This document shows, piece by piece, positions 1 through 64,000 of a stretch of 64,000 nucleotides of DNA; position 1 is the stretch's first letter; the number at the start of each line of letters is the position of its first letter. The translations under genes were made by a program, and so were the position numbers. Origin of the DNA: Escherichia coli phage KS_S14; the sequence record LC788706.1; one strand, written 5' to 3'. The notes beneath the pieces are model-generated. The model worked only from the letters and a program-made list of their open reading frames with translations. It was not told the origin of the DNA and ran no database searches.

Positions 1-170
1 CTTTTGACGGTGATCACATTCCACTAGAACAATTATCCTGTGATTACATGATATTGAAGAACTTTGACGAGACAAAGATCTCAAGCGTTTATAATCGACA
101 GAATCCATTAACGTGGAAATATAAGAAGAAAAAGAAAGGCATCAAATTCTTAAAAAATGTAGTTGCTTAG
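1..170 (+). CDS. hypothetical protein, 3' fragment (gene starts upstream of window)
   Basis: Open frame from window edge to TAG at 168-170; Lys-rich C-terminus. Confidence 0.3.
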   Translation, partial: FDGDHIPLEQLSCDYMILKNFDETKISSVYNRQNPLTWKYKKKKKGIKFLKNVVA

Positions 171-219
171 TTTCCAAAAGTTCTATATAATAATTACATA
201 AATTGAACTGGAGAAGCTA

Positions 220-411
220 ATGAAACGATTAGTTAGATTTAAGTGTTGTGGTTCTGAGCATATTTTTACACATCTTCGTGAATTTAAAATGTGTGATTGT
301 GGTAAATCAGGCTATGACGCAGGGGACGGGTTCTATACACGTACTCTAGGGAACTTCAATGATTTAGAGTTTGAAGATCTCGAAAAACAAGATAAATCGA
401 CCGTTGGCTGA
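220..411 (+). CDS. small Cys-rich protein (possible zinc ribbon)
   Basis: 63 aa ORF with GGAG RBS upstream; CC..CDC motif; 3' end overlaps tRNA-Cys. Confidence 0.45.
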   Translation: MKRLVRFKCCGSEHIFTHLREFKMCDCGKSGYDAGDGFYTRTLGNFNDLEFEDLEKQDKSTVG

Positions 412-473
412 ATGGCTTAGGCGAAGGATTGCAAATCCTTTTTATGTGAGTTCAAATCTCATGCGGTCGTCCA
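398..473 (+). tRNA. tRNA-Cys (anticodon GCA)
   Basis: Hand fold: 7-bp acceptor cgaccgt/gcggtcg, anticodon stem aagga/tcctt with loop ttGCAaa, T-arm gtgag-ttcaaat-ctcat, encoded CCA. Confidence 0.65.
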
Positions 474-492
474 ATTTTTAAGGATATAAGTA

Positions 493-1011
493 GTGCACAA
501 AAAAGTCTTTGATAATTTACTAAAGAGAGGTTTTGTTACAATCGAACCCTTCTCTATAACCACAGAACTAATACAAAGATTTATGGAAGAGTATATAAAT
601 CTTACTGGTACTAGTGGGAATATTAAAAAGAACACAAATACTTTATACGCAAGAAAACTTGCAGCACTATCATTCATAAAGTTTAAGCAAGAAAATAAAC
701 TACCTATTTCTGAAGGTTTTGTATACTGTATTAGTAATCCTGCATGGAAAAATCAGTATAAAATAGGTATGAGTCAAAATCCAAAAGAGAGATTAGCTCA
801 ATATCAGACTTATTCCCCTTATAGGGATTATAAGTTAGAGCATTGGTCTTTTTGGTTTGACAAACGAAAAGGTGAAAAACTAATTCACCAGTATTTCAAA
901 GATTTAAAAGAACATGAGTGGTTTAGTATAAATTCTAGGGATCTTAGTAAATATCTAGAACGTATTAACTCTAGTTCTGACTTATATGGTTCCTTAGCTC
1001 TAATTGGTTAG
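493..1011 (+). CDS. T5orf172-family (GIY-YIG-like) protein, putative homing-endonuclease-like
   Basis: 172 aa; block EGFVY.I.NPAW...YKIGM...ERL..YQTYSPYRDYKL...EWF shared with paralog 2766..3239. Confidence 0.6.
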   Translation: MHKKVFDNLLKRGFVTIEPFSITTELIQRFMEEYINLTGTSGNIKKNTNTLYARKLAALSFIKFKQENKLPISEGFVYCISNPAWKNQYKIGMSQNPKERLAQYQTYSPYRDYKLEHWSFWFDKRKGEKLIHQYFKDLKEHEWFSINSRDLSKYLERINSSSDLYGSLALIG

Positions 1012-1065
1012 AGCGGCATCTTGTTAAGTTGAGGGTTGCTGGTTCGAATCCAGCAGGAACCGCCA
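988..1065 (+). tRNA. tRNA, probably Asn (anticodon GTT), anticodon stem imperfect
   Basis: Acceptor ggttcct/aggaacc, T-arm gctgg-ttcgaat-ccagc, CCA encoded; anticodon loop ttGTTaa with two stem mismatches. Confidence 0.5.
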
Positions 1066-1167
1066 AATTCTGTGTAGAGTTAAGTAAACCGGTAGCCAAC
1101 CAGCTATCATTGCTGACATCGAATTCAGCCACAGATACCATTTTCATTAATAACTGAGAAAACAAGC

Positions 1168-1353
1168 ATGTCCAAGAATGTAATTGCACAGTTAGAAGTT
1201 CATCGTGATAGCACTATCAACAATATTGAAGTTGAGAAGAAATACATCGAAGAACTTAAACATGATATACTAGTAAGTCTTAATCGTCTTAATGTACGAA
1301 AAGAGTTTCTTAAAGAACTTAATGCAGCTATTGAGAAACTCAAAGCTGAATAA
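1168..1353 (+). CDS. hypothetical small coiled-coil protein
   Basis: 61 aa ORF between two tRNA genes; weak RBS. Confidence 0.35.
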   Translation: MSKNVIAQLEVHRDSTINNIEVEKKYIEELKHDILVSLNRLNVRKEFLKELNAAIEKLKAE

Positions 1354-1362
1354 ACAGATCAT

Positions 1363-1439
1363 GCGACCGGGGCTGGCTTGGTAATGGTACTCCCCTGTCA
1401 CGGGAGAGAATGTGGGTTCGAATCCCATCGGTCGCGCCA
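1363..1439 (+). tRNA. tRNA-Asp (anticodon GTC)
   Basis: Acceptor gcgaccg/cggtcgc, anticodon stem ctccc/gggag with loop ctGTCac, T-arm gtggg-ttcgaat-cccat, CCA. Confidence 0.7.
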
Positions 1440-1465
1440 AACTAAACTAGCACGAGAAATATGCT

Positions 1466-1813
1466 ATGATTAATGCTAAAGAAGAATTGTTACTTGCCCT
1501 AAAGAATACTAATTCTGAAGTTAAGTGTATTAAGATAGAATTCGGTTATTATGGGGACAAAGAAGTTTGGGTATTACCCGTAGGTTATACAGAAAAAGAT
1601 ATTGAAGATTTTCTAAATAATCTAGACTTTAAATATGATTCTGGTTTCGGCGGACAATTGCTTTATGGTAACGTATGGTTTACTGATGGAACTTGGTTAG
1701 AACGTGGTGAATATGATGGTTCTGAATGGTGGGAGTACAAGACTACACCAGCAATCCCTGAAGAATGCCGAACAATTAATGGTGAAGTAGATAATACTTT
1801 ACGATTAAACTAA
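1466..1813 (+). CDS. hypothetical protein
   Basis: 115 aa ORF, protein-like composition, no recognised motif. Confidence 0.45.
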   Translation: MINAKEELLLALKNTNSEVKCIKIEFGYYGDKEVWVLPVGYTEKDIEDFLNNLDFKYDSGFGGQLLYGNVWFTDGTWLERGEYDGSEWWEYKTTPAIPEECRTINGEVDNTLRLN

Positions 1814-1935
1814 TAAAATTTCAGTGCAGAACACGGAGCTAGCAATTCGGAAGTGCTGACTCATGATAAGCTGCCTATGTACTTGCGAAGCGGTCGTGTC
1901 CAAGACTCGGACTCTTGCACTGAAAACAATCAAAC

Positions 1936-2055
1936 ATTCTAGCGTGGTTGATGGGGAAACCAGCTTGGCGAGGGCAGAAGCTCGTTCGATTCGAGTGAAA
2001 GAATGGTTCTCGTAAGTCCGCACAAGTGATAACAGGTTCGAGTCCTGTCTAGAAT
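1936..2055 (+). ncRNA. tRNA-like structured RNA candidate with two T-arm-like hairpins
   Basis: 7-bp terminal pairing attctag/ctagaat encloses hairpins ctcg-ttcgatt-cgag and acagg-ttcgagt-cctgt; no canonical cloverleaf; lies in a 370-nt ORF-free gap. Confidence 0.3.
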
Positions 2056-2205
2056 GACACTATAAAGTTTACTTATTATGTAGGTTCCGATAGATCGGCG
2101 GGTCTATTCTGGCATTTAAGAGAGGTCTCGCAAACTTCTTTGTCAGCCGTGGGGTTCATAGCCTCCAGGTGGCCTACACAATAAGTAAATTTATTAAAAA
2201 TTCAT

Positions 2206-2234
2206 TTGCTATTCTGCTTAATTATCCGTATAAT
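2206..2234 (+). promoter_or_regulatory. sigma70-type early promoter (TTGCTA-17-TATAAT)
   Basis: Consensus -35/-10 with 17-bp spacer and AT-rich upstream. Confidence 0.6.
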
Positions 2235-2266
2235 ATATTTTATAAAGTGAAGAGAAGGAAAGCAAA

Positions 2267-2425
2267 ATGAAACACAAGATAGCTCAAGTTTTTATGGCAT
2301 TATGGTGTATGCCAATAGCTATAACAGCATTTAATCTAGATACTTTTACTATAGAAGAAAAATGTATCGGATTAGTTAGCGGCTTTAGTATGCTGGGCTT
2401 ATCTTTGTTGTGGTTGAAGAAATAA
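2267..2425 (+). CDS. small membrane protein (52 aa)
   Basis: ATG 33 nt after promoter -10 with GAAGGA RBS; hydrophobic; below ORF-track cutoff. Confidence 0.35.
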   Translation: MKHKIAQVFMALWCMPIAITAFNLDTFTIEEKCIGLVSGFSMLGLSLLWLKK

Positions 2426-2429
2426 TATT

Positions 2430-2507
2430 CTCCGTGTAGCTCAGTTTGGCCAGAGCGTTTCGTTTGGGGCGATAGGGTCGGGGGTTCAAATCCTCCCACG
2501 GAGACCA
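2430..2507 (+). tRNA. tRNA-Pro (anticodon TGG)
   Basis: Acceptor ctccgtg/cacggag, anticodon loop ttTGGgg, T-arm ggggg-ttcaaat-cctcc, CCA. Confidence 0.55.
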
Positions 2508-2513
2508 AACAAT

Positions 2514-2591
2514 TGCGGGTTAGATCTCTGGTAGAGATCGCTAGTCTCATAAGCTAGAAAGAGGTAGGTTCGATTCCTGCACCCGCTTCCA
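2514..2591 (+). tRNA. tRNA with CAT anticodon (Met or Ile2)
   Basis: Anticodon stem ctagt/gctag with loop ctCATaa, T-arm gtagg-ttcgatt-cctgc, CCA; 1-72 mismatch. Confidence 0.5.
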
Positions 2592-2611
2592 TTTTAATAG
2601 AGGATTTCGAA

Positions 2612-2776
2612 ATGAAAGTATTTCGATTAGTAGTAAGTGACAAACGGTCAGGTAAGAATACATCAAAATCCTTACTTGCCCATTATGGTAAAAATTGGGA
2701 TGAAGTAATGGCAGAGTTTAATACTAATCACCCTTACTTGAAAGTTCACTCTATTAAGGAAGTTTATGCTTATTAA
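2612..2776 (+). CDS. small hypothetical protein (54 aa)
   Basis: ATG with GAGGA RBS; stop overlaps start of next gene. Confidence 0.35.
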   Translation: MKVFRLVVSDKRSGKNTSKSLLAHYGKNWDEVMAEFNTNHPYLKVHSIKEVYAY

Positions 2777-3239
2777 CAGGGTGCTTCAAGCTCTAGATCT
2801 TCCAGAGCTCTTTACTATTACCGACCCCTTAATACATCGGTATATGGAAAAGTATAATGAAATCTCTGGTAAAAAAGGGAAACTAAAATCCTCAGAATTT
2901 AAGTTCTGTTATAGAATGGCAGCATTAAACCTCTTAAAGTACAAGAGGGAGCATAAAATCCCTATAACAGAAGGATTTGTCTATGTAATAGGTAATCCAG
3001 CATGGCCTGGACTATATAAGATAGGTATGACAGTAGATGTGAATGAAAGACTGTCTAGTTATCAAACATATTCGCCTTATCGTGATTACAAGTTATACCA
3101 TTTCAGATTCTCCTCGGACAAGAGAAGAACTGAAAAAGCATTACATAACCTTCTGAAGGACTACAAAGTATCAGGAGAATGGTTTGAAGTACCTCTGTTA
3201 GACGCCTTCAAACTATTAGTAGAAAATTTGGATTGCTAA
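2766..3239 (+). CDS. T5orf172-family (GIY-YIG-like) protein, paralog of 493..1011
   Basis: 157 aa; shares N- and C-terminal blocks with 493..1011; 3' end overlaps tRNA-Lys. Confidence 0.6.
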   Translation: MLINRVLQALDLPELFTITDPLIHRYMEKYNEISGKKGKLKSSEFKFCYRMAALNLLKYKREHKIPITEGFVYVIGNPAWPGLYKIGMTVDVNERLSSYQTYSPYRDYKLYHFRFSSDKRRTEKALHNLLKDYKVSGEWFEVPLLDAFKLLVENLDC

Positions 3240-3307
3240 CTCAACTGGATAAGAGTACCGGACCTTTAATCCGTCAGTTCTGGGTTCGAATCCCAGGCAA
3301 TCCACCA
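3230..3307 (+). tRNA. tRNA-Lys (anticodon TTT), tentative
   Basis: Acceptor ggattgc/gcaatcc, T-arm ctggg-ttcgaat-cccag, CCA; anticodon loop ccTTTaa with C at position 33. Confidence 0.5.
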
Positions 3308-3325
3308 ATTTCAAGAAAAACTCAG

Positions 3326-3354
3326 TTGCTTGATGCTTAATTTCTTGTTATAAT
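3326..3354 (+). promoter_or_regulatory. sigma70-type early promoter (TTGCTT-17-TATAAT) driving a non-coding transcript
   Basis: Consensus hexamers followed by ATAAATTGATGAGGAGAG box. Confidence 0.6.
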
Positions 3355-3361
3355 ATTTATA

Positions 3362-3592
3362 TAAATTGATGAGGAGAGATCCTCATCATAGTTCACTAAG
3401 GTATTAGCTCGACCTAGGACTGGCTGCCAAAAAGCACGATCCCTACGATTCGGGAGAAGTTCTAGATTAGTCCACTAGATTCAGCGGCAACTGAATAGTG
3501 TATTGGGTTTGCGAGATGACGCAGTTCCTTCCGCTCGAAGCGAAGGTGCTGTAGTTACGCCGAGCTAATAGCCTTAGTAAACTAAAGAATTT
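3362..3592 (+). ncRNA. promoter-driven structured RNA candidate upstream of tRNA-Ala
   Basis: Starts with perfect 7-bp hairpin gatgagg/cctcatc after the promoter; no ORF with RBS; further hairpins; ends at tRNA-Ala. Confidence 0.35.
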
Positions 3593-3671
3593 GGGGAATG
3601 GGTCTGCATGGAGTGGACACCTCGCTTGCACCGAGGACATCAGAACGGTTCGATTCCGTTATTCTCCACCA
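3593..3671 (+). tRNA. tRNA-Ala (anticodon TGC)
   Basis: Acceptor ggggaat/attctcc, anticodon stem cctcg/cgagg with loop ctTGCac, T-arm aacgg-ttcgatt-ccgtt, CCA. Confidence 0.6.
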
Positions 3672-3676
3672 AATAC

Positions 3677-3753
3677 GCGTGATTGATGGAATTGGCATAC
3701 ATACCGTCCTTAGAAGTCGGGTTTTGAGGGTTCGAATCCCTTGTCACGCACCA
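3677..3753 (+). tRNA. tRNA with TAG anticodon (Leu-type) but short variable region, atypical
   Basis: Acceptor gcgtgat/gtcacgc, T-arm gaggg-ttcgaat-ccctt, CCA; anticodon loop ctTAGaa; irregular D region. Confidence 0.45.
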
Positions 3754-3878
3754 AATTTGATGGTCAGAGTAAATTAAACCTACTATCTCGGTTGAGCTGT
3801 TTTAATGGGTTCGAATCCCAGCGAGGCGTAACTGCCTGGTGTGATAGAGGCATCATTCCACTAACATTGGAAAAACTA

Positions 3879-4109
3879 ATGAAACGAAAATTAAAAAAGT
3901 CTTATATAATTAAGATAAATAAGCTACGAAGTAGGGCAAAAGGATGGCCACTTCGAATATTAATTGCGGATAACCATACTAGATACCATGCGGAACAACG
4001 TCATTACAAACAGTGGGAGTCATACTGCCGCTCAAAAGCAGGTCGTTTAGATGGATCTTATGAGTTTCTATTTGGTAAGAAGCCTACTAGAGTAGCTTTA
4101 GGTAATTAG
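3879..4109 (+). CDS. small basic protein (76 aa)
   Basis: In-frame ATG inside ORF-track entry 3741..4109, whose upstream part is tRNA-like sequence; Lys/Arg-rich. Confidence 0.35.
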   Translation: MKRKLKKSYIIKINKLRSRAKGWPLRILIADNHTRYHAEQRHYKQWESYCRSKAGRLDGSYEFLFGKKPTRVALGN

Positions 4110-4114
4110 TACTT

Positions 4115-4205
4115 GGAAGAGCAAATCGAATTGGCGACGAAAACCGCTTGGAAAGTGGCTGACTGGTAAAACGGCTTGAGAGTTCAAATCTCTCCTCTTC
4201 CGCCA
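4115..4205 (+). tRNA. tRNA-Ser (anticodon GGA), class II
   Basis: Acceptor ggaagag/ctcttcc, anticodon loop ttGGAaa, long variable arm, T-arm gagag-ttcaaat-ctctc, CCA. Confidence 0.55.
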
Positions 4206-4217
4206 AACAATTTATAT

Positions 4218-4312
4218 GGTAGGTCAATCCAACGGCTGGCGCTGGACTCCGACTTGAAATCGGTTGATCGTAGTGATACGGTGTAAGGGTTCGATCCCCT
4301 TACCTACCTCCA
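4218..4312 (+). tRNA. tRNA-Ser (anticodon TGA), class II
   Basis: Acceptor ggtaggt/acctacc, anticodon loop ctTGAaa, long variable arm, T-arm aaggg-ttcgatc-ccctt, CCA. Confidence 0.55.
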
Positions 4313-4315
4313 AAT

Positions 4316-4451
4316 CTTGGAATATGCCGGAATTGGTAGACGGGACTGCCGAATAGGTTTACTAGGAACATCCACTCCTAGAAATATACCTTAAAAGCGG
4401 TTGAGTTAAATGGTCTAACTCATGAAGGTTCAAGCCCTTCTATTCCTTGAT
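4316..4451 (+). ncRNA. unresolved tRNA-like element (possibly class II tRNA with insertion)
   Basis: Leu-like D-loop gaattggtagac, hairpins ctagg/cctag and gagtta/taactc, perfect T-arm gaagg-ttcaagc-ccttc, no CCA; cloverleaf not resolved by hand. Confidence 0.3.
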
Positions 4452-4562
4452 ACATCAATGGCTCAAAGTGTAACGGTGCTATTTGATGCTCTTGGAAAGA
4501 CTTTCCCGACATGCGTTCGGGGGTAAGCTTCTGAGGCTAGAATAGAAGAGTTTCTGAGAGCC

Positions 4563-4682
4563 GCCACAATTGAAAATTCGTACTCGTCTTGAGCTGCGTG
4601 CAATAGGAGATAACTTGATTAGTATTCTAGAACATGCTAATTGAGGATGGTTTCGCTAACCCTGCGAGTTTTCAATTGTGGC
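4563..4682 (+). ncRNA. long-range stem structure (14-bp perfect inverted repeat) abutting tRNA-His
   Basis: gccacaattgaaaa at 4563-4576 pairs with ttttcaattgtggc at 4669-4682, enclosing about 90 nt; 3' arm overlaps tRNA-His 5' end. Confidence 0.3.
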
Positions 4683-4754
4683 TATATCATAATTGGTTAA
4701 TGATCCTGATTGTGAATCAGGCCTATGTGGATTCGAATTCCACTAGCCACCCCC
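4678..4754 (+). tRNA. tRNA-His (anticodon GTG)
   Basis: Acceptor gtggcta/tagccac, anticodon stem cctga/tcagg with loop ttGTGaa, T-arm gtgga-ttcgaat-tccac. Confidence 0.65.
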
Positions 4755-4780
4755 AAATTAACTTAAATAGGAAATAAAAT

Positions 4781-4981
4781 ATGGCTGATTTCTGCAAACA
4801 ATGCTCCATTGATATGTGGGGTAGAGATACTGGCGACTTATCTGGTCTGATTACAGAAGCCGAAGTCAAAGAAGGTTATGGTGCAGTTGTGGTTTGCGAA
4901 GGATGCGGAGTCATTCGAGTAGATCATGAAGGTAAGCGCCTTGAAGAACCTGAGCCAACCGCAATGGTTCCTGTAGAGTGA
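4781..4981 (+). CDS. small CxxC protein (zinc-ribbon-like)
   Basis: 66 aa; CKQC and CEGCG motifs; RBS present. Confidence 0.45.
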   Translation: MADFCKQCSIDMWGRDTGDLSGLITEAEVKEGYGAVVVCEGCGVIRVDHEGKRLEEPEPTAMVPVE

Positions 4982-4982
4982 A

Positions 4983-5564
4983 ATGAAATTAGAGAATTTT
5001 AAAGTAATCCCAGAATATCCAGAATACTTAATCTCTCCATATGGAGAGGTTTACTCTACTAAGAGTAATAAACTACTTACACATCATTTAGGCAGTGCAG
5101 GATACCCGTTTGTAACGTTCTATGAACAGGGTAAGAATGTTTCTGTTGTATTGCATAGATTATTGGCTAGAGTATTTAAAGATTTACCTTCGCTAGAATC
5201 TGAACTAGAGGTGGATCACAAAGATAGGAATAAATTGAACTTTACCCTAGATAATCTAGTTGTCATGACCAAGGAAGATCACAGAGTAAAAACTACACTT
5301 GAAAGAGGGCATACAGTAGGTGGTAGTAAATGTCCTTATTGTAATAAACAAATAAATTCTTCATCTAAAACTTGTTTTGATTGTAAACCTAAGAGTAGCC
5401 CTGATATTACAGCAGAGCAAATAGAATATTGGGTAATAAACTATTCATGGGTTAAAGCATCAAAAGAGCTGGGACTATCTGATAATGGTCTACGTAAACG
5501 TTATAAATCCTTAACAGGTAAAGATCCAAAAAGTATTAAGAAGAAGGTTAGCCAAGTCGGTTAA
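4983..5564 (+). CDS. HNH homing endonuclease
   Basis: 193 aa; EVDHKDRNKLNFTLDNL HNH motif and C-terminal CxxC..CxxC; 3' end overlaps tRNA-Gln. Confidence 0.65.
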   Translation: MKLENFKVIPEYPEYLISPYGEVYSTKSNKLLTHHLGSAGYPFVTFYEQGKNVSVVLHRLLARVFKDLPSLESELEVDHKDRNKLNFTLDNLVVMTKEDHRVKTTLERGHTVGGSKCPYCNKQINSSSKTCFDCKPKSSPDITAEQIEYWVINYSWVKASKELGLSDNGLRKRYKSLTGKDPKSIKKKVSQVG

Positions 5565-5617
5565 GGCTGGGGTCTCTGAAATCCTGATCAGTGGTTCGAA
5601 TCCACTACCTTCTGCCA
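5542..5617 (+). tRNA. tRNA-Gln (anticodon CTG)
   Basis: Acceptor agaaggt/accttct, anticodon loop ctCTGaa, T-arm agtgg-ttcgaat-ccact, CCA. Confidence 0.55.
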
Positions 5618-5623
5618 AACAAT

Positions 5624-5701
5624 TGGGGATTAGCTTAGCTTGGCCTAAAGCTTCGGCCTTTGAAGTCGAGATCATTGGTTCAAATCCAATATCCCCTGCC
5701 A
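5624..5701 (+). tRNA. tRNA-Gln (anticodon TTG)
   Basis: Anticodon stem tcggc/gtcga with loop ctTTGaa, T-arm attgg-ttcaaat-ccaat, CCA; 1-72 mismatch. Confidence 0.55.
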
Positions 5702-5708
5702 AATAATC

Positions 5709-5784
5709 GCGGTTAAGCACACGGGTTGTGCCGCAGGCCTTCCAAGCCTCGCTGAGTAGGGTTCGATTCCCTCTAGCCGCTCCA
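5709..5784 (+). tRNA. tRNA-Gly (anticodon TCC)
   Basis: Acceptor gcggtta/tagccgc, D-stem gcac/gtgc, anticodon loop ctTCCaa, CCA. Confidence 0.6.
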
Positions 5785-5800
5785 ACTTTAAGGAAACACT

Positions 5801-6022
5801 ATGCACGTTTTTGAGTTTCGTAATAAGAGTACTGATAAGCGAGTTATCATTATTGGAGAAACATATCGAGCATATGAACAAACTGACGGCTCTGTTATCT
5901 TGAATGATGAGAAAGGAGGTTTTAGCTTTTATCCAGAAGAAACGTATGAAGAATTTCGTACTAAGTTTCTTTTACCAGACTGGCTAGCAGTAGCCGAGCA
6001 ACGAGAATCCGAAGATGGCTGA
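5801..6022 (+). CDS. hypothetical protein
   Basis: 73 aa ORF with AAGGAAA RBS. Confidence 0.5.
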   Translation: MHVFEFRNKSTDKRVIIIGETYRAYEQTDGSVILNDEKGGFSFYPEETYEEFRTKFLLPDWLAVAEQRESEDG

Positions 6023-6179
6023 TAACCTAAAATTAAAGGTTGACAAACAAAAGAAATACGTTGAGATTGAATTAGGCGAAGAACGCTTAAAGCTAACTTT
6101 CGAGTTTCTTCAGCAGTTGGCAATGACAGTAATGTCAGATAAATCCCCTGTATTTGAAAAAGAAATTCCGTTGAAATAA
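6015..6179 (+). CDS. small hypothetical protein (54 aa)
   Basis: ATG overlaps stop of upstream gene; below ORF-track cutoff. Confidence 0.35.
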   Translation: MADNLKLKVDKQKKYVEIELGEERLKLTFEFLQQLAMTVMSDKSPVFEKEIPLK

Positions 6180-6189
6180 CGGGTTTATT

Positions 6190-6264
6190 GCTCCTAAAGC
6201 ATTGCTGGTGATGCAGTTGCCTTGTAAGCATCTGAACCGGGTTCGATTCCTGGTGGGAGCACCA
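6190..6264 (+). tRNA. tRNA-Thr (anticodon TGT)
   Basis: Acceptor gctccta/tgggagc, D-stem gcat/atgc, anticodon loop ctTGTaa, T-arm ccggg-ttcgatt-cctgg, CCA. Confidence 0.6.
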
Positions 6265-6279
6265 AATTTAAAAATTCAT

Positions 6280-6308
6280 TTGCTTTCTCTCTTATTTATT
6301 GCTATAAT
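6280..6308 (+). promoter_or_regulatory. sigma70-type early promoter (TTGCTT-17-TATAAT)
   Basis: Consensus hexamers; downstream ATAAATTAATGAGAGG box then RBS and ATG at 6339. Confidence 0.6.
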
Positions 6309-6338
6309 ATTTATATAAATTAATGAGAGGGAAACCAA

Positions 6339-6629
6339 ATGAAACGTTATCTTTCTGTAGTATTCCAAACTGGTGGCCAAAGGTACACCTATGAATTTCC
6401 ATCTTCTTGGAAAATCAAAGAGGGTGATCAAGTAGTAGTGCTAACACCGCGTGAAGGATATAAAGTAGTAACGGTTAAACAAGTATTTCCAAAAGATCAT
6501 GAACCAGCTAAAGGCATCCGCTATAAGATGATTCATGGTGTGGTTCGTCAAGTACCACGAACTGAGGTAGAAGTAGATAAGGCTGGAGAAACTAAATTCC
6601 ATTATACTTCTTACTTAGACAGTGTGTGA
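6339..6629 (+). CDS. hypothetical protein
   Basis: 96 aa ORF immediately after consensus promoter. Confidence 0.5.
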   Translation: MKRYLSVVFQTGGQRYTYEFPSSWKIKEGDQVVVLTPREGYKVVTVKQVFPKDHEPAKGIRYKMIHGVVRQVPRTEVEVDKAGETKFHYTSYLDSV

Positions 6630-6644
6630 TGTAAATATTTTAAT

Positions 6645-6721
6645 GCTTCGGTAGCTTAGCGATCTAAAGCACTCGGCTGATAACCGAGAGATCGGGGGTT
6701 TAAATCCCTCCCGGAGTACCA
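6645..6721 (+). tRNA. tRNA-Ile (anticodon GAT)
   Basis: Acceptor gcttcgg/ccggagt, anticodon stem ctcgg/ccgag with loop ctGATaa, T-arm ggggg-tttaaat-ccctc, CCA. Confidence 0.65.
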
Positions 6722-6818
6722 AATTTAGGAATTAAGACTATGCGTCCAGGAAAGTTTAAAAAAAGCTAATTGGTCTAAAGAGTATAAAGAATACTTACTT
6801 AGTCTAGTAAAACATAAC

Positions 6819-6894
6819 AGTTAGTTGGCAGAGTGGTTATGCACCTCCTTCATACGGAGCGACTACAGTGGTTCAAATCCACTACTAACTACCA
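6819..6894 (+). tRNA. tRNA with CAT anticodon (Met or Ile2)
   Basis: Acceptor agttagt/actaact, anticodon stem ctcc/ggag with loop ttCATac, T-arm agtgg-ttcaaat-ccact, CCA. Confidence 0.55.
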
Positions 6895-6931
6895 TTAAAA
6901 TAGCTAGAGATAGCTAAATTTAGGAGCAGCT

Positions 6932-7126
6932 ATGTTAACAATTAAAATAATGTCAGCCAAGAATGGTGAACATATCCATACGGGCAAAAGCGTAAGCTTT
7001 AATCCTAGAAATAAGAGATTGGCTATAGTTGGAGTAGATCAAGCCATCTTTTTAAAAGAAGATGAAGTAGCATACGTCATGAACCAAACTGGTAAGACAG
7101 TTTCCGTATACTATGGAAAAGTATAA
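6932..7126 (+). CDS. hypothetical protein
   Basis: 64 aa ORF with AGGAG RBS. Confidence 0.45.
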   Translation: MLTIKIMSAKNGEHIHTGKSVSFNPRNKRLAIVGVDQAIFLKEDEVAYVMNQTGKTVSVYYGKV

Positions 7127-7168
7127 AGAATAAAGAGCTGAGCCAAATTCTAACATCGGGGAGATCTA

Positions 7169-7537
7169 ATGAAAGCATATCAAAATCTTAAATCTGGCGT
7201 AATTAACCTTGTTCATGAAAATCAGATTATTCAGCTATATTCCGACAACGGTGAACTTAAACAGAAAGTTCTAGTTGAAGATCTAGAAGGTATCACACCA
7301 CAATTCGATCCTGAAGCCTTCCGTGAAGTTAAGGTGGAAGTCGCCCCTCAAATCGAAGGTGGTCAGCACCTAAATGTCAATGTGTTAAGCCGTGATCAGC
7401 TTTTGGATGCGCAGAAACATCCTGAAAAATACCCTCAATTAACTATCCGTGTTTCAGGGTACGCTGTGCGTTTTAACGCACTGACGCGTGAACAGCAGAA
7501 CGACGTTATTAGTCGTACATTTACTCAGGCGATGTAA
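7169..7537 (+). CDS. grcA: autonomous glycyl-radical cofactor (GrcA/YfiD-like) protein
   Basis: 122 aa; C-terminus [10 protein letters not shown]...[23 protein letters not shown] matches the glycyl-radical signature RVSGYAV of GrcA. Confidence 0.7.
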
Positions 7538-7618
7538 TGGGGCTTGGATACGGTTTCTACGAACTACGTAAGGTAGTCGAGCAAACTCCATTTATCTCCC
7601 AAGTTTTAGGAGAAATGT

Positions 7619-7933
7619 GTGGATCGAGCATTAAGACGTCATCACCGGCAACGTGTAAAGAACAACCGCAAGAAGTATTGGACAGTCTTCCCACATGAAG
7701 AAAGCCCTAAACGGTTAGGTATTATCACTACTACTCCTTGTATCTGTTCTTGTTGGATGTGCGGGAATCCTCGCAAATACTTTAAGAATAGTAAAGCAGG
7801 GATGAAAACCTCGGAGATTAGGAAAATGGAAGCAATGATTACGGATATTTCAAATGATGAATTTGATGGCTTTGTAGGATTCGGAGAAGGAATTAGCTCA
7901 GGCTGTTTCGAAGATGTACGCCCCGATTTGTAA
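7619..7933 (+). CDS. hypothetical Cys-rich protein
   Basis: 104 aa ORF, probable GTG start; followed by terminator. Confidence 0.4.
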   Translation: MDRALRRHHRQRVKNNRKKYWTVFPHEESPKRLGIITTTPCICSCWMCGNPRKYFKNSKAGMKTSEIRKMEAMITDISNDEFDGFVGFGEGISSGCFEDVRPDL

Positions 7934-7944
7934 TTAATAACAAA

Positions 7945-7978
7945 CCCCAGCTATTGAATAGGTAGTCTGGGGTTTTTC
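7945..7978 (+). terminator. rho-independent terminator
   Basis: Stem ccccag...ctgggg followed by T5 run. Confidence 0.6.
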
Positions 7979-8054
7979 TGTATACAGGTAGATAATTTAT
8001 GTATAATAAAATTCATCCACATTAGGTTAATTTAAAAAACTTAATGGAGGTAAT

Positions 8055-8402
8055 ATGAGCCGTACTTATCGTAAACAATCTGGTGATCAGTGGTGGAAGT
8101 CTAAAGAACAATTCTCTCAAGAATATTCTTTCATCAAAGAAAATGGCTACTGGATTCGTGTTATTTATGCCAAATCTTGGGACGACATCAAAAAAGAAAT
8201 GAAGGAAGCAACCATTCGTAATGAGAAAAAGGATGGTTATAACTGGAATTCTGTTAGTAAGAATGTTAAGTGGCATTCTAATAAAATGGTTCGTCAAGGG
8301 AATCGTCAAGAACTCCACCGCGTGATGAAAGATCCAGAAAATTACGACTATAATCGCGATCATGACATGCGTAAGCGTGGATTATGGTGGTGCTACGACT
8401 AA
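8055..8402 (+). CDS. hypothetical protein
   Basis: 115 aa ORF with GGAGG RBS. Confidence 0.5.
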   Translation: MSRTYRKQSGDQWWKSKEQFSQEYSFIKENGYWIRVIYAKSWDDIKKEMKEATIRNEKKDGYNWNSVSKNVKWHSNKMVRQGNRQELHRVMKDPENYDYNRDHDMRKRGLWWCYD

Positions 8403-8419
8403 TTTCTGAAATAATTCAT

Positions 8420-8448
8420 TTGCTAAACCTCTCTTTTCTTGTTATAAT
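8420..8448 (+). promoter_or_regulatory. sigma70-type early promoter (TTGCTA-17-TATAAT)
   Basis: Consensus hexamers with downstream ATAAATTGATGGGAGAGG box. Confidence 0.6.
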
Positions 8449-8478
8449 ATATTTATAAATTGATGGGAGAGGTTTGAA

Positions 8479-8760
8479 ATGAAAACTCGTCTAGACTGTG
8501 CTATCCACGTTGTCGAGCATAGTGTTGTTGGAACCTGTATGTCTTACCATGAGGCAGGTCGCTTAATTAAAGAACGTGTGGCAGATGTATGTGGATTGAA
8601 GATTACTGCTGAGGAAGCTGATGATCTTTTAGGCCAAGCACTTGAGAAAACCGAAATATTCCTCTGTGATTCTTGTTCTTGGTGGTGTGAAGCTCACGAA
8701 CATTCCTTCAATGATTATGATGTATGCCGTGACTGTAATGAGGAAGATACTGATGAATAA
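8479..8760 (+). CDS. hypothetical acidic Cys-rich protein
   Basis: 93 aa ORF after promoter; CDSCSWWC...CRDC motifs. Confidence 0.5.
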   Translation: MKTRLDCAIHVVEHSVVGTCMSYHEAGRLIKERVADVCGLKITAEEADDLLGQALEKTEIFLCDSCSWWCEAHEHSFNDYDVCRDCNEEDTDE

Positions 8761-9052
8761 GTTTATTATTGCATTGATGGTTTCGGCAGTTAGTTTCGGT
8801 TCTCTAGCATCTACCAAAGTTTTTATGAAAAATGGCAATGTTAAAGTACAACAGAACGGCATTATTACCGAGTATGGTAAAGTTCGTGATGTTAAGGAAC
8901 GTAACGGCAAAGTAGAAATATATACTAATAAAAACTTCTCTACTCCGGCTGTTACTGTTAGCAAACGTGGTGGGATAACTACTCAACGTACTAATAGCTC
9001 TAGTTCTTTTACTTGTCGTTATGATTGCGACTTTGAAGGTGAAGATGAATAA
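8753..9052 (+). CDS. secreted or periplasmic protein with N-terminal signal peptide
   Basis: ATG overlapping upstream stop; N-terminus MNKFIIALMVSAVSFGSLAST is signal-peptide-like. Confidence 0.45.
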   Translation: MNKFIIALMVSAVSFGSLASTKVFMKNGNVKVQQNGIITEYGKVRDVKERNGKVEIYTNKNFSTPAVTVSKRGGITTQRTNSSSSFTCRYDCDFEGEDE

Positions 9053-9440
9053 TTTAGACCCTAGAATTAAATTTGCAATTACAGAAATCCAAGATCAAAT
9101 TGATGAGGACTTCACTGTTTGGTCAAGGTCTGGTAATGGAGAATATTGCCAGCTTTATAGCATGAAAATGGGTATCTCAATTGAGCTTAATATCAACTCT
9201 GAAGGTAGAGTAGAAGCCCAACCTATGTTTAGTATTCCAGGCTTCTCTGGATTTGTTGCAGGTATGAAATTGTGTCTACCAAATAACCATCTTCATCGAG
9301 TTATTTGTCAACTAGAGACTATTAAACACTTCTTACCAGAAGATAACATTAATGACCACTACCATGAAGTAGTAGCAGCTCATATGATGAAAGAATGCAA
9401 ACGTCGGAGAGAAGAACGTGAAAAAGCTAAACATCAATAG
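9045..9440 (+). CDS. hypothetical protein
   Basis: In-frame ATG with GAAGGTGAAG RBS inside ORF-track entry 9021..9440. Confidence 0.45.
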   Translation: MNNLDPRIKFAITEIQDQIDEDFTVWSRSGNGEYCQLYSMKMGISIELNINSEGRVEAQPMFSIPGFSGFVAGMKLCLPNNHLHRVICQLETIKHFLPEDNINDHYHEVVAAHMMKECKRRREEREKAKHQ

Positions 9441-9714
9441 CACAGTGCAGATTCCAGCAACTAAGGATATTTTAACATTCCTACGTAGTGAAAACACTCA
9501 GTTTTGGCACGACTATATTCAGGAAAATAAAAATAATCCAGATATAGTGGCTTTTGCCAAAACCCGTATTGGGGAATACAAAGATCCAGAAATTAAAGAT
9601 GGCATGATTACTATGCAGTTATGGATAGCTATGAAAACATTTGGACCTACTATGAGTTTAGGATTTGCCCCTCTGTTTACTGATATTCTAATTAAGGAAA
9701 AGGATCTGAAATGA
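9418..9714 (+). CDS. hypothetical protein
   Basis: 98 aa ORF, overlapping-start arrangement. Confidence 0.4.
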   Translation: MKKLNINSTVQIPATKDILTFLRSENTQFWHDYIQENKNNPDIVAFAKTRIGEYKDPEIKDGMITMQLWIAMKTFGPTMSLGFAPLFTDILIKEKDLK

Positions 9715-9995
9715 TTATCTCTCCATTTGCTCTTTGGTTCGTCATTGGGTCTATAGTTGCTATTTACAGCTTGATTGATGATCTGTATATCTCTAAGAAC
9801 AAAGATGTACTTTTATATGTTATACATAAAACACGTCCACTAGATCTAGCACCTCTTGACGATAAAACACTATTAAGATGTGGTATGTCTGTGCTATTTA
9901 TTATGGATATTCTGCTAGGACCAGCATCTGTGTTTTTCTTTTATAGAAAAACTCGTAATATGAAAAAATTTAAAGCTGAAATGCAGAATACCTAA
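9711..9995 (+). CDS. small membrane protein
   Basis: 94 aa; two hydrophobic segments. Confidence 0.45.
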   Translation: MIISPFALWFVIGSIVAIYSLIDDLYISKNKDVLLYVIHKTRPLDLAPLDDKTLLRCGMSVLFIMDILLGPASVFFFYRKTRNMKKFKAEMQNT

Positions 9996-10105
9996 AGAAC
10001 TCGCGTAGGACCGAGTTGCGTCACCTGCAACTGTTACGGATAAGGGGCACGACTCCCTTAGTGCGGTAAGTGGTGAGGTGGCTGCTAGCCCTAACTGGAG
10101 ATAAT

Positions 10106-10450
10106 ATGACTATATTACTAATTCTTGTTACAACTTGGTTTTTAATTGGTGCTGGGTATGCAGTAGCTGTACTTAGACATTTGGACGAATATTCTGCTGA
10201 ATGGTTCATCAAATACCTTCGTATCGACAACAAGGAACATGAATTTAAAGATGAAAAGCAGAAAAAGGCAGTAGAGAAAATGACAGCCAAAGAATGTTTA
10301 TTCTACATGCGTATTATAGGATTCTTTGGGTTATTAATTGCTGGCCCAATTGGTTCTACTATTGCTCCGTACAAAGAAACAGTTGCCGACATCAAATTAT
10401 GGAGAAATGCAGGGGTACTACGCAAAGCTAGAGAAACTAATATTACATAA
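10106..10450 (+). CDS. membrane protein
   Basis: ATG with GGAG RBS; hydrophobic helices. Confidence 0.45.
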   Translation: MTILLILVTTWFLIGAGYAVAVLRHLDEYSAEWFIKYLRIDNKEHEFKDEKQKKAVEKMTAKECLFYMRIIGFFGLLIAGPIGSTIAPYKETVADIKLWRNAGVLRKARETNIT

Positions 10451-10495
10451 GATTGACACTAAGTCAACTTACTAGCAAAAGCAAATAATGACAAA

Positions 10496-10529
10496 GCCCA
10501 GCCTGCACTTTTGCGACTGGGCTATTTTT
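10496..10529 (+). terminator. rho-independent terminator
   Basis: Stem gcccag...ctgggc followed by TATTTTT. Confidence 0.55.
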
Positions 10530-10544
10530 GTAATAAAATTTTAG

Positions 10545-10573
10545 TTGCATAGATGCCCAAACTTTTGTATAAT
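10545..10573 (+). promoter_or_regulatory. sigma70-type promoter (TTGCAT-17-TATAAT)
   Basis: Hexamers with 17-bp spacer upstream of ORF 10605. Confidence 0.5.
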
Positions 10574-10604
10574 ATACTCATAGATTGAGGCAATAGGATT
10601 AAAT

Positions 10605-11303
10605 ATGAGAATCATTTCTAAATTCGCAGATGTGTATGATTTGCAGAACAGTTTGTTTGATCCCGATCGTGTTTGGGAGCGTAAAACTGAAGAGTTACTA
10701 GTTAAGGTAACTGATGATGCAGAAAAGAACATTGTGCATACTCGCCAAGTATTTCGTGAGGGTTCACTATCTTTCCGTGGTGACTTCGAATACTTCGTAA
10801 ACCCACTGTTTATTGCAGGTGAAGTTTACTGGCTACACGAGCTGTACTGCTGGCACCCAGCATTTAGTTTCAAAACGTTCAACCTCGACACTATGTTCGA
10901 TAAAATGGAAGAGATGGGATTGCATGCTCGCTCCTACTTAATGGATAAGAGTCGTGGAGATGTTCGTGAAACAATGCGTGATTTGCTCGTTGAAGCAAAA
11001 CCTAAAGCAGAACGTATCTTGTCCGAACTGCGTGTACCGATTGCATATGTGAAAGGTATTAAGAAGAACGATAACGATGATGTTCGTAACTTCGTGATTC
11101 AGACTAACATTCGTTTCCATCAGTCAGGTATTCCGTGGCAGGAAATTGAAAGTAACTTATACCGTTTACACCAAGTTCTTGAACAGTATATCTTCGGTGT
11201 ACTGGGAACTGGTGAGCCTGATATGATTAAAGTATCAGATAAAGACAGGTTAGCAGCACATGGATTTGATACAAAAACTTCTTTCAGGAATATGGCAAGG
11301 TAA
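10605..11303 (+). CDS. hypothetical protein
   Basis: 232 aa ORF after promoter; no recognised motif. Confidence 0.55.
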   Translation: MRIISKFADVYDLQNSLFDPDRVWERKTEELLVKVTDDAEKNIVHTRQVFREGSLSFRGDFEYFVNPLFIAGEVYWLHELYCWHPAFSFKTFNLDTMFDKMEEMGLHARSYLMDKSRGDVRETMRDLLVEAKPKAERILSELRVPIAYVKGIKKNDNDDVRNFVIQTNIRFHQSGIPWQEIESNLYRLHQVLEQYIFGVLGTGEPDMIKVSDKDRLAAHGFDTKTSFRNMAR

Positions 11304-11709
11304 GTGGTATATCCTGGGAGCAGGTCTAGCGATAGGCATCGGATTCGGTGCTTATCACTTAGTTAATAAGGTTGAGACTCTAGCAGGTGATCTTGCAGTA
11401 GCTACTAAAAAGATCTCTTCTCTAGAAACCTCCCTTAATAATGTGAGGGCTGAGAGTGAACTTCGTGAGACTCGAATGAATCAGTATTTCACAATGAATA
11501 ATGTTTCGCAAGCAGATCTAGACAAGAAAATTAATCAGCTTGATAAAGCACTTAGTCGTCAAGATATTATAGCTGCAAAGCCTGGATTGGTTACATTAAT
11601 TGCTAAAAAGCAGAGTAAGGAGTTCGAGGAAAGATTAGCATGTTTAACTGGAAACTTGGAATACTGCTCGCAGCCGCAATCACAATCACAGGCTGTGCAC
11701 AAGAAATAA
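11260..11709 (+). CDS. i-spanin-like protein (N-terminal TM helix plus coiled coil)
   Basis: 149 aa; hydrophobic N-terminus then long helical region; 3' end overlaps lipoprotein gene. Confidence 0.4.
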   Translation: MDLIQKLLSGIWQGKWYILGAGLAIGIGFGAYHLVNKVETLAGDLAVATKKISSLETSLNNVRAESELRETRMNQYFTMNNVSQADLDKKINQLDKALSRQDIIAAKPGLVTLIAKKQSKEFEERLACLTGNLEYCSQPQSQSQAVHKK

Positions 11710-11993
11710 AGCCAGAACCTACCCATGAACTACCAACAGCTCATGTGGACTGGCCTAAAGAACTTCAACCTTGTAGCTTTGATTTCAAATTTGAAAAGAA
11801 ATTAGCTACAAACGGTGAAGATGACGTAGTAGTAGTCGTACCATATAAAGATTGGAATATGTTGGCAAAATGCCGCGAGGCAGAATATTCATATATCTCA
11901 CGACTGACAAGTATGGTTTGCTTCTACCGCCAAGATTTGCAAGAAAAACGTTGTTTAGTATATTATCCACCAATTAACAATAGGAAAGATTAA
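11640..11993 (+). CDS. lipoprotein (o-spanin-like), overlapped with upstream gene
   Basis: 117 aa; signal peptide with lipobox ITGC; starts 70 nt inside previous ORF in another frame. Confidence 0.45.
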   Translation: MFNWKLGILLAAAITITGCAQEIKPEPTHELPTAHVDWPKELQPCSFDFKFEKKLATNGEDDVVVVVPYKDWNMLAKCREAEYSYISRLTSMVCFYRQDLQEKRCLVYYPPINNRKD

Positions 11994-12745
11994 TGTCAGT
12001 ATTAGTCGGTTTACATGGCGGGGCAGGTGCAGGAAAAGATACCGTTGCAAAATTAATTATCGATTGGTGTAACGACACGTATCCAATGTATTTAGCCCGT
12101 CGTTATAGTTTTGCTAAGCCCGTTTATGAACTTGCATCCGTAATCCTCGGTGTAACTCCAGAGTTTCTAGGAGAGCGCAGGGGGAAAGAGATTGACCAAT
12201 GGTTTACGGTCACACAATCTCAATTGGAGCGAGCTAGAGACGTATGGTTTAAATACGGTATCGATAAGTTTGAAGACTTCTCGTACGTTTGGCCGATTTT
12301 TGAGGAAAAATATCTTAATCCTCAACAACTTATCTCAGAGAATAAAGAAGACGGACTTTATAGTTTATTTATTTCTCCAAGAAAAATGTTACAGCTCGTA
12401 GGGACAGAGCTAGGAAGGCAGCTGGTGCATGAACGCATTTGGCTCATAATTCTGGAGCAATCCATCGCTAAAGACGACCCAGATGTCGCCGTAATAACAG
12501 ATGTTAGATTCCCCAATGAAGGAGAGCTACTCAGAGAAACAAACCATTTAGATATGGATTCTTTGATAGTAAATGTAGTACCAGCTAAGCAGAAGTTCAC
12601 TATTAAATCAGATCATCCATCTGAAAGTGGTATTCCTGCAAAATATATTACTCACGAATTAGTTAATAAATTCGATGGTATCAATAACCTTAAACTAGAA
12701 GTTTATAACTTCTGTGACTTAGAGCTAGAACCACTAGTTGGATAA
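11993..12745 (+). CDS. P-loop kinase, probable deoxynucleoside monophosphate kinase
   Basis: 250 aa; Walker A GGAGAGKDT near N-terminus; size as recalled for T5 dNMP kinase. Confidence 0.5.
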   Translation: MSVLVGLHGGAGAGKDTVAKLIIDWCNDTYPMYLARRYSFAKPVYELASVILGVTPEFLGERRGKEIDQWFTVTQSQLERARDVWFKYGIDKFEDFSYVWPIFEEKYLNPQQLISENKEDGLYSLFISPRKMLQLVGTELGRQLVHERIWLIILEQSIAKDDPDVAVITDVRFPNEGELLRETNHLDMDSLIVNVVPAKQKFTIKSDHPSESGIPAKYITHELVNKFDGINNLKLEVYNFCDLELEPLVG

Positions 12746-12757
12746 TCAAGGATCGCT

Positions 12758-13357
12758 ATGACTAATAAAAAAGAAGAAAAGACTAACCTGTTTCACTCCA
12801 TTCGCCAATCTAATGAGTATACCTTTTTCTTTGATGAAGAACTCGGTCCGCCGGATGAATACCGTGATTTATCAATGGTACTTATGCAAGCAAATGAGGA
12901 CGACGAAATTAATCTGATGATTAATGGTCCAGGTGGTTATGTTGATACTGCTGCACAGTTATCTAACTTAATTGCTAATTGCCGTGGAACAGTTATAGGA
13001 CATCTGGTTGGTCCTAGTGCTTCTGCTTACTGCACAATTTTCCTATCCTGTCATGGATGGGTAGTACATCCACATGCTACGCTAATGGGACACACGTTCT
13101 CTGGCGGATTCTGTGAGAAAGGTCAAGAAATCAAGAAAGCCTATGAATCTTACAACAAGTTCGTAGAAGATATGATGCTAGATGTCTACTATCCGTTCTT
13201 CTCAATAGATGAAATAGACGAGATGGTAAAAGACAACAAAAATATCTATCTAGATAGCAAGGAAATTCATAAGCGTATTGAAATCTTGGCGAAATATAGA
13301 TCTGAGCAATATAATAAAATGCAGTTAACTCAATCTGAGAAGCACAACGAAGAGTAA
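12758..13357 (+). CDS. ClpP-like serine protease (S14 family)
   Basis: 199 aa; INGPGG, GPSASAY and GHTFSGG motifs resemble ClpP. Confidence 0.55.
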   Translation: MTNKKEEKTNLFHSIRQSNEYTFFFDEELGPPDEYRDLSMVLMQANEDDEINLMINGPGGYVDTAAQLSNLIANCRGTVIGHLVGPSASAYCTIFLSCHGWVVHPHATLMGHTFSGGFCEKGQEIKKAYESYNKFVEDMMLDVYYPFFSIDEIDEMVKDNKNIYLDSKEIHKRIEILAKYRSEQYNKMQLTQSEKHNEE

Positions 13358-13367
13358 GTAATTTTAA

Positions 13368-13397
13368 GCCAGGGTTAAGTACCCTGGCTTTTCTTTT
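13368..13397 (+). terminator. rho-independent terminator
   Basis: Stem agccaggg...ccctggct followed by T-rich run. Confidence 0.6.
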
Positions 13398-13459
13398 ATC
13401 TAAAATTCTTCTTGACAACGACATAATTTTATGCTCCAAGTGTAACATTTAAAAACCCA

Positions 13460-13488
13460 TTGAAATTTTCCTCCAAAATTAGTATAAT
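13460..13488 (+). promoter_or_regulatory. sigma70-type promoter (TTGAAA-17-TATAAT)
   Basis: Hexamers with 17-bp spacer; GAGGAGG RBS follows. Confidence 0.5.
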
Positions 13489-13513
13489 GGTACTGGTTAG
13501 AGGAGGTTACAAA

Positions 13514-14170
13514 TTGGAAAAGTTCTTACAATTATTAACAGTACTGCTCCAAGAAGCGAAAGACCCAGCATCGCTTCTTAAACGTCTGCTAACTATCTTA
13601 GTTGCTGTCATTATTTTCTTATTTGTTAGTAATACTAGTGAAGTAATGTCATTCTTAAAGACTTTTTCCACGTCTGCAGTTTTACAGGATTTACAAACCC
13701 AGAGGATAGATAACTTCCCTAATGTGGCGAGGGAAAAGAGCATGGTTCTCTTCTCTCAGACGGGTGCAGATGCTGTTTTTGTAGTCAAGTATAAACCAGA
13801 TGCTATCAATGATTATTCCAATATTATTGCATGGGAAAGTAATGCGCAATTAGATAGGGCTGACTTGGCCGATAAAGCGGTAAATAAAACGTCTGAATTA
13901 TACAGACGTCATTTAGAGGGCTTTAACTACGCATCGGATTTAAGTGTAAGAGTAAATAAATATATGGGGTTAAATATACCTGCGTTTAAAAACGTTACTT
14001 TTAATTACATATACACTTGTCCATACTTCAATCTAAAAAATATCTATGCTGGGTACATTGGTATTGCTTGGAAAGATAATCCGGTAGATACAGCTGATTC
14101 TGAACAGTTCAAGGAATATTTAGCAAAGCTCTGTTCCCCACAACAGAGATCTTTAGGTAGGTCAATATGA
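13514..14170 (+). CDS. holin candidate (membrane-anchored, 218 aa from TTG start)
   Basis: TTG 7 nt after GAGGAGG RBS; ORF-track ATG at 13460 lies upstream of the -10 so cannot be the start; TM helix; directly upstream of endolysin. Confidence 0.45.
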   Translation: MEKFLQLLTVLLQEAKDPASLLKRLLTILVAVIIFLFVSNTSEVMSFLKTFSTSAVLQDLQTQRIDNFPNVAREKSMVLFSQTGADAVFVVKYKPDAINDYSNIIAWESNAQLDRADLADKAVNKTSELYRRHLEGFNYASDLSVRVNKYMGLNIPAFKNVTFNYIYTCPYFNLKNIYAGYIGIAWKDNPVDTADSEQFKEYLAKLCSPQQRSLGRSI

Positions 14171-14580
14171 GTTTTAAATTTGGTAAAAATAGCGAAAAAC
14201 AATTAGCTACCGTTAAGCCCGAGCTACAAAAAGTAGCTCGTAGGGCTTTAGAATTATCTCCGTATGATTTCACAATCGTGCAAGGTATTCGTACAGTAGC
14301 ACAAAGTGCCCAGAACATTGCTAATGGTACTTCATTTCTAAAAGATCCTAGTAAAAGCAAACATATTACTGGGGATGCTATTGATTTTGCTCCATATATT
14401 AATGGCAAAATTGATTGGAATGACTTAGAAGCATTTTGGGCAGTTAAAAAGGCTTTTGAACAAGCTGGTAAAGAACTAGGCATTAAACTTCGTTTTGGTG
14501 CTGATTGGAATGCTTCGGGAGACTATCACGATGAAATAAAACGTGGTACCTATGATGGCGGTCATGTAGAACTAGTTTAA
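14167..14580 (+). CDS. endolysin, L-alanyl-D-glutamate peptidase type
   Basis: 137 aa; length and position after holin as recalled for T5 endolysin; start overlaps holin stop. Confidence 0.55.
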   Translation: MSFKFGKNSEKQLATVKPELQKVARRALELSPYDFTIVQGIRTVAQSAQNIANGTSFLKDPSKSKHITGDAIDFAPYINGKIDWNDLEAFWAVKKAFEQAGKELGIKLRFGADWNASGDYHDEIKRGTYDGGHVELV

Positions 14581-14657
14581 TTAATAACTTAGGCGGGAAT
14601 ATTCCCGCCTTTTTAGGCAAAGGGGGCTTTAATAATTTTTGAAGATAGGAGAAAGCC

Positions 14658-15074
14658 ATGTTTGCAGAACTATTCACTATGATGCTGCTAGGTATCTGGA
14701 AAATAAGTCTAGTAGTATTCGTTTTAATGATAGTCTTTACTATCCTTGCATTAACTACCCGAAATAGCTTATTAATAAAGGTTATTCACGGACTAGAGTA
14801 TATAATTATGGGTTCATTCGGCGTTTGTAAATGCAATTGCCATAGAGATACGAAATATTGTTGGTTATGGATGGAACTAGAGAATCCTATATCCATAGCT
14901 TTAGCTGTTTCATTCGGTATGATTCTTATGGCCCTTACTCTAGCATTGATACCTTTGATGTTAGCTGGGGGAGTTACAGCGTATTTCATCCTTTTCTCCC
15001 CGATACTTATGTACTCAATTTACCCAATAACTATGTATCTAGTTAGGAAAAGATTTATACATGCAGTAGATTAA
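14658..15074 (+). CDS. multi-pass membrane protein
   Basis: 138 aa, several hydrophobic helices. Confidence 0.45.
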   Translation: MFAELFTMMLLGIWKISLVVFVLMIVFTILALTTRNSLLIKVIHGLEYIIMGSFGVCKCNCHRDTKYCWLWMELENPISIALAVSFGMILMALTLALIPLMLAGGVTAYFILFSPILMYSIYPITMYLVRKRFIHAVD

Positions 15075-15087
15075 GATAAAAAAGTAG

Positions 15088-15116
15088 TTGACTTTTAGCC
15101 CTAGTTATTATATAAT
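15088..15116 (+). promoter_or_regulatory. sigma70-type early promoter (TTGACT-17-TATAAT)
   Basis: Consensus hexamers; downstream ACATAAATTAG box. Confidence 0.55.
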
Positions 15117-15149
15117 ATATACATAAATTAGTTAAGAGAGGTATATATT

Positions 15150-15581
15150 ATGTCTGATCGTTTCTACACTCAAATGGCGGAACATTTTCGTATACCACAT
15201 TACGAGCTAAACATTGCACTCCGTGATCATGACTCTCCTGAGTACAAAAAGCTCGAAAAGAAAGCGGAAAAATCTATTGATACAAAGGTAGGTGCATCTA
15301 TGTCTAAGGGCAAAAAGTTAACTCGTCTTGATCTTAATAAAATTTTAACTGAACTTTTGGGTACGGATATTGAAGGTGCTAAATTACCACTTCTTGTACT
15401 AGAGACTATGATTAAAAAGGTCAAAAATAAAGAATATAAGAAGGTAGAAGTCCCGGAAGGCAGATTAAAGGCTCCTTATCAGGAAGCATTAACCGAGTGT
15501 TTGGGTGTAAATCTTGATCTGAGCACCGCAACCGTAAAAACTATGAAAAACTTCTTAGAGGCCATTAATAACTATGAGTAA
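15150..15581 (+). CDS. hypothetical protein
   Basis: 143 aa ORF after promoter. Confidence 0.5.
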   Translation: MSDRFYTQMAEHFRIPHYELNIALRDHDSPEYKKLEKKAEKSIDTKVGASMSKGKKLTRLDLNKILTELLGTDIEGAKLPLLVLETMIKKVKNKEYKKVEVPEGRLKAPYQEALTECLGVNLDLSTATVKTMKNFLEAINNYE

Positions 15582-15864
15582 ATTAGTATATCTATTGAAA
15601 GGTTCTACTTGTAACCCGTGTAAACTTTTCGAACCTGTGTTTGATAAAGTAGTCAATGACTATAATTTGGAAATCCATAAAGAGACTGATAATACAGAAT
15701 TAATGCAGAAATTTGGTGTACGCCAAGTTCCCGTAGTAGTTCTGGCGGATCGCTTACCTAATGGTCGAGTAGAAGCTAATCATATTTTGATTGGACGTCA
15801 GCTTCGTAAAGAAACTATGCACGAAGCTATTAAAAATTTCCTGGATGATAATCCAGAGGATTAA
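15574..15864 (+). CDS. thioredoxin/glutaredoxin-like protein
   Basis: 96 aa; CNPC redox motif near N-terminus. Confidence 0.5.
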   Translation: MSKLVYLLKGSTCNPCKLFEPVFDKVVNDYNLEIHKETDNTELMQKFGVRQVPVVVLADRLPNGRVEANHILIGRQLRKETMHEAIKNFLDDNPED

Positions 15865-15871
15865 TAAACCA

Positions 15872-15900
15872 AGCCTGATCTTAGCGGATCAGGCTTTTAT
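15872..15900 (+). terminator. rho-independent terminator
   Basis: Stem agcctgatc...gatcaggct followed by TTTTAT. Confidence 0.6.
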
Positions 15901-15904
15901 TTTA

Positions 15905-15934
15905 CTTGCTTTTTGCTAAAAATTTTGGTATAAT
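15905..15934 (+). promoter_or_regulatory. sigma70-type early promoter (TTGCTT-18-TATAAT)
   Basis: Hexamers plus ATAAATTGATGAGAAGG downstream box. Confidence 0.55.
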
Positions 15935-15991
15935 ACTTATATAAATTGATGAGAAGGCTATCTACGCACTACAAGAAATAGGAGTATTCCA

Positions 15992-16369
15992 ATGAACTAT
16001 GCATACCTTATTATTAATAATAACGTAGTTTGTGGTACTCGCGCTGTTGAGATGGGTATTACAGAAGAAAAGTATAAGTCACTTCCAGAAAAAGAACAAC
16101 AATATTATGTTGAAGAAGCTGCTTGGGAGTATGCTGAGGTTTATCCCGAAGAACGTGAAGATCGTCTTACTCTTGTTGTGTCTCTGGGTTTGGTTGGCTG
16201 TGATACCGAAGTTGATACAGACTTAGGGACTTTGGAGGAGTGGGAAGAGTTAGATATCTCAGCTAAAAACTCCTTAATCCGTGAAGCCTTTTGGGAAGCT
16301 GTAGATTGCCACGTAGTATTTGAGCCTAATGATGAAGAGGCTGAAAAACATACTAACCATTGGAGATAA
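15992..16369 (+). CDS. hypothetical acidic protein
   Basis: 125 aa ORF after promoter. Confidence 0.5.
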   Translation: MNYAYLIINNNVVCGTRAVEMGITEEKYKSLPEKEQQYYVEEAAWEYAEVYPEEREDRLTLVVSLGLVGCDTEVDTDLGTLEEWEELDISAKNSLIREAFWEAVDCHVVFEPNDEEAEKHTNHWR

Positions 16370-16373
16370 TTAA

Positions 16374-16619
16374 ATGTTAGCAGAGCAAGCAAAACATTTA
16401 GCTAGAGTTAATAGAGCTGCTCTTCTCAAGAGCAGAAAGAAACCGTATAGATACGTTAAAAGACGGATTATATCTTCTGTAGAATGTGGTGGTTCTTATG
16501 TGCAGTTTAACCGTGACGAAATTAGCTATGAAGCTATAAAATCCCTCTATAAAGAGGGTTATACTCTAAAACTATCAAATAATTATGGTACAACTATTTT
16601 AAATGTTATTTGGGAATAA
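16374..16619 (+). CDS. hypothetical protein
   Basis: 81 aa ORF. Confidence 0.4.
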   Translation: MLAEQAKHLARVNRAALLKSRKKPYRYVKRRIISSVECGGSYVQFNRDEISYEAIKSLYKEGYTLKLSNNYGTTILNVIWE

Positions 16620-16621
16620 TT

Positions 16622-17485
16622 ATGAAAAAAGAATTTAATGTACATAAAACACTAGTAGTACCTGATGATGTTAACTTATTCTTTGTTGGCGATATTCATG
16701 GATGCAACGATTTGCTAGAAGATGCGTTGAAATTAGCTGGATATAACGGCAAGAAAGATTGCGTTGTATGTGTAGGGGATTTAATTGACCGAGGCACGCA
16801 GAATCTACAAGTTCTAGCTAAATTCCTGTATAACCCACGCTTTATCAGTGTCCGTGGAAACCACGACCAGTTTATGATTGTGGGAGATTGGGCTAATTGG
16901 ATGTATAACGGTGGTATGTGGGCTATGAATGAACTAGATGCAGATACCATTAAAAATATTGCCGAAGACATGGCTGAAAAAATGCCAGTATTCCTAACTG
17001 TGCTGCATCGTGGCAAGAAATATGGTGTTGTTCATGGTGGTGTACCTTTTACGTACAAAGAATGTGGTAACGAAGTAGAAACCCCAGTATGGGGTAACCT
17101 TATTGCACAAGTAGAAGCAGCTAAGGAAGACCCACATGACCATCCTGGATACCATGTTGAACCATACTTATGGGATCGAGATGTAATTCAAGAAATAGGT
17201 TTCCATTTGTCCAAAAATGGTGAGGAACACTCGTATTTCCAGCGTTATGCAGGATTTAAAGAGAAATACATGGTAGAAGTACCTCCAGTTAGTGGAGTAG
17301 ACTTTGTGTTTCACGGACATACTGGAGTACCTTACCCTATTTTATACCAGAATCGTGTTTACCTAGATACTGGCGGTGTTTTCAACGGGCAGTTGACGGT
17401 TGCGCAGGTTAACGATGAAACTGGCAAAATCACCACATTTACCACAGATAAAAATGATAGCTGCGGTGTACAGAGGATCCTTTAA
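16622..17485 (+). CDS. Ser/Thr protein phosphatase (calcineurin-like)
   Basis: Motifs GDIHGC, GDLIDRG, RGNHD; start moved to ATG at 16622. Confidence 0.7.
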   Translation: MKKEFNVHKTLVVPDDVNLFFVGDIHGCNDLLEDALKLAGYNGKKDCVVCVGDLIDRGTQNLQVLAKFLYNPRFISVRGNHDQFMIVGDWANWMYNGGMWAMNELDADTIKNIAEDMAEKMPVFLTVLHRGKKYGVVHGGVPFTYKECGNEVETPVWGNLIAQVEAAKEDPHDHPGYHVEPYLWDRDVIQEIGFHLSKNGEEHSYFQRYAGFKEKYMVEVPPVSGVDFVFHGHTGVPYPILYQNRVYLDTGGVFNGQLTVAQVNDETGKITTFTTDKNDSCGVQRIL

Positions 17486-17781
17486 TGAATGATAGAATGA
17501 AAGAAGTACAAGAAGAATTACGAGCAATGCGTATTGATGCCCTTCGTTGGAGGGCATTAGTTAATGCTTTCGTCAAAGGAGATACCGGAGTAATATATTC
17601 TGGAATAGCAGTCAATTTTTGTTTTAATTCTCCTGCTGAAATAGAAATAGAAACAAGGCTTACTACCTATCTTAATGAGGTAGACCTTAAGGAAGGAGAG
17701 ATTCCCGAGGAGTTTAAAACTAGAGTATTAACTACCTGGGTTGATAATTTATACAAAAAAGGAGTAAGTGATGAAGGTTAA
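17485..17781 (+). CDS. hypothetical protein
   Basis: 98 aa ORF. Confidence 0.45.
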   Translation: MNDRMKEVQEELRAMRIDALRWRALVNAFVKGDTGVIYSGIAVNFCFNSPAEIEIETRLTTYLNEVDLKEGEIPEEFKTRVLTTWVDNLYKKGVSDEG

Positions 17782-18361
17782 ATTCTGGTCAGACTTGCAC
17801 TTAGACCACCCTGGAGCACTACGTTTCCGTCCGTGGTTTAAGAACATGAAAGAGCACGATGAGTATATTCTAGATACTTTGTCCAAGCATATTGGTAAAC
17901 GAACAAAACTTATTTTGCTAGGAGATATTGCAGTAGGTCGTGAAGGTCTGGCCAAATTAAAGTCGGTTATCCACAATGTCCCTAATCAACTCATTATGGG
18001 TAATCATGATGCGGAGCGTCAAGGGCTGAGTATTAGGGACTTAGCGGAAGTTTATGACGATATTCAAGCTCTAGGCAAACAGACTGGAGGTGGCAAAAAG
18101 TTTTGGCTATCTCACTGCCCTTTGCATCCCAATGAACTTCGTGGCAAACTAAATATTCACGGACATGTACATACTACTTCCCTACGTGATCCACGTTATA
18201 TTAATGTCTCATTTGAAATGAGTAAAACTCCAATTCCGCTAGAGGATATTGTGTCTGGTAAGTTTACTAGTTATGATAGAGTAGTTAATTGTACTACCGG
18301 CGAAGTATTACAAATAGGGGAAGATGTAGCTGCTGTATTACGTGGCGATATAAATGTATAA
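17771..18361 (+). CDS. calcineurin-like metallophosphoesterase
   Basis: Motifs DLHLDHPG, GDIAVG, GNHD, GHVHT. Confidence 0.6.
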   Translation: MKVKFWSDLHLDHPGALRFRPWFKNMKEHDEYILDTLSKHIGKRTKLILLGDIAVGREGLAKLKSVIHNVPNQLIMGNHDAERQGLSIRDLAEVYDDIQALGKQTGGGKKFWLSHCPLHPNELRGKLNIHGHVHTTSLRDPRYINVSFEMSKTPIPLEDIVSGKFTSYDRVVNCTTGEVLQIGEDVAAVLRGDINV

Positions 18362-18468
18362 GTATATAGCCGAGGCTATTATTAAACGAATCATACAAGC
18401 AGTAGCAATACTTATAATCATTTGTACTGCTATTGGCACAGGATTAGGCATTTTAATTGAAAGTTTTA

Positions 18469-18498
18469 TTTGCTAAAATGCTTAAGTTTCTGTATAAT
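18469..18498 (+). promoter_or_regulatory. sigma70-type early promoter (TTGCTA-18-TATAAT)
   Basis: Hexamers plus ATAAATTGATGAGAAGG box. Confidence 0.55.
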
Positions 18499-18528
18499 TA
18501 CTTTATAAATTGATGAGAAGGAATCAAA

Positions 18529-18960
18529 ATGAACAAAGTTGATAAAGCTCTAGTTTTCGCAGCAGCAGATAAGTTTGAACAAGTTAAGGCAACTTTCCGA
18601 ACCTTGTTCCAGTCTTACGTTCAGGATAAGTCTAATCCTATCTCTGAACGTTTGATGGTCTGGGAATGTCATGCTTGCAATGCCCTATTAATTGCGGATT
18701 ATCGTAGTGATATAGATAAAGATCTTTGTGAAATCCTTATCCCCGAGGAAGCAGAACGTTATCAGTTAATATCTTTCCAAGATTTGGCGGAGCATATCAT
18801 TCCTGATGATCTTTGGGATAAATACTATGGTGATCCTGAAGATGAAGGAATGACTCCAGAAGCCTGTATTGAGCTGATCTGCAAAGATCATCCTGAAATT
18901 GCAGAGAAATTTGAAAAAGTTTTTGCTTCTGAGTTCTCCGGCGTTGTTAACGATTGGTAA
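18529..18960 (+). CDS. hypothetical protein
   Basis: 143 aa ORF after promoter. Confidence 0.5.
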   Translation: MNKVDKALVFAAADKFEQVKATFRTLFQSYVQDKSNPISERLMVWECHACNALLIADYRSDIDKDLCEILIPEEAERYQLISFQDLAEHIIPDDLWDKYYGDPEDEGMTPEACIELICKDHPEIAEKFEKVFASEFSGVVNDW

Positions 18961-18977
18961 GTAATTAAAAAATTCAG

Positions 18978-19006
18978 TTGCTTTAAGCCTTAAAATTCTG
19001 TATAAT
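18978..19006 (+). promoter_or_regulatory. sigma70-type early promoter (TTGCTT-17-TATAAT)
   Basis: Consensus hexamers plus ATAAATTAATGAGAGAGG box. Confidence 0.6.
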
Positions 19007-19038
19007 AAGTTCATAAATTAATGAGAGAGGAAATTCTA

Positions 19039-19290
19039 ATGGAAAACATGACTAAAAACGAAATGGCTAACGTTCTGGCAATTCTCCTCGACATGCAGGG
19101 TTTTGAAGGACAGCTCATGAAGATGTCTATTCCGGCGATGAAAAAGATGTATGATTCTCTGAATAAGAATGCTATGGCGTTCAACCTTGCAAAACAGGAA
19201 GCTCGTTTTGCTAAAGAGCATCAAGCGACTGCCGAACGTCGTGCAGCATCTTTTGAGCGTGAAGTTAAGCAACTGAAAGGTAAGAAATAA
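19039..19290 (+). CDS. hypothetical protein
   Basis: ORF-track start 19021 lies inside the promoter downstream box; ATG at 19039 follows an RBS. Confidence 0.45.
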   Translation: MENMTKNEMANVLAILLDMQGFEGQLMKMSIPAMKKMYDSLNKNAMAFNLAKQEARFAKEHQATAERRAASFEREVKQLKGKK

Positions 19291-19312
19291 GGACTAAGGG
19301 AGTATATAATTA

Positions 19313-19594
19313 ATGTTGATTGAAATTCTCATTGGATTGCTAGTGCTTATGACACTAGTAGCTATAGGTGGGATTATTGGTATTGTAAGCATGCGAAAAA
19401 ATATAGAGAGTATGCTTACTACTAATAGTGGACTTCACTGCCGCTTAATAGAACAAGAACAAGATATTGAACTAGCACAAAGACGCTCAGATATTCTAAA
19501 AGAAAAACTAAACAATATTGAAGCAATAGCTGGGAATACAAAATTACCTAATAAAGTGATGCGTGCTCAGATAATTACGGAGATTAAAAAATGA
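19313..19594 (+). CDS. small membrane protein
   Basis: 93 aa with N-terminal hydrophobic helix. Confidence 0.4.
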   Translation: MLIEILIGLLVLMTLVAIGGIIGIVSMRKNIESMLTTNSGLHCRLIEQEQDIELAQRRSDILKEKLNNIEAIAGNTKLPNKVMRAQIITEIKK

Positions 19595-19836
19595 TGATGT
19601 TTATTCTAGCGTTTTATTTGATTGTGGTTGGTGTACTGGTTACCAAGTACCACACATGGACGCCAAAGAATGTTGTTAAGGTAGCTTTATTTGTTATTCC
19701 AGTTCCACTTATTATCTTTTCTATGTTACTGGTGATGTTAATCGGTAAAGTAACAAAAACAGATGTTAAGCGCATTGCTGACGAATTGCAACAGTCCTGT
19801 GATATGGTAGAGGATATTCTTAAAGATGAAGCTTAA
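19591..19836 (+). CDS. small membrane protein
   Basis: 81 aa, two hydrophobic helices. Confidence 0.4.
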   Translation: MMMFILAFYLIVVGVLVTKYHTWTPKNVVKVALFVIPVPLIIFSMLLVMLIGKVTKTDVKRIADELQQSCDMVEDILKDEA

Positions 19837-20152
19837 TTTTAATGAATTAAATACCTTACATGAGATATTACAGTTTGTGAACAATAATATTAGTATTCCA
19901 GATGATACACTAGAAGTTCTCACGGTAATCGAGAAAAAGGTAGGAATTGAGATTGAGGACTCCTGGAAACCGCTTTCTGTATTAACACCTCTTAATATGA
20001 AAGTGATAGTTAAAAATATCGATACTGGTGAAGAATGTAAGATGATTCGTAAAGAACTAGCTGATAGTTATTCACCAAAGTCTGTAGTAATGTATCATGA
20101 TGACACACCTAAGGTTCTACAGACAGCTAATTATGTATGGCGTCTCCCATGA
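19826..20152 (+). CDS. hypothetical protein
   Basis: 108 aa ORF. Confidence 0.45.
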   Translation: MKLNFNELNTLHEILQFVNNNISIPDDTLEVLTVIEKKVGIEIEDSWKPLSVLTPLNMKVIVKNIDTGEECKMIRKELADSYSPKSVVMYHDDTPKVLQTANYVWRLP

Positions 20153-20251
20153 TTGATTTAGTACCAATTACTGCGGGGATAATAGCACTATTAGTGCTCG
20201 CAGTTTTCATTATTGTGGAGCAGGCCAAAGTAATAAGGAGACTTAAAAACA

Positions 20252-20452
20252 ATGATAAAACGTCTTGTTTATCAAGCACCAAAGATTGTAACTGAGTATT
20301 TTATATTACTGCCTCAGATTGTATTTCTAACAGCACTATTTAATATACTTTTTCAACATCTAGGAATAACTGAAAATATCTTCTACACTTCTGGACTACT
20401 TCCTTTTATGTATGAAGGCATTATCACGGCAATTAACGGAGTTCGTAAATGA
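20252..20452 (+). CDS. small hydrophobic protein
   Basis: 66 aa ORF. Confidence 0.35.
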   Translation: MIKRLVYQAPKIVTEYFILLPQIVFLTALFNILFQHLGITENIFYTSGLLPFMYEGIITAINGVRK

Positions 20453-20910
20453 CAGCACTACAACAACTACAGAATTACTGGTTTGATAACCAATTTAACG
20501 ATCTTTTCATCCAGTTGTTTGTCGAAACGAACGGACGCTTCAACTACCGATTCTTTAATAAGTTTCATGAAACAAAGTTCTCGCATACAGAAATTAATGC
20601 AGCGATCCAAGACCTAACTGGTTCTAAAGTAATTCAATATCGCGAAGTAGACTTTACACCAGATTGTTTTGGATTTGAGTTGTTTAAGAAAGCATATAAA
20701 TTTGGTAAGTTTGAAGATGCTCGTCAATGGGTTCACGATTTTTGGTATAACACCGATATTGTTCCTAGTCGCGTGCTGATTCTTAACTGGATTGCTAAGC
20801 AACATCCACCTAAAACGCAATCATCCTTCTTACCGACTGACACAGGAAACCTCTACCATGACAGAAAAGAAAAATCCATTATTGGAGCAGATGAAGGAGT
20901 GGGAGAGTAA
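20449..20910 (+). CDS. hypothetical protein
   Basis: 153 aa ORF. Confidence 0.45.
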   Translation: MTALQQLQNYWFDNQFNDLFIQLFVETNGRFNYRFFNKFHETKFSHTEINAAIQDLTGSKVIQYREVDFTPDCFGFELFKKAYKFGKFEDARQWVHDFWYNTDIVPSRVLILNWIAKQHPPKTQSSFLPTDTGNLYHDRKEKSIIGADEGVGE

Positions 20911-21229
20911 TATTGAAACTGGTCTAATAGACGGTGAAGATATTGTCAACTCCATGCTAGAAGTAACAGTAGATAATATTAATCCTATTTTGGCCAAAGA
21001 AACCTCCGATCTTATAGGACTCTCTAGCACATTTGATTCTTTAGCTAAATTAGCCTTAGATGACGAAGAGATAACCAAAGAAGATCTCGCCTCAGCTATG
21101 AATATGGCTATTAACGCTTACATTGGTAAACGTACCGATGAACTTGGTAAACAGATCAATAAGCGTGATACTACGCTAGGTCTTATGGAAACGGCCACTA
21201 TGTTACGAAGTGGTAAACAACTTCATTAA
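20858..21229 (+). CDS. hypothetical acidic protein
   Basis: In-frame ATG inside ORF-track entry 20792..21229; start uncertain. Confidence 0.4.
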   Translation: MTEKKNPLLEQMKEWESNIETGLIDGEDIVNSMLEVTVDNINPILAKETSDLIGLSSTFDSLAKLALDDEEITKEDLASAMNMAINAYIGKRTDELGKQINKRDTTLGLMETATMLRSGKQLH

Positions 21230-21236
21230 TTCTAGA

Positions 21237-21265
21237 GGCCAGGACTTAATTGTTCTGGCCTTTTG
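21237..21265 (+). terminator. rho-independent terminator
   Basis: Stem ggccag...ctggcc followed by TTTT. Confidence 0.6.
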
Positions 21266-21288
21266 AGTACATATAAAAGGAGACTATA

Positions 21289-21522
21289 GTGGAAATTGTA
21301 TTAGTTATTCTTGCAATAGCACTATTATTCGCAATCAGCGTATCTATTAAAAAGACTCATGATCTTAATAGGACTATAGATGATAACAGAAAACTACGTG
21401 GTGAAAAGGCTAGGCTTAACCTACAACATGAAGCTCTGAAGTTATTTGTAGTTCAGGGCAATAGAAACCATACTCCTGAAGACTTTATTAAACAGCTTAA
21501 AAAGCACTTAGGGCTCAAATAA
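21289..21522 (+). CDS. small membrane protein
   Basis: 77 aa with N-terminal TM helix. Confidence 0.4.
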   Translation: MEIVLVILAIALLFAISVSIKKTHDLNRTIDDNRKLRGEKARLNLQHEALKLFVVQGNRNHTPEDFIKQLKKHLGLK

Positions 21523-21707
21523 TGGAAACTCTTTTTCTTTTAATGCTCGTAGGTTCTCTGTTACTAATACTAGCACTTCTACTAATCTGCAATATTCTTA
21601 ATAATAAGAATCTAGAGCTAAAGTGTGAGAACCAAATCCTTAACCGTGAACTTAAACAATATAATCTAGCAGCCCATAAACTGTTAGACAAACTGGAGAA
21701 TAAATAA
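21522..21707 (+). CDS. small membrane protein
   Basis: 61 aa, hydrophobic N-terminus. Confidence 0.35.
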   Translation: METLFLLMLVGSLLLILALLLICNILNNKNLELKCENQILNRELKQYNLAAHKLLDKLENK

Positions 21708-22309
21708 TGACTTTTAATGCGCAACAATCTATTCAAGTAGTGCCAGATCATGAACTGAACACATGGGATTATAGCTTTAAAGATTTAACCGCTACTGTAC
21801 AATTTAAATCTATGAAGCTAACATTTGCACACACTGACCTTAGAGCATGTAAAGGTCTTGAGGATAAGCTCGAAGATGCTCGCAAGATTTTTGGTAAGGC
21901 TCGCATCCCAGCTGATAATCTAATTAACGCATTAATCGATGCAGGGTACAAACTTGTGAAGACTGAGGTGAACCGCCCTAGTACTCCAGTGACTATTAGA
22001 GATCCGTGGCAGTCAGGGACAATCGCAATGCTGAATAAATCATCGGATTTGCACAATGTTCCTTGTGGGGGTGTGATAAGTAGTACGCAGTCATATAAGT
22101 TTGGGGAAGATTACGGCCCTTCTGTACAGTTGAAACATACTCAAGAAGCTTTTGAATCTGATATGCGAAGCGTAGCACCTGCGGATGCTGAAGGTTTTAG
22201 AAGTCCCATCTATGTTACTCACTTTAATAATCTTAGGCCTGGGAGTATAAATGATGCTATCCTTGAAGCGTTGGGAGCTGCTATTAATGAAGATAAGAGG
22301 AGTAATTAA
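21707..22309 (+). CDS. hypothetical protein
   Basis: 200 aa ORF. Confidence 0.5.
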   Translation: MTFNAQQSIQVVPDHELNTWDYSFKDLTATVQFKSMKLTFAHTDLRACKGLEDKLEDARKIFGKARIPADNLINALIDAGYKLVKTEVNRPSTPVTIRDPWQSGTIAMLNKSSDLHNVPCGGVISSTQSYKFGEDYGPSVQLKHTQEAFESDMRSVAPADAEGFRSPIYVTHFNNLRPGSINDAILEALGAAINEDKRSN

Positions 22310-23034
22310 TGAGTATAAAAAAGAATTTAGCAGAGATTATTAAGTTAGCTAGAGCTTGTAATGGAAAATGTGTTTCTCAGCTTAATGAACTAGAAGCACA
22401 TGCAGTAGCATTTTGTGCAGAGTTTTATCCTGCATACCTTAATGCTAGTGGGCAACCTAAATATAATAAGGATGCCGAAGAAGTTACGTTAGCTCCTTCA
22501 TATATTAGCTTGCGTCGTTTAATTCAAACCGTTGATCCTACTATTAAAGGATTCTCAGCAGATTCATTCCACGTCTTTGCAGATAAAGAACTCCCGTATT
22601 TTAAAGAAGGAAATGCAAAGTCATGTTTAGAATGTTATCCTAATATACTGATGATTCCTCAAAAGCAATGTAAATACGATCATCTTCCTAGACTTACAAA
22701 GAAAGTAGCACCACCTTATTCTTCTCTATCTGAATTAAAGCTAGGAATTGTATCTACACTTGCGCAGATTCATCTAAGTATAGTTGACGACTCAACAACA
22801 TCTAACCCTATTCTAGATGCTGCTCACTTTGAAATTTTACGTGATCCTGAACAAGCTAGAAAAGTTGCTAAGTCTGTTAAGTTTGATATATCAACAATTC
22901 TTGACACTAAACAAGAAACTAGACCTAGAGGAAGTGTAGATTATTCTGCGCTAAATTCCGAGTCATCTTACTTAGCAACATTCCTTTTCATGGCGTCAAA
23001 AGGGGTTATTCTAAAGGTTAATAAAGATGGATGA
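22309..23034 (+). CDS. hypothetical protein
   Basis: 241 aa ORF. Confidence 0.5.
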   Translation: MSIKKNLAEIIKLARACNGKCVSQLNELEAHAVAFCAEFYPAYLNASGQPKYNKDAEEVTLAPSYISLRRLIQTVDPTIKGFSADSFHVFADKELPYFKEGNAKSCLECYPNILMIPQKQCKYDHLPRLTKKVAPPYSSLSELKLGIVSTLAQIHLSIVDDSTTSNPILDAAHFEILRDPEQARKVAKSVKFDISTILDTKQETRPRGSVDYSALNSESSYLATFLFMASKGVILKVNKDG

Positions 23035-23755
23035 TTTACGTGCTGAAATTAATAAAAAGTTACGAGAGGAAGCCCGGAGGTTTCCTCTTAAAAACTTTTT
23101 GAAGTCAAATGGCTCTACTAATATAACGAAGATTAGGCAACTTCACCCTGACTTCCAACAAGAGGCCTTAAACCTTATCTTTATTAGGAAAGCTTTAAAA
23201 GTCCAGAAAGAAGAGTATGGGTATGAAAGAGTTAATTATAAGACAGCCAATCAGTTAGTAGAGATATGGTGCTATAAACATAAAGGATACTTTATGCAAA
23301 CTGCTAGATCTCACCTAGATGGGCACGGTTGTTTACAATGTGCTAGGGAAAGCAACCTAAATACACCTATCGAGAAACCGGAGGTAGAAGAAGATGTTCA
23401 GTCCCCCACATATCTCTATATCTTCTCTAATAAAGATCAGTCTAGGAAGAAATTAAAGACAAAGATTGGGGTTTCTAGAGAGCCACATCAAAGGTTTAAG
23501 AATCTAGAGTATGATAAATTGCGTGTGCCGGGTTTTGAAGATATGGAAGTATTTGGTATCTACCAGTATAAGAAAGGATCGAAAGAACTCGCTTACAAAA
23601 TAGAACACCAAGCACATAAATTTTTCGAGAATAAATTTGCTAACCATTATAAATTCGATGGAGCAAAAGAGATATTCAACATTAAAGCTGTAGAGGCAGA
23701 AGAATATCTATTAAGTCAAGGTTGCATAAAAATTTACCCAACTCCAAACTCATGA
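23027..23755 (+). CDS. zinc-ribbon plus T5orf172/GIY-YIG-like domain protein
   Basis: 242 aa; HxGxxxxxHLDGHGCLQC zinc-ribbon-like element and C-terminal YLYIF...KIGVS...EIF block. Confidence 0.5.
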   Translation: MDDLRAEINKKLREEARRFPLKNFLKSNGSTNITKIRQLHPDFQQEALNLIFIRKALKVQKEEYGYERVNYKTANQLVEIWCYKHKGYFMQTARSHLDGHGCLQCARESNLNTPIEKPEVEEDVQSPTYLYIFSNKDQSRKKLKTKIGVSREPHQRFKNLEYDKLRVPGFEDMEVFGIYQYKKGSKELAYKIEHQAHKFFENKFANHYKFDGAKEIFNIKAVEAEEYLLSQGCIKIYPTPNS

Positions 23756-23782
23756 CAAAAATTTAAAAGTAACGAAATCTGC

Positions 23783-23813
23783 TTGACATTCGTGAGAATA
23801 ATGTGTTATAATA
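23783..23813 (+). promoter_or_regulatory. sigma70-type promoter (TTGACA-19-TATAAT) facing the non-coding repeat field
   Basis: Perfect hexamers; no ORF for about 1.7 kb downstream. Confidence 0.45.
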
Positions 23814-24175
23814 ATCTCATAGATTAAAAACATCAACTTGTTTTTACCTCTAGGCCGTAGATTTACATCATTCCTCGTAGGAAAACACTTGATGACGGTT
23901 CTGTTCGCAGGTTCTCGTCAATTGTTCTTCCACACCGAGACTTAGGAGGATGTATCAAATCGCACGCGCCTAGAGGGGCTAACTCTCATGAAATGGGGGT
24001 ATATTAACTTTTAAATAACTGATAAATATTTAAAGGCAATATCTGTGTTCAAGATGATACACTTGTTGCCGCCCATCTGCTAGGATGGCACAACACTTTC
24101 TTCTAGACTCCTAAGTTTTTATGAAAACTCTAGTCAACTCAGGTGGTTTTCATGTTCCTAGAAACTTCAGCAATA

Positions 24176-24213
24176 GGCGGTTTAATACAGGGCGGTTATG
24201 GGGAGGGCGGTTA
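24176..24213. repeat. three direct copies of GGCGGTT(A/T)
   Basis: aggcggttt, gggcggtta, gggcggtta within 38 bp. Confidence 0.5.
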
Positions 24214-24256
24214 TTTCTAGGAGACATTTTTTGAAAACACATTTCCAGAAATTACT

Positions 24257-24856
24257 GTCGGATTTGCACACTGACATAGGTTTAAAAACTGGTCGGATTT
24301 GCACAATCGCCTAAGTTTTTAGGAACTCTTACTCTCCTGAAAATAGCAGCATTATTTCGGGCCGAAGGCCCGTGATTGCCTGAGTTTTTAGGGCCACAGA
24401 AATTTTCACTTGTCAAGCTATTTTGCCCCATTTTGCTAATAAAATTTTACTTTATCTGCACTTACCTCAAATTAACCCAAATCTTCTCAACTCTTCCCCA
24501 AAATCCCCGCAAATCAGGTGCTCCGCACCAAACATGCGCCCCTCTCGCAGTTCCCCCAAGTTTCTCTCGATCTCTCAACTTCTCCCCAAACCCATACAAT
24601 CACACACCATCTAATCGAAGTCACAAAAATCTTGTCGGATTCGCACAAATAAACCCATGTCGGATTTGCACATATTCTAGCTAATTCCACAGGATTCGAA
24701 CGCAGTTCGTGATTGCTGGAGTTTTTAGGAAAATTCATTGTCGGATTTGCACACTATAAAAATTTTTCGGGTCGGATTTGCACACTACCAAAAATTGTCG
24801 GATTCGCACATACACGCCCACGCGTAATCCATGGGGGCAAATGTCGGATTTGCACA
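24257..24856 (+). repeat. iteron-like array: 8 direct copies of GTCGGATT(T/C)GCACA
   Basis: Copies at 24257, 24292, 24634, 24659, 24740, 24771, 24797, 24843, same orientation, irregular spacing; several flanked by AGTTTTTAG motifs. Confidence 0.7.
24470..24600 (+). repeat. C-rich, G-poor strand-asymmetric tract
   Basis: About 130 bp with almost no G on the + strand. Confidence 0.45.
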
Positions 24857-24884
24857 AAAGCGCAGGGCAATTGCCCTGCTCGCC

Positions 24885-25070
24885 TGAATGCGAATGATAA
24901 TGAGAATAATTATCATTTAAGAAGTGGAATGCAAATGATAATTATTCTCATTTACGAAAGGGGGGTGAGAACTATTCAGGAAGTGAAACGATTCTCATTT
25001 AAAAAGTGAAATGATTATCGGTTAGACAGTGGAATGCGAATGATAATGATTCTCATTTAAGAATGGAAGT
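24885..25070. repeat. cluster of about 60-bp direct repeats each containing AATGAGAAT/ATTCTCATT palindromes
   Basis: ggaatgc(g/a)aatgataat three times; attctcattta four times; long AT-rich inverted repeats. Confidence 0.6.
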
Positions 25071-25090
25071 GAGAAACACTGTTATTTAAG

Positions 25091-25172
25091 TTATCAACAG
25101 ACTTATCAACAGCACGATTTGACTTGACAGAATCCTAGCCATTTTGAGGCGTTATTAACAGACTTATCCACA
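25091..25172 (+). promoter_or_regulatory. DnaA-box cluster
   Basis: TTATCAACA at 25091 and 25104; TTATCCACA at 25164. Confidence 0.5.
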
Positions 25173-25182
25173 GCTTATCCTA

Positions 25183-25198
25183 CTGTATATTTATACAG
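25183..25198. promoter_or_regulatory. SOS-box-like palindrome CTGTATATTTATACAG (left copy of inverted repeat)
   Basis: tactgtatatttatacagta resembles LexA consensus CTGT-N8-ACAG; partner at 28927. Confidence 0.4.
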
Positions 25199-25393
25199 TA
25201 TTCCTATGTAGTGAATAATTCTAATATAGGCCTAAAACGTCCTGAATCGCATTCTAACGCGTTTAATTTTGGTGGGGATACTAAAACAAGGGCAAAATTG
25301 GAGGAGGCTTGAAAATTAGTTAGCACGCTAACGATCACACAAGGCGACACGTAACACCCTAATCATTAGCAGGCTAACCATCGCGGGCGCGGT

Positions 25394-25416
25394 CAAATGA
25401 GAATGATTCTCATTTG
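25394..25416. repeat. 23-bp perfect palindrome CAAATGAGAATGATTCTCATTTG
   Basis: Perfect dyad; same core as the 24885-25070 repeats. Confidence 0.55.
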
Positions 25417-25566
25417 AAAATTGGGGGCACTCCCTGATAGTTGCGCCCCTTGATTATTATAGTAGTGGGCAACCGTTACGCTTTGCCCACTCCCCCCACT
25501 CATCTTGATGCCTAGACTTGCGACGGCGTACTAAAAACCGTTTATACCAGTGATTAAACCATCGTT

Positions 25567-25770
25567 TCATAAATCCTCCTCCGGTAGTCGGTGCGTGATC
25601 TTTTCCTCCTCTCCGTAGGAATCGACCAAATGTTGGTAGTAACCATCGTGATCATAAATCACTTTATCATACTCGCCACGCTCGACCGCTTGCCGGTTTT
25701 CCGGCGTATCGGGCACGTAAAAAACATCAACCATTGTACTAATTTTGGTTACAACAATTTTATTGCTCAT
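25567..25770 (-). CDS. hypothetical protein
   Basis: Start moved to second ATG with AGGGG RBS; last gene of minus-strand block. Confidence 0.4.
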   Translation of the reverse strand: MSNKIVVTKISTMVDVFYVPDTPENRQAVERGEYDKVIYDHDGYYQHLVDSYGEEEKITHRLPEEDL

Positions 25771-25870
25771 AATAACCCCTAGTAAATATATTTTTGCCAA
25801 TAGTGGCAAACGTTATCGCCACCAGCGGAATCATTTGCAGCCTCAACATTACCAGCGAAAATATATAATC

Positions 25871-26215
25871 TCATTGCGCCACCTTTCGAAACGCTGTTTC
25901 AATACTATCCGCAGTGGATTGAATATACGCTCCTTTCATTATCAGGCGCTCGGTACATACCTTACGGAAGATATTAATAAAATCATCTTCATTTTCTGCA
26001 ATTAATGCTTCACCCATAACCTGAACGTCGCAAGATGCAAAGGTCAAAAATTGAAACGCTAGTTCACGGGCAACGACCGCATTGATTTTATAATGCGCCT
26101 TGCCCTCATAAATATTAACAACGCCCTTGTAAGCTGGGGAAAGCTGATTTAAGTAATTTGCTAACAATGCAGGACGGCAATTAGCAACAAAACGATTGCC
26201 CTCATAAATAACCAT
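25871..26215 (-). CDS. hypothetical protein
   Basis: 114 aa ORF in minus-strand operon. Confidence 0.45.
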   Translation of the reverse strand: MVIYEGNRFVANCRPALLANYLNQLSPAYKGVVNIYEGKAHYKINAVVARELAFQFLTFASCDVQVMGEALIAENEDDFINIFRKVCTERLIMKGAYIQSTADSIETAFRKVAQ

Positions 26216-26338
26216 TTGACAGCCTCCCGATTAGATAGCCAGATAAAAGCATAAAAATCCCCAATGAAATGGGGTCATTTTTAAATAAGGTGGCGGTAAA
26301 ACCGCCAACCATTGCAAGGATAATAATGGTAACGCTTT

Positions 26339-26551
26339 TCATAGTACCCCACGAAACGCAGCGTAAAAGGTGGCAAAGTATTTAACCGTTTCAGCGATCA
26401 CGTTGCCGCGCTTATCAAATTTTTTCTCAGTAACACGAAAGGCATTTTTGTTACGTGCTACATATTCGATTTTACAATCTTCACGCTCGAACGTGTTAAC
26501 ATCCACCAGCTTAAAGCCTTTCGAACGTGCAAGGGAAACGTTACGAATCAT
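26339..26551 (-). CDS. hypothetical protein
   Basis: 70 aa ORF. Confidence 0.4.
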   Translation of the reverse strand: MIRNVSLARSKGFKLVDVNTFEREDCKIEYVARNKNAFRVTEKKFDKRGNVIAETVKYFATFYAAFRGVL

Positions 26552-26752
26552 TTTTATTCTCCTTTACCAGTCATGCAGCCCAGCAGATAAGAAAAAACGG
26601 CAATGCCAGCGCCGATAATAACAGCGTGAACGCCGAAAGCTATTGCAAATAACGATAAGATAGCGCCCAAGATACCCGCCAGAATAGCTCGAAAAATAAC
26701 CATTTGTAATACTCCCCTAGTTATCGGGGGATATAATATCCCCCGTTATTAA

Positions 26753-27016
26753 TTACATTAAAACAATTTTTGCAGCTTGTTTTTTGGTGCAATGTTCCGC
26801 CTTCAGGGTATCCAGCAAAAAGCCAGCCGTTTGCTGATCGATTTTATCGGCGTTATACAATTCTTGGATGGTGTTATAAGTTTTAGCAATGCCGTATTCT
26901 TGCACCATTTCGTGAATAATAACGCGGTTAGATACCCAGCCTTGAGCGGTGAACAGATGACTAGCAGAAGAATAAGCAACCATTTTAAGCCTCCAAATTT
27001 TTGGGAAAATTTTCAA
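26753..27016 (-). CDS. hypothetical protein
   Basis: 87 aa ORF. Confidence 0.4.
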   Translation of the reverse strand: MKIFPKIWRLKMVAYSSASHLFTAQGWVSNRVIIHEMVQEYGIAKTYNTIQELYNADKIDQQTAGFLLDTLKAEHCTKKQAAKIVLM

Positions 27017-27089
27017 CCGTCCTTAAACGGTGTAAAGGCATTATAACAAAAAAGGCCACCAATTATGGCGACCTTTACAAAACTTTACA

Positions 27090-27584
27090 TTAAACTACTT
27101 GTAATGTTTCAATATTGAAACATCGTTTCAATTCGTCATGCAAAACAGCATATTCCTCCCATCGGGTACTATCAGGAATATAAACAAGCTGTTTTAATCG
27201 GTTTGCATATATTACCGCTTTGTTATCGACTATCTCGACGCCACCATATTTAATAATTAATTTCATGACGGAATTAATAGGATCACCGCCGTTTACATAT
27301 GTGCCGGATTTACTTAGTTGATAATGATAAAGGCTTGCATATACGTTTTCATTCTCATACCATTCACCAGTTTCTTCGTCTTCGTAACCATCGCTACCAA
27401 AACGAGAAGCATTATCAATAGCCATTTCATGAGCGAAAGCGTCCAGATCCGTACCAGCAGGAACAAAATATTCCTCGGTGTTCCCTTCCCCGCAATAGCC
27501 AGTATGACAATCAACTAAAATGATCATATCATGTTTAGCCGTGCTCACTTCCCCTAGTGAGAAGCCGTATTTTTCTTCAGCCAT
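27090..27584 (-). CDS. hypothetical acidic protein
   Basis: 164 aa ORF with GGAGG RBS. Confidence 0.5.
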   Translation of the reverse strand: MAEEKYGFSLGEVSTAKHDMIILVDCHTGYCGEGNTEEYFVPAGTDLDAFAHEMAIDNASRFGSDGYEDEETGEWYENENVYASLYHYQLSKSGTYVNGGDPINSVMKLIIKYGGVEIVDNKAVIYANRLKQLVYIPDSTRWEEYAVLHDELKRCFNIETLQVV

Positions 27585-27649
27585 TAGTTAGCCTCCTATT
27601 AGTTAACAAGGGAATAGTAAAGTGGGGAAACAATCCCCACTAAATATTA

Positions 27650-28660
27650 TTACTCGCTTTCGATGTTAGTGGTGAAAGTAGAAATATCGATACCTTTTAC
27701 CATTTCATCAATCATTTCAGCGATGTTAAAACTTTGCACCATTTCCAGCATTGCCGCTTCCATAGCTGCGCCTGCTACCGCTTTCGCTTTCTGGTTATTC
27801 GGGGCGTACTGGTCAACCGCTACGCTCAGCAGGTTAGCAATAACTACCCGACCAATCGGCGTATCAATATAACCTTTGATCATGAATGGTGCTTTTTTAG
27901 CCGCTACTTTCGTAATTTGAGTTAATGCAATTTTGCCAGCTTCCAGTTTTGCAGCATTTACAACAGCGGATTTATTAGCGGCAACGATATTAGCGATCTT
28001 GGTCATGGTATTATTTCCTTTGTTTTCAGTAGTTTGAGTGTTAACGCTTTGAGTGTTAGAATTTACAGCATGTTTTTCCGTGTTGTCAATAGGCTGATCT
28101 TCCTCCTTCCAGAAAGAAAAGCCCGCGCTTTCAATATCCCCATCATATACATAAGGGTACACTTCCGACGGTAACAAAAAATTACCATCGCCATCAAAAG
28201 CCATTATAGCGGTATATTGAGACCCGTCGTTATCCGGCTTATGCCATCCAGCAGGTAAATACTTCCAGATAACATCTAAAAATCCCTCAATGCTAGAAAG
28301 TCCATTTATCAGATCAAGTCCAATAAGCTCAAAACCATTTATATTAAATGATTGACGGCCTGAATTGCTATGATATGCAACAATATTATTGCCCTGCGCA
28401 ATAATAAAATCGGCATCCGGCCCCGCTCCCCTACCTGTAAAGATATGGCAATCACGGTTATATAAAACAAGCGTTGCCCCTTGCTTATATAGTGGTAGAA
28501 AACTATCTATATCATAAGCGTCATAATCATCAAAAAAGTTTTGATGAATAGTTTCAGCCTTGTTAATAAAATGTTTAATGCTGGTTGACTTGCTACCATC
28601 CAGCAGGTTGCGCAATGCACCTTTTAAGACGGTTGCGTTATCTGGTTTATACAGCCTCAT
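27650..28660 (-). CDS. hypothetical protein (first gene of minus-strand block)
   Basis: 336 aa ORF with GAGGAGG RBS; Ala/Lys-rich C-terminal helical region. Confidence 0.55.
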   Translation of the reverse strand: MRLYKPDNATVLKGALRNLLDGSKSTSIKHFINKAETIHQNFFDDYDAYDIDSFLPLYKQGATLVLYNRDCHIFTGRGAGPDADFIIAQGNNIVAYHSNSGRQSFNINGFELIGLDLINGLSSIEGFLDVIWKYLPAGWHKPDNDGSQYTAIMAFDGDGNFLLPSEVYPYVYDGDIESAGFSFWKEEDQPIDNTEKHAVNSNTQSVNTQTTENKGNNTMTKIANIVAANKSAVVNAAKLEAGKIALTQITKVAAKKAPFMIKGYIDTPIGRVVIANLLSVAVDQYAPNNQKAKAVAGAAMEAAMLEMVQSFNIAEMIDEMVKGIDISTFTTNIESE

Positions 28661-28926
28661 TTGTTCGGCCTCCTCGTTAATCGGTGAGTGAATGATAAAG
28701 GTAATTTTCTAGCATAGGCAAATATTATTTTACCTTTTTATTTTCCTTGCCTAGCGTCTAATTTTATGCTAACCGCGCAGCGGTGTAATAAAGAGCAAAA
28801 CACGGCGAAGCCACCAGGCCGCAGCATTGAGGCTTTACTTTACTATTACCTTGCAGCGTTTAGCTCGTTAGAATGCGATTTAGGCCGCTTAAAATTGATT
28901 GCAGTTGTTAACACTACCTTTTTACC

Positions 28927-28966
28927 CTGTATATTTATACAGTGGAATAACCTGTGGATAAGTCTG
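28927..28966. repeat. right copy of about 40-bp inverted repeat with SOS-box-like palindrome and DnaA box
   Basis: Reverse complement of 28927-28966 matches 25159-25198 at about 34 of 40 positions. Confidence 0.55.
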
Positions 28967-29361
28967 TGCAAAAGTCCTTATATCGCCGCCTATCGTGTCA
29001 AGTTATTTCGTGCTGTGGATAACGTTGTGGATAACCTAAATGATAGTGCTTCTCACTTAGCTAGATGATTTCTTATAGTTATTATTTCTCATTAATTTAT
29101 ATGTATATTATATATCATGAAATAGTTAGTTAGCTAATGAGATTTTTCGTGATTAATAGTCTGCTAATAGTTTACTCGGTTACAGTCCACCAGCATGATT
29201 ATCATCCTAGCAATTATTATCCTGCTATCTTTCCGATGCATACTAACAAATAAAAGTCAATTAATTTATTTCATAAAATAAGTAGTTATCCACTGGAAAA
29301 TAAAAGTCAAGTGGATAACTAGGAAAATTTCATTTTTGCTTTTGGGGATAAGTTATCAACA
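28953..29361. promoter_or_regulatory. DnaA-box cluster in divergent control region
   Basis: TGTGGATAA at 28953, 29024, 29036; TTATCCAC at 29286; GTGGATAAC at 29311; TTATCAACA at 29353. Confidence 0.5.
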
Positions 29362-29766
29362 AGGCTAGAATGCACCTAAAACGCCCTAGAACGCGATGAA
29401 AGTTTTAGCCATGCCATTGCATTGCCTACCCTCGTTTATCGCTACCACGAGCTTTTTAGTTTTTGTCAAGTAGGGCAAGGCAAATATAAATGAAAAAATT
29501 ACTTGCCAACCTGCTGGGTTTTATGGTATTCGCGCGCCCGTTTCTTTTAATTTTAGGCCGTCGCCGCACGCCGTCCGGTGAGTTTTTGTCTTTACATTTC
29601 TTTACAAAAATAAGGTTGCGCCATTTTCGGGAATCCCCTATTATTTATCTCGTAGGGCGGCAATGACGAACTACACGGCGGGAAGTTTACCGCCACGCTC
29701 TTTAAAAATTGGGTACATCTTAAAGCCTATCGGCGGTAAACTTATACATTATAAGGAATCGACGAT

Positions 29767-29970
29767 ATGAAACAAACTTTATTGATCACTGGCAAGCCTA
29801 TTAAGGCACTAGATAGCAAAACAAAAAAATTGTTGACAGTAGCGCAAAGATCGGTAAAATACCGATTCACGCAGTACAAGAAAGGCCGCCAGCAAGGTTT
29901 AGAAATGATCTGGCGAAATATTATGATTGACTTGAAAGAAAATCATAAAAAACTGCAAAAAATTGTTTGA
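29767..29970 (+). CDS. hypothetical basic protein
   Basis: 67 aa; first ORF of + strand pre-early-like operon. Confidence 0.4.
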   Translation: MKQTLLITGKPIKALDSKTKKLLTVAQRSVKYRFTQYKKGRQQGLEMIWRNIMIDLKENHKKLQKIV

Positions 29971-30136
29971 CAATCTAGCCGATAGGTTTTAAGATGTACT
30001 CAGTTCGATAAGAGCGATAACTTGATAAAATTTGACGGTCGGTGCTTACCATAATGCATCCCGCCCCCTAACTGGGATATAGCGGCCTACGTGGAGTTCT
30101 TTAAATTGGTTAAACTGGCGAGCGGATTGTTACTTA

Positions 30137-30164
30137 TTACCTGCTAGTATTTTCTAGCAGGTAA
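30137..30164 (+). promoter_or_regulatory. intercistronic palindrome ttacctgctag/ctagcaggtaa
   Basis: 11-bp perfect arms with 6-nt AT loop between genes. Confidence 0.4.
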
Positions 30165-30200
30165 TGCGGAACAATCCCCAAATAACTAGGAGTTTATATT

Positions 30201-30452
30201 ATGCAAAACGTTATTACCGCGCCTAAAATTGGTCAATCCGTCTTTATTCCTTTCGTTACTAAAACGGATGAATTAACCGGAAAAGCCGAACGCATTAAAG
30301 GTGCGGCGCTTATGCCGTTCGATACAATCGACGCGGTATACGCTGAAACGGAACGCAGTAACAACGGCAAACCAGTTTTTAGCGTTCGCGTTAAATCCGG
30401 TGACGTTGTAAAGGTTGTTCAACGCAACGAAAAATGGGAAGCTGTTTTGTAA
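30201..30452 (+). CDS. hypothetical protein
   Basis: 83 aa ORF with AGGAG RBS. Confidence 0.45.
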   Translation: MQNVITAPKIGQSVFIPFVTKTDELTGKAERIKGAALMPFDTIDAVYAETERSNNGKPVFSVRVKSGDVVKVVQRNEKWEAVL

Positions 30453-30466
30453 TTTAGTGTTAACTT

Positions 30467-30494
30467 TATATTCCCCTGAAATATGGGGAATATA
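30467..30494 (+). promoter_or_regulatory. intercistronic palindrome tatattcccc/ggggaatata
   Basis: 10-bp perfect arms, 8-nt loop. Confidence 0.4.
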
Positions 30495-30553
30495 ACGATT
30501 AACATTAAGTTAATCATTAAATCCCTTAAATTAAACTAATAGGAGTTTTTACC

Positions 30554-30961
30554 ATGACTAACGCAAAAACCGCAAAATTCGCATGGAATGAAGAAAACAC
30601 TCAGAAAGCTGTTACCATGTATCAGCAGTTAATCAATGAAAACGGTTTAGATTTCGCAAATAGCGACGGTCTGAAAGAGATTGCGAAAGCAGTAGGCGCG
30701 GCCTCCCCCGTGTCAGTTCGCTCAAAATTGACCAGCGCGAAAGCATATCAAAAAAGCGATAAGCCGCGCAAAGTAGGCGGCGGTAGCTCTGTGCGTAAAG
30801 CTCATTATGTACGCGTTATCGCTAAACATGCTATTGATTCCGGCATTATCAAAGACGCCGACGATCTGGCAAGTCTGGAAAGTGCAAAACTTGAAACGCT
30901 GGACGCAGTAGCGCAACTGTTAGGCGTTGCCGATGAAGTAAAACAAGCCGCAGGCGAATAA
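30554..30961 (+). CDS. pre-early protein, possibly A2-like
   Basis: 135 aa; immediately upstream of the A1-like gene; assignment by position and size only. Confidence 0.35.
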   Translation: MTNAKTAKFAWNEENTQKAVTMYQQLINENGLDFANSDGLKEIAKAVGAASPVSVRSKLTSAKAYQKSDKPRKVGGGSSVRKAHYVRVIAKHAIDSGIIKDADDLASLESAKLETLDAVAQLLGVADEVKQAAGE

Positions 30962-30962
30962 T

Positions 30963-31006
30963 AGTTATATCTTGCCCCCTTTTAGTGAGGGGGCAATAAT
31001 ATAACT
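30963..31006 (+). promoter_or_regulatory. intercistronic GC-cored palindrome
   Basis: ttatatcttgccccc...gggggcaataatataa imperfect inverted repeat. Confidence 0.4.
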
Positions 31007-31051
31007 GTTTAGCGATAGTTATTTTCTTCCCTTAAATCAGGAGTTTTAAAA

Positions 31052-31249
31052 ATGGTTTTCTTCCCTACTGAATCATTAATTCTAGGCTTGTTTATTATGG
31101 CGGCCTCGTTATTGTTCGCTTATTTTCAAAATGATTTAGACTCATATTATTTTAAGCGTAAGTCTAAATTGGCAAAGCGTTTAGGTCTGATTTGTTTTAT
31201 TGCCGCCGTTGCTTGTGGTGTTAGTTCTAGCCTGATGCCTTTAAATTAA
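31052..31249 (+). CDS. small membrane protein
   Basis: 65 aa, two hydrophobic helices. Confidence 0.4.
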   Translation: MVFFPTESLILGLFIMAASLLFAYFQNDLDSYYFKRKSKLAKRLGLICFIAAVACGVSSSLMPLN

Positions 31250-31260
31250 TGTTGCAAATT

Positions 31261-31286
31261 ATAACGCCTATTATTCGAGGCGTTAT
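31261..31286 (+). promoter_or_regulatory. intercistronic palindrome ataacgcct/aggcgttat
   Basis: 9-bp arms, 8-nt loop. Confidence 0.4.
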
Positions 31287-31339
31287 ATTTGGCAATATTG
31301 CCGTTATTAATCTAATCCCTTTAATGGAGTTTTATTACT

Positions 31340-33010
31340 ATGATTATTTCCGCAGAAAAACAAACCGTTATCCTGAAAATGGCCGCTGACTTTAATTTCT
31401 ATGGTAAACGTCTGCGCGCTACTAAACTGGAAGTCTGCGACGATATATCAAAAGCGGTCTACGATACTACTAAACACTCCACCGCTATCTGCGACTGGCT
31501 GGAAGCAAATAAACCAGCTAAACCGAAAGCTGCAAAAGTAGCAAAAGCCATTAAAAACGATGAGCGCCCAGAAGCGGCGGGAATTGTTTCTAGTACGGTT
31601 GAGCAATGGGAAGTAAAACAGGGTAAACGCTTTATTATTACGTCGATTCAGAATAATACTTTCCCGCATAAAAACTTTTTGTCCTCGCTTGAACAATACG
31701 CTAAATATATCGGCGCTGATTTGCTTGTTTCTAAGTATATTTATAATAAAAACGGCTTCCAGAATGGAGAAGGTGCAGACGGTATCAAATACGATCCCGC
31801 ATTTGATAAATATATTTGCAGCAAAAACGTGTTTTTAAATAACCGCCGCTTTGCTTTCATGGCTGAAATTAATGTTTTGCCCACCGCAGATTATCCGCTT
31901 TCAGGATTCGCAGAAACTGCAACGGCTTTAAATATTGAAGGGCTGGCAATTGGTCATGCTAAAATTACCGCCGAAAGCGTGCCAGCTCTCAAAGGTGAGG
32001 TAGTGCGCCGCATGTATTCAACCGGAACGGCGACGTTAAAAAACTATATCCAGCAAAAAGCAGGGCAAAAAGCCGAGGCGCTGCATAACTTCGGCGCGCT
32101 GATTGTTGAGTTCGACGAGGACGGGGAATTTTTTGTTCGCCAGCTTGAAACAATGGATGAAAGCGGGGTGTTTTATGATCTGAACGTTTGCGCTACTCCT
32201 GCCGGATGTTATGAAACATCGGGACATGTTTTAGGCTTGCAATATGGCGACATCCACGCAGAAAAATTAGATGAGGAGTGCGCCGCCGCATCTTGGGGGC
32301 ATGGTGACACCTACGGGCTTGTGGATATTCTTAAACCAAAATATCAATTCGTCCATGACGTGCATGATTTTACATCACGCAACCATCACAACCGCGCATC
32401 CGGTGTATTCCTAGCAAAACAATACGCCGCCGGACGTGATAAGGTATTAGATGATCTTATCGATACGGGGCGCGTATTGGAATCAATGGAGCGCGATTTT
32501 TCTCAAACGATCATCGTAGAATCAAACCATGATTTAGCTTTATCCCGTTGGCTGGATGATCGTAACGCCAACATTAAAGACGACCCTGCAAACGCGGAAC
32601 TATATCACCGCCTGAATGCCGCTATTTACGCCGCAATCGGTGAGCATGATGAAACGTTTAACGTGCTTGATTATGCGCTGCGCAAAGTTGCAGGTTGTGA
32701 GTTTAACGCCATTTTCCTAACGACTGACCAGTCTTTCAAGATTGCAGGCATTGAATGCGGCGTACACGGTCACAATGGCATTAACGGCAGCCGTGGCAAT
32801 CCTAAACAATTTAAGAAATTGGGCAAGTTAAACACGGGGCATACGCATACCGCCAGCATTTACGGCGGTGTATATACCGCTGGCGTGACTGGTAGTCTGG
32901 ACATGGGTTACAACGTTGGCGCGTCTAGCTGGACTCAAACGCATATTATTACCTATGCAAACGGTCAACGCACTTTGATTGACTTTAAGAATGGTAAATT
33001 CTTTGCGTAA
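31340..33010 (+). CDS. A1: A1-like pre-early protein, calcineurin-like metallophosphoesterase (putative nuclease)
   Basis: 556 aa, the size recalled for T5 A1; motifs GDIHAEK, HDVHD, ESNHD, GHNGINGSRGN, GHTHT. Confidence 0.6.
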   Translation: MIISAEKQTVILKMAADFNFYGKRLRATKLEVCDDISKAVYDTTKHSTAICDWLEANKPAKPKAAKVAKAIKNDERPEAAGIVSSTVEQWEVKQGKRFIITSIQNNTFPHKNFLSSLEQYAKYIGADLLVSKYIYNKNGFQNGEGADGIKYDPAFDKYICSKNVFLNNRRFAFMAEINVLPTADYPLSGFAETATALNIEGLAIGHAKITAESVPALKGEVVRRMYSTGTATLKNYIQQKAGQKAEALHNFGALIVEFDEDGEFFVRQLETMDESGVFYDLNVCATPAGCYETSGHVLGLQYGDIHAEKLDEECAAASWGHGDTYGLVDILKPKYQFVHDVHDFTSRNHHNRASGVFLAKQYAAGRDKVLDDLIDTGRVLESMERDFSQTIIVESNHDLALSRWLDDRNANIKDDPANAELYHRLNAAIYAAIGEHDETFNVLDYALRKVAGCEFNAIFLTTDQSFKIAGIECGVHGHNGINGSRGNPKQFKKLGKLNTGHTHTASIYGGVYTAGVTGSLDMGYNVGASSWTQTHIITYANGQRTLIDFKNGKFFA

Positions 33011-33024
33011 TTAAATTATTCCCC

Positions 33025-33048
33025 TAGCGGCTTGAAATATAGCCGCTA
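33025..33048 (+). promoter_or_regulatory. intercistronic palindrome tagcggct/agccgcta
   Basis: 8-bp arms, 8-nt loop tgaaatat. Confidence 0.4.
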
Positions 33049-33064
33049 TTACAGGAGTCAAAAA

Positions 33065-33322
33065 ATGAAAGTTATTCTACCCAAAACACTAGACGAAAAA
33101 GCATTTATTTCCCCCGATGAAATGGAATCAAATAAAGTTTACAGCTTCGGGCCTATCCTAGCCGTCAAAACTGATACGGATGGCATTATTTCCATTGATT
33201 ATCGTGATAATGATGTTGTTCCTTTTGATGACGATAGCGCTTTTTATGAGTGGTTAAGCGATAATAATTTACCCGTAAATGGTGAATTAACGCCGTATCA
33301 AATGCAGATTATTATCAAATAA
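33065..33322 (+). CDS. hypothetical protein
   Basis: Start at second ATG with AGGAG RBS. Confidence 0.4.
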   Translation: MKVILPKTLDEKAFISPDEMESNKVYSFGPILAVKTDTDGIISIDYRDNDVVPFDDDSAFYEWLSDNNLPVNGELTPYQMQIIIK

Positions 33323-33360
33323 TTTAAATCCTTTATTAAACTAACTGGAGTTTTATAAAT

Positions 33361-33753
33361 ATGAAAAAGCAAAATATTCCATTCGATCGCGCTCAGTCTT
33401 CTATTGTTCTGGTTTATTCTAATGGTGAACGTTACCACGTCGAGGCGGGGCACGTTATTGATGATCTATTAGATTTCAATGACGCTTTACAGGTTACTAC
33501 CTTTGCCTATACGCAAGGCCGCGCAAGTAGTTACATTAAGGCCGCAGGCGTTTATGTTGATACGGTGAAACAAGAAACGATTATCATCGACGCCGTAAAA
33601 TCCGGTCTAGCCTTTGCGGTTGTCGCGCCTTGCCCCGCTTGCCTTGATGATCAATTGATTTCTGCAAAAGTATATACTTGTGCTGGGATTCGTTCCCATG
33701 TATCAGGTGAGGATGTTAGTTTTATTGCCGATGCGTTGGCTTATGGTCTTTAA
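33361..33753 (+). CDS. hypothetical protein
   Basis: 130 aa ORF with GGAG RBS. Confidence 0.45.
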   Translation: MKKQNIPFDRAQSSIVLVYSNGERYHVEAGHVIDDLLDFNDALQVTTFAYTQGRASSYIKAAGVYVDTVKQETIIIDAVKSGLAFAVVAPCPACLDDQLISAKVYTCAGIRSHVSGEDVSFIADALAYGL

Positions 33754-33766
33754 TAGTTGATTTATT

Positions 33767-33793
33767 ATTGCCCGCTGATAAATAGCGGGCAAT
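33767..33793 (+). promoter_or_regulatory. intercistronic palindrome attgcccgct/agcgggcaat
   Basis: 10-bp arms, 7-nt loop. Confidence 0.4.
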
Positions 33794-33832
33794 GCTGGAT
33801 AAACTAAATCCCTTTAATGGAGAACGTAACAA

Positions 33833-34567
33833 ATGAATAAAGCTATTATGAATATTTCCCGCAGCTTCCCGCATATTTCCCGCGTCATGATTTGGGATTT
33901 AGACGGCACTATCATTAATTCTTTCCACCGCGTAGCGCCTTGCTTTGATAGCGAGGGCAATTTAGATTTAAATAAGTATAAAAATGAAGCGTGTAAACAT
34001 CATTTAATAATGCAGGATACATTATTACCATTAGTTGAATACATGCGCCAGTGCATGAACGACGCAAATACTTTAAACATTATTTGTACCGCTCGACTAA
34101 TGAGCAAGTCGGACTATTATTATTTGCGTAAACAAGGGTTGCGCGGTCGTGGGGATAGTAATATCCGCGTTTTTTCCCGTGATACACTACACAAATATTT
34201 TGAGGCTGATAAAGTTAGCGAGATATACCACAGTAAGGACGCAGTTTATAAATCTTATTATTTTGAATTATTTAAACAGTTATATCCGAACGCTGATTTT
34301 ACAATGATTGATGATCATAAAGGTGTATTATCAGCGGCGGCATCATACGGATTTAAAACGCTGGACGCGCAAGCCGTTAACGATATTCTATCAATCGGCG
34401 TGGCATTAATAGGTGAAACCTTTATTGATGAATCCCTCGATGATGATAATGATTATCAATTCCTAGCCGACCGTTTAAAATTATGTTGGGAAGGTATGAC
34501 CGAGGAAGAACGCGCAGAATATAGTTGCAGCCCGCAACAATATATTGAGAAATTAAAAGTTGCGTAA
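33833..34567 (+). CDS. dmp: HAD-superfamily 5'-deoxyribonucleotidase (Dmp-like)
   Basis: 244 aa; N-terminal IWDLDGTI (DxDGT HAD motif); size recalled for T5 Dmp. Confidence 0.55.
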   Translation: MNKAIMNISRSFPHISRVMIWDLDGTIINSFHRVAPCFDSEGNLDLNKYKNEACKHHLIMQDTLLPLVEYMRQCMNDANTLNIICTARLMSKSDYYYLRKQGLRGRGDSNIRVFSRDTLHKYFEADKVSEIYHSKDAVYKSYYFELFKQLYPNADFTMIDDHKGVLSAAASYGFKTLDAQAVNDILSIGVALIGETFIDESLDDDNDYQFLADRLKLCWEGMTEEERAEYSCSPQQYIEKLKVA

Positions 34568-34584
34568 TAATTAAAGTTGAAACT

Positions 34585-34621
34585 GTTTCATCCTGTAATT
34601 AAAATGGTTGCAGGATGAAAC
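34585..34621 (+). promoter_or_regulatory. palindrome gtttcatcctg/caggatgaaac after last operon gene
   Basis: 11-bp arms; possible bidirectional terminator between convergent units. Confidence 0.4.
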
Positions 34622-34731
34622 AATTACCCTGCTAATAGTAACGGGAGTGGCGGTTAGCAGACTAAGTATTCTCCCCCAACCCACTGGGCACACCTCCATG
34701 TGTAATCTTATGAAATTTGGCAAAAGTCAAA

Positions 34732-34977
34732 TTAGCGCATAGAAGGGTCATCAAACCTGTATTCTGGTCTGAACTCACGGAATCTCTTCCGCGACGCCCG
34801 AGATCCATCCGACCACTCCCGCTCAAACTCCGCACGTTTCTCGTCAAACTTCCGCTCCCTTTCCGCAATCTCCCTCGTCACTCCCGCAATATATTTACGA
34901 TGCTTATTGATTGCCGCAGTCGTCCCGAAAACTCCCGCGAGTATCCCGATAATAAAAGCAATTATAATACTAAACAT
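34732..34977 (-). CDS. small membrane protein with charged C-terminal tail
   Basis: 81 aa; N-terminal TM helix; last gene of overlapping minus-strand cluster. Confidence 0.4.
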   Translation of the reverse strand: MFSIIIAFIIGILAGVFGTTAAINKHRKYIAGVTREIAERERKFDEKRAEFEREWSDGSRASRKRFREFRPEYRFDDPSMR

Positions 34978-35164
34978 CTAATTCCCTCTCAATTTGCAGA
35001 ATACGAGTGCTATCACAACGTTGCAGTAGTACTAGCTTTTCTAGAATAACTTGTTGTTGTTTCACTTGGGCTTCTAGAGTTTTTAGGCGGAGATACACGA
35101 CACGAGAGACAATAAGGATTACCCAGACTAATATTACTATTAGTGTAACTGCCACTTCCATCAT
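34970..35164 (-). CDS. small membrane protein with coiled-coil tail
   Basis: 64 aa; start overlaps upstream stop. Confidence 0.35.
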   Translation of the reverse strand: MMEVAVTLIVILVWVILIVSRVVYLRLKTLEAQVKQQQVILEKLVLLQRCDSTRILQIERELDV

Positions 35165-35267
35165 TTACGTTTCTCCGACAGTAGGGTTTCAATTCTAGCT
35201 AAGTGATTATCTAAAATACATTGACCAATAATCACAACCCCCAGTAGTGCAATAATTACCCATTCCA
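35160..35267 (-). CDS. very small membrane protein (35 aa)
   Basis: ATG overlapping stop of upstream ORF; hydrophobic; hand-found. Confidence 0.25.
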
Positions 35268-35395
35268 TTATATCCACCCCGCCATAGCTGCTAACCAAAA
35301 ACCTACGAAAATAAAGAATAGGATAGTTCCGAACCCAAAACTATTTATCCAACTCTCATACACCTCTCCGCGTCTATTCTTTCTTTTGTTTGACA
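35267..35395 (-). CDS. small membrane protein (42 aa)
   Basis: ATG with AGGAG RBS; basic N-terminus then hydrophobic helix; hand-found. Confidence 0.3.
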
Positions 35396-35572
35396 TATCT
35401 TTCATGCTCCTATAAGTGTGGTATTTGAAATATTCTATAACTTGTGCACAACCAACCGTGCCTATGAACTCCTAGAAGGACTTCTACTTTTCTTATATAG
35501 TGTTTTCTGCCAGTATACCGTCCAAGAAATAAAAAATTTAGTTTACTTGGATGTCTTTTTGTTTTATACTAA

Positions 35573-35839
35573 TTACAGGTAATTAGATTGCTCTAGTTTA
35601 AATTTACAATCACCGTATTTAAGGTCAAACTGACTGAGATCCCACCACCCAAACTTAGTACGGAGCTGTACTACTGGAAAGCGATCTCCCTTAATACGAA
35701 CTTTTTGAACCTTGAGGCCGTAATGTTCCTCTCCCGCACCACCAAAAGATTTTACAAATCCCATACAAAATGGTTTGGGGGCAGGTGCACAACCAGATAA
35801 CATAACTGTGGCAACTAGTGCAATCACAAACTTTTTCAT
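35573..35839 (-). CDS. lipoprotein, Llp-like (possible receptor-blocking lytic-conversion protein)
   Basis: 88 aa; signal peptide with lipobox LSGC; divergent from receptor-binding-protein candidate. Confidence 0.45.
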   Translation of the reverse strand: MKKFVIALVATVMLSGCAPAPKPFCMGFVKSFGGAGEEHYGLKVQKVRIKGDRFPVVQLRTKFGWWDLSQFDLKYGDCKFKLEQSNYL

Positions 35840-35924
35840 ATTTATCTCTCCATTTCTAATTTATGAATCTATTATAGCAAAATAGAGAGATGAAAGCAAA
35901 TACATTTTTATAATAGGAGATTAT

Positions 35925-37682
35925 ATGGGTTTTTTCGCTGGAAAGTATAGCGATGGTAAGACCGTACTATCTTTAAATACTGAATCTGGTGGTGACATTA
36001 ATCGTCACTATAGTCCAAGTAATAATAGTATTTTTCATAGTGATATGCCATTTGTTCTAGTTGATGGTACTTATGAGGCAGGATTAGGTGATGCCGGGAA
36101 TGGGTTTTTCGTATGTCAGATGCCTCCTGATATAGTAAATATTAAATCTAATGATCCTGGTAGAGTTATACTAACTGCTATTGAGATTAATGGTACTCAC
36201 AGAGCTTTTCTTAATGGTACTCAGAGTAAAGTTGGTCAAACTATAGTTGCCACTCAAGCAGACCCCTTTAGATCTTTTGCTAGTGTTTCTCAAACCAGTG
36301 GATTTGCATTTGGTAATAGTCTAGCATCTGGAACTTATAATTATAACCCATCGATAGGGCACGAAGAATCTATTTCTAGGAGTGGTACAGGTGGTACTAC
36401 GTTACATAGTACCTACCATGGGATAGTTAGGCCTGGTGCGGGAGCTCCTGTAGGTGTTACTGTTGCAGAAGCCTTTGCACAGTTAGGTTTTCCTACTAAT
36501 AGTAGCACAGTACCTGTAGATGGGAATAACCCGTATTATTGGGATCCTGGATGGATGTCGCCTCTAGGAGCAGCACATAGAGGGCATGATTGGTTTTATG
36601 TTTGCAACTCTAATATACGTGGATACGGTGGGGTTAGACAAGGGCTCCCAGGTAATGTAAATACTATGTACCACGACGGTGGGAACAGATTTGTTTGTAG
36701 GGGATCTACTACTAATTTAGCTAACCAGTCGGGTGACTCTACAATACTACAGGATTGGTATAATATAACCCCTACTAAGGTTATTTGGTATGTTCTTAAT
36801 TTAAGGTACTCTAATGGTGGAATGAGTATTTCAGGCAACCCCTTTACTGGTTCTGATATTCTTATATCTCCTTCTAATTTCATAATTAAAGGGGTAAGTC
36901 TCCCTAATACCGGGTATAAATTTATAAATCAGAATGCTTTTGGTAACCTAGGTTACCGTCCTGATATGGAGTATATAGGAAATAACGCAGCGTATACCGG
37001 GGTTTTTGGGGATACCACGGCAAGGTGTGAACTTGTAGGGTCTAGTAATGGAGGATTATGGTCTCCTGTAGACTATGGTGGAGCTAAATCCCAAATTAGC
37101 ATTTACAAATTCGGAGCTGGTAAGCAATGGTATGTAAACTCTAGGGATAATACTATCGGTAATGAACACGGGGTTGTTTGGGGACCATCAGCAGTTCCAT
37201 TACGACTTTTTGGTGGAAATGTAGGTAGCTCTTACATGGGGGATGATATTACTCCCAGCTACCCGGGAACAGGGGATAGATACGTTGGTTTATCAACTAT
37301 TGGGCTAGGTATACCGGGTGGCAATGCTACAGTAATTCTTACCACTGAAGTTATATCAGGTAACCTTAACTGTGCAGGTGTTCCTGCTAATACATGGAAT
37401 AACGGTGTGTTTCAAGTGCAAGGAAGAAGAGCATATAGCTATAGTAATGGAGATGCAATATTCCACCAGATTTTAACATTACCAGTAGGGTATTTAGTAC
37501 CTTTTCATACTACATCTGCTTTTAGATACACACCTAACAATGCCCTAAGTAGAAATAGTTTTATATACACTGCTAAAAATCTGGGGAATGGAAATGTAGA
37601 GTTAGGGGTAGTTATGCACGTAAGTTTAGGTAGTGCAGTTTTCCTACCGAGATTAAGAGTAACAGTTCAACGCCTTACCTAA
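35925..37682 (+). CDS. receptor-binding tail protein candidate (pb5/Oad-like)
   Basis: 585 aa; Gly/Asn/Ser-rich; adjacent to lipoprotein and terminal-repeat-like region; N-terminus MGFFAGK resembles recalled pb5 start. Confidence 0.45.
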
Positions 37683-37692
37683 AGGAGGAAAT

Positions 37693-38175
37693 ATGGCAAA
37701 TGATGTATTAGTACCAGATCTTATGTCCCCTGAAGGGATGGATGTAATTGAAGCATATTTACAGTGTGGCAGCGATGTGCCTTCTGCCGCACGTAGTCTT
37801 GGGATGTCCGAAATTGCTTTTCGAGATATTATGAATCGTAGTGAAGTTAAGAACTACTTAAATGATATTTTTATGGAGAGTGGTTTCCGTAACAGAGATC
37901 GTTTATTTGGTGTTCTGGATGAAGTTATCAAGCGTAAACTAGAGGAACTAGAAGAAACTGGCATGGGTTCTGACCAAGATATTATGGATATTCTCTGGAA
38001 AGCACATAAAATGAAAATGGAAGAAATGAAAATGATGGTAGAACTGGAGAAAGTGAAGGCAGCAGCCCGTACTCCAGCTAACCAGACCAACATCCAGAAT
38101 AATATTATTGCTGGAGCTGGGGATCAAAACTACATGGACTTAATTACTTCCCTAGCTACTGGAGGTAAGAAGTAA
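37693..38175 (+). CDS. terminase small subunit candidate
   Basis: 160 aa directly upstream of large terminase; HTH-like N-terminus. Confidence 0.5.
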
Positions 38176-39491
38176 TGGAAGTATCAAGACCTTACGTTAA
38201 TACAGTAGATGTTATTGATTTCGGAATAGATAAACGTTTCTTTCGTCTACCTGTTTCGGGAATACTAGCACAAGAAGGTATTACACCTAATGGTCCTCAA
38301 ATAGCGATTATTAATGCTCTAGAGGATCCTAGACATCGTTTTGTAACGGCGTGTGTATCACGCCGTGTAGGTAAATCCTTCATCGCATATACTCTTGGGT
38401 TCCTAAAATTGCTGGAACCTAATGTGAAGGTGTTAGTAGTTGCTCCTAACTATTCACTGGCCAACATCGGATGGTCTCAGATTCGTGGTCTTATTAAAAA
38501 ATATGGCCTACAAACTGAACGTGAGAACGCTAAAGATAAGGAAATTGAGTTAGCTAATGGTTCTCTGTTTAAACTAGCTTCCGCTGCTCAGGCTGACTCC
38601 GCAGTTGGACGTTCATATGATTTTATCATCTTTGACGAGGCGGCAATTTCCGATGTGGGTGGTGATGCCTTCAGGGTTCAGCTGCGTCCTACTCTAGATA
38701 AACCTAATTCTAAGGCTCTATTTATTTCCACACCTCGTGGAGGTAACTGGTTTAAAGAGTTTTACGCCTACGGATTTGATGATACGTTGCCTAACTGGGT
38801 ATCTATTCATGGTACATATCGTGATAACCCTCGTGCTGACCTGAATGATATAGAAGAAGCACGTCGTACGGTTAGTAAAAACTACTTCCGCCAGGAATAT
38901 GAAGCTGACTTCTCTGTATTTGAAGGTCAGATTTTTGATACTTTCAATGCTATTGACCATGTTAAAGACCTTAAGGGTATGCGTCATTTCTTTAAAGATG
39001 ATGAAGCATTCGAAACGTTGCTTGGTATCGACGTTGGTTATCGTGATCCTACAGCAGTTCTTACTATTAAGTATCATTACGATACGGATACTTACTATGT
39101 ATTAGAAGAGTATCAGCAGGCGGAGAAAACTACAGCTCAGCATGCTGCTTACATTCAGCACTGTATAGATCGTTATAAAGTTGATCGTATTTTTGTTGAC
39201 TCCGCGGCAGCTCAGTTCCGTCAAGACTTAGCTTATGAGCATGAAATTGCATCAGCTCCAGCTAAAAAATCTGTCCTAGATGGCCTAGCATGCCTGCAAG
39301 CACTGTTCCAACAGGGTAAGATTATTGTAGATGCCTCATGCTCCTCCTTAATTCATGCACTGCAGAACTATAAGTGGGACTTCCAAGAAGGTGAAGAGAA
39401 ATTATCACGTGAAAAACCACGTCATGATGCTAATTCTCACCTTTGTGATGCGCTGCGCTATGGAATTTACTCTATTTCCCGTGGTAAATAA
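38175..39491 (+). CDS. terminase large subunit
   Basis: 438 aa; Walker A-like RRVGKS, Walker B-like DFIIFDEAA, C-terminal nuclease-like region. Confidence 0.75.
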   Translation: MEVSRPYVNTVDVIDFGIDKRFFRLPVSGILAQEGITPNGPQIAIINALEDPRHRFVTACVSRRVGKSFIAYTLGFLKLLEPNVKVLVVAPNYSLANIGWSQIRGLIKKYGLQTERENAKDKEIELANGSLFKLASAAQADSAVGRSYDFIIFDEAAISDVGGDAFRVQLRPTLDKPNSKALFISTPRGGNWFKEFYAYGFDDTLPNWVSIHGTYRDNPRADLNDIEEARRTVSKNYFRQEYEADFSVFEGQIFDTFNAIDHVKDLKGMRHFFKDDEAFETLLGIDVGYRDPTAVLTIKYHYDTDTYYVLEEYQQAEKTTAQHAAYIQHCIDRYKVDRIFVDSAAAQFRQDLAYEHEIASAPAKKSVLDGLACLQALFQQGKIIVDASCSSLIHALQNYKWDFQEGEEKLSREKPRHDANSHLCDALRYGIYSISRGK

Positions 39492-39662
39492 ATAAATATA
39501 GGATGGGATACTACTCAGTTGGTATCCCATTCCTGTATTTTAAAATCCCCTTTACAAATTCGATACGATTATGTATACTATATTCATTGATCGGGAGAAC
39601 TTCTCCCATAATAGAACGTAAACAAGAAAAATTAATGCTCTACATGGGGTGTAGGAGATTCT

Positions 39663-40337
39663 ATGGGTCGACAAAAGCTAACAATAAAAGATATAAATAT
39701 TAGATTAGCTGATCGTGGAATCCAAATTGTCGGTGAGTATGTAAACCAACGTACAAAAACAGTATTTAAATGCCAGAGAGCACATGTTTGGGAAGCAACA
39801 CCACATTCTATACTCCATATGGGGAGAGGTTGTCCACACTGCTCCAATAATACAATATCGTTAGATGAAGTTAATAACAGAATATCTAATATAGGGTATA
39901 CTCTGTTAAGCAGCTATACTAATGCTAAAACAAAACTACATCTACGCTGCAATAATGGTCATGACTGTTTAATTACCTTAGATGGATTGACTCAAGGTAA
40001 GAGATGTCCTTATTGTTCTCTTAAGTGGGAGAATGGCGGATTCCTCTATATCATGTCCTCCTCTAGTGGTACTAAAGTAGGCATAAGCTTATACCCTGAG
40101 AAACGGCTGAATGAAGTTAAAAGAGAATCTGGATTTTCTGACCTATACTTGTTCACCATGTATCATCTGCCAGATAGAGAGACTGCTTTAGATTTAGAAA
40201 AGGAAGTTCACAGAGAATATTATAATAAAAACTGTGGGTTTTCTAATTTTACAGGAAGCACGGAATTTTTTAATGTTGCTCCTGAGGATATAGTAATCTT
40301 TCTAAGTAGCTTTGGATTGGAGGATTATGGCCACTAA
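39663..40337 (+). CDS. zinc-ribbon plus T5orf172/GIY-YIG-like homing-endonuclease-like protein
   Basis: 224 aa; two GxGCPxC ribbon repeats and C-terminal GGFLYIM...KVGIS...EFF block; sits between terminase and portal. Confidence 0.5.
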   Translation: MGRQKLTIKDINIRLADRGIQIVGEYVNQRTKTVFKCQRAHVWEATPHSILHMGRGCPHCSNNTISLDEVNNRISNIGYTLLSSYTNAKTKLHLRCNNGHDCLITLDGLTQGKRCPYCSLKWENGGFLYIMSSSSGTKVGISLYPEKRLNEVKRESGFSDLYLFTMYHLPDRETALDLEKEVHREYYNKNCGFSNFTGSTEFFNVAPEDIVIFLSSFGLEDYGH

Positions 40338-40764
40338 TACTAAGTACAAACGTGATGCCATTTCCATAATGAGGGATGGTATAAAATCTAGGTATAGTAA
40401 GGATGGTTGCTGTGCTATATGTGGTAGTAGTGAAGACCTAGAACTTCACCATTATCATACTATATCTCAGCTAATAAAAAAATTTGCTAAAGAACTCCAG
40501 CTGGATTTCACTGATGAGAATATCGTCCTTTCAAATAGGGAAGCATTCTACAAGAAATATGAGCATGAGTTAGTTAGGGACGTGGTAACATTGTGCCAGC
40601 ACCATCACCAATTATTACATAAGGTTTACACAAAAGAACCTCCTTTATTTTCTGCTAATAAGCAAAAAGCGTGGGTTCAAAAGCAGAAAGACAAATTACA
40701 GAATCCTCAAGAAAAGACACAAGTCAAGACTGAAACAAAATCAGGATTCGCAAGGTTCTTATAA
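40312..40764 (+). CDS. HNH endonuclease
   Basis: 150 aa; CCAICGSSEDLELHHYH and CQHHHQLLH motifs. Confidence 0.6.
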   Translation: MDWRIMATNTKYKRDAISIMRDGIKSRYSKDGCCAICGSSEDLELHHYHTISQLIKKFAKELQLDFTDENIVLSNREAFYKKYEHELVRDVVTLCQHHHQLLHKVYTKEPPLFSANKQKAWVQKQKDKLQNPQEKTQVKTETKSGFARFL

Positions 40765-41981
40765 TGGGTTTTAAAAGCTGGATTACTGAAAAGCTAAATC
40801 CGGGTCAACGTATTATAAGAGACATGGAACCAGTTAGTCATCGCACTAACCGTAAGCCTTTTACCACTGGACAAGCCTATAGCAAGATTGAGATTCTCAA
40901 TCGAACTGCCAATATGGTTATAGATAGTGCGGCGGAGTGTTCTTATACTGTCGGAGATAAATATAATATTGTTACGTACGCTAATGGCGTCAAAACAAAG
41001 ACTCTAGACACTCTCTTAAATGTACGACCTAATCCATTCATGGATATAAGTACATTCCGTAGACTTGTAGTCACTGACCTACTTTTTGAAGGTTGTGCAT
41101 ACATCTATTGGGATGGCACATCGCTTTACCATGTCCCGGCTGCTCTTATGCAGGTCGAGGCAGATGCCAATAAGTTTATCAAAAAATTTACATTTAATAA
41201 TCAGATAGACTATCGCGTAGATGAGATTATCTTTATAAAGGATAACAGTTACGTGTGTGGCACAAATTCTCAAATTTCTGGACAATCTCGTGTTGCTACT
41301 GTTATTGATTCTCTTGAAAAGCGTTCTAAGATGCTTAACTTTAAAGAGAAATTCTTAGATAACGGAACCGTGATTGGTCTTATTCTTGAGACGGATGAAA
41401 TCCTGAACAAGAAATTGCGTGAGCGTAAACAAGAAGAATTACAACTCGATTATAATCCTAGTACGGGTCAGTCTTCTGTCCTGATTCTAGATGGTGGTAT
41501 GAAAGCTAAACCGTACTCCCAAATATCCTCTTTTAAAGATCTAGACTTTAAGGAAGACATCGAAGGATTTAATAAATCTATTTGTCTAGCCTTTGGAGTT
41601 CCGCAAGTACTGCTTGATGGTGGTAATAATGCGAATATTCGACCAAACATCGAATTGTTCTATTATATGACTATCATTCCTATGCTGAACAAACTGACTA
41701 GTTCTCTTACTTTCTTTTTTGGTTATAAGATTACCCCTAATACTAAGGAGGTAGCTGCATTAACACCAGATAAAGAAGCTGAGGCTAAACATTTAACCTC
41801 ATTGGTTAATAATGGTATTATGACTGGTAACGAAGCTCGTTTAGAGCTGAACCTTGAACCTTTAGATGATGAGCAGATGGATAGGATTCGTATTCCTGCT
41901 AACGTTGCTGGTTCTGCAACAGGTGTATCTGGTCAAGAAGGTGGTAGACCTCAAGGTTCCACCGAGGGAGATAAAGAATGA
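40764..41981 (+). CDS. portal protein
   Basis: 405 aa, next structural gene after terminase and upstream of protease; size near recalled T5 portal. Confidence 0.6.
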   Translation: MGFKSWITEKLNPGQRIIRDMEPVSHRTNRKPFTTGQAYSKIEILNRTANMVIDSAAECSYTVGDKYNIVTYANGVKTKTLDTLLNVRPNPFMDISTFRRLVVTDLLFEGCAYIYWDGTSLYHVPAALMQVEADANKFIKKFTFNNQIDYRVDEIIFIKDNSYVCGTNSQISGQSRVATVIDSLEKRSKMLNFKEKFLDNGTVIGLILETDEILNKKLRERKQEELQLDYNPSTGQSSVLILDGGMKAKPYSQISSFKDLDFKEDIEGFNKSICLAFGVPQVLLDGGNNANIRPNIELFYYMTIIPMLNKLTSSLTFFFGYKITPNTKEVAALTPDKEAEAKHLTSLVNNGIMTGNEARLELNLEPLDDEQMDRIRIPANVAGSATGVSGQEGGRPQGSTEGDKE

Positions 41982-42472
41982 TTGATTATAATGGTCTAAA
42001 GACCATTTTTGGTGAAAAACTGCCAGAATCTCATATCTTCTTTGCTACGGTTGCTGCGCATAAATATGTTCCTAGCTATGCTTTTCTGCGTAGAGAACTA
42101 GGGCTTTCATCTGCGCATACTAACCGTAAAGTATGGAAGAAATTTGTAGAGGCTTATGGTAAAGCAGTTCCTCCTGCTCCACCGGCCCCACCGTTAACTC
42201 TTTCTAAAGATTTAACTGCTAGCATGTCAGTTGAAGAGGGAGCAGCATTAACACTTTCTGTTACTGCAACTGGTGGTACTGGTCCATATACTTATGCATG
42301 GACTAAAGATGGTTCTCCTATTCCGGATGCTTCAGGAGCTACCTATACTAAGCCTACAGCAGCAGCTGAGGATGCCGGCTCTTATAAAGTAACTGTAACA
42401 GATAGTAAGCAAGTAAGTAAGGACTCTACTACATGTGCTGTGACAGTTAATCCTACTGTTCCTGGAGGCTAA
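41978..42472 (+). CDS. capsid decoration protein with Ig-like domain (pb10-like)
   Basis: 164 aa; proline-rich linker then Ig-like C-terminal region. Confidence 0.5.
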   Translation: MIDYNGLKTIFGEKLPESHIFFATVAAHKYVPSYAFLRRELGLSSAHTNRKVWKKFVEAYGKAVPPAPPAPPLTLSKDLTASMSVEEGAALTLSVTATGGTGPYTYAWTKDGSPIPDASGATYTKPTAAAEDAGSYKVTVTDSKQVSKDSTTCAVTVNPTVPGG

Positions 42473-42475
42473 TAA

Positions 42476-43108
42476 ATGACACAAGCTGCTATTGACTATA
42501 ACAAGTTAAAATCAGCACCCGTTCATTTAGATGCTTATATTAAATCTATTGATAGCGAATCCAAAGAAGGTGTTGTAAAAATCCGTGGATTCGCTAATAC
42601 AATTAGTAAAGATCGCGCTGGTGATGTAATTCCTGCTTCTGCGTGGAAAACGTCTAATGCACTTACTAACTACATGAAAAACCCGATTATTCTTTTCGGA
42701 CACGATCATCGTCGTCCAATCGGTAAGTGTATTGATCTTAATCCTACTGAAATGGGTCTCGAAATCGAATGCGAGATCTATGAAAGTTCTGACCCGGCTA
42801 TCTTTTCACTAATTAAAAACGGTGTACTGAAAACTTTTAGTATCGGATTCCGCTGCCTAGATGCAGAGTGGGATGAAGCTACTGATATATTTATTATTAA
42901 AGATTTAGAACTATACGAAGTCTCGGTAGTTTCTGTACCTTGTAATCAGGACTCAACATTCAATCTCGCTAAGAGCATGAATGGTCATGATTATACTGAA
43001 TGGCGTAAATCTTTTACTGCAATAAGTTCTAAAGCTGTCCCAGCTCAAGAACGTAATCTTTCTGAACTAGAAAAACTTGCGATAGCTTTAGGCTACGTTA
43101 AAGAATAA
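42476..43108 (+). CDS. prohead protease
   Basis: 210 aa between decoration and capsid genes; FGHDH motif. Confidence 0.55.
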   Translation: MTQAAIDYNKLKSAPVHLDAYIKSIDSESKEGVVKIRGFANTISKDRAGDVIPASAWKTSNALTNYMKNPIILFGHDHRRPIGKCIDLNPTEMGLEIECEIYESSDPAIFSLIKNGVLKTFSIGFRCLDAEWDEATDIFIIKDLELYEVSVVSVPCNQDSTFNLAKSMNGHDYTEWRKSFTAISSKAVPAQERNLSELEKLAIALGYVKE

Positions 43109-43125
43109 CGGAGAATTATTTAAAA

Positions 43126-44502
43126 ATGACTATTGATATTAATAAGCTGAAAGAAGAACTTGGTCTGGGTGATCTGGCTAAATCTCTGGAAGGTCTGACC
43201 GCTGCTCAGAAAGCTGCCGAAGCTGAACGTATGCGCAAAGAGCAGGAAGAAAAAGAACTGGCTCGTATGAATGATCTGGTTTCTAAAGCAGTTGGTGAAG
43301 ATCGTCAGAAGCTAGAAGAAGCTCTGGAACTGGTTAAATCCCTGGATGAAAAATCTAAAAAGAGCGCAGAACTGTTTGCACAGACTGTAGAAAAACAGCA
43401 GGAAACTATTATTGGTCTTCAGGACGAAATCAAATCTCTACTGGCAGCTCGTGAAGGACGTTCCTTCGTCGGTGATAGCGTAGCTAAAGCACTGTATGGT
43501 ACTCAGGAAGCTTTCGAAGATGAAGTTGAAAAACTAGTTCTGCTATCTTATGTAATGGAAAAAGGCGTATTCGAAACTGAACATGGTCAGAATCACCTTA
43601 AAGCTGTAAACACCTCTTCTTCAGTTCAGGTTTCTAATGAAAACTATGAAACTATTTTCTCCCAGCGTATCATTCGTGATCTGCAGAAAGAGCTGGTAGT
43701 TGGTGCACTGTTCGAAGAATTGCCGATGTCTAGTAAGATTCTTACTATGCTAGTTGAACCAGATGCTGGTAAAGCTACTTGGGTTGCTGCTTCTACTTAT
43801 GGTACTGATGCAACTACTGGTGAAGAAGTTAAAGGTGCTCTGACTGAAATTCATTTCAGTACTTACAAATTAGCTGCTAAGTCCTTCATTACTGATGAAA
43901 CTGAAGAAGATGCAATCTTCTCTCTGCTGCCTCTGCTGCGTAAACGCCTGATTGAAGCACACGCTGTTTCTATCGAAGAAGCTTTCATGACTGGTGATGG
44001 TTCTGGTAAGCCGAAAGGTCTGCTGACCCTTGCTAGCGAAGATAGTGCTAAGGTTGTTACCGAGGCTAAAGCTGATGGTTCTGTATTAGTAACTGCTAAA
44101 ACTATTTCTAAACTGCGTCGTAAACTGGGCCGTCATGGTCTGAAACTTAGCAAACTAGTACTGATCGTATCTATGGATGCTTATTACGATCTGCTGGAAG
44201 ATGAAGAATGGCAGGATGTTGCACAGGTTGGTAACGATGCTGTTAAACTGCAAGGTCAGGTTGGTCGTATTTATGGTCTGCCAGTTGTAGTTTCTGAATA
44301 CTTCCCTGCTAAAGCTGCTTCCGCAGAATTCGCAGTTATCGTTTATAAAGATAACTTTGTAATGCCGCGTCAGCGTGCTGTTACTGTTGAACGTGAGCGC
44401 CAAGCTGGTAAACAGCGTGACGCGTACTACGTTACCCAGCGTGTTAACCTGCAACGTTACTTTAATAACGGCGTTGTATCCGGTACTTACGCTGCATCTT
44501 AA
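43126..44502 (+). CDS. major capsid protein precursor
   Basis: 458 aa; coiled-coil N-terminal scaffold-like domain; HK97-like position; highly expressed codon style. Confidence 0.7.
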   Translation: MTIDINKLKEELGLGDLAKSLEGLTAAQKAAEAERMRKEQEEKELARMNDLVSKAVGEDRQKLEEALELVKSLDEKSKKSAELFAQTVEKQQETIIGLQDEIKSLLAAREGRSFVGDSVAKALYGTQEAFEDEVEKLVLLSYVMEKGVFETEHGQNHLKAVNTSSSVQVSNENYETIFSQRIIRDLQKELVVGALFEELPMSSKILTMLVEPDAGKATWVAASTYGTDATTGEEVKGALTEIHFSTYKLAAKSFITDETEEDAIFSLLPLLRKRLIEAHAVSIEEAFMTGDGSGKPKGLLTLASEDSAKVVTEAKADGSVLVTAKTISKLRRKLGRHGLKLSKLVLIVSMDAYYDLLEDEEWQDVAQVGNDAVKLQGQVGRIYGLPVVVSEYFPAKAASAEFAVIVYKDNFVMPRQRAVTVERERQAGKQRDAYYVTQRVNLQRYFNNGVVSGTYAAS

Positions 44503-44523
44503 TACAGGCTTTTCAGCCGATAA

Positions 44524-44548
44524 GGAGAGCTTCGGCTCTCCTTTTTTA
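44524..44548 (+). terminator. rho-independent terminator after capsid gene
   Basis: Stem ggagagc-ttcg-gctctcc followed by T6. Confidence 0.7.
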
Positions 44549-44561
44549 TTGGGAAAAATAA
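44547..44561 (+). promoter_or_regulatory. conserved late-region motif TATTGGGAAAAATAAA abutting start codon
   Basis: One of three near-identical copies, each directly after a terminator. Confidence 0.3.
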
Positions 44562-45074
44562 ATGCAAATCATCACAGCCGAAGATTATAGATTATATGGT
44601 GGTTTAAAACGACCTGAATTAGAATCTGGTGTAGAAATGATGATTACTGCTGCCAATGCGCTGATTACGAGCCTTCTAGGCATGGATGATGCTGATGCGG
44701 TAGACCAGTTAATCAATACAAAACCTACACGTAGGAAATATTTTCTGAGCTCACCATCTGCTACCTCCGTAACTAAAGTGACGATTAACGATAAGGAGAT
44801 TGACCCAGAGCAGTATAAGCTATACTCTGATGGTATTATCCTTCTCAAATTTAATCCTCCAGAAGGTTATATGGATGTAGCATATACACAAGGTGGATTC
44901 AATCCAATACCTGAAGATCTCAAACTTGCAGCATGTATGTTAGTAGATCATTGGCACAAACAAGATTACCGCCAAGCTAAAACAATTGGTGGAGAAACAG
45001 TTACTTTTAATAATACTAAGTCTGGTATTCCAGAGCATATTCGTACTATTATTGAAGTTTACAGGAGAGTATAA
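44562..45074 (+). CDS. head completion or adaptor protein candidate
   Basis: 170 aa immediately downstream of capsid gene. Confidence 0.4.
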   Translation: MQIITAEDYRLYGGLKRPELESGVEMMITAANALITSLLGMDDADAVDQLINTKPTRRKYFLSSPSATSVTKVTINDKEIDPEQYKLYSDGIILLKFNPPEGYMDVAYTQGGFNPIPEDLKLAACMLVDHWHKQDYRQAKTIGGETVTFNNTKSGIPEHIRTIIEVYRRV

Positions 45075-45841
45075 TGTCTCTTTCTGATTTAGCTACACAA
45101 ATTATCAAGGAGCAATTAGATACTGCGGGACGTTCCGAGAATAATAAGAATACCGTTGTATATTCTGTTGAAACAGGACTGAAAGATCCTACTAGAGATG
45201 GTACTGTTGCTCAGGTATCTTTTAAATTCTCAAAACCTGTATCCCAAGACCTCCTTAATGTTAGGACCGCTTCTATTCTAAAAGCAGTTTCTTCTAGCTT
45301 AGATCTAACAGGAGACTTAGGTGCTTTAGAAAGTCTTATTCAAGCAACCTCTGGTAAAAAATCCTCTGTAGGTAAAAAACGTTCTACTGGTAGAGTTCAA
45401 GTAAACTTTGGAGACCCTAGAGACGTAGAAGATGGATATTCTGGTGCAGTAACAGGTGCTTCAGGACGTTTTGTATCTAATAGCAATATGAAGGTTATTC
45501 TGGAGTTGGTTGCTAAAGAATACTTAATAAAGGATATGAAAAAAGCAGGAGCTCCACTTAAATTTAGAACAGGTCGTTTTGCAAATTCTCTAAAAGTTAA
45601 AGATGTTATGCTTAGAGATACTGGAACTAGCAAAGGTGCTCCTGAATTAAATGTTACATATAATTATATGGTACGTCCATATTCAGTATTTAACCCCGCA
45701 GTGTCTACATATCGAAGATTATCATTACGACCATATCCAGGTGCTAGAAACCCCCAAAAATTAATTGGAGAGGCGATAGCTAAAGCTGCAAGAGACCTAA
45801 TTCACTCCAGATACAAAATTAAGGTTAATCAAGGAACCTAA
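45074..45841 (+). CDS. hypothetical structural protein
   Basis: 255 aa in head-tail joining region. Confidence 0.45.
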   Translation: MSLSDLATQIIKEQLDTAGRSENNKNTVVYSVETGLKDPTRDGTVAQVSFKFSKPVSQDLLNVRTASILKAVSSSLDLTGDLGALESLIQATSGKKSSVGKKRSTGRVQVNFGDPRDVEDGYSGAVTGASGRFVSNSNMKVILELVAKEYLIKDMKKAGAPLKFRTGRFANSLKVKDVMLRDTGTSKGAPELNVTYNYMVRPYSVFNPAVSTYRRLSLRPYPGARNPQKLIGEAIAKAARDLIHSRYKIKVNQGT

Positions 45842-45844
45842 TAA

Positions 45845-46330
45845 ATGGATCACAGAACAAGTATAGCACAAGCTCTGGTTGATCGAATAGCCAAACAAAT
45901 GGATGGCTCTCAACCAGATGAATATTTTAATAACTTGTATGGAAACGTCTCACGTCAAACTTATAAGTTTGAGGAGATACGAGAGTTTCCTTATGTTGCA
46001 GTTCATATCGGAACTGAAACTGGGCAATATCTTCCCTCAGGTCAACAGTGGATGTTTTTAGAACTTCCTATCCTGGTGTATGATAAAGAGAAAACAGACA
46101 TTCAAGAGCAACTTGAAAAACTCGTAGCGGATATAAAAACCGTTATTGACACAGGTGGAAATTTAGAATATACTGTTAGTAAACCTAATGGATCGACCTT
46201 CCCATGTGAGGCGACTGATATGAGCATTACATCAGTTAGTACAGATGAGGGTCTACTGGCCCCATATGGTTTAGCAGAAATAAATGTAACAGTGAGGTAT
46301 CAGCCTCCACGTAGGTCACTTCGCAGATAA
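45845..46330 (+). CDS. tail completion protein candidate
   Basis: 161 aa upstream of tail tube gene. Confidence 0.4.
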   Translation: MDHRTSIAQALVDRIAKQMDGSQPDEYFNNLYGNVSRQTYKFEEIREFPYVAVHIGTETGQYLPSGQQWMFLELPILVYDKEKTDIQEQLEKLVADIKTVIDTGGNLEYTVSKPNGSTFPCEATDMSITSVSTDEGLLAPYGLAEINVTVRYQPPRRSLRR

Positions 46331-46356
46331 GTTACAGATTAGGAGAAAATAATTAA

Positions 46357-47754
46357 ATGTCTTTACAACTATTACGTAATACTCGAATCTTCGTGTCTAC
46401 GGTTAAGACTGGTCACAACAAGACCAACACGCAAGAGATTCTAGTTCAGGATGATATTTCTTGGGGTCAGGACAGTAACTCAACAGATATTACTGTTAAC
46501 GAAGCTGGTCCGCGTCCTACTCGTGGTTCTAAACGATTTAACGATTCCTTAAACGCAGCTGAGTGGAGTTTTTCTACTTATATCCTGCCATATATCAATA
46601 AAGATGATCAGAAGCAAATCGTTCCTGACTATATGTTATGGCATGCACTTTCTAGTGGTAAAGCTATTAACTTAGGAGGTAATACAGGAGCACACAATAA
46701 CGAAGCTAACTTCATGGTTAACTTCAAAGATAACTCCTATCATGAGTTAGCAATGTTACATATTTATATTCTGACTGATAAAGCATGGAGTTATATCGAT
46801 TCCTGTCAGATTAACCAGGCAGAAGTTAACGTTGATATTGAGGATATTGGTCGTGTAACTTGGTCCGGTAATGGTAATCAGCTTATTCCTCTGGATGAGC
46901 AACCATTTGACCCAGATGAGTTAGGTATTGATGATGAAACTTATATGACTATCCAGGGTTCTTATATTAAGAACAAACTAACGATCTTGAAGATCAAGGA
47001 TATGGATACCAATAAGTCTTATGACATACCTATTACTGGTGGTACTTTCACTATTAATAACAACATCACGTACCTAACCCCGAATATTATGTCTCGTGTT
47101 AATATTCCGATCGGTTCATTTACTGGCGCATTTGAACTAACTGGTTCATTAACTGCTTATCTGAATGATAAATCTCTTGGTTCTATGGAGCTATACAAAG
47201 ATCTTATCAAGACTCTGAAGGTAGTTAACCGCTTCGAAATTGCTCTAGTACTTGGTGGTGAATACGATGAAGAACGTCCTGCGGCTATTCTGGTAGCTAA
47301 ACAAGCACACGTTAATATTCCTACTATTGAAACTGATGATGTACTTGGTACTTCAGTAGAGTTTAAAGCTATTCCATCTGATCTGGATGCTGGTGATGAA
47401 GGTTACTTAGGCTTCTCTAGTAAATATACCAAAACAACTATTAATAACTTGATTGTTAATGGTGATGGTGCTACTAATGCTGTAACCGCAATTACTGTTA
47501 AATCTGCTGGTGATGCTACTACAGTAAATAACTCGGCTACTCTTCAAATGAGTGTTGAAGTTACTCCTTCTTCCGCAAAGAATAAGGAAGTTACTTGGGC
47601 TATCACTGCCGGTGATGCAGCTACAATTGATCCAGAATCTGGCCTATTAACTGCGGACACCACTAAAACTGGTGAAGTAACTGTAGAAGCTACTGCTAAA
47701 GATGGTTCTGGAGTTAAAGGTACTAAACAGATTACTGTAACAGCAGGTGGCTAA
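46357..47754 (+). CDS. major tail tube protein with C-terminal Ig-like domain (pb6-like)
   Basis: 465 aa; C-terminal Big_2-like stretch; position before tape measure. Confidence 0.6.
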   Translation: MSLQLLRNTRIFVSTVKTGHNKTNTQEILVQDDISWGQDSNSTDITVNEAGPRPTRGSKRFNDSLNAAEWSFSTYILPYINKDDQKQIVPDYMLWHALSSGKAINLGGNTGAHNNEANFMVNFKDNSYHELAMLHIYILTDKAWSYIDSCQINQAEVNVDIEDIGRVTWSGNGNQLIPLDEQPFDPDELGIDDETYMTIQGSYIKNKLTILKIKDMDTNKSYDIPITGGTFTINNNITYLTPNIMSRVNIPIGSFTGAFELTGSLTAYLNDKSLGSMELYKDLIKTLKVVNRFEIALVLGGEYDEERPAAILVAKQAHVNIPTIETDDVLGTSVEFKAIPSDLDAGDEGYLGFSSKYTKTTINNLIVNGDGATNAVTAITVKSAGDATTVNNSATLQMSVEVTPSSAKNKEVTWAITAGDAATIDPESGLLTADTTKTGEVTVEATAKDGSGVKGTKQITVTAGG

Positions 47755-47758
47755 TTAA

Positions 47759-48658
47759 ATGTACTACTCTCTAATGAGAGAGTCAAAAGTTATAGTTGAG
47801 TATGATGGTAGGGCATTTCATTTTGATGCCCTATCAAACTATGATATACAGACTTCCTACGAGGAATTCAAGACTCTTCGTAGGACTGTTCATCGTAGAA
47901 CTAACTATGCAGACTCTATTATAAATGCTCAAACCCCTTCTTCTATCTCTCTAGCAGTAAATTTTAGTAATACTCTTACTGAAGCTAACTTCTTTGAATG
48001 GTTAGGTTTTGATAGAAAAGGTAATACTTTCTTACTCCCATTATATAGTAATAATATTGAACCTATTATGTTCAATATCTATATAGTAAACAAAGATAAT
48101 AACTGTGTATATTTTGAAAACTGTTATGTATCTACAGTAGATTTTTCTTTAGATAAGAATATACCAATTCTTAATATTGGTATTGAGTCTGGGAAATTCT
48201 CAGAAGTATCTACCTATAGAGAAGCAGCTTCTATTATACAGGGTGAAGTAATGTCTTACAGCCCAGTAATAGCTTCTACTAATGGCAGCATCTTACCCGG
48301 TCTTATCTCTGCTTCCTTATCTTTCCAACAGCAGTGCTCCTGGAGAGAGGATAAGAGTGTTTTTGATATAAATAAAATTTATAATAATAAAAGAGCCTAT
48401 GTAACTGAAATGAATGCTTCGGCAACCATTTCTCTATACTACTTAAAACGTTTTGCAGGAGATATGGTTTACAATATCGAACCGGAGACAGATGTACCTT
48501 TAAATATAAGAAATAATAATATTTCTATAGATTTTCCTTCAGCACGTATTACAAAACGCCTAGAGTTCTCAGATGTGTATAGAGTTGAGTGGGATGTTAT
48601 ACCTACTGCTTCTTCAGACCCAGTGAGAATAGATTTCTTTGGAGAAATTAAAAAATGA
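47759..48658 (+). CDS. hypothetical tail-associated protein
   Basis: 299 aa between tail tube and tape measure. Confidence 0.45.
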   Translation: MYYSLMRESKVIVEYDGRAFHFDALSNYDIQTSYEEFKTLRRTVHRRTNYADSIINAQTPSSISLAVNFSNTLTEANFFEWLGFDRKGNTFLLPLYSNNIEPIMFNIYIVNKDNNCVYFENCYVSTVDFSLDKNIPILNIGIESGKFSEVSTYREAASIIQGEVMSYSPVIASTNGSILPGLISASLSFQQQCSWREDKSVFDINKIYNNKRAYVTEMNASATISLYYLKRFAGDMVYNIEPETDVPLNIRNNNISIDFPSARITKRLEFSDVYRVEWDVIPTASSDPVRIDFFGEIKK

Positions 48659-49059
48659 TTAATTTAAAAGATATTACTCTTGATACTCGTACTATTACTC
48701 TTTCCTACCCAGGTATGCCGAATTTTAAACTAGAACTTAACTATATGTCTCGTGCTACCTCTAAACGTGTTATTTCTTCTGCTAAACGTGATGAATGGGT
48801 TAATGGTACGCTGATACAAGTACAGGATGATGATAAGTTTATTGAAGCCTTTGTTGATGCAGCTATTAAAGGCTGGACTGGCTTAACTGTTGGTGACGTT
48901 GAAAAACTGATGCTGATTGAAACTGATGCTGATCCTGAAACTGAAGTTCCTTTTAGCCGCGACAATGCTGTAATGCTTATGCAGAACTCTGCTGCGTTTG
49001 ATTCTTGGATCAACCAGACAGTGTTCCACTTAGACACTTTTCGTAGCCCAAAAGCGTAA
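48655..49059 (+). CDS. hypothetical tail-associated protein
   Basis: 134 aa. Confidence 0.45.
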   Translation: MINLKDITLDTRTITLSYPGMPNFKLELNYMSRATSKRVISSAKRDEWVNGTLIQVQDDDKFIEAFVDAAIKGWTGLTVGDVEKLMLIETDADPETEVPFSRDNAVMLMQNSAAFDSWINQTVFHLDTFRSPKA

Positions 49060-49120
49060 AGAACTCCTAGATGCTGTTGCTGATTTTGCAGATAAGTGTA
49101 TTAAAAGCTCAGCATCTAAA

Positions 49121-49489
49121 ATGACTAAACAACAATATTTAATACTTTGTGAATCAATGGGTATAGAGCCTGATCCTAAGGCCATACCTGTTGAACTTGA
49201 AGACTTTCCACCTATTGTAGCTACTAGTATGAATATTTATAATAGTCTAATTGACTGTTTCATACCTGGTGACTTCCCTATCTTTATAGGTAAAGACAAA
49301 GCTGCTCTAGGTGTTTTATTTGATATTTATGGGATTACTGATCCTATAGAAAAAGAATTTGTTCTACACATTATCAATATATTTGATGCTAAAGCTGTAG
49401 ATGCTGCACGTAAACGTGCTGAGAAGCATAAACCGCAAAACGGAAGGATTCCTAACGTTAAGCCACATGCTAGATCTCGTGCACGGTAA
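49121..49489 (+). CDS. tail assembly chaperone candidate
   Basis: 122 aa immediately upstream of tape measure. Confidence 0.4.
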   Translation: MTKQQYLILCESMGIEPDPKAIPVELEDFPPIVATSMNIYNSLIDCFIPGDFPIFIGKDKAALGVLFDIYGITDPIEKEFVLHIINIFDAKAVDAARKRAEKHKPQNGRIPNVKPHARSRAR

Positions 49490-49524
49490 AAGTTTCCTCC
49501 AATGGGCGTTCCACGATGAGGCTT

Positions 49525-49557
49525 GGCTCTGGGTGATTTGCCCAGAGCCTTTTTTTA
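49525..49557 (+). terminator. rho-independent terminator
   Basis: Stem ggctctggg...cccagagcc followed by T7. Confidence 0.7.
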
Positions 49558-49572
49558 TTGGGAAAAATAAAA
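49556..49572 (+). promoter_or_regulatory. conserved late-region motif TATTGGGAAAAATAAAA
   Basis: Second copy, directly before tape measure start. Confidence 0.3.
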
Positions 49573-49573
49573 C

Positions 49574-52500
49574 ATGACTGATAAGCTAATACGAGAATTA
49601 CTAATAGACGTTAAACAGAAGGGGGCAACTCGTACTGCAAAGTCTATTGAAAACGTATCTGATGCGTTGGAAAATGCTGCTGCTGCTTCCGAACTGACAA
49701 ATGAGCAGTTAGGTAAAATGCCCAAAACTCTTTATTCCATTGAGAGGGCAGCAGACAGAGCAGCAAAAAGTCTTACTAAAATGCAAGCTAGTAGGGGTAT
49801 GGCTGGTATCACCAAATCTATTAATGATATTGGTGATAAACTAGATTACCTAGCTATCCAACTTATTGAAGTAACAGATAAACTAGAAATTGGATTCGAT
49901 GGAGTTTCTAGATCTGTTAAAACAATGGGCAATGATGTTGCAGCTGCAACAGAGAAAGTTCAAGATAGGTTATACGATACTAATAGAGTTTTAGGCGGTA
50001 CAACCAGAGGTTTTAATGATACTGCTGGTGCCGCTGGTAGAGCGTCTAGAGCCATTGGTAATACTTCTGGTTCAGCACGTGGTGCAACTCGTGATTTTGC
50101 AGCAATGGCTAAGATAGGTGGTAGTTTACCTATTATGTACGCAGCTCTTGCTTCCAACATCTTCGTTTTGCAATCAGCATTTGAACAACTTAAACTAGGT
50201 GATCAGCTAAATCGTTTAGAAAAATTTGGTGTTATAGTAGGTACTCAGACAGGTACTCCTGTTCAGACCCTTGCTAGATCACTACAAGAAGCTGCTGGAT
50301 ATGCTATTTCTTTTGAGGAAGCAATGAGACAGGCATCTTCAGCATCAGCTTATGGGTTTGATGCCGAACAACTTAATAAATTTGGTTTAGTAGCTCGTCG
50401 TGCGGCTGCTGTTCTTGGCGTTGATATGACTGATGCACTTAACCGTGTAATTAAGGGCGTATCTAAACAAGAAATCGAACTTCTGGATGAACTTGGTGTC
50501 ACCATTCGTCTTAATGACGCATACGCTGATTATGTTAAACAGTTAAATGCTGCAAACACAGGTATAACATATAATGTTAATAGTCTTACCACTTTCCAGA
50601 AGCAACAAGCATACGCTAATGCGGTAATTGCTGAATCTACTAAGCGTTTTGGCTACCTAGATGAAGTACTACGTGCAACTCCATGGGAGCAATTTGCTGC
50701 TAATGCAGATGCTGCACTAAGAAAAATACAACAAGCTGCTGCTAAGTATTTAGGGCCAGTAATTGATGCTATCAACACAGTATTTTATACATCTCAGGCT
50801 TCTATATCTGCTGAGGCAGCTAGGGCCCAAGAAAAAACTAATAGACAGATAGACCCTACCAACGTTGGTGCTGTTGCTTTAAGTTTAGCTGCATCTGAAG
50901 AAGGCTATAATAAAGCTCTAGATATGTATAAGGAATCTCTTGATAAGCGTAATAAGCTAAAATCTGAGTTCGATAAACGAATGGAACAAGCAGATTTCTA
51001 TACAAAACTAGCTATACGTCAAGTTGGTGAAGGTATTCCTATTGGTCTTGCAGCAGCAGGTGCCTCGGAGGCCAATAAGCAATTTGTAGCAGAAACTGCA
51101 GCTATGGGTCTACAAGTAACTAGACTTGGTAAGGAAGTAGAGGATTCTACAGAGAACCTCAATGCTTGGAAATCAGCGTATCAAGCTGCCGGGGCTGCTG
51201 CTGCAAAGGCTAGTCCAGAGTTTCAGAAGCAAATTAATCTACAGAGAGATACTACTGATCCTGGTGCTGTATATGATTTTAACTCTACTGTATTAAAAGG
51301 ACTAACTGAGCAGCAGAAAGCATACAATCAGACTAAGAAAACTGCTAGTGACTTAGCTAATGATATACAGAACGTTGCTCAGAATACAGATACTGCTGCT
51401 AAAACTAGTGCTACTTTAGCAGATGCTATAAAAAACATAGAATCTCTATCTCTAGGTACTGGTAAGAGTGCTGATGAATACGTTAAAAATCTTAACCTAG
51501 GCTATAATACTCTGTCTGAAATGAAAACTGCGTCTCAGGCCTTATCTGAGTACGTTAAACTAACTGGTAATGAGACTAAGAACCAGTTAGCAGTTCAACA
51601 GAAGATAGCTGACGTATACAACCAAACTAAAGATAAAGAAAAAGCACAGGAAGCTGGTAGGCGTTTAGAACTCCAACAGTTAGAAGAGCAAGAAGCTGCT
51701 TTACGCCGTGTACTTCAAACTAATCAGGGAAATAAAGCTGTTGAGAAAGAAATTGAAAAAATTCAGCTGGAGAAACTTAAACTTACTAATCAGGGTATGG
51801 AGGCTCAGAAGAAGGTTAAGGATTATACAGATAAAATCCTGGGTGTAGATCGTGAGATAGCTCTCTTAAATAACCGTACTATGACAGATACTCAGTATCG
51901 TCTAGCACAGTTAAATCTTGAATTGACCATTGAAAAGGAAAAGTACGAATGGTATACAAAACAAGCTGATAAACAGAAAGAGGCTGAACAGTCTAGACGT
52001 GCTCAAGCCCAAATTGAACGTGAAATCTGGAAATTCCGCCAAGATCAGATTGCTTCAATGGCTGCTGGTAGAGAGGAAGAACAGCAAAGACAATTTACTG
52101 CTAAACCACTAATGGGAAATGCGGAGCGCTTACAGGAACAGCTAAAATTATATGAAGACTTAAAGCAGAAAACATTAGGTAATGCTGCGGCACAAGCGGA
52201 GTATAATAAAAAGATAGCTGAAACTAGGGCACAACTAGCAGGTTTAAGGGCACAGAGAAATGCGGAGATGCAAGCTTCTGTTGGATCTTCTTTAGGTGCT
52301 GTGTATACTCCTACAACTGGACTATCTGGAGAAGATAAAGATTTTGCTGATATGGGAAATAGAATGGCTTCTTATGATCAGGCAATTTCTAAACTATCTG
52401 AGTTAAATTCCGAAGCAACTGCTGTAGCTCAAAGCATGGGTAATTTAACCAATGCTATGATTCAGTTCTCTATGGGGTCTTTAGACACTACTTCCACGAT

Positions 52501-53254
52501 CGCAGCAGGTATGCAGACTGTAGCCTCTATGATTCAATATAGTACTAGTCAACAGGTTAGTGCGATTGATCAGGCTATTGCAGCAGAGCAGAAACGAGAT
52601 GGTAAATCAGAAGCATCTAAAGCTAAGTTGAAGAAGTTGGAAGCTGAAAAGCTGAAGATTCAACAAGACGCAGCTAAGAAGCAGATTATCATCCAAACTG
52701 CAGTAGCTGTAATGCAGGCAGCCACCGCTGTTCCATATCCGTTCTCTATTCCACTAATGGTTGCGGCAGGTTTGGCGGGTGCCTTAGCTCTTGCTCAAGC
52801 ATCTTCTGCTTCTAGTATGTCAAGTATTGCTGATTCGGGAGCTGATACAACTAGTTACTTAACCTTAGGAGAGCGTCAGAAGAATATAGATGTGTCTATG
52901 TCTGCTAATGCAGGTGAACTATCTTATATTCGTGGAGATAAAGGCATAGGCGGTGCTAACTCTTTCGTTCCTCGCGCTGAGGGTGGTAATATGTACCCTG
53001 GGGTTAGCTATCAAATGGGTGAGCATGGTACAGAAGTAGTTACCCCTATGGTTCCTATGAAAGCTACACCTAATGATGAGCTAAAAACCTCATCTAACTC
53101 AACTTCAGGAAGACCTATCATCTTGAATATTAGTGCTATGGATGCTGCAAGTTTCAGAGAGTTTGCTTCTAGTAATAGTAGTGCTCTAAGAGACGCAGTA
53201 GAATTAGCTCTGAATGAGAACGGTGCTAGTTTGAAAACATTAGGAAATTCTTAA
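49574..53254 (+). CDS. tail tape measure protein (pb2-like)
   Basis: 1226 aa; Ala/Gln-rich coiled coil, C-terminal hydrophobic segment; size close to recalled T5 pb2. Confidence 0.75.
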   Translation: MTDKLIRELLIDVKQKGATRTAKSIENVSDALENAAAASELTNEQLGKMPKTLYSIERAADRAAKSLTKMQASRGMAGITKSINDIGDKLDYLAIQLIEVTDKLEIGFDGVSRSVKTMGNDVAAATEKVQDRLYDTNRVLGGTTRGFNDTAGAAGRASRAIGNTSGSARGATRDFAAMAKIGGSLPIMYAALASNIFVLQSAFEQLKLGDQLNRLEKFGVIVGTQTGTPVQTLARSLQEAAGYAISFEEAMRQASSASAYGFDAEQLNKFGLVARRAAAVLGVDMTDALNRVIKGVSKQEIELLDELGVTIRLNDAYADYVKQLNAANTGITYNVNSLTTFQKQQAYANAVIAESTKRFGYLDEVLRATPWEQFAANADAALRKIQQAAAKYLGPVIDAINTVFYTSQASISAEAARAQEKTNRQIDPTNVGAVALSLAASEEGYNKALDMYKESLDKRNKLKSEFDKRMEQADFYTKLAIRQVGEGIPIGLAAAGASEANKQFVAETAAMGLQVTRLGKEVEDSTENLNAWKSAYQAAGAAAAKASPEFQKQINLQRDTTDPGAVYDFNSTVLKGLTEQQKAYNQTKKTASDLANDIQNVAQNTDTAAKTSATLADAIKNIESLSLGTGKSADEYVKNLNLGYNTLSEMKTASQALSEYVKLTGNETKNQLAVQQKIADVYNQTKDKEKAQEAGRRLELQQLEEQEAALRRVLQTNQGNKAVEKEIEKIQLEKLKLTNQGMEAQKKVKDYTDKILGVDREIALLNNRTMTDTQYRLAQLNLELTIEKEKYEWYTKQADKQKEAEQSRRAQAQIEREIWKFRQDQIASMAAGREEEQQRQFTAKPLMGNAERLQEQLKLYEDLKQKTLGNAAAQAEYNKKIAETRAQLAGLRAQRNAEMQASVGSSLGAVYTPTTGLSGEDKDFADMGNRMASYDQAISKLSELNSEATAVAQSMGNLTNAMIQFSMGSLDTTSTIAAGMQTVASMIQYSTSQQVSAIDQAIAAEQKRDGKSEASKAKLKKLEAEKLKIQQDAAKKQIIIQTAVAVMQAATAVPYPFSIPLMVAAGLAGALALAQASSASSMSSIADSGADTTSYLTLGERQKNIDVSMSANAGELSYIRGDKGIGGANSFVPRAEGGNMYPGVSYQMGEHGTEVVTPMVPMKATPNDELKTSSNSTSGRPIILNISAMDAASFREFASSNSSALRDAVELALNENGASLKTLGNS

Positions 53255-53261
53255 AACTGGA

Positions 53262-53285
53262 GGAGGACTTTGAGTCCTCCTTTTC
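53262..53285 (+). terminator. rho-independent terminator after tape measure
   Basis: Stem ggaggac-tttga-gtcctcc followed by TTTT. Confidence 0.65.
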
Positions 53286-53286
53286 T

Positions 53287-53303
53287 TTATGGAAAAATAA
53301 AAA
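53287..53303 (+). promoter_or_regulatory. conserved late-region motif TTATGGAAAAATAAAAA
   Basis: Third copy, again directly after a terminator. Confidence 0.3.
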
Positions 53304-53307
53304 TTTC

Positions 53308-53336
53308 TTGATAAAATTTTCTAATACTATTATAAT
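53308..53336 (+). promoter_or_regulatory. sigma70-type promoter (TTGATA-17-TATAAT) inside late tail cluster
   Basis: Consensus hexamers, then GAGGAG RBS and ATG at 53364. Confidence 0.45.
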
Positions 53337-53363
53337 ATTGTTATTAAAGAGGAGAAATTAACT

Positions 53364-53978
53364 ATGAGATTACCAGACCCATACACGAATCCAGAACTTT
53401 CAGGCTTAGGATTCGAAAGTGTTAACCTGATTGATAATGACCCAGTAATTCGTGATGAGTTACCAAATGGTAAAGTTAACGAAGTTAAGGTATCTGCTCA
53501 ATACTGGGGTATAAATATTTCTTATCCAGAATTATTTCCAGATGAATATAGTGTTCTAGATGCATTTATTCTAGAATACAAAAGGACTGGTGGTTATATA
53601 GATGTTATATTACCACAATACGAAGCTTTTAGAGTTAGAGGTAATACTAGCCTAGTAAATATACCTGCTGGACAGAAGGGTTCTAATATAACTATGGATA
53701 CAAAAGGACTTCTCACAGGTATTCCAAAACCAGGGGATCTATTTAAGCTATCTAACCATCCAAAAGTATATAAAATAACATCATTCAATAAATCAGGCAA
53801 TACGTGGTCTATAAACTTATACCCTGATTTATTTATAACTACTACTGGGGCTGAGAAACCAGTGTTTAACGGAATACTATTTAGAACAAAACTCATGAAT
53901 GGTGATGCTTTCGGATCTACATTAAATAATAACGGAACATATTCCGGCATCTCATTAAATTTACGGGAAAGTTTATGA
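53364..53978 (+). CDS. distal tail protein (pb9-like)
   Basis: 204 aa immediately after tape measure; length matches recalled T5 pb9. Confidence 0.55.
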   Translation: MRLPDPYTNPELSGLGFESVNLIDNDPVIRDELPNGKVNEVKVSAQYWGINISYPELFPDEYSVLDAFILEYKRTGGYIDVILPQYEAFRVRGNTSLVNIPAGQKGSNITMDTKGLLTGIPKPGDLFKLSNHPKVYKITSFNKSGNTWSINLYPDLFITTTGAEKPVFNGILFRTKLMNGDAFGSTLNNNGTYSGISLNLRESL

Positions 53979-56824
53979 AGAAAATACTAGATAGTGCTAG
54001 AAACTACTTAAAAAATAATAGCAGAATAAAAACTGCTAGTCTAATTTCCCTAGAATTACCTGGCTCTACTGGTACTAGTACTGCTTTTATTTATTTAACT
54101 GATTATTTTAGAGATGTACTATATAATGGTATTTTGTACCAGGCCGGTAAGGTTAAGTCCATTAGCACACATAAACAAAATAGAGATTTATCTATTGGCA
54201 GTCTATCTTTTACTATTACGGGTACAGCGCAGGATGAAGTACTGAAATTAGTGCAGAATGGTGTGTCCTTTTTAGATAGAATAGTAACAATCCACCAAGC
54301 AATTATTACAGAGGATGGTTCTATTTTACCTGTAGACCCAGACACAAATGGCCCTTTATTATACTTTAGAGGGAGAATTACCGGTGGGGGTATTAAGGAC
54401 AACATTAGTACTTCTGGGGTTGGAACCTCCACAATTACTTGGAATTGTTCTAACCAATTCTATGACTTTGATAGGGTTAACGGTAGATTTACTGATGATG
54501 CTTCTCATAGAGGGCTTGAGGTTGTAGCAGGGCAATTAGTTCCATCTAACGGGGCTAAAAGACTTGAGTACCAAGAAGATTATGGGTTCTTTCATGCTAA
54601 TAAAAGTATCTCTATTTTAGCAAAATATCAGGTACAGGAAGAGAGATACAAGCTAAAGTCTAAGAAAAAGCTATTTGGCCTATCTAGAAGCTATAGTCTT
54701 AAAAAGTATTATGAGACTGTTACTAAAGAAGTAGATATAGATTTTAACCTTGCTGCTAAGTATATACCAGTAGTTTATGGTGTACAGAAAATACCAGGAA
54801 TACCTATTTTTGCGGATACGGAACTACACAATCCTAATATAGTTTATGTAGTATACGCCTTTGCTGAAGGGGAGATAGACGGTTTTCTTGACTTTTCCTT
54901 CGGGGATAACCCTATGATTTGTATGGACTCTAATGATAGCTCTGCTAGAACCTGTTTCGGTGTTAAAAAAGTAGCAGGAGACACCATGCAAAGAATAGCA
55001 TCAGGAATATCTTCTAGTAGTCCTTCTGTGCATGGTCAGGAATATAAGTATAATGATGGTAATGGTGATATAAGGATTTGGACTTATCATGGAAAAGCTG
55101 ATCAAACGGCTTCTGAAGTATTAGTAGACATAGCGAAAGAACGTGGGTTCTACCTTCAGAATATGAATGGCAATGGACCGGAGTACTGGGATGCTAGGTA
55201 TAAACTACTAGATACTGCATACGCAGTGGTGCGCTTCACTATTAATGAAAATAGGACTGAGATTCCTGAAGTTAGTGCTGAAATTCAAGGTAAAAAAGTA
55301 AAAGTCTATCATTCTGATGGTAGAGTAACTGCTAATAGTACTAGTTTAAATGGTATTTGGCAAACACTTGACTACTTAACCTCCGATAGATACGGTGCTA
55401 ATATTACCATTGATCAGTTCCCTCTTCAGCAATTAATACAGGAAGCAGCTATTTTAGATATTATAGATGAATCCTATCAGGTATCTTGGCAGCCATATTG
55501 GAGATACGTTGGGTGGACTGATCCACTAGCAGAAAATAGACAAATAGTACAAATGAATACTATTCTGGATACATCTGAATCAGTATTTAAAAATGTGCAA
55601 GGTTTATTAGAGTCCTACGGTGGGGCTATTAACAACTTATCTGGCCAGTACAGGATTACTGTAGAAAAATACTCTAATACTCCATTAGAGATTAATTTTC
55701 TAGATACTTACGGTGATTTGGAGCTATCAGATACTACTGGTAGAAATAAATTCAACTCAGTTCAAGCATCTATCGTAGATCCAGCCCTTAGCTGGAAAAC
55801 TAATTCCATTACATTCTATAACTCCAAGTATAAGGAACAGGACAAGAACCTAGACAAAAAATTACAATTATCTTTTGCAAATATAACTAACTACTATACT
55901 GCTAGAAGTTTTGCAGACAGAGAACTTAAGAAATCTAGGTATTCTAGAACCCTCTCATTTTCTTTACCATATCAATTCATTGGTATTGAGCCTAATGATG
56001 CTATTGCATTTACATACGACCGTTACGGATGGGATAAGAAGTACTTTTTAGTAGATGAAGTCGAAAACTCTAGGGAAGGAAAGATAAATGTTACTCTACA
56101 GGAGTATGGAAAAGATGTATTCATCAACTCTGATCAAGTAGATAATAGTGGTAATGATATACCAGATATTAGTAACAACGTTCTTCCTCCTAGAGATTTT
56201 AAGTATACTCCTACACCCGGTGGCTTAGTTGGTTCTATAGGTAAAAATGGTGAGTTATCCTGGCTTCCGAGTCTAACCAATAATGTAGTTTATTACTCTA
56301 TTGTGCACTCAGGCCATGCCGAACCTTACATAGTACAACAGTTAGAGACCAATCCTAACGAACGTATGATCCAAGAAATAATTGGGGAACCAGCAGGTCT
56401 GGCTATATTTGAGATAAGAGCAGTAGATATTAATGGTAGAAGAAGTTCCCCGGTGACTCTGTCTATAGAACTTAACTCTGCTAAAAACCTTAGTGTAGTA
56501 TCTAATTTTAGGGTAACTAATACTGCTTCTGGAGATGTAACTGAGTTTGTTGGCCCAGATGTAAAACTAGCTTGGGATAGAATACCTGAAGAAGATATAA
56601 TAGAGAGTATATTTTATACACTTGAAATACACGATTCGCAAAATAGGATGTTAAGAAGTGTACGTATTGAAAATCAGTATACTTATGACTATTTATTAAC
56701 ATATAATAAGGCAGACTTTGCTCTCCAGAACAGCGGTGCTCTAGGTATAAATAGAAAATTGTATTTTCGTATTAGGGCTGAAGGGGATGATGGAGAACAG
56801 TCTGTGGAGTGGGCATCCATTTAA
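53975..56824 (+). CDS. baseplate hub / tail tip protein (pb3-like)
   Basis: 949 aa; position after distal tail protein; length matches recalled T5 pb3. Confidence 0.6.
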   Translation: MKKILDSARNYLKNNSRIKTASLISLELPGSTGTSTAFIYLTDYFRDVLYNGILYQAGKVKSISTHKQNRDLSIGSLSFTITGTAQDEVLKLVQNGVSFLDRIVTIHQAIITEDGSILPVDPDTNGPLLYFRGRITGGGIKDNISTSGVGTSTITWNCSNQFYDFDRVNGRFTDDASHRGLEVVAGQLVPSNGAKRLEYQEDYGFFHANKSISILAKYQVQEERYKLKSKKKLFGLSRSYSLKKYYETVTKEVDIDFNLAAKYIPVVYGVQKIPGIPIFADTELHNPNIVYVVYAFAEGEIDGFLDFSFGDNPMICMDSNDSSARTCFGVKKVAGDTMQRIASGISSSSPSVHGQEYKYNDGNGDIRIWTYHGKADQTASEVLVDIAKERGFYLQNMNGNGPEYWDARYKLLDTAYAVVRFTINENRTEIPEVSAEIQGKKVKVYHSDGRVTANSTSLNGIWQTLDYLTSDRYGANITIDQFPLQQLIQEAAILDIIDESYQVSWQPYWRYVGWTDPLAENRQIVQMNTILDTSESVFKNVQGLLESYGGAINNLSGQYRITVEKYSNTPLEINFLDTYGDLELSDTTGRNKFNSVQASIVDPALSWKTNSITFYNSKYKEQDKNLDKKLQLSFANITNYYTARSFADRELKKSRYSRTLSFSLPYQFIGIEPNDAIAFTYDRYGWDKKYFLVDEVENSREGKINVTLQEYGKDVFINSDQVDNSGNDIPDISNNVLPPRDFKYTPTPGGLVGSIGKNGELSWLPSLTNNVVYYSIVHSGHAEPYIVQQLETNPNERMIQEIIGEPAGLAIFEIRAVDINGRRSSPVTLSIELNSAKNLSVVSNFRVTNTASGDVTEFVGPDVKLAWDRIPEEDIIESIFYTLEIHDSQNRMLRSVRIENQYTYDYLLTYNKADFALQNSGALGINRKLYFRIRAEGDDGEQSVEWASI

Positions 56825-58881
56825 TGATTTCAAATAATGCACCAGCCAAAATGGTCTTAAATAGTATAATGACTGGATATACTTTGGCTTATGTCCAGCA
56901 CTCCATTTATACTGATTATGATGTTATTGGTAGATCTTTTTGGTTAAAAATAGGAGAAAGTATAGATAGACGTGATTACACCGGTATAGATACTTTCTTC
57001 GTAATGATTAATAATTTAACCCCCTCTACCTCCTATGAGATTCAGGGGGCTTTCTATGACTCAATTATTGACTCAGAGTTACTAGAAGCTAAGATTGGTA
57101 TCAACCTCTCTAATGAAACTAACTTTAGAACAAAGGAAAAGCCAATAATTACTGCAGCAAGATCTGAATCAGAACCCGTTGACGTTGGTGTTGGTGCTCC
57201 AATAGTTGTTGTAGAGACTGCTGGTGAGGCTAGTTACTGCACTATTGAATTAAAAAGTACTGCATCAGAAGATAGTGAATGGGTTAAATATTACATAGGA
57301 GCACTGGGACCTACTATCAAATTTGGTGGTGTTCCTGTTGGCAACTATAAGATCAGAATATCTGGTCAAGTTACTATGCCAGATGGTGTTACAGTTGACT
57401 CATCTGGCTATTATGAATATCCTAGCGTTTTCACTGTAGCTTATAATTTCGTACCACCTACTGCACCTACTAACATTGACTTTAAAGCTGCACGAATCGC
57501 AGACGGTAAGGAACGATATGATGTTAGAATAGAGTGGGACTGGGAACGTGGTGCTGGTGCTAATGTCCGTGAATTTCTGGTTACTTATATAAACTCTGAA
57601 GAATATTCTAAGACTGGCTGGGCTAAAGCTCAAAAGATAAACGTTGGTGCTGCCAGAGCCGCAACGATTATATCATTCCCATGGAAAGTTGAGCATACTT
57701 TTAAGGTATCATCAATTGCCTGGGGACCAAATAAGCAAGATATAGCAGAATCAGCTCCTGTAACGTTTATACTTAATGAAGATACTCCTCTAGACAACAG
57801 CTTTGTCAATGAGACTGGTATTGATGTTAACTATGCCTTTATTAAGGGCAGCATGAAAGATGGAGAAATCTGGAGACAGACATTCTTAATCGACGCAGCT
57901 ACTGGTGCTATTAACATTGGTCTGCTAGATGAAGAAGGAAAAGCACCTATTTCTTTTGACCCTATAAACCGTGTTGTTAACGTTGATGGTAAAGTAATTA
58001 CTAGAGATATTAATGCTGCGAACTTTATCATGACTAACTTATCTGGTAAGGATAATCCAGCAATTTACACTCAAGGTAAATCTTGGGGTGATAATAACTC
58101 CGGTATTTGGATGGGTATGGATAATACTTCTGCCAAAGCTAAACTAGACATTGGTAACGCCACACAATGGATACGTTATGATGGTGATGTGCTACGTATT
58201 TCTAGTGGAGTAGTTATTGGAACTCCTAATGGCGATGTAGATCTGGGTACTGGTATGCAAGGTAAGCAAACAGTATTTGTTTATAAGTTAGCAACATCTC
58301 TACCTGCTAAACCACTAGAACAAGATTATCCGCCTCCTGGTTGGTCAAAAACTCCACCTAACCGTACAGATATGACACAAAATATCTATACCACTACAGG
58401 TACGCTTGATCCAGTTACTAATAGGTTATTAGAGGGTACTAGCTGGTCGGATGTAGTTCAGTGGAGTGGTACTGAAGGTACTATAGGGCATGATGGACAA
58501 CGTGGTCCTGGGATGTATTCTGTAGGTATAGCAGGTTTAGGTGGTTGGGATGATGGACAAGCTAATTCCTTCTTTCAAAGTAACTTCGGTTCTCCACCAG
58601 TTAAATACGATGTATTAACTGAATTTAATAGTAATGCCCCCCAATCAGCATTTACAAGGCAATGGAATGGGTCTGGTTGGGTTAACCCTGCAATGGTTCT
58701 CCATGGAAACATGATTGTTAATGGGACGGTGACGGCAGATAAAATTGTAGCAGGAAATGCTTTCTTATCTCAGATCGGTGTTAACATCATTTATGATAGG
58801 AATGCTGCATTATCGGGAAACCCTGAGGCATACTACAAGATGAAGATAGACCTAAATAGTGGGTATATCCATATAAGGTAA
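56809..58881 (+). CDS. central tail fibre / tail tip protein (pb4-like)
   Basis: 690 aa following baseplate hub. Confidence 0.55.
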   Translation: MGIHLMISNNAPAKMVLNSIMTGYTLAYVQHSIYTDYDVIGRSFWLKIGESIDRRDYTGIDTFFVMINNLTPSTSYEIQGAFYDSIIDSELLEAKIGINLSNETNFRTKEKPIITAARSESEPVDVGVGAPIVVVETAGEASYCTIELKSTASEDSEWVKYYIGALGPTIKFGGVPVGNYKIRISGQVTMPDGVTVDSSGYYEYPSVFTVAYNFVPPTAPTNIDFKAARIADGKERYDVRIEWDWERGAGANVREFLVTYINSEEYSKTGWAKAQKINVGAARAATIISFPWKVEHTFKVSSIAWGPNKQDIAESAPVTFILNEDTPLDNSFVNETGIDVNYAFIKGSMKDGEIWRQTFLIDAATGAINIGLLDEEGKAPISFDPINRVVNVDGKVITRDINAANFIMTNLSGKDNPAIYTQGKSWGDNNSGIWMGMDNTSAKAKLDIGNATQWIRYDGDVLRISSGVVIGTPNGDVDLGTGMQGKQTVFVYKLATSLPAKPLEQDYPPPGWSKTPPNRTDMTQNIYTTTGTLDPVTNRLLEGTSWSDVVQWSGTEGTIGHDGQRGPGMYSVGIAGLGGWDDGQANSFFQSNFGSPPVKYDVLTEFNSNAPQSAFTRQWNGSGWVNPAMVLHGNMIVNGTVTADKIVAGNAFLSQIGVNIIYDRNAALSGNPEAYYKMKIDLNSGYIHIR

Positions 58882-58887
58882 TAAATA

Positions 58888-59310
58888 ATGAGTACTGAAA
58901 ATAGAGTTATAGACTTAGTAATAGATGAAAAAGTACCTTATGGTCTAATGATGCAATTCTTAGATGTTGATGATAGTACTTATCCACCTACAAATACCCC
59001 TGTTAACTTAACAGGGTATTCCCTAAGGGGTACTATAAAGGCGGGGCTTGATGAGAACGCGGAAACTTTGGCATCTTTTACTACTAAAATTATTGATGCT
59101 GCTCAAGGTGCTATAGCTATAAGTTTACCTGTAGAGGCGGTAGATAATATTGGTGAAAAAGCTACCAAAGAGAGAGATAAGTATAACCCTCGCCAACGTT
59201 TTGCAGGATACTATGATATAATTATGACACGAGATGTCATAGGATCAGCTATTAGCTCTTTTCGTATAATGGAGGGTAAAGTATTTATCAGTGATGGGGT
59301 AACTAGATAA
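58888..59310 (+). CDS. collar protein candidate (p132-like)
   Basis: 140 aa between pb4-like and fibre genes. Confidence 0.4.
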
Positions 59311-60983
59311 TGGCAATAACTACTAAGATTATTGTACAACAAATATTAAATATTGATGATACTAAAGCTACTGCTAGTAAATTTCCTAGATACACAGTAA
59401 CTCTTGGAAATTCTATTAGCTCTATTACTGCTAATGAGTTAGTATCTTCTATAGAGGCTGCTGCTAAATCTGCTGCGGCTGCAAAAGATTCTGAAATAGC
59501 TGCTAAAACCTCAGAACTTAATGCTAAGAACTCTGAACAGAAAGCTGCTATTTCTGCTACTGAAGCAGGAAAACAAGCTACTAATGCTGCTAATAGTGCT
59601 AATACTGCTAAAACTGAAGCCGATCGTTCAAAAACTGAGGCTGATAGATCAGAAGCTGCTGCTAATTCTACCCCCGACATTCAACCTCTTCCAGATGTAT
59701 GGATACCGTTTAACGATTCTCTAGATATGATCACCGGCTTTGCGCCAGGCTATAAAAAAATAACAGTCGGTGATGAGGAAATAACACTGCCCAGTGACAA
59801 GATTGTTAGCTTTACACGTGCATCAACTGCGACATATATTAATAAATCAGGTGTATTAACTGTTGCGGGGATTGATGAACCTAGATTTGAAAAGGATGGT
59901 TTGCTCATTGAGGGGCAAAGAACTAACTATCATCTTAACTCACTTACGCCATCTAAGTGGGGAGCTACAACAAGTGTAACTATAACAGAAAGTGGTGTTG
60001 ATGAGTTTGGATTTACTTATGGGCGGTTTCAAATAAAGGACGAAAAAATTGGGACAAATACGGCAATGAATATCGCTGCGATTTCAGGAGGAAGAGGTGT
60101 CGATGTTACCGGAACTGAAAAGTATGTTACAACATCATGTCGTGTAAAAAGCGATAGTGCTAATATACAATGTCGTATAAGATTTGAAAGATATGACGGA
60201 TCCGCATATTTTTATCTAGCAGATGCATATCTTAATATAACAGATATGTCCATTAGAAAAACGGGAGTAGGGGCTGCAAGAATAACCGCCCGAGCGGAGA
60301 AAGAATCTAATGGATGGATTTATTTCGAGGTTACATATCAATCTGAAGCTATTGATAATATGGTTGGCTCTCAGATCCAAATTGCTCCACCTGTTTCACC
60401 TGGCACTTATTCTGGTGGAGAGTACTTACAGGTAGCTACCCCTCAAGTTGAAGGCGGGGCGTGCGCTTCATCGTTTATTATTACAGAAGCGACTCCAGTA
60501 ACACGGGCAAGCGATATGGTCACATTACCAATAAAAAACAACCTTTACAATTTGCCGTTTACAGTACTTGTGGAAGCTCATAAAAACTGGAGTATAACGC
60601 CAAATGCAGCGCCACGTGTTTTTGATACCAGCGGTCATCAAACCGGAGCGGCTATTATTCTTGCTTTCGGATCTGCCGAAGGCGATAATGATGGTTTCCC
60701 TTATTGCGATATAGGTAAATCAAACAGAAGGGTTTACGAGAATGCAAAACTAAAAAAGATGATCATGGGAATGAGAGTAAAGAGTGATTACAATACTTGC
60801 TGTGTAAGTAATGCCAGAATATCAAGCGAAACAAAAACGGAATGGAGATACATACAATCAACGGCTACTATAAGGATTGGAGGACAAACAACTACGGGCG
60901 GACGTCATCTTTTCGGGCACGTTAGAAACTTTAGAATCTGGCATAAGGAACTAACTGATAGACAAATGAAGGAGTATGTATGA
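59310..60983 (+). CDS. tail fibre protein with Ala-rich coiled-coil N-terminus and distinct C-terminal domain
   Basis: 557 aa; N-terminal AAAKSAAAAKDSEIAAK coiled coil; C-terminal half has different composition. Confidence 0.55.
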   Translation: MAITTKIIVQQILNIDDTKATASKFPRYTVTLGNSISSITANELVSSIEAAAKSAAAAKDSEIAAKTSELNAKNSEQKAAISATEAGKQATNAANSANTAKTEADRSKTEADRSEAAANSTPDIQPLPDVWIPFNDSLDMITGFAPGYKKITVGDEEITLPSDKIVSFTRASTATYINKSGVLTVAGIDEPRFEKDGLLIEGQRTNYHLNSLTPSKWGATTSVTITESGVDEFGFTYGRFQIKDEKIGTNTAMNIAAISGGRGVDVTGTEKYVTTSCRVKSDSANIQCRIRFERYDGSAYFYLADAYLNITDMSIRKTGVGAARITARAEKESNGWIYFEVTYQSEAIDNMVGSQIQIAPPVSPGTYSGGEYLQVATPQVEGGACASSFIITEATPVTRASDMVTLPIKNNLYNLPFTVLVEAHKNWSITPNAAPRVFDTSGHQTGAAIILAFGSAEGDNDGFPYCDIGKSNRRVYENAKLKKMIMGMRVKSDYNTCCVSNARISSETKTEWRYIQSTATIRIGGQTTTGGRHLFGHVRNFRIWHKELTDRQMKEYV

Positions 60984-61258
60984 GAGATATAATCCTAAAA
61001 TTCACGGATAAATCAGCATATAAAGATTTTCTCTTAAAAATAGAGTGGGATACTAATGAAAATTTGCAAAACCAAATAATGCTTGACGAAATTGGATATA
61101 CTTATACTGAAATCTCTCCGCTAGGTGATGAGGAACCTAGATGCATCCGTAATGAAGGGTATTATATTAATGTAAGGATTCTTGATGAATCCTTTACTTA
61201 CGAATCCTTCGAGCCTTTTATAGTTCAGCTAGAACAGCCTCTTAGAGTATGGGCATAA
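60980..61258 (+). CDS. hypothetical protein, possible fibre assembly factor
   Basis: 92 aa between two fibre genes. Confidence 0.4.
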   Translation: MRDIILKFTDKSAYKDFLLKIEWDTNENLQNQIMLDEIGYTYTEISPLGDEEPRCIRNEGYYINVRILDESFTYESFEPFIVQLEQPLRVWA

Positions 61259-61267
61259 GGTTTTATA

Positions 61268-63036
61268 ATGGTAACTAAAACAGTAATTCCTACGGATATT
61301 ACAAAACTTAAAAATGAGTCACTTAATAAAAATAATAACCTGAGTGACTTAGCAGACCGTGCAGCAGCATGGCTAAATGTGCGTCCTATTGGATCTACCC
61401 CTCTTGCTGGAGATCCTGTTAGTGACTATGATGCCGCAACTAAGCGTTGGGTGGAGAACAAACTTAATACTGGCACAGTAGGACCCACAATGAATGGTGT
61501 TATGAACTACGGGGTGGGGGATTTTCATCTTCGAGATAGCCGTGCGTATATTCAACCTTATGAGGTAGTTTCTGATGGGCAGCTTCTTAACAGGGCTGAC
61601 TGGCCTGAACTTTGGGCGTATGCACAAATGGTTGGAGCTATAGATGATTCAGTTTGGTTAGCAGATGTAGGACAACGTGGGAAATATTCTACGGGAGATG
61701 GTACCACTACTTTCCGCGTCCCAGATCGTAATGGTGTGCAACTAAATTCAATCAAAGGGTTATTCGCTCGTGGTGACGGTGGGGGGATGCTGGTCAAGCT
61801 GGTTCAATATCAGAAGCTGCAGCACCCAATATTACTGGTAGTTTTCCTGGCGCTATTGCTGGTGCATATGAAGAAGCGCTTAATAGATATTCATCTAGAT
61901 TTGGTCTTATTGGGGCGATTGGTGGTGAAAACGGCTTAGGTGCCGCTCCTGGAGGTGCATCTAAATCATTCGCCGTAGTTAATCCTGATAACCAATACGG
62001 ATTTAGTTTTGATGCAAACTTAGCGGACCCTGTTTATGGGCGTTATGGAATAAAAGGTACTATTATTCCAAACAGCTTTATAGGTGTCTGGGTAATCCGT
62101 GCTTCTGGTGGGTTCGTGGCTGCAAAGACTTCGTGGAGTGTTATTAGTGGTGATGCTGTCAAACCTAATACTGGTACTACTGTTTATGGCGGGAGTGTAC
62201 TATCTGAGTATAAAGTAGGTACTAGTAGTGAGGCTGTAAGTACACTACGAGCTAAAGCTACTATTGGTGGCACCTACTCTACTGAACTACTAATAGACAA
62301 TAAATCTACCGGTAAATCGAATTCCGCCCAGCTTGTAGATAATGGGGATTTTGTAACGGATCGTTTTAAAGCTAGATTAGTTACTGGCATGGCGTGGTCT
62401 CAGACTGGCTGGGTACAAGGTACTCTTTCTCAGAACGAGGTCAATATAGGTAGTACATTTAACTTTAATAGTATATTGAGCGGTTCCCAGTCTTCTTCCG
62501 CAGGGTATAAGACATCTGCACATTTTGGATTAATTCATAATGACTTAGGCTCATTTGCAGATTCTTGTTGGCAGGTAGCGGGAGATGATGATAATAAATT
62601 TGGTGTGCGTTTAAAAATTCAGCCGAATAATAATAGTATTTATTTTTATTCTTGGTGGCCAGGTGCTTCAGCAACCTATACTTTGCAATTAAATGCTGTA
62701 TCTGATTCTCGCTTAAAGCATGATATTAAGGCTATAGACGCAACTAAGTCCATCGAGGTATTAAAAGGATTAGAATTCCAATCCTTTGTATATAATAACG
62801 ATGAAAAATCTCGTGTCCGACGTGGGGTTATTGCTCAGCAAGTAGAGACTATAGAACCACTTTATGTAAAAACTAGAAAATTTTATAATGATGACGGAAT
62901 AGAGCAGGAGCAAAAGGAATTAGATACAACTCCAATGCTTCTTGACACTATGCATGTTGTGCAAGATCTTATTAAACGGATTGAAGATCTAGAGAAAGAG
63001 CTTGAGCAATTAAAGGTACAATTAGTATCACAATAA
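61268..63036 (+). CDS. L-shaped tail fibre-like protein with C-terminal intramolecular-chaperone domain; interrupted by frameshift at G6 run 61781-61786
   Basis: Frame 2 ORF 61268..61939 and frame 1 ORF opening after TGA at 61774 join at GGGGGG; C-terminus SDSRLKHDIKAID...GVIAQQVE...LEKELEQLK resembles self-cleaving chaperone domain. Confidence 0.5.
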
Positions 63037-63037
63037 A

Positions 63038-63078
63038 AGAAAACCCCAGTGGACAAAATCCACTGGGGTTTATTATTT
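63038..63078. terminator. bidirectional rho-independent terminator between convergent genes
   Basis: Stem ccccagtgga...tccactgggg flanked by A-run upstream and T-run downstream. Confidence 0.7.
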
Positions 63079-63092
63079 ATTTTATATGTAGA

Positions 63093-63539
63093 TTACTTAC
63101 TTCCTGAACTTCCAAATCCTCCTTCTCCACGTACAGTCTCTTCTAACTCATCAACGATTTCAAAATTATGAGTTGAGTAATGTGGCAATACCACTAGCTG
63201 ACAAAGTCTCTCGAAATTCTCCAGAGTTTGCATTTCAGAACCGTAATTATAGAGGTTCATCTTAATAGTACCACGATAGTCTGAGTCGATCACCCCTGCG
63301 GTGTTTGCAATCATCAAATAGCGCTTACCTAAAGAGCTACGAGGAACCACCAAACCGAACCAACCTCGCGGAATTTCTACCGCGACACCGGTGTCAATCA
63401 TTAGGGATTTGCCTGGCGCAATAGCACGTAAATCTGCGGCAGGGTTTGTACCAAAGAATGCTCGCAGATCCATACCTGCGGCATCTTCGGAACCAATCTT
63501 AGGCATACAATCTGGATTAGTTAATTTAATTTTAATCAT
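63093..63539 (-). CDS. dut: dUTPase
   Basis: 148 aa; motifs AAGMDL, RSSLG, GVIDSDYRG and C-terminal RGEGGFGSSG. Confidence 0.85.
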   Translation of the reverse strand: MIKIKLTNPDCMPKIGSEDAAGMDLRAFFGTNPAADLRAIAPGKSLMIDTGVAVEIPRGWFGLVVPRSSLGKRYLMIANTAGVIDSDYRGTIKMNLYNYGSEMQTLENFERLCQLVVLPHYSTHNFEIVDELEETVRGEGGFGSSGSK

Positions 63540-64000
63540 TGTTCTGCAATCTCCAAAATATCTTTTGTAAACTTATCTAATACATCTTGACCTACAGCAG
63601 CAATAGCGTCCACACAGTAGGTAGGTAAATCAACTAAAATTAGGTTTCGATAAAGCAATTCTTCCGAAGCATTTAAATTCTGTATATATTTCTGTTTTCC
63701 AGGTAGTGGAAGCTGATCAATAATATCCAGAACGTTACCAAATTCACGAATAATATTATACCCGCGTTTTGCCCCAATACCTTCAACACCACGGATATTA
63801 TCCCCTAAATCACCCATAATTGCTTTCAGAGAGATAAACTGCTCTACATCGTCAACATTATGGTGCTCATACATATCACGAAGATGATATTCACGACGTG
63901 TTGTAAAAGAGAAGCGAGAAACTTTATCAGTTAATAAAGTATCCCAGTCACCATCGGTAGAAATTAGCCAAACATGATCATATAGATGCCCAATCAGCTT
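63536..64000 (-). CDS. 5'-3' flap endonuclease (D15-like), 3' portion; gene continues beyond window
   Basis: C-terminal H3TH-like region LGDNIRGVEGIGAKRG; open frame continues to window edge. Confidence 0.65.
   Translation of the reverse strand, partial: KLIGHLYDHVWLISTDGDWDTLLTDKVSRFSFTTRREYHLRDMYEHHNVDDVEQFISLKAIMGDLGDNIRGVEGIGAKRGYNIIREFGNVLDIIDQLPLPGKQKYIQNLNASEELLYRNLILVDLPTYCVDAIAAVGQDVLDKFTKDILEIAEQ

Follow-up and report, generated by a model that had tools for sequence, protein, structure and literature searches.

The leftward pre-early (first-step-transfer) operon of the T5-like phage KS_S14, which occupies positions 29767-34621 of the 64,000-nt stretch of DNA analyzed here (LC788706.1; hereinafter, the window), contains a stable hairpin in six of its seven internal gaps and another one at its 3' end. 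Judging from the sequence, we give a probability of roughly one half to the possibility that these hairpins are intercistronic stem-loops of the sense pre-early mRNA that serve as decay barriers or processing sites, the long ones being compatible in length with RNase III. The feature is real but of a fairly ordinary kind, and the hairpins most likely protect or process the mRNA rather than stop transcription.

The operon and its genes

The order of the genes, all on the + strand, is hdi, 007, A2, 005, A1, a variable gene, 002 and dmp; the DNA is ~88% identical to that of T5, and the alignment agrees gene for gene with the T5 annotation. The first gene, hdi (29767..29970), is an open reading frame homologous to T5.008 by annotation, with matches to Pfam DUF7416 and phrog_4718; its name is taken from bioRxiv 10.64898/2026.04.02.716235. 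Inside or abutting hdi are two strong pre-early promoters of the sigma-70 type, namely, TTGACA-16-TAAAAT (29833..29860, + strand; 11 of 12 consensus matches), at the position of T5 P-H22, and TTGACA-17-TAAGAT (29967..29995, + strand; 10 of 12), the equivalent of the annotated T5 P-D/E20. These two are the only promoters known experimentally for the operon in T5, and a consensus scan of the operon gaps found no -35/-10 match and no internal promoter. The homologue of gene 007 (30201..30452; 83 aa) was recognized as an open reading frame and from the T5 annotation, which, together with the phrog matches, also identifies the DNA-binding protein A2 (30554..30961; phrog_1725) and the small membrane protein encoded by the gene 005 homologue (31052..31249; phrog_4820); the homologue of gene 002 (33361..33753) matches phrog_4576. 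The end of dmp is ~123 nt from the physical end of the genome, the alignments to T5 and the contig ends placing T5 nucleotide 1, that is, the left end, at about window position 34690.

The description of this region, in an earlier note on the sequence, as a pre-early-like operon encoding A1-like and Dmp-like proteins is borne out by the T5 annotation, the alignment and the phrog matches; in fact, these are the genuine A1 and Dmp. A1 (31340..33010; 556 aa; phrog_1745, E 1e-245) is, according to the literature, an essential putative metallophosphatase/nuclease. Its translation contains the calcineurin-like motifs noted earlier, in the forms GDIH, SNHD and GHTH, and the residues D304, H306, D340, N396, H397, H476, H501 and H503 are invariant across 18 homologues. 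The deoxynucleoside-5'-monophosphatase gene dmp (33833..34567; 244 aa; phrog_415 and T5 annotation) likewise encodes the expected DxDGT motif of the HAD class, reading WDLDGT. The calcineurin-like fold of A1 and the HAD fold of Dmp are putative assignments from motif conservation; profile searches of Pfam, NCBIfam and PDB yielded nothing significant for these folds. Between A1 and gene 002, in the T5.003 slot, is a variable cassette gene (33065..33322; phrog_8297) with no hairpin on its 3' side; in relatives, this slot is occupied by other genes or by an insert of ~560 nt, or else is empty.

Structure and conservation of the stem-loops

All seven palindromes listed in the earlier note were found at the coordinates given there, with perfect arms of 12 bp in H1 (30136-30165), 11 bp in H2 (30466-30495), 9 bp in H3 (30972-30996), 10 bp in H4 (31260-31287), 8 bp in H5 (33025-33048) and 10 bp in H6 (33767-33793), and an 18 bp stem including G.U pairs in H7 (34584-34622, + strand), the final structure in the operon, which lies ~68 nt short of the physical end of the genome. 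A hairpin in every intergenic gap had been claimed, and this holds for six of the seven internal gaps and the 3' end, but not for the gap 33323-33360, where no hairpin was detected (z -0.4 to -1.0).

In five of the seven hairpins, the stem extends imperfectly to ~17-26 bp, with a median total helix of 21-25 bp at H1, H2, H4 and H6 and 17.5 bp at H7. The folded structures, all on the + strand, comprise H1 (30124..30177; dG -32.7 kcal/mol, z -6.6), with an upper stem of 12-13 bp, a small internal loop and a 7 bp lower stem whose 3' arm includes AATCC; H2 (30450..30512; -28.8, z -7.9), with an 11 bp upper stem above an AU-rich lower stem of ~15 bp; H3 (30960..31009; -30, z -5.8); H4 (31247..31300; -23.5, z -5.0), overlapped on its 3' side by a small GGCAATATTGCC hairpin; H5 (33025..33048; -13.7, z -3.0), with an 8 bp stem and the loop TGAAATAT; and H6 (33754..33806; -27.2, z -5.3). 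The lower stems of H2, H3, H4 and H6 start at the stop codon. A second terminal hairpin is predicted by folding at 34629..34690 (+ strand), up to the left end of the genome. Over the seven hairpins, dG is between -13.7 and -32.7 kcal/mol, with z from -3.0 to -7.9 against dinucleotide shuffles, and folds with z <= -3 are found in 6 of the 7 operon gaps vs 8 of the 31 other co-directional gaps of the window (hypergeometric p ~0.006), so the regularity indeed exceeds chance. In public annotations, H2 is a terminator in BB1, and the T5 entry AY587007 marks H3 as 'palindrome B', H6 as 'palindrome A' and H7, on the opposite strand, as 'putative rho-independent terminator 69-105'.

Comparison of 40 T5-like relatives showed that stems are retained even where the arms have changed in a compensatory manner, where the loop is inverted or where the entire hairpin has given way to an unrelated one. 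H1 has 23 variants, among them compensatory ones and an inverted loop (CTTTC<->GAAAG). In H2, four pairs are changed on both sides, one of them appearing in all four Watson-Crick types, and 99% of the cells are paired compared with 40-55% in slid controls. At the H3 site, about half of the relatives have an unrelated hairpin of 9-10 bp, TAGTGGGGA-ATAT-TCCCCACTA, whereas H4 varies as CGCCT/AGGCG and CGCTG/CGGCG/CAGCG, with a homologue kept in Klebsiella Roth39, and all relatives examined have a hairpin after A1, at the H5 site, the stem of which comes in at least four unrelated versions. Compensatory change affects 7 of 19 pairs in H6, which also shows the loop inversion GATAAAT<->ATTTATC, and 8 of 16 pairs in H7. 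Taken together, H2, H6 and H7 have 91-99% of cells paired vs 26-55% in slid controls, and their covariation score was reached by none of 500 shuffles. Since hairpins are swapped for unrelated ones at the same junction, it is the stem-loop that appears to be selected and not its sequence, and the loops, which invert or vary freely, argue against recognition by a loop-specific protein.

The pattern extends to relatives from Klebsiella, Pectobacterium, Proteus, Vibrio and Aeromonas; in Klebsiella Roth39, My1, L038, Proteus phage 1, Vibrio Chester and Aeromonas AhSzw-1, the majority of the equivalent gaps contain hairpins, a few of which do have U-tracts. Absence of the hairpins from the operons of relatives, which the earlier note considered an outcome that would speak against it, was not observed.

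Possible functions of the stem-loops

At six of the seven sites, folding of the sense strand is favored over that of the antisense strand, by 1.5-5 kcal/mol on average (5 kcal/mol at H7). The non-Watson-Crick pairs of the consensus structures are mostly G.U on the sense strand, with 234 G.U cells in 39 columns vs 45 A.C cells in 20 columns, a bias that is moderately significant by columns (binomial p 0.018) and possibly in part mutational (C->T on the non-template strand); this preponderance suggests that the structure forms in the sense mRNA and is not a DNA operator. Template switching also can yield compensatory changes in DNA palindromes, and the loop inversions are such events here, so that selection on the RNA is not proven by the covariation alone.

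Of the three functions offered in the earlier note, RNA processing, taken together with RNA stability, agrees best with the data. On this reading, host RNA polymerase would make the polycistronic pre-early mRNA from the two strong hdi promoters, the transcript from the left terminal repeat running off the DNA end ~123 nt past dmp, and each stem-loop would form just past, and often from, the stop codon without stopping the polymerase efficiently. The stem-loop would most likely act post-transcriptionally, as a barrier against 3'->5' exonucleases, and the five long two-tier stems (~17-26 bp) possibly are also entry sites for RNase III. A stable hairpin would mark the 3' end of every cistron or cistron group, which could then be stabilized independently, and the ATCCCTTWAA-GGAG leader that follows, itself unstructured, would perhaps be left free for ribosomes. 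A search of the literature turned up neither mapped RNA ends nor half-lives for the pre-early transcripts of T5, so the barrier or processing activity, like any part of RNase III or of the leader motif, is one that we infer. In favor of RNase III, the median helix length of 21-25 bp at H1, H2, H4 and H6 may be set beside the in vivo signature of the E. coli enzyme, which comprises 24 duplex positions (PMC6212723). Classical substrates of this enzyme, however, are longer than H5 (8 bp) and the alternative H3 (9-10 bp), and hence RNase III cannot be the common denominator of the hairpins. In My1 and Proteus phage 1, some of the equivalents carry U-tracts, and one gap works free of a hairpin, both of which go against a barrier or processing role.

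The main rival, which we regard as unlikely, is that the hairpins are leaky intrinsic terminators (attenuators) that would lower expression stepwise along the operon, from hdi, 007 and A2 to A1 and dmp. Reduced distal expression would be sensible given that A1 is toxic according to the T5 literature; H2 and H7 have been called terminators in automated and manual annotations, the tail of H4, AUAUUUGG, is partly U-rich, and junction hairpins of My1 (2887-2905) and Proteus phage 1 (6583-6610 and 3474-3492) pass, on the sense strand, the test for a stem plus T-run; L038 has hairpins followed by TTTATTTCTTTTT or TTTATTTTT. However, all seven hairpins of the window lack a U-tract (0 of 7 pass the same test), their tails having 0-3 T among the first 8 bases, and four stems combine a U-rich 5' flank with an A-rich 3' flank, the reverse of terminator polarity. 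Given that the phage uses canonical terminators with T-runs elsewhere in the window (13366, 14591, 15871, 44522, 49525 and 53261), their absence here looks deliberate. Moreover, A1 and the fitness-relevant dmp are located behind 4-7 hairpins, and efficient termination is excluded by the existence of only two known promoters, both at hdi, with the essential A1 beyond four hairpins. As for the attenuators proposed earlier, they are weakly supported: a few equivalents in My1 and Proteus phage 1 look like terminators, but no hairpin of the window has a U-tract.

More doubtful still is a role as putative translation insulators, in which a hairpin would seal the end of the upstream cistron and the next leader would remain single-stranded as a standby or S1-binding platform, giving each gene an independent strong ribosome-binding site. 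A second conserved element of the operon, on which this idea draws, is a leader motif, ATCCCTTWAA, located upstream of GGAG before 6 of the 8 operon genes vs 6 of 96 other genes, namely, AATCCCCAAATAACTAGGAG (30173..30192; gene 007), AAATCCCTTAAATTAAACTAATAGGAG (30519..30545; A2), CTTCCCTTAAATCAGGAG (31026..31043; gene 005), TAATCCCTTTAATGGAG (31313..31329; A1), AAATCCTTTATTAAACTAACTGGAG (33326..33350; gene 002) and AAATCCCTTTAATGGAG (33806..33822; dmp), all on the + strand. The initiation context said to be common to all eight genes therefore applies to six; the motif is absent before hdi, and all that is present for the gene at 33065 is ATTCCCC, located before its hairpin. The motif is almost restricted to pre-early genes, with three exact copies of AATCCCTTWAA in the window, all of them within this operon; it is almost invariant in the 40 relatives while the stems vary, and the relatives from Klebsiella and Proteus and My1 have it as well. 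The predicted folds leave the leader and the Shine-Dalgarno sequence unpaired 3' of each hairpin, and four lower stems start at the stop codon. Against insulation, gene 002 has the motif without a hairpin, no gene lies downstream of H7, and in the alignments of relatives the motif does not covary with the 3' arms of the hairpins, which implies that the two do not form a switch. We give very little credence to DNA-level elements, be it operator or cruciform sites to which A2, A1 or some host factor would bind, or joints at which gene cassettes recombine. The elements are palindromes, A2 binds DNA, the slot that follows A1 is a hot spot for cassettes, with breakpoints at the hairpin and, on the right, at the leader motif of gene 002, a duplication junction in the relative L021 falls within the 3' arm of H5, and two gaps of Vibrio phage Chester contain the same 36-nt palindrome. 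Yet the seven stems share no common sequence and are exchanged for unrelated ones, the sense fold prevails at six of seven sites, and G.U, a mismatch in a cruciform or on the antisense strand, is tolerated 5:1 over A.C; these observations, together with the covariation and the loop inversions, leave the operator sites suggested earlier without support. Least probable of all is that the hairpins are now functionless, as decayed terminators or selfish palindromes whose symmetry is kept by template-switch correction: loop inversions do reflect palindrome-driven mutation, and T5 mutants without many pre-early genes are viable, but the published deletions retained the last ten codons and hence the hairpins as well, hairpins are enriched over the other gaps of the window, and they persist at the same junctions across genera with A1 identity <45%, even after complete sequence turnover.

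Comparison with known systems

The T5 entry treats 'palindrome A', 'palindrome B' and the terminator 69-105 as isolated features without a function, and no searchable annotation or paper (Davison 2015, PMC4743489, was outside the search) mentions the per-gap pattern, the covariation, the bias toward the sense strand or the leader motif. The closest parallels are of several kinds. Like the early RNase III sites R0.3, R0.5, R1, R1.1 and R1.3 of T7, the hairpins occur singly in the intercistronic gaps of an early operon whose transcription relies on the host polymerase and lack a U-tract, and the T7 sites, folded for comparison, have the same GC-rich upper stem of 9-13 bp, internal loop and AU-rich lower stem. 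By contrast, the T7 sites are sequence-related copies, whereas the hairpins of the T5 group have no sequence in common; their stems are also paired more completely and are of greater stability (-23 to -33 vs -17 to -23 kcal/mol), and two of their positions are too short for RNase III, cleavage here being only putative.

Stabilizing stem-loops of bacterial operons, such as the REP elements in malE-malF and the hairpins of the puf operon, are expected to block 3' exonucleases. The T5-group hairpins resemble them as stable GC-rich stem-loops past a stop codon of a polycistronic mRNA, with no terminator tail, but belong to no dispersed repeat family, each being unique, phage-encoded and accompanied by a conserved downstream leader motif. 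With rho-independent terminators, they share the GC-rich stem-loop after a gene, some equivalents in relatives having U-tracts and two being annotated as terminators, but those in the window lack the U-tract, show reversed flank polarity at four sites and have essential genes downstream. Similar in organization are the PeSL (promoter-early stem-loop) cassettes of T4-type phages, reportedly described by Arbiol et al. in 2010, in which, as here, a stem-loop and a short conserved sequence recur between small early genes and the breakpoints of cassette exchange fall at the elements; unlike in PeSL, with no -35/-10 match in the gaps, the conserved T5-group sequence is not a promoter but a leader immediately 5' of the Shine-Dalgarno sequence.

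The pre-early operon and its proteins

During the two-step entry of T5 DNA into the host, the pre-early operon is for several minutes the sole phage DNA in the cell, and its products A1, A2, Dmp and Hdi carry out host takeover; to our knowledge, next to nothing has been established about what sets the lifetimes and relative amounts of the pre-early messages. The stretch 29500-35000 of the window is matched along its full length, at 88-93% identity, by 465 phage records, nearly all of them from T5-like phages of Salmonella or Escherichia. In T5 (NC_005859), it corresponds, as the reverse complement, to nt 10-5240 in the left terminal repeat (the first-step-transfer DNA). The operon DNA is collinear with that of T5, BB1 and other records, again at 88-93% identity. 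By its sequence, the region is a T5-type pre-early operon, with the gene order hdi-007-A2-005-A1-(003)-002-dmp and the left genome end adjoining, within the terminal repeat. The genes are hdi (T5.008, 29767-29970), 007 (30201-30452), A2 (30554-30961), 005 (31052-31249), A1 (31340-33010), a variable gene in the 003 slot (33065-33322), 002 (33361-33753) and dmp (33833-34567). Two sigma-70 promoters occupy annotated T5 sites at hdi, one at the P-H22 position (29833, 11/12 consensus matches) and one at the P-D/E20 position (29967, 10/12); both are strong promoters that have been characterised by experiment in T5. The collinearity, gene order and promoters all agree with the earlier note, which had recognized a pre-early-like operon with A1-like and Dmp-like proteins. 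An untranslated leader of about 120 nt (30002-30123) lies between the P-D/E20 start region and the first of the hairpins described below.

In the alignment, T5 nt 1 falls at about 34690 and, therefore, the operon is transcribed toward the physical genome end. Beyond that end, the window continues with the opposite end of the unique region (the receptor-blocking/llp side), an indication that this assembly has collapsed the terminal repeat. The segment 34629-34690 contains the physical left end together with an additional hairpin. Near the end, the sequence GGCGGTAATGAGACT(C/T)ATTCTCAT, represented in the window by the variant GGCGGTTAGCAGACTAAGTATTCTCC, is conserved even in the distant phages My1, Vibrio Chester and Aeromonas AhSzw-1, and may be a terminase or end-recognition signal. 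Elsewhere in the window, a 20-bp perfect inverted repeat with a 14-nt spacer (24899-24952, AATGAGAATAATTATCATTT) and an 11-bp palindrome (25393-25417, TCAAATGAGAA/TTCTCATTTGA) probably belong to the injection-stop/repeat region; an ATGAGAA/TTCTCAT core is common to these repeats and the terminal motif of the relatives. The second pre-early operon (- strand, T5.011-017 side) has GC-rich hairpins at some gene ends (27621-27641, 26725-26745 and 25464-25491), and two of these correspond to annotated T5 terminators.

A1 and Dmp were assigned on the basis of near-identity to T5 and of PHROG families; neither gave a significant match in Pfam, NCBIfam, a phmmer search of PDB or a PDB profile search, and the single-sequence AlphaFold models were unusable (pLDDT 32 for A1 and 40 for Dmp). 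The calcineurin-like motifs claimed for the 556-aa A1 protein stand at the level of residues, with D304, H306, D340, N396, H397, H476, H501 and H503 invariant in 18 homologues (33-74% identity), but not at the level of a significant fold-profile match. These residues fit the metallophosphoesterase set of five motifs (DxH, GD, GNH(D/E), H, GHxH) as well as the term 'putative metallo-phosphatase' that is applied to A1 in the literature. In the 244-aa Dmp, the reported DxDGT signature of HAD phosphatases, which have a Rossmann-like fold, is seen as a DLDGT motif I; the HAD_2 profile was matched at just E 0.094, below the cutoff.

Stem-loops at the gene junctions

All seven palindromes that the earlier note had listed were found where it placed them, as the hairpins H1 (30124-30177), H2 (30450-30512), H3 (30960-31009), H4 (31247-31300), H5 (33025-33048), H6 (33754-33806) and H7 (34584-34622). 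Their RNA folds range from -13.7 to -32.7 kcal/mol, with z-scores of -3.0 to -7.9 relative to dinucleotide shuffles. In a gap-by-gap table covering the whole window and built on rough ORF calls, folds with z <= -3 occur in 6 of the 7 operon gaps compared to 8 of the 31 other co-directional gaps (hypergeometric p ~0.006); this table, together with a perfect-arm scan for palindromes, replaced a whole-window local-fold scan at -14 kcal/mol, which was too noisy. The regularity thus exceeds chance, as had been proposed, although the suggestion of a hairpin in every gap was too broad because the gap 33323-33360 contains none. Five of the hairpins are two-tiered, with an uninterrupted GC-rich upper stem of 10-13 bp, an internal loop or bulge of 1-3 nt, and an AU-rich lower stem of 7-15 bp which, in H2, H3, H4 and H6, starts with the stop codon itself. 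The median stem length is 21-25 bp at H1, H2, H4 and H6, 17.5 bp at H7, and 9-10 bp in an alternative version of H3; the H5 stem has just 8 bp.

No Rfam 15 covariance model matched 29300-34900 on either strand at E <= 1. The T5 record AY587007 labels H6 'palindrome A', H3 'palindrome B' and H7 a putative terminator, on the opposite strand, and the annotation of phage BB1 makes H2 a terminator; those parts of the T5 literature on hairpins, RNase III, the transcriptome and terminators that were accessible treat the injection-stop repeats and the pre-early proteins, and the hairpins are absent from them. The same AY587007 record annotates as 'ORF005' a 46-aa ORF (31249-31389, + strand) that overlaps H4 and the A1 leader; the other T5 annotations lack this ORF, which is unlikely to be a gene.

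The hairpins were compared among 40 T5-like loci from IMG/VR, including Pectobacterium phage My1 and the metagenomic locus L038, to which Klebsiella phage Roth39, Proteus phage 1, Vibrio phage Chester and Aeromonas phage AhSzw-1 were added. Each hairpin has 12-25 distinct variants, and compensatory changes keep the stems, with one H2 pair seen as U-A, C-G, G-C and A-U, and with 7 pairs in H6 and 8 in H7 changed on both sides. Paired cells amount to 91-99%, compared to 26-55% in a control in which the 3' partners were slid by 1-3 columns, and the observed covariation score was reached by 0 of 500 shuffles. Compensatory substitution of this kind would be expected of a conserved structured RNA element; template switching at palindromes can mimic such changes. 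H3 gives way to an unrelated hairpin of 9-10 bp in roughly half of the relatives. After A1, all genomes inspected have a hairpin at the junction, of which there are at least four unrelated versions, regardless of the gene that follows. The loops vary freely, and those of H1, H2 and H6 occur as reverse complements in different phages. Given the unrelated versions and the free loops, what is conserved is a stem-loop at the junction rather than a sequence. Hairpins are present in most of the equivalent gaps of Roth39 (A1 identity 73%), My1 and L038 (66-68%) and Proteus phage 1 (42%), and also in those of Chester and AhSzw-1 (~34%); the loss from relatives that had been named as counting against the hairpins is, therefore, not what the 40 T5-like loci and the distant phages display.

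Several local observations accompany this comparison. The exact or near-exact loop reverse complements, namely, CTTTC/GAAAG, TGAAATAT/TTATTTCA and GATAAAT/ATTTATC, distinguish the window (30148-30153 in H1, 30477-30484 in H2 and 33777-33783 in H6) from loci L007, L012, L031 and others, and are the signature to be expected of palindrome-mediated inversion or template switching. The slot after A1 (33011-33360) is a hot spot of gene cassettes (loci L005, L012, L016, L010 and L021) that holds an 85-aa gene of the window type, a T5-type gene, an insert of ~560 nt (L016) the Shine-Dalgarno sequence of which is buried in its own hairpin, or nothing; the breakpoints of the cassettes map to the A1 stop/H5 and to the AAATCC leader motif, and in L021, the junction of a 124-nt tandem duplication falls within the 3' arm of H5. 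In Chester (L062), an identical 36-nt palindrome, TTTACAGTGTAAATTTAAACAAGTTTACACTGTAAA, is found in two consecutive pre-early gaps (3480-3520 and 3935-3975), beside GC-rich hairpins, and, unlike the stems of the T5 group, looks like an operator.

The pre-early leader motif

The exact sequence AATCCCTTWAA occurs three times in the 64 kb, always in this operon, and under a looser definition, the motif lies ahead of 6 of the 8 operon genes compared to 6 of 96 others, one of which is in the other pre-early operon. Accordingly, the initiation context attributed to all eight genes is real for six of them. The - strand pre-early gene at 27090-27584 has the same TTCCCTT...GGAGG leader. In Roth39, My1, L038 and Proteus phage 1, the motif recurs as TCCCTTTAA or ACCCTTAAAT ahead of GGAG, and it hardly varies among the 40 close relatives, in which the adjoining stems do change. 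This pre-early-specific motif, which abuts the Shine-Dalgarno sequence, is the less expected part of the finding. A switch in which the G-rich 3' arms pair with the downstream CCC motif was rejected because the motif is invariant while the arms change, and we consider it quite unlikely that the hairpins serve purely for translational insulation.

Possible functions and known counterparts

The best explanation of the hairpins appears to be that they are intercistronic stem-loops of the mRNA, elements of a familiar kind, and we give a probability of about 0.5 to the more specific reading that they act after transcription as barriers or processing sites in the sense mRNA. A compact GC-rich stem of 8-13 bp, common to all versions, is what a barrier to 3'-exonucleases would need. 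In the left terminal repeat, the transcript would run off the DNA ~123 nt after dmp, so that H7 and the second hairpin at 34629-34660 would be the sole protection of the 3' end. If the hairpins are simple decay barriers, the finding is an ordinary one; a hairpin at nearly every junction combined with a pre-early-specific leader nevertheless offers mutable cis-elements for tests of post-transcriptional control in T5, and in T5 engineering, deletions need a design that takes the hairpins into account.

Template switching can keep palindromes symmetrical, and the loop inversions show that it occurs here, so that covariation by itself does not establish that RNA is under selection. At 6 of the 7 sites, however, the sense fold exceeds the antisense fold in stability (by a mean of 1.5-5 kcal/mol over all variants), and among the non-Watson-Crick cells on the consensus structures, G.U (234 cells, 39 columns) outnumbers A.C (45 cells, 20 columns; p 0.018 by columns), that is, G.U is tolerated on the transcribed sense strand, as in a structured RNA element. 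A transcription-linked C->T bias could add to this asymmetry, so the G.U bias and the fold stability are supportive rather than decisive evidence that sense RNA is the selected molecule. A role at the DNA level and hairpins devoid of any function are both very improbable. Since it is the stem-loop and not its sequence that is conserved, a common operator and a loop-reading factor are both ruled out: the operator sites envisaged in the earlier note, or any repeated protein-binding palindrome, were rejected because the stem differs at each site and turns over among relatives, with no recognition sequence in common, and antitermination RNA of the lambda boxB or HK022 put type because the loops invert and vary among close relatives.

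Leaky termination, under which the hairpins would be attenuators, is doubtful for the hairpins of the window. Under the definition of a terminator as a GC-rich stem-loop with a U-tract (five or more T in 8 bases) directly behind it, a stem-plus-T-run scan of the window returned none of the seven, the tails of which contain 0-3 T within the first eight bases, whereas textbook terminators are found elsewhere in the window (13366, 14591, 15871, 44522, 49525 and 53261). At four of the hairpins, U-rich sequence flanks the 5' side and A-rich sequence the 3' side, the reverse of terminator polarity; moreover, four hairpins precede the essential A1, and all seven lie downstream of the only promoters that have been mapped. 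By this criterion, then, the hairpins of this phage would not be terminators, and people annotating Demerecviridae should not label them so by default. A few hairpins of My1, L038 and Proteus phage 1, however, have U-tracts after the stem and pass the scan, which keeps leaky termination alive for the family as a whole.

Among the known systems, the early RNase III sites of T7, folded for comparison, have a two-tier shape like that of the window hairpins. An RNase III site requires an intramolecular duplex that surrounds the cut and extends for about two helical turns (~22-24 positions), and the in vivo signature of the enzyme in E. coli comprises 24 duplex positions (PMC6212723). With medians that reach this length and a resemblance to the T7 sites, H1, H2, H4 and H6 are plausible sites of RNase III processing; H5 and the alternative H3 were dismissed as too short (8 bp and 9-10 bp, respectively). 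A set of related sites of the T7 type was likewise rejected because the T7 sites share ACUCAAGGUC...GGCCUUUAUGAU whereas the seven stems here are unrelated. The T4 PeSL is a stem-loop followed by a conserved early promoter; here, in contrast, the conserved element adjoins the Shine-Dalgarno sequence. In the intervals between hairpins and start codons, no promoter-like site with at least 9/12 matches was found beyond chance-level matches, so a PeSL cassette was rejected; nor did a search for internal promoters after the hairpins, such as the 'putative promoter' of AY692264 or those of the PeSL idea, reveal a convincing -35/-10. Conceivably, although we regard this as unlikely, the stem-loop and the pre-early-specific leader AUCCCUU(U/A)AA-GGAG comprise a single module conserved across Demerecviridae, perhaps read by a dedicated factor (e.g., as the element on which the A1-dependent shut-off of the pre-early genes acts, or as a phage-specific translational enhancer or processing signal) or used as a joint for the exchange of pre-early cassettes. 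If so, the module would be the post-transcriptional counterpart of the T4 PeSL cassettes.

Follow-up and report, generated by a model that had tools for sequence, protein, structure and literature searches.

Four overlapping genes on the minus strand of the T5-like (Markadamsvirinae) Escherichia coli phage KS_S14, here called orfA to orfD, are almost certainly the orthologues of T5.159 to T5.162; purifying selection acts on them, and their products are tiny bitopic proteins of the inner membrane. They follow llp, the gene for a receptor-blocking outer-membrane lipoprotein, in the window, by which we mean the whole 64,000-nucleotide (nt) stretch that was analyzed (LC788706.1). In the explanation that we favor, to which we give a probability of about 0.3, the four proteins would be a receptor-independent inner-membrane companion to Llp, excluding superinfecting phage or otherwise protecting the infected cell.

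The features of the region are listed in Table 1. The original prediction had placed four minus-strand open reading frames (ORFs) of 42, 35, 64, and 81 amino acids (aa) at positions 34732 to 35395, and they are present there; its coordinates were right to within one base, the end at 35395 falling one base short of that of orfA (35396). The overlapping stop and start codons that it described can be read at each junction, with 1 nt shared by orfA and orfB (TAATG), 4 nt by orfB and orfC (ATGA), and 8 nt by orfC and orfD (ATGTTTAG). An SD-like motif stands ahead of every gene: AGGAG-N10-ATG for orfA, GGGGTGG-N5-ATG for orfB, GGAG-N8-ATG for orfC, and GAGGG-N6-ATG for orfD. One transmembrane (TM) helix per protein had been predicted, and each product does contain a single hydrophobic segment, with a 17-residue Kyte-Doolittle mean of 2.2 to 3.2. 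The flanking genes were also called correctly, dmp on one side and the llp/Cor-type lipoprotein gene on the other, and the cluster is convergent with the pre-early dmp gene, which is on the plus strand.

Table 1. Features of the orfA-D region in the window
Feature	Coordinates	Strand	Description
dmp-type deoxynucleotidase gene	33833..34567	+	flank of the cluster
Hairpin	34581..34625	-	15 bp with a 15-nt loop, then a U-rich stretch; candidate terminator of llp-orfA-D
Right terminal repeat edge	34690		inferred from alignment to T5
orfD	34732..34977	-	81 aa
orfC	34970..35164	-	64 aa
orfB	35161..35268	-	35 aa
orfA	35268..35396	-	42 aa; start is the second ATG
llp-orfA spacer, non-coding	35397..35572	-	alignment of the window, BF23, Bas33, and T5
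llp/Cor-type lipoprotein gene	35573..35839	-	BtuB/BF23 type; PHROG 1119, E = 4.7e-25
llp early promoter	35871..35900	-	TTTGCT/TTGCTT, 17- to 18-nt spacer, TGcTATAAT (extended -10)
BtuB-type receptor-binding protein gene	35925..37682	+	585 aa

Two other readings of the frames were considered and rejected. A start at the ATG at 35405 would give a 45-aa form of orfA. Because this ATG is ACG in two relatives (L003 and L005) and the PHROG profile of orfA starts at residue 4 of the longer form, which is the second ATG, we take the 42-aa form as the gene. A plus-strand ORF of 110 aa (34717 to 35049) is not conserved, and the antisense frames are closed in the relatives, every one of which has 2 to 11 stop codons in all three of them.

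All four products matched a PHROG profile from end to end, and each has a named counterpart in T5, BF23, and Bas33. orfA matched PHROG 8596 (E = 5.7e-32, profile positions 1 to 42 of 42) and corresponds to T5.159, BF23 Orf1, and bas33_0191; orfB matched PHROG 6369 (E = 2e-26, 1 to 35 of 35) and corresponds to T5.160, Orf2, and bas33_0189; orfC matched PHROG 5851 (E = 8.4e-31, 1 to 64 of 64) and corresponds to T5.161, Orf3, and bas33_0188; and orfD matched PHROG 6447, "membrane protein" (E = 2.7e-47, 1 to 81 of 81), and corresponds to T5.162, Orf4, and bas33_0187. In the T5 reference (NC_005859), T5.159 to T5.162 lie at 110826 to 111490, and each is annotated "contains single transmembrane domain." The BF23 genome names the four genes BF23_00172 to BF23_00175, and a BF23 hrs-llp fragment deposited in 2006 (DQ097178) carries Orf1 to Orf4. 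The T5 and BF23 genes have the same lengths, order, and overlapping junctions as those in the window, are 75% to 97% identical to them, and likewise lie between llp and the right terminal repeat; this order is kept in T5, BF23, Bas33, phiR2-01, and 26 IMG/VR loci. The difference from T5 is that the adjacent module of llp and the receptor-binding protein (RBP) gene is of the BtuB (BF23) type in the window and of the FhuA type in T5; beyond this, nothing of substance separates orfA-D from their T5 and BF23 counterparts. The T5 and BF23 records had already catalogued the cluster, including the overlaps between its genes and the single TM helix of each product. The original prediction missed this existing annotation.

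A megablast search with the 1.4-kb region matched 332 phage records at up to 95% identity, almost all of them from T5-like phages of Escherichia or Salmonella, and DNA of the cluster is present in about 446 phage records. By tblastn, orfA was found in 447 phage records (444 of them near full length) and orfD in 443; dmp of at least 80% identity was also found in 443. Because these counts are about equal to that of dmp, orfA and orfD occur in essentially every Markadamsvirinae genome of the collection. orfA and orfD are core genes, and orfB and orfC are optional.

Among the 35 loci that we compared, the frames are intact, all indels are multiples of three, and third codon positions are enriched among the variable columns. 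Pooled pN/pS was 0.16 for orfA, 0.22 for orfB, 0.53 for orfC, and 0.41 for orfD. The tightest segments are the N-terminal motif of orfA (0.11) and the TM helix of orfB (0.15), and the TM anchor of orfC is loose (0.67); within orfD the values are 0.38 for the TM helix, 0.25 for the juxtamembrane charged helix, and 0.70 for the tail. Amino acid motifs survive at 72% to 75% nucleotide identity and also in a distant Enterobacter phage. The PHROG matches, the intact frames, which are kept in about 445 relatives, and the pN/pS values of 0.16 to 0.53 all bear out the original prediction that the ORFs are genuine, conserved genes, each for a tiny membrane protein with a single pass.

The composition of the cluster varies around the core. 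orfB is absent from phages smaug and phiR2-01. orfC, the most variable and dispensable member, is absent in 7 of the 35 loci and forms 245 clusters at 90% identity; its Tequintavirus and Epseptimavirus forms are only about 42% identical. In Bas33 and two further loci (L013 and L015), there is an extra 51-aa gene between orfA and orfB that is a paralogue of orfB (hhalign probability, 95%; E = 2.4e-8); among orfA, orfB, orfC, and orfD, paralogy was supported solely for orfB and this extra copy. Epseptimaviruses have an additional ORF for a 104-aa acidic protein in the llp-orfA spacer. Homing-endonuclease genes are inserted after orfD in Bas33, L022, and L028, and the tail of orfD is replaced there. 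The distant Enterobacter phage KKP_3711 retains only a 36-aa homologue of orfA, directly divergent from the RBP gene.

Other genera have unrelated arrays of small TM ORFs in the equivalent slot, namely, Priunavirus and Sugarlandvirus. The slot holds unrelated tiny TM ORFs of 29, 30, 46, 44, and 31 aa in Providencia phage PSTCR5; in Klebsiella phage pzk-kv7, it holds a 74-aa protein with a TM segment and a coiled coil and a 151-aa protein with a TM segment and a charged helix, and orfC has no sequence similarity to its positional analogue there. No comparable array was evident in one Vibrio and one Aeromonas relative.

The Llp protein of the window, which has the lipobox LSGC in its translation, is 97.7% identical to BF23 Llp. 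In the spacer alignment of the four phages, the exchangeable RBP-llp receptor module stops about 45 nt before the orfA start codon: until there, the sequence of the FhuA-type phage T5 departs from that of the BtuB-type phages. This alignment places orfA-D in the conserved backbone, outside the receptor module. The orfA-D genes of T5 and the window are as similar as stated above even though the Llp proteins of the two phages are unrelated. As judged from these comparisons, the cluster is independent of receptor type (FhuA versus BtuB).

Upstream of the cluster, the llp early promoter is the only sequence that makes a good sigma-70 promoter, and its -35/-10 pair is also annotated in T5 and in the BF23 fragment. 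There was no consensus match to an internal promoter between llp and orfA in the window; the T5 spacer has a plausible promoter (TTTACA-17-TAGAGT), and the BF23 record predicts an internal promoter at this place. A terminator scan found no terminator between llp and orfD. Beyond orfD, the RNA fold of the 186-nt tail region has a z score of -2.3, and compensatory changes keep the hairpin found there paired, a C:G pair of T5 being U:A in the window and Bas33. An Rfam scan of positions 34300 to 36000 returned only noise and no RNA family. The right terminal repeat of T5 is annotated from 111532, and by alignment its edge in the window falls 42 nt past the orfD stop, the same distance as in T5 and BF23, so orfD is the last gene of the unique part of the genome. 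The hairpin is set about 65 nt into the repeat, so the very left end of the virion DNA carries a copy as well. Read together with the shared strand and the overlapping stop and start codons, these signals suggest that llp and orfA-D probably form one translationally coupled unit that runs from the llp early promoter to the conserved hairpin inside the terminal repeat. A unit so placed would be expressed only after second-step DNA transfer.

Published data on two relatives bear on expression and dispensability. In RNA-seq of Bas33 at 20 min after infection, the values in two replicates, in TPM, were 219 and 127 for llp, 162 and 137 for the extra orfB copy, 462 and 408 for orfC, and 22 and 13 for orfD; orfA and orfB were at about 1 TPM each (PMC13250531). 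When second-step transfer was blocked with daunorubicin, the cluster genes and llp had 0 to 1 reads (PMC13250531, Dataset S1). Together, the reads with and without daunorubicin indicate that the orthologous region is transcribed, at a modest level and not as part of the pre-early class. With this and the conserved frames, neither of the refuting outcomes named in the original prediction was observed. The erratic values for single genes are probably a read-assignment artifact of overlapping genes of 100 to 130 nt, and, less probably, may reflect low expression of orfA, orfB, and orfD in Bas33. In a CRISPRi-ART knockdown of T5, T5.159 to T5.162 were all scored "Not Fit," as was llp, with scores of -3.6 to -4.1 and KS P values of 0.24 to 0.91 (PMC11879866). 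Because that screen also misses many probably important genes (PMC11879866), the result means only that T5.159 to T5.162 are not strongly required in the laboratory. The names T5.159 to T5.162 were not found in the text of any paper, and we found no screen for toxicity and no study of exclusion that dealt with them; HIDEN-SEQ did not include T5-like phages.

Searches for relatives outside this group of phages gave little. Scans of Pfam, NCBIfam, and PADLOC at E values up to 10 returned nothing for orfA to orfC, and for orfD they returned only subthreshold matches at the level of architecture: LapA_dom (E = 1.3e-4), ZapG-like (0.13), and FtsL (0.032). LapA domain (PF06305), ZapG/YhcB (PF06295), and FtsL (NF049847) proteins are bacterial bitopic N-out/C-in proteins that have, like orfD, a TM helix followed directly by a charged helix, but all scores were below the curated cutoffs. 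Membership in the LapA domain family was rejected at 22.2 bits versus a gathering cutoff of 28, and the alignment spans only the TM helix and the helix that follows it. Word-indexed searches of 5.8e9 proteins with orfD, orfA, and orfC as queries found T5-like phage proteins only. When 1.84e9 representatives were searched exhaustively with an HMM profile of orfD, there were six hits and no bacterial relatives. Five of the six were T5-like, and the sixth (P0106, 7,287 aa) was rejected as an artifact, being a translated tandem repeat. Sequence searches of the PDB found no relatives. Overall, no homologue of orfA-D outside the T5-like phages was found in the protein, profile, and PDB searches. Neither did orfA-D match an exclusion family in Pfam, NCBIfam, PADLOC, or PHROG, where only llp matched (PHROG 1119, Cor), and they showed no homology to a known holin or toxin family in the Pfam, NCBIfam, and PADLOC scans.

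The four proteins differ in their anatomy. The orfA protein has a basic N terminus and carries the motif RGEVYExWxNxxGFG, which is invariant; its TM helix is C-terminal, ends in MAG, and has a small-xxx-small pattern; AlphaFold2 models it as one helix from residue 4 to 38 (pLDDT, 81). The orfB protein has its TM helix at the N terminus, together with the invariant GQCILDNHLARIE and a basic tail. In the orfC protein, a variable N-terminal TM anchor is followed by a conserved helix with an ERELDV end, and its heptad a/d positions are 73% L/I/V/M/F versus 27% elsewhere, a leucine-zipper-like pattern. The N-terminal TM helix of the orfD protein carries a glycine zipper (G11, G15, G18, and A22) and leads through an NKHRxY hinge into a 35-residue, 60%-charged ER/K-type stretch and then a variable disordered tail; AlphaFold2 models a single continuous helix from residue 2 to 69 (pLDDT, 78), with disorder beyond. 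In natural variants, the charged helix has lost 7 or 17 residues in frame or gained 4, and these differences in length suggest that it is a spacer-like rod.

Topology was predicted from positive-inside counts, that is, the numbers of K and R in the flanks of the TM helices. For the orfC and orfD proteins the N flank has 0 and the C flank has 4, which predicts an N-out/C-in orientation with the leucine-zipper helix of orfC and the ER/K-type helix of orfD in the cytoplasm. The orfA protein is predicted to be N-in and tail anchored, with its basic, motif-bearing N terminus in the cytoplasm. The orfB protein is probably N-out/C-in with a short basic cytoplasmic tail, less clearly so than the orfC and orfD proteins. 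All soluble parts of the four proteins are thus predicted to be cytoplasmic, with at most three residues in the periplasm. Two lysis assignments were considered and rejected. An i-spanin would be N-in/C-out with a periplasmic coiled coil and would pair with an o-spanin, a lipoprotein of the outer membrane, but the orfC and orfD helices are predicted to be cytoplasmic and T5 has a separate Rz-like gene. A holin or antiholin by position was set aside because the cluster is outside the lysis cassette and matches no holin family; the lysis genes of T5 (endolysin T5.040, holin T5.041, and Rz-like T5.044) are at 19.9 to 22.9 kb of the T5 map.

"Lytic conversion" is the one theme that has been established for the llp locus (PMC9586334). 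The Llp/Cor lipoproteins (T5 Llp, BF23 Llp, and the Cor proteins of T1 and phi80) resemble the orfA-D products in being small, dispensable envelope proteins, and Llp probably shares a transcription unit, and with it the timing of expression, with orfA-D. However, Llp is a lipobox-bearing outer-membrane lipoprotein directed at one receptor, whereas the orfA-D products have no lipobox, are predicted to be bitopic in the inner membrane, and, unlike Llp, do not covary with receptor type.

The closest "works like" model for orfA-D is a group of small, nonessential phage proteins of the cytoplasmic membrane, T4 Imm and Sp, HK97 gp15, P22 SieA, and lactococcal Sie2009, which are believed to halt DNA at the inner membrane as it enters. 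In the explanation that we favor, the orfA-D set would assemble in the cytoplasmic membrane of the infected cell and make it refractory to DNA entry, or to membrane damage, by further T5-like particles, forming a second layer of lytic conversion beside the outer-membrane receptor blocker Llp. Because almost nothing of the four proteins would be exposed to the periplasm, their site of action would be the bilayer itself or its cytoplasmic side, and candidate targets are the membrane-inserted pb2 channel and the A1/A2 transfer step. orfA and orfD, with their small-xxx-small helix-packing motifs, would be the universal core, and orfB and orfC would be add-ons.

The original prediction had suggested superinfection exclusion, injection blocking, or membrane depolarization as the function of such clusters, which is a reasonable hypothesis. 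The exclusion hypothesis is favored by the position of the genes behind the llp early promoter and by their dispensability in the T5 knockdown screen. Their likeness in FhuA-type and BtuB-type phages supports receptor independence, and the unrelated arrays of tiny TM ORFs at the matching slot in Priunavirus and Sugarlandvirus give support from position. A further, weak lead comes from the efficiency of plating (EOP) on cells carrying llp clones. A clone of llp alone, made with a reverse primer that ended at the second codon of orfA, lowered the EOP about 100-fold, and an earlier report on BF23 had found a drop of >10^6-fold, a difference that the authors call unexplained (PMC4728585). The earlier BF23 fragment, as deposited (DQ097178), includes Orf1 to Orf4; the gap between the two clones may equally be explained by expression level.

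Several points count against the exclusion hypothesis. Llp alone suffices for receptor blocking (PMC4728585, PMC9586334). That orfA and orfD are universally conserved would be expected of genes that serve the phage's own cycle just as much as of exclusion genes. A close analogy with T4 Imm and Sp or HK97 gp15 is opposed by the predicted topology: the known injection blockers have a periplasm-exposed domain, as is usual among them, or several TM segments, and the orfA-D products are predicted to expose only one to three residues. They also have no sequence similarity to Imm, Sp, gp15, SieA, or Sie2009, and they are encoded by four to five separate tiny genes instead of one.

The readings that remain are inseparable further by computation. 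One, somewhat less probable than exclusion, is that orfA-D modulate the phage's own membrane events, either the timing of lysis, as antiholin-like partners of the T5.041 holin, or the resealing and re-energizing of the inner membrane after DNA transfer. In both cases the proteins would act through contacts of the TM helices and through the cytoplasmic helices. A core of orfA and orfD in every Markadamsvirinae genome, whatever the host genus or receptor, fits a target encoded by the phage, and glycine-zipper and small-xxx-small motifs are typical of TM helices that pack together. A phage without a timing regulator would still be viable, which agrees with "Not Fit," and the genes, lying at the far end of the unique DNA, enter the cell late during transfer. 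However, the T5 lysis genes are about 90 kb away in a different transcription unit, and none of the four proteins resembles a holin or antiholin family.

Rated slightly lower is the possibility that orfA-D are host takeover or counter-defense factors that bind a conserved host machine of the inner membrane. TonB-ExbBD, FtsH/LapB, Sec/YidC, or a membrane-anchored abortive-infection sensor are examples of what might be inhibited or redirected. Such factors could be dispensable on a defense-poor K-12 host, as these genes are, and the site is close to an end of the genome, a place where homing endonucleases and additional ORFs are gained and lost; the duplication of orfB and turnover of orfC suggest an arms race. 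The characterized receptors of the family are all TonB-dependent transporters, and orfA-D are independent of which one is used. The subthreshold matches of orfD to the LapA_dom, ZapG-like, and FtsL models also point toward a host machine, but the Pfam match is below the gathering score and covers only the two helices, as described above. The invariance of the orfA and orfD core is unlike most counter-defense genes, and no relation was found with PADLOC.

It is improbable that orfA-D are small membrane-depolarizing toxins that aid host shutdown. The type I toxin peptides Hok, Fst, Ldr, and TisB are like the orfB and orfA products in size (35 to 42 aa) and in having a TM helix and a charged tail, a resemblance that is clearest for the 35-aa orfB protein, and the strong hydrophobicity would suit such a role. 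However, there is no homology to toxin families, the Rfam scan revealed no antisense-RNA arrangement, and orfA and orfB are embedded in a translationally coupled operon. Host shutoff by T5 is pre-early, and the cluster is silent until second-step transfer. Early depolarization would damage an ATP-hungry lytic cycle, and the long conserved cytoplasmic helices predicted for orfC and orfD argue for specific protein contacts. Finally, that orfA-D are not genes at all but chance ORFs in a conserved noncoding or cis-acting region by the terminal repeat is very hard to credit: two of the ORFs are very short, the neighboring repeat edge is a highly conserved noncoding element, and the orfA and orfB read counts in Bas33 are near zero, but the reading is already contradicted by the third-position-biased variation and low pN/pS, the indels solely in multiples of three, the SD motif at every start, the closed antisense frames, and the motifs kept in distant relatives.

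The exclusion hypothesis has a more specific and less probable form. The orfA and orfD proteins would form an inner-membrane complex, with the orfB and orfC proteins as exchangeable adaptors, and this complex would be the general, receptor-independent partner of the receptor-specific Llp. It might seal the inner membrane against the pb2-mediated entry of DNA from any T5-like phage, or it might act on TonB-ExbBD, which is common to the TonB-dependent receptors of these phages.

T5 is a classical model phage, and orfA-D have been functionally blank for about 20 years behind the well-studied llp. Our analysis adds to their description the division into core (orfA and orfD) and optional (orfB and orfC) genes, a predicted topology that faces the cytoplasm, independence of receptor type, and a conserved hairpin at the edge of the terminal repeat. 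If orfA-D are an exclusion layer or a modulator of DNA entry or lysis, a missing component would be added to the model of T5 infection, and there would be a handle on how siphophage DNA passes across the cytoplasmic membrane. If the orfA and orfD proteins do form such a complex and it is a partner of Llp, lytic conversion would be a two-membrane system with positional analogues in other genera of the Demerecviridae.

The first ~110 nt of the terminal repeat, which begins at the inferred boundary 42 nt past the stop codon of orfD, are more conserved than the flanking coding DNA, with 92 to 98% column identity among 12 distinct sequences. Within this element is a 15-bp hairpin whose pairing is preserved by compensatory changes. 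Because the element forms the edge of the repeat, a second copy lies at the far left terminus of the virion DNA. The element may act as a terminator, as a site for terminase or end processing, or in both roles.

A 42-aa open reading frame (ORF) extends across the hairpin and the edge of the repeat; T5, BF23, and other relatives keep it open. No Shine-Dalgarno motif was found at this ORF, and all of its codon positions are conserved. The ORF is probably a by-product of a cis-acting element and not a fifth gene.

Coordinates of the features compared (window, KS_S14; L numbers, loci of relatives)
Feature	Location	Strand	Remarks
42-aa ORF	window 34571-34699	minus	begins MEVCPVGWGRILSLLTATPV; immediately 3' of orfD
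Conserved repeat-edge element	window 34581-34690; L002 4033-4150; L001	minus (window)	
Homing-endonuclease-type ORFs	L035 1044-1583; L022 2743-3216; L028 2700-3197		L035 (Bas33), bas33_0186
51-aa orfB paralogue	L035 2162-2317; L013 2055-2210; L015		L035 (Bas33), bas33_0190
Acidic ORF	L029 1289-1603 (orientation as analyzed); L030; L031; L032		Epseptimavirus phages BD13, RN29, Sw2, YZU-L1
orfA-homologue region	L034 2134-2576		Enterobacter phage KKP_3711
Slot ORFs	L037 5322-5870		Providencia phage PSTCR5
Slot ORFs	L036 4871-5554		Klebsiella phage pzk-kv7

In several relatives, homing-endonuclease-type ORFs lie directly behind orfD or overlap its end, and where they have inserted, the final ~14 residues of the orfD product are replaced by unrelated tails, of which at least five variants were seen. 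Variants of the same protein (P0017, P0074, P0079, and P0072 in alignment A1) show in-frame changes in the charged cytoplasmic helix: losses of either 7 or 17 residues, and a duplication of the four residues AEKR. These indels within the helix are consistent with a single-alpha-helix spacer that tolerates changes in length.

Some Tequintaviruses have a 51-aa paralogue of orfB, a tandem duplication, inserted between orfA and orfB (hhalign probability, 95%). In published RNA-seq data for Bas33 (PMC13250531, Dataset S1), orfA and orfB were at ~1 TPM beside 137 to 462 TPM for this paralogue and orfC, and orfD was at 13 to 22 TPM. These uneven values belong to adjacent overlapping genes in one unit. 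They are probably an artefact of assigning reads to very short genes; less probably, they reflect genuine internal processing or termination.

The interval between llp, the receptor-blocking lipoprotein gene, and orfA in Epseptimaviruses contains an additional conserved acidic ORF of 103 to 104 aa, the 3' end of which runs into the start of orfA in a different frame. In these records the acidic ORF is annotated and orfA is often missed. Public records variously label the small ORFs of this cluster "tail fiber protein," "tail assembly protein," "receptor blocking protein," "receptor binding protein," or "H-N-H endonuclease"; these labels appear to be annotation errors passed between records.

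The distant phage KKP_3711 retains only a 36-aa homologue of orfA, directly divergent from the receptor-binding protein (RBP) gene. The next ORF, an unassigned one of 110 aa, overlaps this homologue, and the locus has no recognizable llp. In two other Demerecviridae genera, the slot flanked by the RBP gene and by dmp, the deoxynucleotidase gene, is filled by unrelated small membrane-protein ORFs, either arrays of tiny single-TM ORFs (29 to 46 aa) or ORFs for TM-plus-coiled-coil proteins of 74 and 151 aa. No recognizable llp was noted at the PSTCR5 or pzk-kv7 locus. In this slot the architecture is conserved, and the sequence is not.

Follow-up and report, generated by a model that had tools for sequence, protein, structure and literature searches.

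Organization of the locus

The window analysed here is a 64,000-nt stretch of the genome of Escherichia coli phage KS_S14 (LC788706.1), assigned to Tequintavirus (T5-like phages). The locus under study (35573-37682) contains two divergent genes, one for an 88-aa lipoprotein (llp) and one for a 585-aa candidate receptor-binding protein (RBP). These genes and their surroundings are arranged as follows:

31340-33010: pre-early gene A1, a terminal-repeat gene to the left of llp
33833-34567: pre-early gene dmp, a terminal-repeat gene to the left of llp
34691: equivalent of the inner boundary of the BF23 right terminal repeat (rTR feature of DQ097178.1, mapped by alignment)
34732-35405, minus strand: four ORFs for small single-pass membrane proteins, between llp and the terminal repeat
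35573-35839, minus strand: llp, an 88-aa ORF from the ORF list, beginning MKKFVIALVATVMLSGC
35789-35839, minus strand: signal peptide and lipobox L14-S15-G16-C17 of Llp (Pfam LPAM_1)
35840-35924: intergenic region between the divergent llp and RBP genes (85 bp), also the left breakpoint of the RBP cassette
35871-35899, minus strand: llp promoter, with -35 hexamer TTGCTT (35899-35894), a 17-nt spacer and TGc-TATAAT with its -10 hexamer at 35876-35871
35925-37682, plus strand: RBP gene, a 585-aa ORF from the ORF list (PHROG 4815)
37693-38175, plus strand: terS, small terminase subunit (PHROG 3802, E 6.5e-91), also the right breakpoint of the RBP cassette
38175-39491, plus strand: terL, large terminase subunit (Pfam Terminase_6N and Terminase_6C)

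The original prediction, made from the letters of the DNA, had described a lipoprotein with the lipobox LSGC, a divergent Gly/Asn-rich 585-aa protein just upstream of terminase, and a nearby terminal repeat. All of these elements were recovered. The 88-aa ORF matches Pfam LPAM_1 with a score above the cut-off (24 versus 20 bits, E 4.7e-5), the 585-aa ORF is followed by terS and terL, and its product contains 13.8 % Gly and 8.7 % Asn, compared to 7.1 and 5.6 % in three neighbouring proteins. The repeat occupies the lower window coordinates from 34691, and its boundary lies ~0.9 kb beyond the llp stop codon. Both ORFs are real genes rather than chance ORFs, since they match PHROG 4815 and PHROG 1119 and have homologues in 540 (RBP) and 399 (Llp) phage records.

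A megablast search with the locus matched 281 phage records, nearly all of them T5-like phages of Escherichia and Salmonella (Demerecviridae, Tequintavirus and Epseptimavirus), in which the two products are usually annotated as 'receptor-binding tail protein' and 'receptor-blocking protein / Cor superinfection exclusion protein'. Identity reached 98.7 % for the two top matches, vB_Eco_mar004NP2 and Salmonella phage SPLA5b. According to the ORF map, the gene order at the locus is the same in T5, BF23, DT571/2, SPLA5b and phiR2-01.

The four ORFs downstream of llp encode ~35-81 aa with hydrophobic N-termini in their translations and are co-oriented with llp. They are the equivalents of T5.159-T5.162 and of BF23 Orf1-4, and are syntenic in T5, BF23, DT571/2 and SPLA5b, where the annotations say no more than membrane protein or hypothetical protein. 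One of them gave a weak, sub-threshold match to LapA_dom.

The terminal-repeat genes A1 and dmp occur only once in the window, between the tRNA/early region and the llp-rbp-terminase late region. As the window runs across this one copy straight from the early to the late part, it seems that the source assembly is permuted or that its two terminal repeats were collapsed into one. A stretch of ~5 kb (24001-29000) has negative GC skew in a window of otherwise positive skew, which suggests a minus-strand gene block inside or beside the terminal repeat. The early part holds a cluster of 14 tRNA genes typical of T5-like phages (398-6894, plus strand: Cys, Asn, Asp, Pro, Met x2, Lys, Ala, Leu, His, Gln x2, Thr, Ile). 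On the late side, terL is separated from the portal gene by two ORFs (39663-40337 and 40312-40764, both plus strand). The 224-aa ORF of this interval, with T5orf172/MUG113 (GIY-YIG-like), CapR and zinc-ribbon domains, looks like a homing endonuclease insert; the ORF present at this site in mar004NP2 is shorter (172 aa). The 150-aa ORF has Cys/His motifs discernible by eye and no Pfam match.

The receptor-binding protein

The 585-aa protein matches the whole profile of PHROG 4815, 'receptor binding tail protein', with an E value of 2.3e-273. In a phmmer search it matched the T5 pb5 chains 8b14_B and 8a8c_B (E 1.4e-49) in two stretches, residues 1-112 and 270-531, and BLASTP aligned it to pb5 over residues 1-585 at 29.8 % identity. 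Since PHROG 4815 is matched end to end and the pb5 structures 8B14 and 8A8C at E 1e-49, the RBP is a full-length homologue of T5 pb5 and one of the pb5/Oad/Hrs tail-tip proteins of Markadamsvirinae. Identity to pb5 is lowest (18-31 %) at query residues 91-270, and the pb5 loop tips Gln115 and Phe170 probably fall within this stretch. In T5, monomeric pb5 sits at the end of the central fibre (pb4), and its binding to the receptor triggers DNA ejection (PMC9586334).

The original prediction had compared the pair to the llp-oad arrangement of T5, and this comparison holds: a full-length pb5 homologue stands next to a divergent lipoprotein gene, upstream of the terminase genes, a position described as invariable for the RBP gene (PMC8594841). 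It had also named alignment with pb5 and with the RBPs of BF23 and DT57C as a check, and a match to a protein without a role in receptor binding as the result that would speak against it. The alignment runs instead along the full length of T5 pb5, and the identities obtained were 29.8 % to pb5, 66.4 % to BF23 Hrs and 73.5 % to the RBP of DT571/2. Further values were ~69 % for EPS7, 55 % for phiR2-01 and 28-31 % for T5, S131, S124 and Gostya9. The RBP is identical to those of SPLA5b and mar004NP2 at 584 of 585 residues, the sole difference being D47E.

The RBP homologues from 540 phage records divide into 104 at ≥90 % identity, 293 at 60-80 % and 143 below 60 %; approximately 100 records carry the RBP allele at 95 % identity or more. 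Of the ranked rows that were sampled, phiR2-01 (55 %) is the sole one between the group at 66-74 % and the group at 24-31 %, to which T5, S131, S124, Gostya9 and the Klebsiella phages belong; below it, the identities show a gap from 55 to 31 %. The RBP thus clusters with the BtuB binders BF23, DT57C, EPS7 and phiR2-01, apart from the FhuA and FepA classes. In the BASEL study the RBPs of the subfamily formed three clusters, for BtuB, FepA and FhuA; the cluster predicted the receptor, and BtuB was the target of the vast majority (PMC8594841).

Several of the closest relatives have been studied experimentally. For SPLA5b, btuB was identified by TraDIS as a susceptibility gene, and the phage formed no plaques on a clean btuB deletion mutant of S. 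Typhimurium ST4/74 (PMC10949491). A requirement for BtuB was shown for DT57C and DT571/2, and BF23 is the classical phage of this receptor (PMC4728585); phiR2-01 is described as BtuB-dependent in PMC8624392. Because SPLA5b, with the same allele except for one residue, as well as DT57C, DT571/2, BF23 and phiR2-01 are all BtuB-dependent, BtuB was assigned as the putative terminal receptor of KS_S14, on the strength of near-identical proteins in the literature. The expectation of a receptor different from that of T5 was therefore well founded, given the 584/585 identity to the BtuB-requiring SPLA5b and the clustering with BtuB binders. The 585-aa length, which had been offered as the clue to this specificity, was of more limited use: BtuB-class RBPs have 585-595 aa compared to 640 aa for pb5, but length is only a loose indicator.

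A T5-type module, in which FhuA would be bound by the RBP and blocked by the lipoprotein, would agree with the T5-like gene order and divergent arrangement, with the homology of the RBP to pb5, and with the match of the lipoprotein to the 'Cor' PHROG, whose founding members block FhuA. However, the identity to pb5 is low, particularly at residues 91-270, the RBP is nearly identical to that of a btuB-dependent phage, and the lipoprotein found no T5 Llp in a PDB sequence search while being 98 % identical to the BtuB-blocking Llp of BF23/DT57C. We regard this explanation as extremely improbable.

It is only slightly more credible, and still highly unlikely, that the RBP uses another or an additional TonB-dependent transporter (FepA or one not yet named), so that its 26-34 % divergence would represent a receptor switch and not drift. 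The divergence from the BF23 and DT57C proteins is concentrated in residues 91-270 and 451-495, the first ~200 residues of the RBP are believed to be involved in receptor recognition (PMC4728585), and the authors of the SIA3lw study speculate on an alternative receptor on S. Infantis. Against a switch, the failure of SPLA5b to plaque on the btuB deletion mutant concerns the very same allele, the identity to S124, a proposed FepA-class RBP, is only ~28 %, and the cognate Llp is essentially that of BF23/DT57C, which a switch would leave mismatched.

The receptor-blocking lipoprotein

The predicted acylated first residue of the mature lipoprotein is Cys17, which gives a mature protein of 72 aa from the 88-aa precursor. 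Llp matches PHROG 1119, 'Cor superinfection exclusion protein', across the entire 78-position profile (E 4.7e-25). It is identical to BF23 Llp at 86 of 88 positions (97.7 %), to the Llp of DT57C/DT571-2 at 87 of 88 (98.9 %), and fully (100 %) to an unannotated ORF of phage pork27. In an alignment of 12 relatives, G16, C17, C25 and C78 were invariant. Residue 26, directly after the conserved Cys25 (35762-35764, minus strand), is Met in KS_S14, and Thr or Lys in BF23, DT571/2, SPLA5b, mar004NP2, HildyBeyeler and all 11 cluster representatives.

The divergent lipoprotein carries the annotation receptor-blocking protein in many phages, BF23 and DT571/2 among them. Leak-level expression of the cloned DT57C llp reduced the plating efficiency of DT57C-type phages and BF23 more than 100-fold (PMC4728585), and BF23 Llp is cited there as blocking BtuB and preventing superinfection (Mondigler et al. 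2006). By its near identity to these proteins, the lipoprotein of KS_S14 is a predicted receptor-blocking (superinfection exclusion) lipoprotein of the BF23 type, and PHROG 1119 places it, by profile similarity, within the Cor/Llp small superinfection-exclusion lipoproteins.

The relation to T5 Llp is more distant. T5 Llp also matches PHROG 1119 (E 1.1e-19), and the cysteines of the mature proteins are found at equivalent positions, 1/9/62 in KS_S14 and 1/11/58 in T5, where cysteines 11 and 58 form a disulfide which ties the termini together (PMC9586334). A phmmer search of the PDB with the KS_S14 protein did not find 8a60_B or 7qjf_A at E ≤ 1, whereas T5 Llp as query found both. The BLASTP and hhalign matches between the two lipoproteins are carried by the signal peptide, the hhalign match covering residues 1-29 only. 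The original view of the lipoprotein as a T5-like Llp holds as regards the shared PHROG, but the protein is of the BF23 type, and outside the signal peptide it does not resemble T5 Llp in pairwise comparison. A place among the FhuA-blocking lytic conversion lipoproteins (T5 Llp sensu stricto) was considered separately and is not supported, as the mature proteins lack pairwise similarity.

Promoter and mosaic structure

The llp promoter was located by aligning the regulatory features of the BF23 record (DQ097178.1) with the window, in which both hexamers are conserved. It was missed by a generic promoter scan, as only 3 of the 6 positions of the -35 hexamer match.

The llp gene and the intergenic region are 96-100 % identical to both BF23 and DT571/2, compared to only ~40-85 % in the RBP gene. 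Along the DNA, identity to these two phages is 96-98 % up to ~35900, then collapses within the RBP gene, and identity to DT571/2 is back at 93-97 % from 37700, in terS. A nearly invariant llp beside a divergent RBP cassette is the mosaic pattern already described by Golomidova et al., who placed a recombination point between hrs and llp (PMC4728585). As ~180 records carry this Llp at 95 % identity or above and ~100 carry the RBP allele at that level, a single Llp thus serves several divergent RBP alleles. This would be expected if the target of Llp were a conserved face of BtuB and not an epitope of the RBP.

Discussion

The locus is most probably the BtuB-specific version of the T5-like module for host recognition and superinfection exclusion, a reading to which we give a probability of about 93 %. 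The homology and the synteny come from the present analysis, while BtuB dependence and exclusion by Llp are taken from the literature on proteins that differ by 1-2 residues.

According to this reading the 585-aa RBP, presumably monomeric, would sit at the end of the central tail fibre and would bind BtuB, the vitamin B12 transporter in the outer membrane of E. coli and Salmonella, irreversibly, committing the phage to DNA ejection. Llp would be expressed from its own sigma-70-type promoter, processed by signal peptidase II and acylated at Cys17, which would anchor it on the periplasmic side of the outer membrane. In this position it would inactivate BtuB, so that infected cells, and later their debris, would no longer adsorb KS_S14 or other BtuB-dependent T5-like phages. 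Inactivation could proceed through binding of Llp to the periplasmic face and plug of BtuB, with reverse allostery closing the extracellular loops needed by the RBP. This mode of action is modelled on the T5 structures, in which Llp binds the plug of FhuA from the periplasm and the extracellular loops are folded over the RBP site (PMC9586334); by this analogy we consider it somewhat more plausible than not for BtuB. The mosaic pattern fits such an action on the BtuB plug.

It is also conceivable, though rather less probable, that the module consists of a BtuB-binding RBP with an Llp that acts differently from T5 Llp, by occlusion at the cell surface or by interference with BtuB assembly or levels. 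The similarity to T5 Llp is limited to the signal peptide region and the fold similarity to it (8A60 chain B, 7QJF) is marginal, the PDB sequence search returned no BtuB-Llp structure, and an older in vitro study, as cited in PMC9586334, put T5 Llp outside the cell.

The closest known systems are those of SPLA5b (OR413584.1) and mar004NP2 (LR027384.1), with the same order llp (minus), rbp (plus), terS, terL. Their Llp differs at 4 of 88 positions (M13I, A18V, M26T, H39Y), and the rest of the window is only ~95 % identical to their genomes, compared to 98.7 % for the DNA of the locus. The hrs-llp module of BF23 (DQ097178.1; Mondigler, Ayoub and Heller 2006) shares the Llp, the llp promoter, the intergenic region, the receptor BtuB, the four small downstream ORFs and the position abutting the right terminal repeat, but its Hrs has 595 aa and the DNA identity in the RBP gene is 40-80 %. 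The rbp-llp module of DT57C and DT571/2 (KM979355; Golomidova et al. 2016) shares a function-tested Llp and the breakpoint between llp and rbp. Its BtuB-dependent RBP of 586 aa is a distinct allele, however, with 58-64 % identity at residues 181-270, 361-405 and 451-495. The oad (pb5)-llp module of T5 (NC_005859; PDB 8A8C, 8B14, 8A60, 7QJF) is similar in architecture, in genomic position, in combining an RBP with a divergent receptor-blocking lipoprotein, in full-length homology of the RBPs and in the PHROG and Cys pattern of the lipoproteins. It differs in its receptor FhuA, in the length and sequence of pb5, and in its Llp, a 77-aa precursor that, outside the signal peptide, is not significantly similar in pairwise comparison.

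The module, like its function and its mosaic evolution, is already known from work published in 2006-2016, and there is nothing new at the locus. The genome itself is a mosaic, and no deposited record is the same phage. For window positions 1-25000 the best match was phage Baret, with only 94.9 % identity over 94 % coverage. As these first 25 kb match no record at better than ~95 %, KS_S14 is a distinct mosaic isolate carrying a known allele of the recognition locus.

We also considered, as a speculative and rather unlikely extension, that the 585-aa allele contacts different extracellular loops of BtuB than the BF23 and DT57C alleles do, with a different host spectrum across the BtuB variants of E. 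coli and Salmonella, while the near-invariant Llp still neutralises all of them through the conserved periplasmic plug. If this were true, the locus would be a natural test of whether one exclusion protein can cover many RBP alleles by reverse allostery on BtuB.

Naming BtuB as the terminal receptor of KS_S14 has routine annotation value only. The assignment predicts that the main route of host resistance would be loss of btuB, and that there would be cross-resistance with other BtuB phages and E colicins, as well as cross-exclusion by Llp. Such predictions of receptor and resistance are useful for the design of phage cocktails.

Follow-up and report, generated by a model that had tools for sequence, protein, structure and literature searches.

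The DNA analysed here is a 64,000-nucleotide stretch of Escherichia coli phage KS_S14 (LC788706.1; referred to below as the window), a T5-like phage (Demerecviridae) with ~96% identity to Escherichia phage OSYSP. The window spans the whole late cluster. Three junctions in this cluster are considered: site 1, between the major capsid gene and the head-completion gene; site 2, between a tail-assembly-chaperone ORF and the tape-measure gene pb2; and site 3, between the tape-measure gene and genes for the distal tail and baseplate. Their features are collected in Table 1.

Table 1. Positions of the features found at the three late-cluster junctions
Feature	Position	Strand	Remarks
Site 1 terminator hairpin	44522..44543	+	GGAGAGC-TTCG-GCTCTCC plus flanking A/T pairs; -16.0 kcal/mol; after major capsid gene 43126-44502
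Site 1 U-tract	44542..44550	+	TTTTTTATT, read in sequence; final TATT is motif bases 1-4
Site 1 initiation region	44551..44561	+	GGGA 44551-44554, A-rich spacer AAAATAA 44555-44561, then ATG 44562
Head-completion (adaptor) gene	44562..45074	+	170 aa; begins on last base of motif copy 1
Site 2 terminator hairpin	49525..49549	+	-19.1 kcal/mol; after tail-assembly-chaperone ORF 49121-49489
Site 2 U-tract	49550..49559	+	TTTTTTTATT; last four bases are motif bases 1-4
Site 2 initiation region	49560..49573	+	GGGA and spacer AAAATAAAAC, then ATG 49574 of tape-measure gene pb2
Site 3 terminator	53259..53290	+	After tape-measure gene; hairpin 53259-53283 and T-run TTTTCTTTAT (53281-53290), whose first three Ts are also counted within the hairpin; -12.9 kcal/mol
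Site 3 A/T-rich block	53291..53307	+	Core GGAAAAATAAA and AATTTC directly before -35 hexamer (UP-element position); position read from sequence
Sigma-70-type promoter	53308..53336	+	TTGATA-17-TATAAT, 11/12 match; distal-tail and baseplate genes
Shine-Dalgarno sequence AGGAG	53350-53354	+	Downstream of site 3 promoter; ATG 53364

Motif copies and the terminators before them

A predicted intrinsic terminator is present at each of the three sites, with a hairpin of 9 to 11 pairs followed by a T-run (TTTTTTATT, TTTTTTTATT and TTTTCTTTAT, respectively). A preliminary description of this DNA had placed three near-identical copies of a motif at 44547, 49556 and 53287, directly after strong intrinsic terminators and in two cases abutting start codons. 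The position behind a hairpin and T-run was borne out for all three copies, as was the contact with start codons: copy 1 shares its final A with ATG 44562, and copy 2 stops 2 nt before ATG 49574. Near-identity was found for two copies only. The 16-mer TATTGGGAAAAATAAA occurs exactly at 44547-44562 and 49556-49571, with the identity between sites 1 and 2 reaching 20 nt (TTTTTATTGGGAAAAATAAA); the third copy (TTTATGGAAAAATAAA, 53286-53301) starts at 53286 and matches the 16-mer at only 13 of 16 bases. Exact at all three sites is an 11-mer core, GGAAAAATAAA.

No further copy of this core could be found on either strand of the window, and in 100 kb of OSYSP it was found three times only; it does not precede any of the remaining late transcription units. 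At up to 3 mismatches the 16-mer gave 8 matches against 2.5 expected, a number that none of 100 shuffles reached. For the core at up to 1 mismatch, 5 matches were obtained in the window against 4.25 expected, with no enrichment elsewhere. A scan of IMG/VR with the exact motif returned, among the matches listed, mostly unrelated A/T-rich contigs expected by chance, together with T5-like genomes in which two copies lie ~5 kb apart. Rfam gave no match on 43000-54500 at E-values up to 1. Duplication of a terminator cassette was considered and rejected: the hairpin sequences show no relationship among the three sites, and similarity is confined to the tails.

All homologues of site 1 fold at -16 to -27 kcal/mol and continue with a U-tract, a G-rich element and ATG. 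The hairpin sequence is unchanged in the T5-like phages, Sugarland, PSTCR5 and lineages L165 and L170, and has one more G-C pair in My1; other, equally strong hairpins occupy the position in Vibrio and metagenomic lineages, the distant ones of which MAFFT was unable to align. For site 2, compensatory double changes supported 8 of the 11 pairs in the consensus fold of 12 lineages, and the T-run numbered 6 or 7 in close relatives. At site 3 a terminator was present in every lineage whose retrieved sequence extends to that junction, and the T5 record AY587007 marks a rho-independent terminator there.

Sites 1 and 2: two separable halves

The layout of sites 1 and 2 is kept across relatives: in each of 13 lineages, the most distant with a capsid at 44% identity, a hairpin is followed by T5-8, a Shine-Dalgarno-like element, a mostly A/T-rich spacer of 5 to 10 nt and ATG. 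The GGGA position is homologous to canonical Shine-Dalgarno sequences in these relatives. Other lineages have GGGT (Sugarland), GGAG, GAGG, AGAGG, AGGAGG or AAGGAG there at site 1 and GAGG, GGAG, GGAGG or AAGGA at site 2; GGGAG was also among the variants of the 13-lineage comparison. In the Sugarland record, independent annotators labelled the homologous GGAGAGCTTCGGCTCTCCTTTTTTATT (ending ...TTTTTTATT) as the terminator at site 1, and GGGT at site 1 and GGA at site 2 as ribosome-binding sites. Among T5-like variants GGG changes to GG or TAGG, with GGA always retained, and the lengths of T-run and spacer differ by 1 to 3 nt, one locus having 7 additional Ts.

T5 itself carries at site 2 a homing-endonuclease-like ORF whose insertion point falls exactly between TTTTTTATT and GGGAAAAATAAA. 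After this insertion the terminator retains TATT, and pb2 uses a different site, AGGAAAACATTAGATG. The two halves of the motif are separable.

For translation, the distance from GGGA to ATG is 7 nt at site 1 and 10 nt at site 2. A purine-rich element 5 to 10 nt from the start is thus present at both, contrary to the earlier statement that no Shine-Dalgarno sequence precedes these genes, but that statement was half right, for the element is weak: its duplex with the 3' end of 16S rRNA (anti-Shine-Dalgarno) amounts to -4.2 kcal/mol at either site, against -6 to -11.6 kcal/mol for most other late genes in the window. The opening energy was 5.1 kcal/mol at site 1, among the lowest of 20 late genes, and 8.8 kcal/mol at site 2, approximately the median of the 20 and not especially accessible. 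Of the proposed unusual translation-initiation signal, what stands is that the 3' two-thirds of the motif serve two genes as initiation region. There is nothing unusual in this region, a weak Shine-Dalgarno-like GGGA with an A-rich spacer, and relatives have canonical GGAG, GAGG and AGGAGG in its place.

The head-completion protein corresponds over its full length to the 'Head completion protein' chain in PDB entries 8hqo, 9ilp and 9imv, and its N-terminus aligns from Met1 on across 7 genera. The first tape-measure codons are conserved as M-T/S/A-D/N-K/R-L/M-I. These alignments point to ATG 44562 and ATG 49574 as the true N-termini. An ORF at 49401-49577, which crosses the site 2 terminator and motif and ends with ATGA on the tape-measure start, was rejected because single-nucleotide insertions and deletions distinguish close relatives in T-run, spacer and upstream box alike.

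Two RNA structures were also tried. A mini-hairpin of U-tract and A-rich spacer, with GGGA in its loop, was rejected: it folds weakly (-1.5 to -2.3 kcal/mol; z-scores -0.08 and -0.94), and over 24 tails the cognate pairings did not outperform chimeric ones (permutation p = 0.21) and equalled controls with shuffled spacers. Upstream of the site 2 terminator lies a conserved non-coding box resembling an anti-Shine-Dalgarno sequence, UUUCCUCC (49494-49501). Its long-range pairing with the tape-measure initiation region is feasible (~-5.9 kcal/mol versus -3.9 kcal/mol for shuffled boxes) but unsupported: cognate boxes pair no better than non-cognate ones (permutation p = 0.84), and the consensus fold backs the terminator helix only.

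The promoter at site 3

At site 3 the core precedes the -35 hexamer at a distance of 7 to 17 bp, and no gene start follows the core. The promoter is the counterpart of 'putative late promoter T5P39' in AY587007, and a sigma-70-type -35/-10 pair is retained at this junction in most lineages examined. The A/T-rich block is invariant in 28 of 28 T5-like loci, even those with flanks at only 82% identity, and the A-run preceding the -35 hexamer is retained in My1, Sugarland, L165 and L170. Similar A-rich blocks precede the -35 hexamer of most other intergenic sigma-70-like promoters in the window. Judged from its position and A-richness, the core most likely acts as a UP-like element here. In PMC7472727, transcription of T5 late genes is ascribed to sigma-70 holoenzyme acting at sigma-70 promoters with UP elements, and the legend to Fig. 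S5 of that report indicates that UP elements are drawn for early promoters as well as late ones. No T5 transcriptome or 5'-end map was found in the literature searched.

Interpretation of the three sites

The motif is probably a composite of ordinary signals standing back to back, and not a new signal: the end of a terminator and a weak ribosome site at sites 1 and 2, and the A-rich part upstream of a promoter at site 3. The signals would adjoin because terminator and following gene are packed tightly together in this phage. At sites 1 and 2, TTTTTT(T)ATT would be the U-tract of an intrinsic terminator, attenuating transcription beyond the capsid gene, which is very abundant, and beyond the chaperone gene. 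On transcripts that read through, the next 11 to 14 nt would form the ribosome-binding site of the downstream gene, with GGGA as a weak Shine-Dalgarno-like element, followed by the A-rich spacer and ATG. The head-completion and tape-measure proteins are low-copy components of T5 virions, and terminator and weak initiation together may keep expression of their genes low. At site 3, the conserved sigma-70 promoter would restart transcription for the baseplate genes, with the core as a presumptive UP-like element upstream. Counting against this composite are the letter-perfect 20-mer at sites 1 and 2 and the exact 11-mer at site 3, where there is no start codon; shared constraint alone predicts neither. 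The average accessibility of the site 2 initiation region and a 44-nt identity with phage PSTCR5 at site 1 also tell against it. The identical tails of sites 1 and 2 may go back to shared constraint, gene conversion or common descent.

The site 3 copy can be accommodated if the 12 nt that follow the U-tract (GGGAAAAATAAA) serve as a terminator-distal element; no other single function would account for all three sites. In that case the G behind the T-run would be a pause signal, and the easily melted A/T-rich duplex downstream would raise or tune termination, possibly for a T5-modified RNA polymerase. The efficiency of intrinsic termination does depend on downstream sequence too, and the motif is strictly tied to terminators in the late cluster. 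We nevertheless regard such an element as improbable: the strong terminators at 7973, 10523, 13389, 15895, 39534 and 63069 are without the motif, no G follows the T-run at site 3 elsewhere (e.g. My1, L031 and L174), the T5 site 2 terminator has TTTTTTATT only and then unrelated sequence, and the positions vary in relatives as Shine-Dalgarno sequences and spacers do.

Similarly improbable is a shared RNA operator, whereby UUGGGAAAAAUAAA, or the identical tail UUAUUGGGAAAAAUAAA, on read-through late mRNA would allow one trans-acting factor to co-regulate the post-terminator genes. Going by the bases on offer, candidate binders may include a T4 RegA-type phage repressor, host Hfq (U-tract and AAN repeats) or CsrA (GGA); to our knowledge, no trans-acting factor of this kind has been described. 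Besides the letter-identity of the tails at sites 1 and 2 in one genome and the invariant GGA of T5-like variants, this reading would be favoured by the likeness of the two tails within My1 (ATTTGGAG and ATTTGAGG) and within KIT04 (TATGGAGAA at both sites), and by Providencia phage PSTCR5 (capsid 56% identical), in which terminator and ribosome site of site 1 are identical over 44 nt. The 44-nt identity hints at constraint or exchange of a kind that a generic weak ribosome site would not call for. The proteins of PSTCR5 have diverged to 26-56% identity, with the tail 100% conserved. Against an operator, relatives carry plain Shine-Dalgarno sequences and no conserved local RNA structure presents the motif; moreover, transcription from the site 3 promoter is predicted to start downstream of the motif copy there, which would therefore appear on read-through RNA only. 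If true, an operator would match the translation of two low-copy genes, for head completion and the tape measure, to the read-through of their terminators, and would explain both the letter identity within a genome and the complete conservation in the diverged Providencia phage.

The proposal of a late promoter or re-initiation element recognised by phage-modified RNA polymerase found no support. Since the motif runs up to the start codon at sites 1 and 2, a transcript begun there could not encode the full protein. No sigma-70 -35/-10 pair with at least 9 of 12 matches was found in 44540-44640 or 49550-49640, the best hexamers, picked by eye, having 3 to 4 matches of 6. There are three copies only, all after terminators, and site 3 has a promoter of its own. 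The T4-type late box TATAAATA was not enriched in the window (14 matches versus 10.1 expected). A phage-specific late promoter is thus not supported. A promoter element at all three sites, with the A-rich core as UP-like or late-promoter sequence and weak -35/-10 hexamers inside the first downstream codons, is highly unlikely: AY587007 does put 'putative late promoter T5P40' over site 1, and the same core stands ahead of a good promoter at site 3, but besides the points above Shine-Dalgarno sequences take the place of the core in other genera, and T5P40 was paired with an ORF137 start 78 nt too far downstream, the N-terminus being conserved from ATG 44562 and the 170-aa form being that of the solved structures.

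Read as ordinary signals back to back, the motif allows three late-operon junctions of T5-like phages to be parsed, two as terminator followed by weak ribosome site and one as terminator followed by promoter, which matters little beyond annotation. The old T5 annotation of site 1, with 'putative late promoter T5P40' and a shortened ORF137, is corrected. The layout also offers a possible way for T5-like phages to adjust the ratios of their virion proteins: attenuation after the capsid gene might be followed by a possible boost at a conserved promoter-like site inside a gene upstream of the tail-tube gene, then by a second attenuation before the tape-measure gene and a restart for the baseplate genes.

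Of the known systems, T4 late promoters (TATAAATA, gp55/gp33) bear only a superficial likeness, in that a short A/T-rich motif recurs in a late cluster; the position relative to start codons is incompatible, the motif is absent from other late units, and we know of no gp55/gp33-type factor for T5. Sites 1 and 2 resemble A/U-rich, S1-dependent initiation regions in having a U-rich stretch 5' of a weak Shine-Dalgarno sequence, an A-rich spacer and little structure; since relatives use canonical Shine-Dalgarno sequences, a weak variant and not a separate mechanism is indicated here. The sequence GGAAAAATAAAAATTTC, standing immediately before TTGATA-17-TATAAT at site 3, is similar to the UP elements of rrnB P1 and phage T5 promoters, the match to the UP consensus being judged by eye. 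Sites 1 and 2 are also like attenuating intercistronic intrinsic terminators joined to the ribosome-binding site of the next gene, located behind a highly expressed gene (capsid) and ahead of low-copy genes, with a G+C-rich hairpin, 8 to 10 mostly-T bases, a Shine-Dalgarno-like element and ATG within ~20 nt. They differ from the generic junction in the weakness of the Shine-Dalgarno sequence (GGGA) and in the 20-nt tail that is identical at two sites, which is not required generically. The finding is an ordinary one.

Recurrence of the motif at three late terminators

The late structural genes of KS_S14 lie in a single cluster on the + strand, in which the motif and neighboring features are placed as listed below. 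Between 44000 and 50000 the window shares 96% identity with Escherichia phage OSYSP; of the 550 phage records that match this region, nearly all come from T5-like Salmonella, Escherichia, and Klebsiella phages.

Features of the late gene cluster and candidate signals (window coordinates)
Feature	Position	Strand	Detail
Late structural cluster	~35.9 kb to 61 kb	+	
Terminase, portal, protease genes	in late cluster	+	
Terminator-promoter pair	39510-39580		strong hairpin ending ~39533, then TTTACA-17-TATACT at 39551
Major capsid gene	43126-44502	+	
Small hairpin	44506-44517	+	GGCTTTTCAGCC
Site 1 motif	44547	+	hairpin GGAGAGC-TTCG-GCTCTCC, TTTTTTATT, GGGA, AAAATAA, ATG
Head-completion gene	44562-45074	+	
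Tail genes	between head-completion and chaperone ORFs	+	
Candidate internal promoter	46146-46174	+	TTGACA-17-TATACT, 11/12
Tail-assembly-chaperone ORFs	48655-49059 and 49121-49489	+	different frames
Conserved non-coding box	49490-49524	+	AAGTTTCCTCCAATGGGCGTTCCACGATGAGGCTTG
Site 2 motif	49556	+	hairpin GGCTCTGGG...CCCAGAGCC, TTTTTTTATT, GGGA, AAAATAAAAC, ATG
Tape-measure gene pb2	49574-53254	+	
Site 3 motif copy	53286	+	
Mini-ORF	53288-53299	+	ATG GAA AAA TAA
Site 3 promoter	53308-53336	+	TTGATA-17-TATAAT, 11/12
Distal tail protein gene	from 53364	+	then baseplate and fibre genes
Bidirectional terminator	63043/63069		

The 16-nt motif, TATTGGGAAAAATAAA, is exact at sites 1 and 2, where identity extends over 20 nt. 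The site 3 copy matches it at 13 of 16 bases, so that of the three near-identical copies in the preliminary description two are exact, and only the 11-nt core, GGAAAAATAAA, is common to all three; this core occurs nowhere else in the window. When up to three mismatches were allowed, eight matches were observed in the window versus 2.5 expected, a count reached in 0 of 100 shuffles. As had been stated, a strong intrinsic terminator (hairpin and T-run) directly precedes every copy. The 100 kb of the 110.9-kb OSYSP genome that were scanned contain three copies of the core, one at each of the corresponding junctions. Because the core is confined to these junctions in both phages, each time after a terminator, the recurrence is real and terminator-tied, and is not a genome-wide signal.

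Terminator and ribosome-binding site at sites 1 and 2

Both sites were read base by base, and from the resulting order TATT, the first four bases of the motif, belongs to the U-tract. The following GGGA lies 7 nt (site 1) or 10 nt (site 2) from the start codon. A Shine-Dalgarno sequence had been considered missing here; GGGA is present, with a pairing energy to the 16S rRNA 3' end of −4.2 kcal/mol, although most late genes pair more strongly (−6 to −11.6 kcal/mol). Opening the initiation region costs 5.1 kcal/mol at site 1, one of the lowest values for 20 late genes, and 8.8 kcal/mol at site 2, about average. The start codons of the head-completion and tape-measure genes are right: the head-completion alignment begins at Met1 across seven genera, chains in PDB 8hqo, 9ilp, and 9imv comprise the full 170-aa sequence, and the first tape-measure codons are kept across genera.

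The junctions were compared in ~30 T5-like genomes, Sugarland, My1, Providencia phage PSTCR5, several Vibrio phage groups, and metagenomic relatives down to 44% capsid identity. Wherever the retrieved sequence of a lineage extends to a junction, a terminator is present there, and the layout at sites 1 and 2 is hairpin, T5-8, G-rich element, a mostly A/T-rich spacer of 5 to 10 nt, and ATG. The position of GGGA is occupied by GGGT or GGA (Sugarland), GGAG or GAGG (My1), GGAG (KIT04), AGGAGG (70E37-2), AAGGAG (VspSw_1), and, at further relatives' loci, AGAGG (L165), GAGG or AAGGA (L031), GGAGG (L174), and GGGAG (L177). Compensatory double changes occur at 8 of 11 pairs of the site 2 hairpin. The homologous bases in the Sugarland record are annotated as a terminator (ending TTTTTTATT) followed by a ribosome-binding site (GGGT, GGA).

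Among T5-like phages GGA is constant even where GG or TAGG stands in place of GGG; T-run and spacer lengths differ by 1 to 3 nt, apart from a single locus that has 7 additional Ts. In T5 itself (AY587007, L161 locus 7860-8670) a homing-endonuclease-like ORF of ~265 aa is inserted exactly after TTTTTTATT, corresponding to 49559/49560, and pb2 downstream of it has a different ribosome site, AGGAAAACATTAGATG. The motif halves are therefore separable: the first belongs to the terminator, the second to the gene downstream. A putative homing endonuclease also lies in the tape-measure junction region of IrisVonRoten.

In PSTCR5 (L038/L173, locus ~13262-13310) the site 1 terminator and ribosome site are identical to those of T5-likes over 44 nt; its proteins are far diverged (capsid 56% identical, adaptor N terminus only 26%). 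This identity points to very strong constraint or exchange. The capsid stop codon is directly followed by a small hairpin, ahead of the site 1 terminator; My1 (GGCTAATAGCC), PSTCR5 (GGCAATATGCC), and Sugarland also have a hairpin here, with a different sequence.

Site 3 promoter and other conserved signals

No start codon directly follows the motif at site 3; the translation-initiation signal suggested earlier is limited to sites 1 and 2, where GGGA and a spacer precede ATG, and is of an ordinary rather than unusual kind. At site 3 the core plus AATTTC instead abuts the upstream end of a promoter corresponding to "putative late promoter T5P39" of AY587007, with a strong Shine-Dalgarno sequence, AGGAG, before the distal tail start codon. 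Most of the lineages examined have a sigma-70-type −35/−10 pair at this junction, and the enterobacterial genera retain the A-run before −35. Of the window's other intergenic sigma-70-like promoters, most have similar A-rich blocks and several likewise come after terminators. Sigma-70 holoenzyme is the reported polymerase for T5 late genes, and the late promoter alignment in the same source is drawn with −35, −10, and UP elements (PMC7472727). On these grounds, and from position and composition only, we read the site 3 copy as a UP-like part of an ordinary promoter. The mini-ORF within it has no Shine-Dalgarno sequence and is probably meaningless.

The tail-terminator-protein gene contains a candidate conserved internal late promoter, ~180 nt upstream of the tail-tube gene (46357), that would re-establish transcription beyond the capsid terminator. 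Its two hexamers lie in codons, yet 9 lineages, Vibrio phages among them, retain both (one Vibrio lineage has TATAAT). In every lineage the chaperone ORFs are separated by a 60-90-nt "gap", an arrangement that resembles a G/GT-type programmed frameshift. The non-coding stretch separating the chaperone stop codon from the site 2 terminator contains a pyrimidine box, present in 13 of 13 lineages as TTTCCTCC or something close to it (e.g. TTTCTCC, GTCCTC), and GGGCRTTCCA(CGA), which is conserved from T5-likes to Vibrio phages. Neither a covarying helix nor an Rfam match was found in this stretch, and a coding role is excluded by one-nucleotide indels.

Proposed explanation and its alternatives

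The terminators would attenuate transcription after the capsid and chaperone genes, and on the read-through mRNA the head-completion and tape-measure proteins, both low-copy, would be translated from weak ribosome sites; past the tape-measure gene, transcription would end and restart from the promoter. Structures, positions, and homologies are observed directly, and the quantitative effect on expression we infer.

Four observations are not accounted for in this way: the letter-identical tails of sites 1 and 2, the exact 11-mer at site 3, the 44-nt junction identity in PSTCR5, and the conserved box before the site 2 terminator. On their account a small probability remains that a shared trans-acting factor (Hfq, CsrA, or RegA-like) binds UUAUUGGGAAAAAUAAAUG as an operator on read-through mRNA, or that the nucleotides after the U-tract have a terminator-distal role.

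The late promoter or re-initiation element of the preliminary description is not supported for sites 1 and 2: no sigma-70 −35/−10 pair scoring at least 9 of 12 follows the motif, RNA initiated there would miss the start codon, and the reported sigma-70 transcription of T5 late genes also speaks against it. In AY587007, "putative late promoter T5P40" (101590-101679, window ~44530-44620) spans the site 1 terminator and motif; this annotation is probably an artefact, as it depends on an ORF137 start wrongly placed 78 nt beyond the conserved ATG. T4-type late boxes were not enriched, known RNA families gave no match, an overlapping reading frame was excluded by indels, and both a U-tract/spacer mini-hairpin and pairing of an upstream anti-Shine-Dalgarno-like box with the tape-measure ribosome site were rejected or unsupported.

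The motif is a real observation, and one explained by known kinds of signal: the end of a terminator U-tract joined to a weak ribosome-binding site at sites 1 and 2, and an A-rich block upstream of a promoter at site 3.
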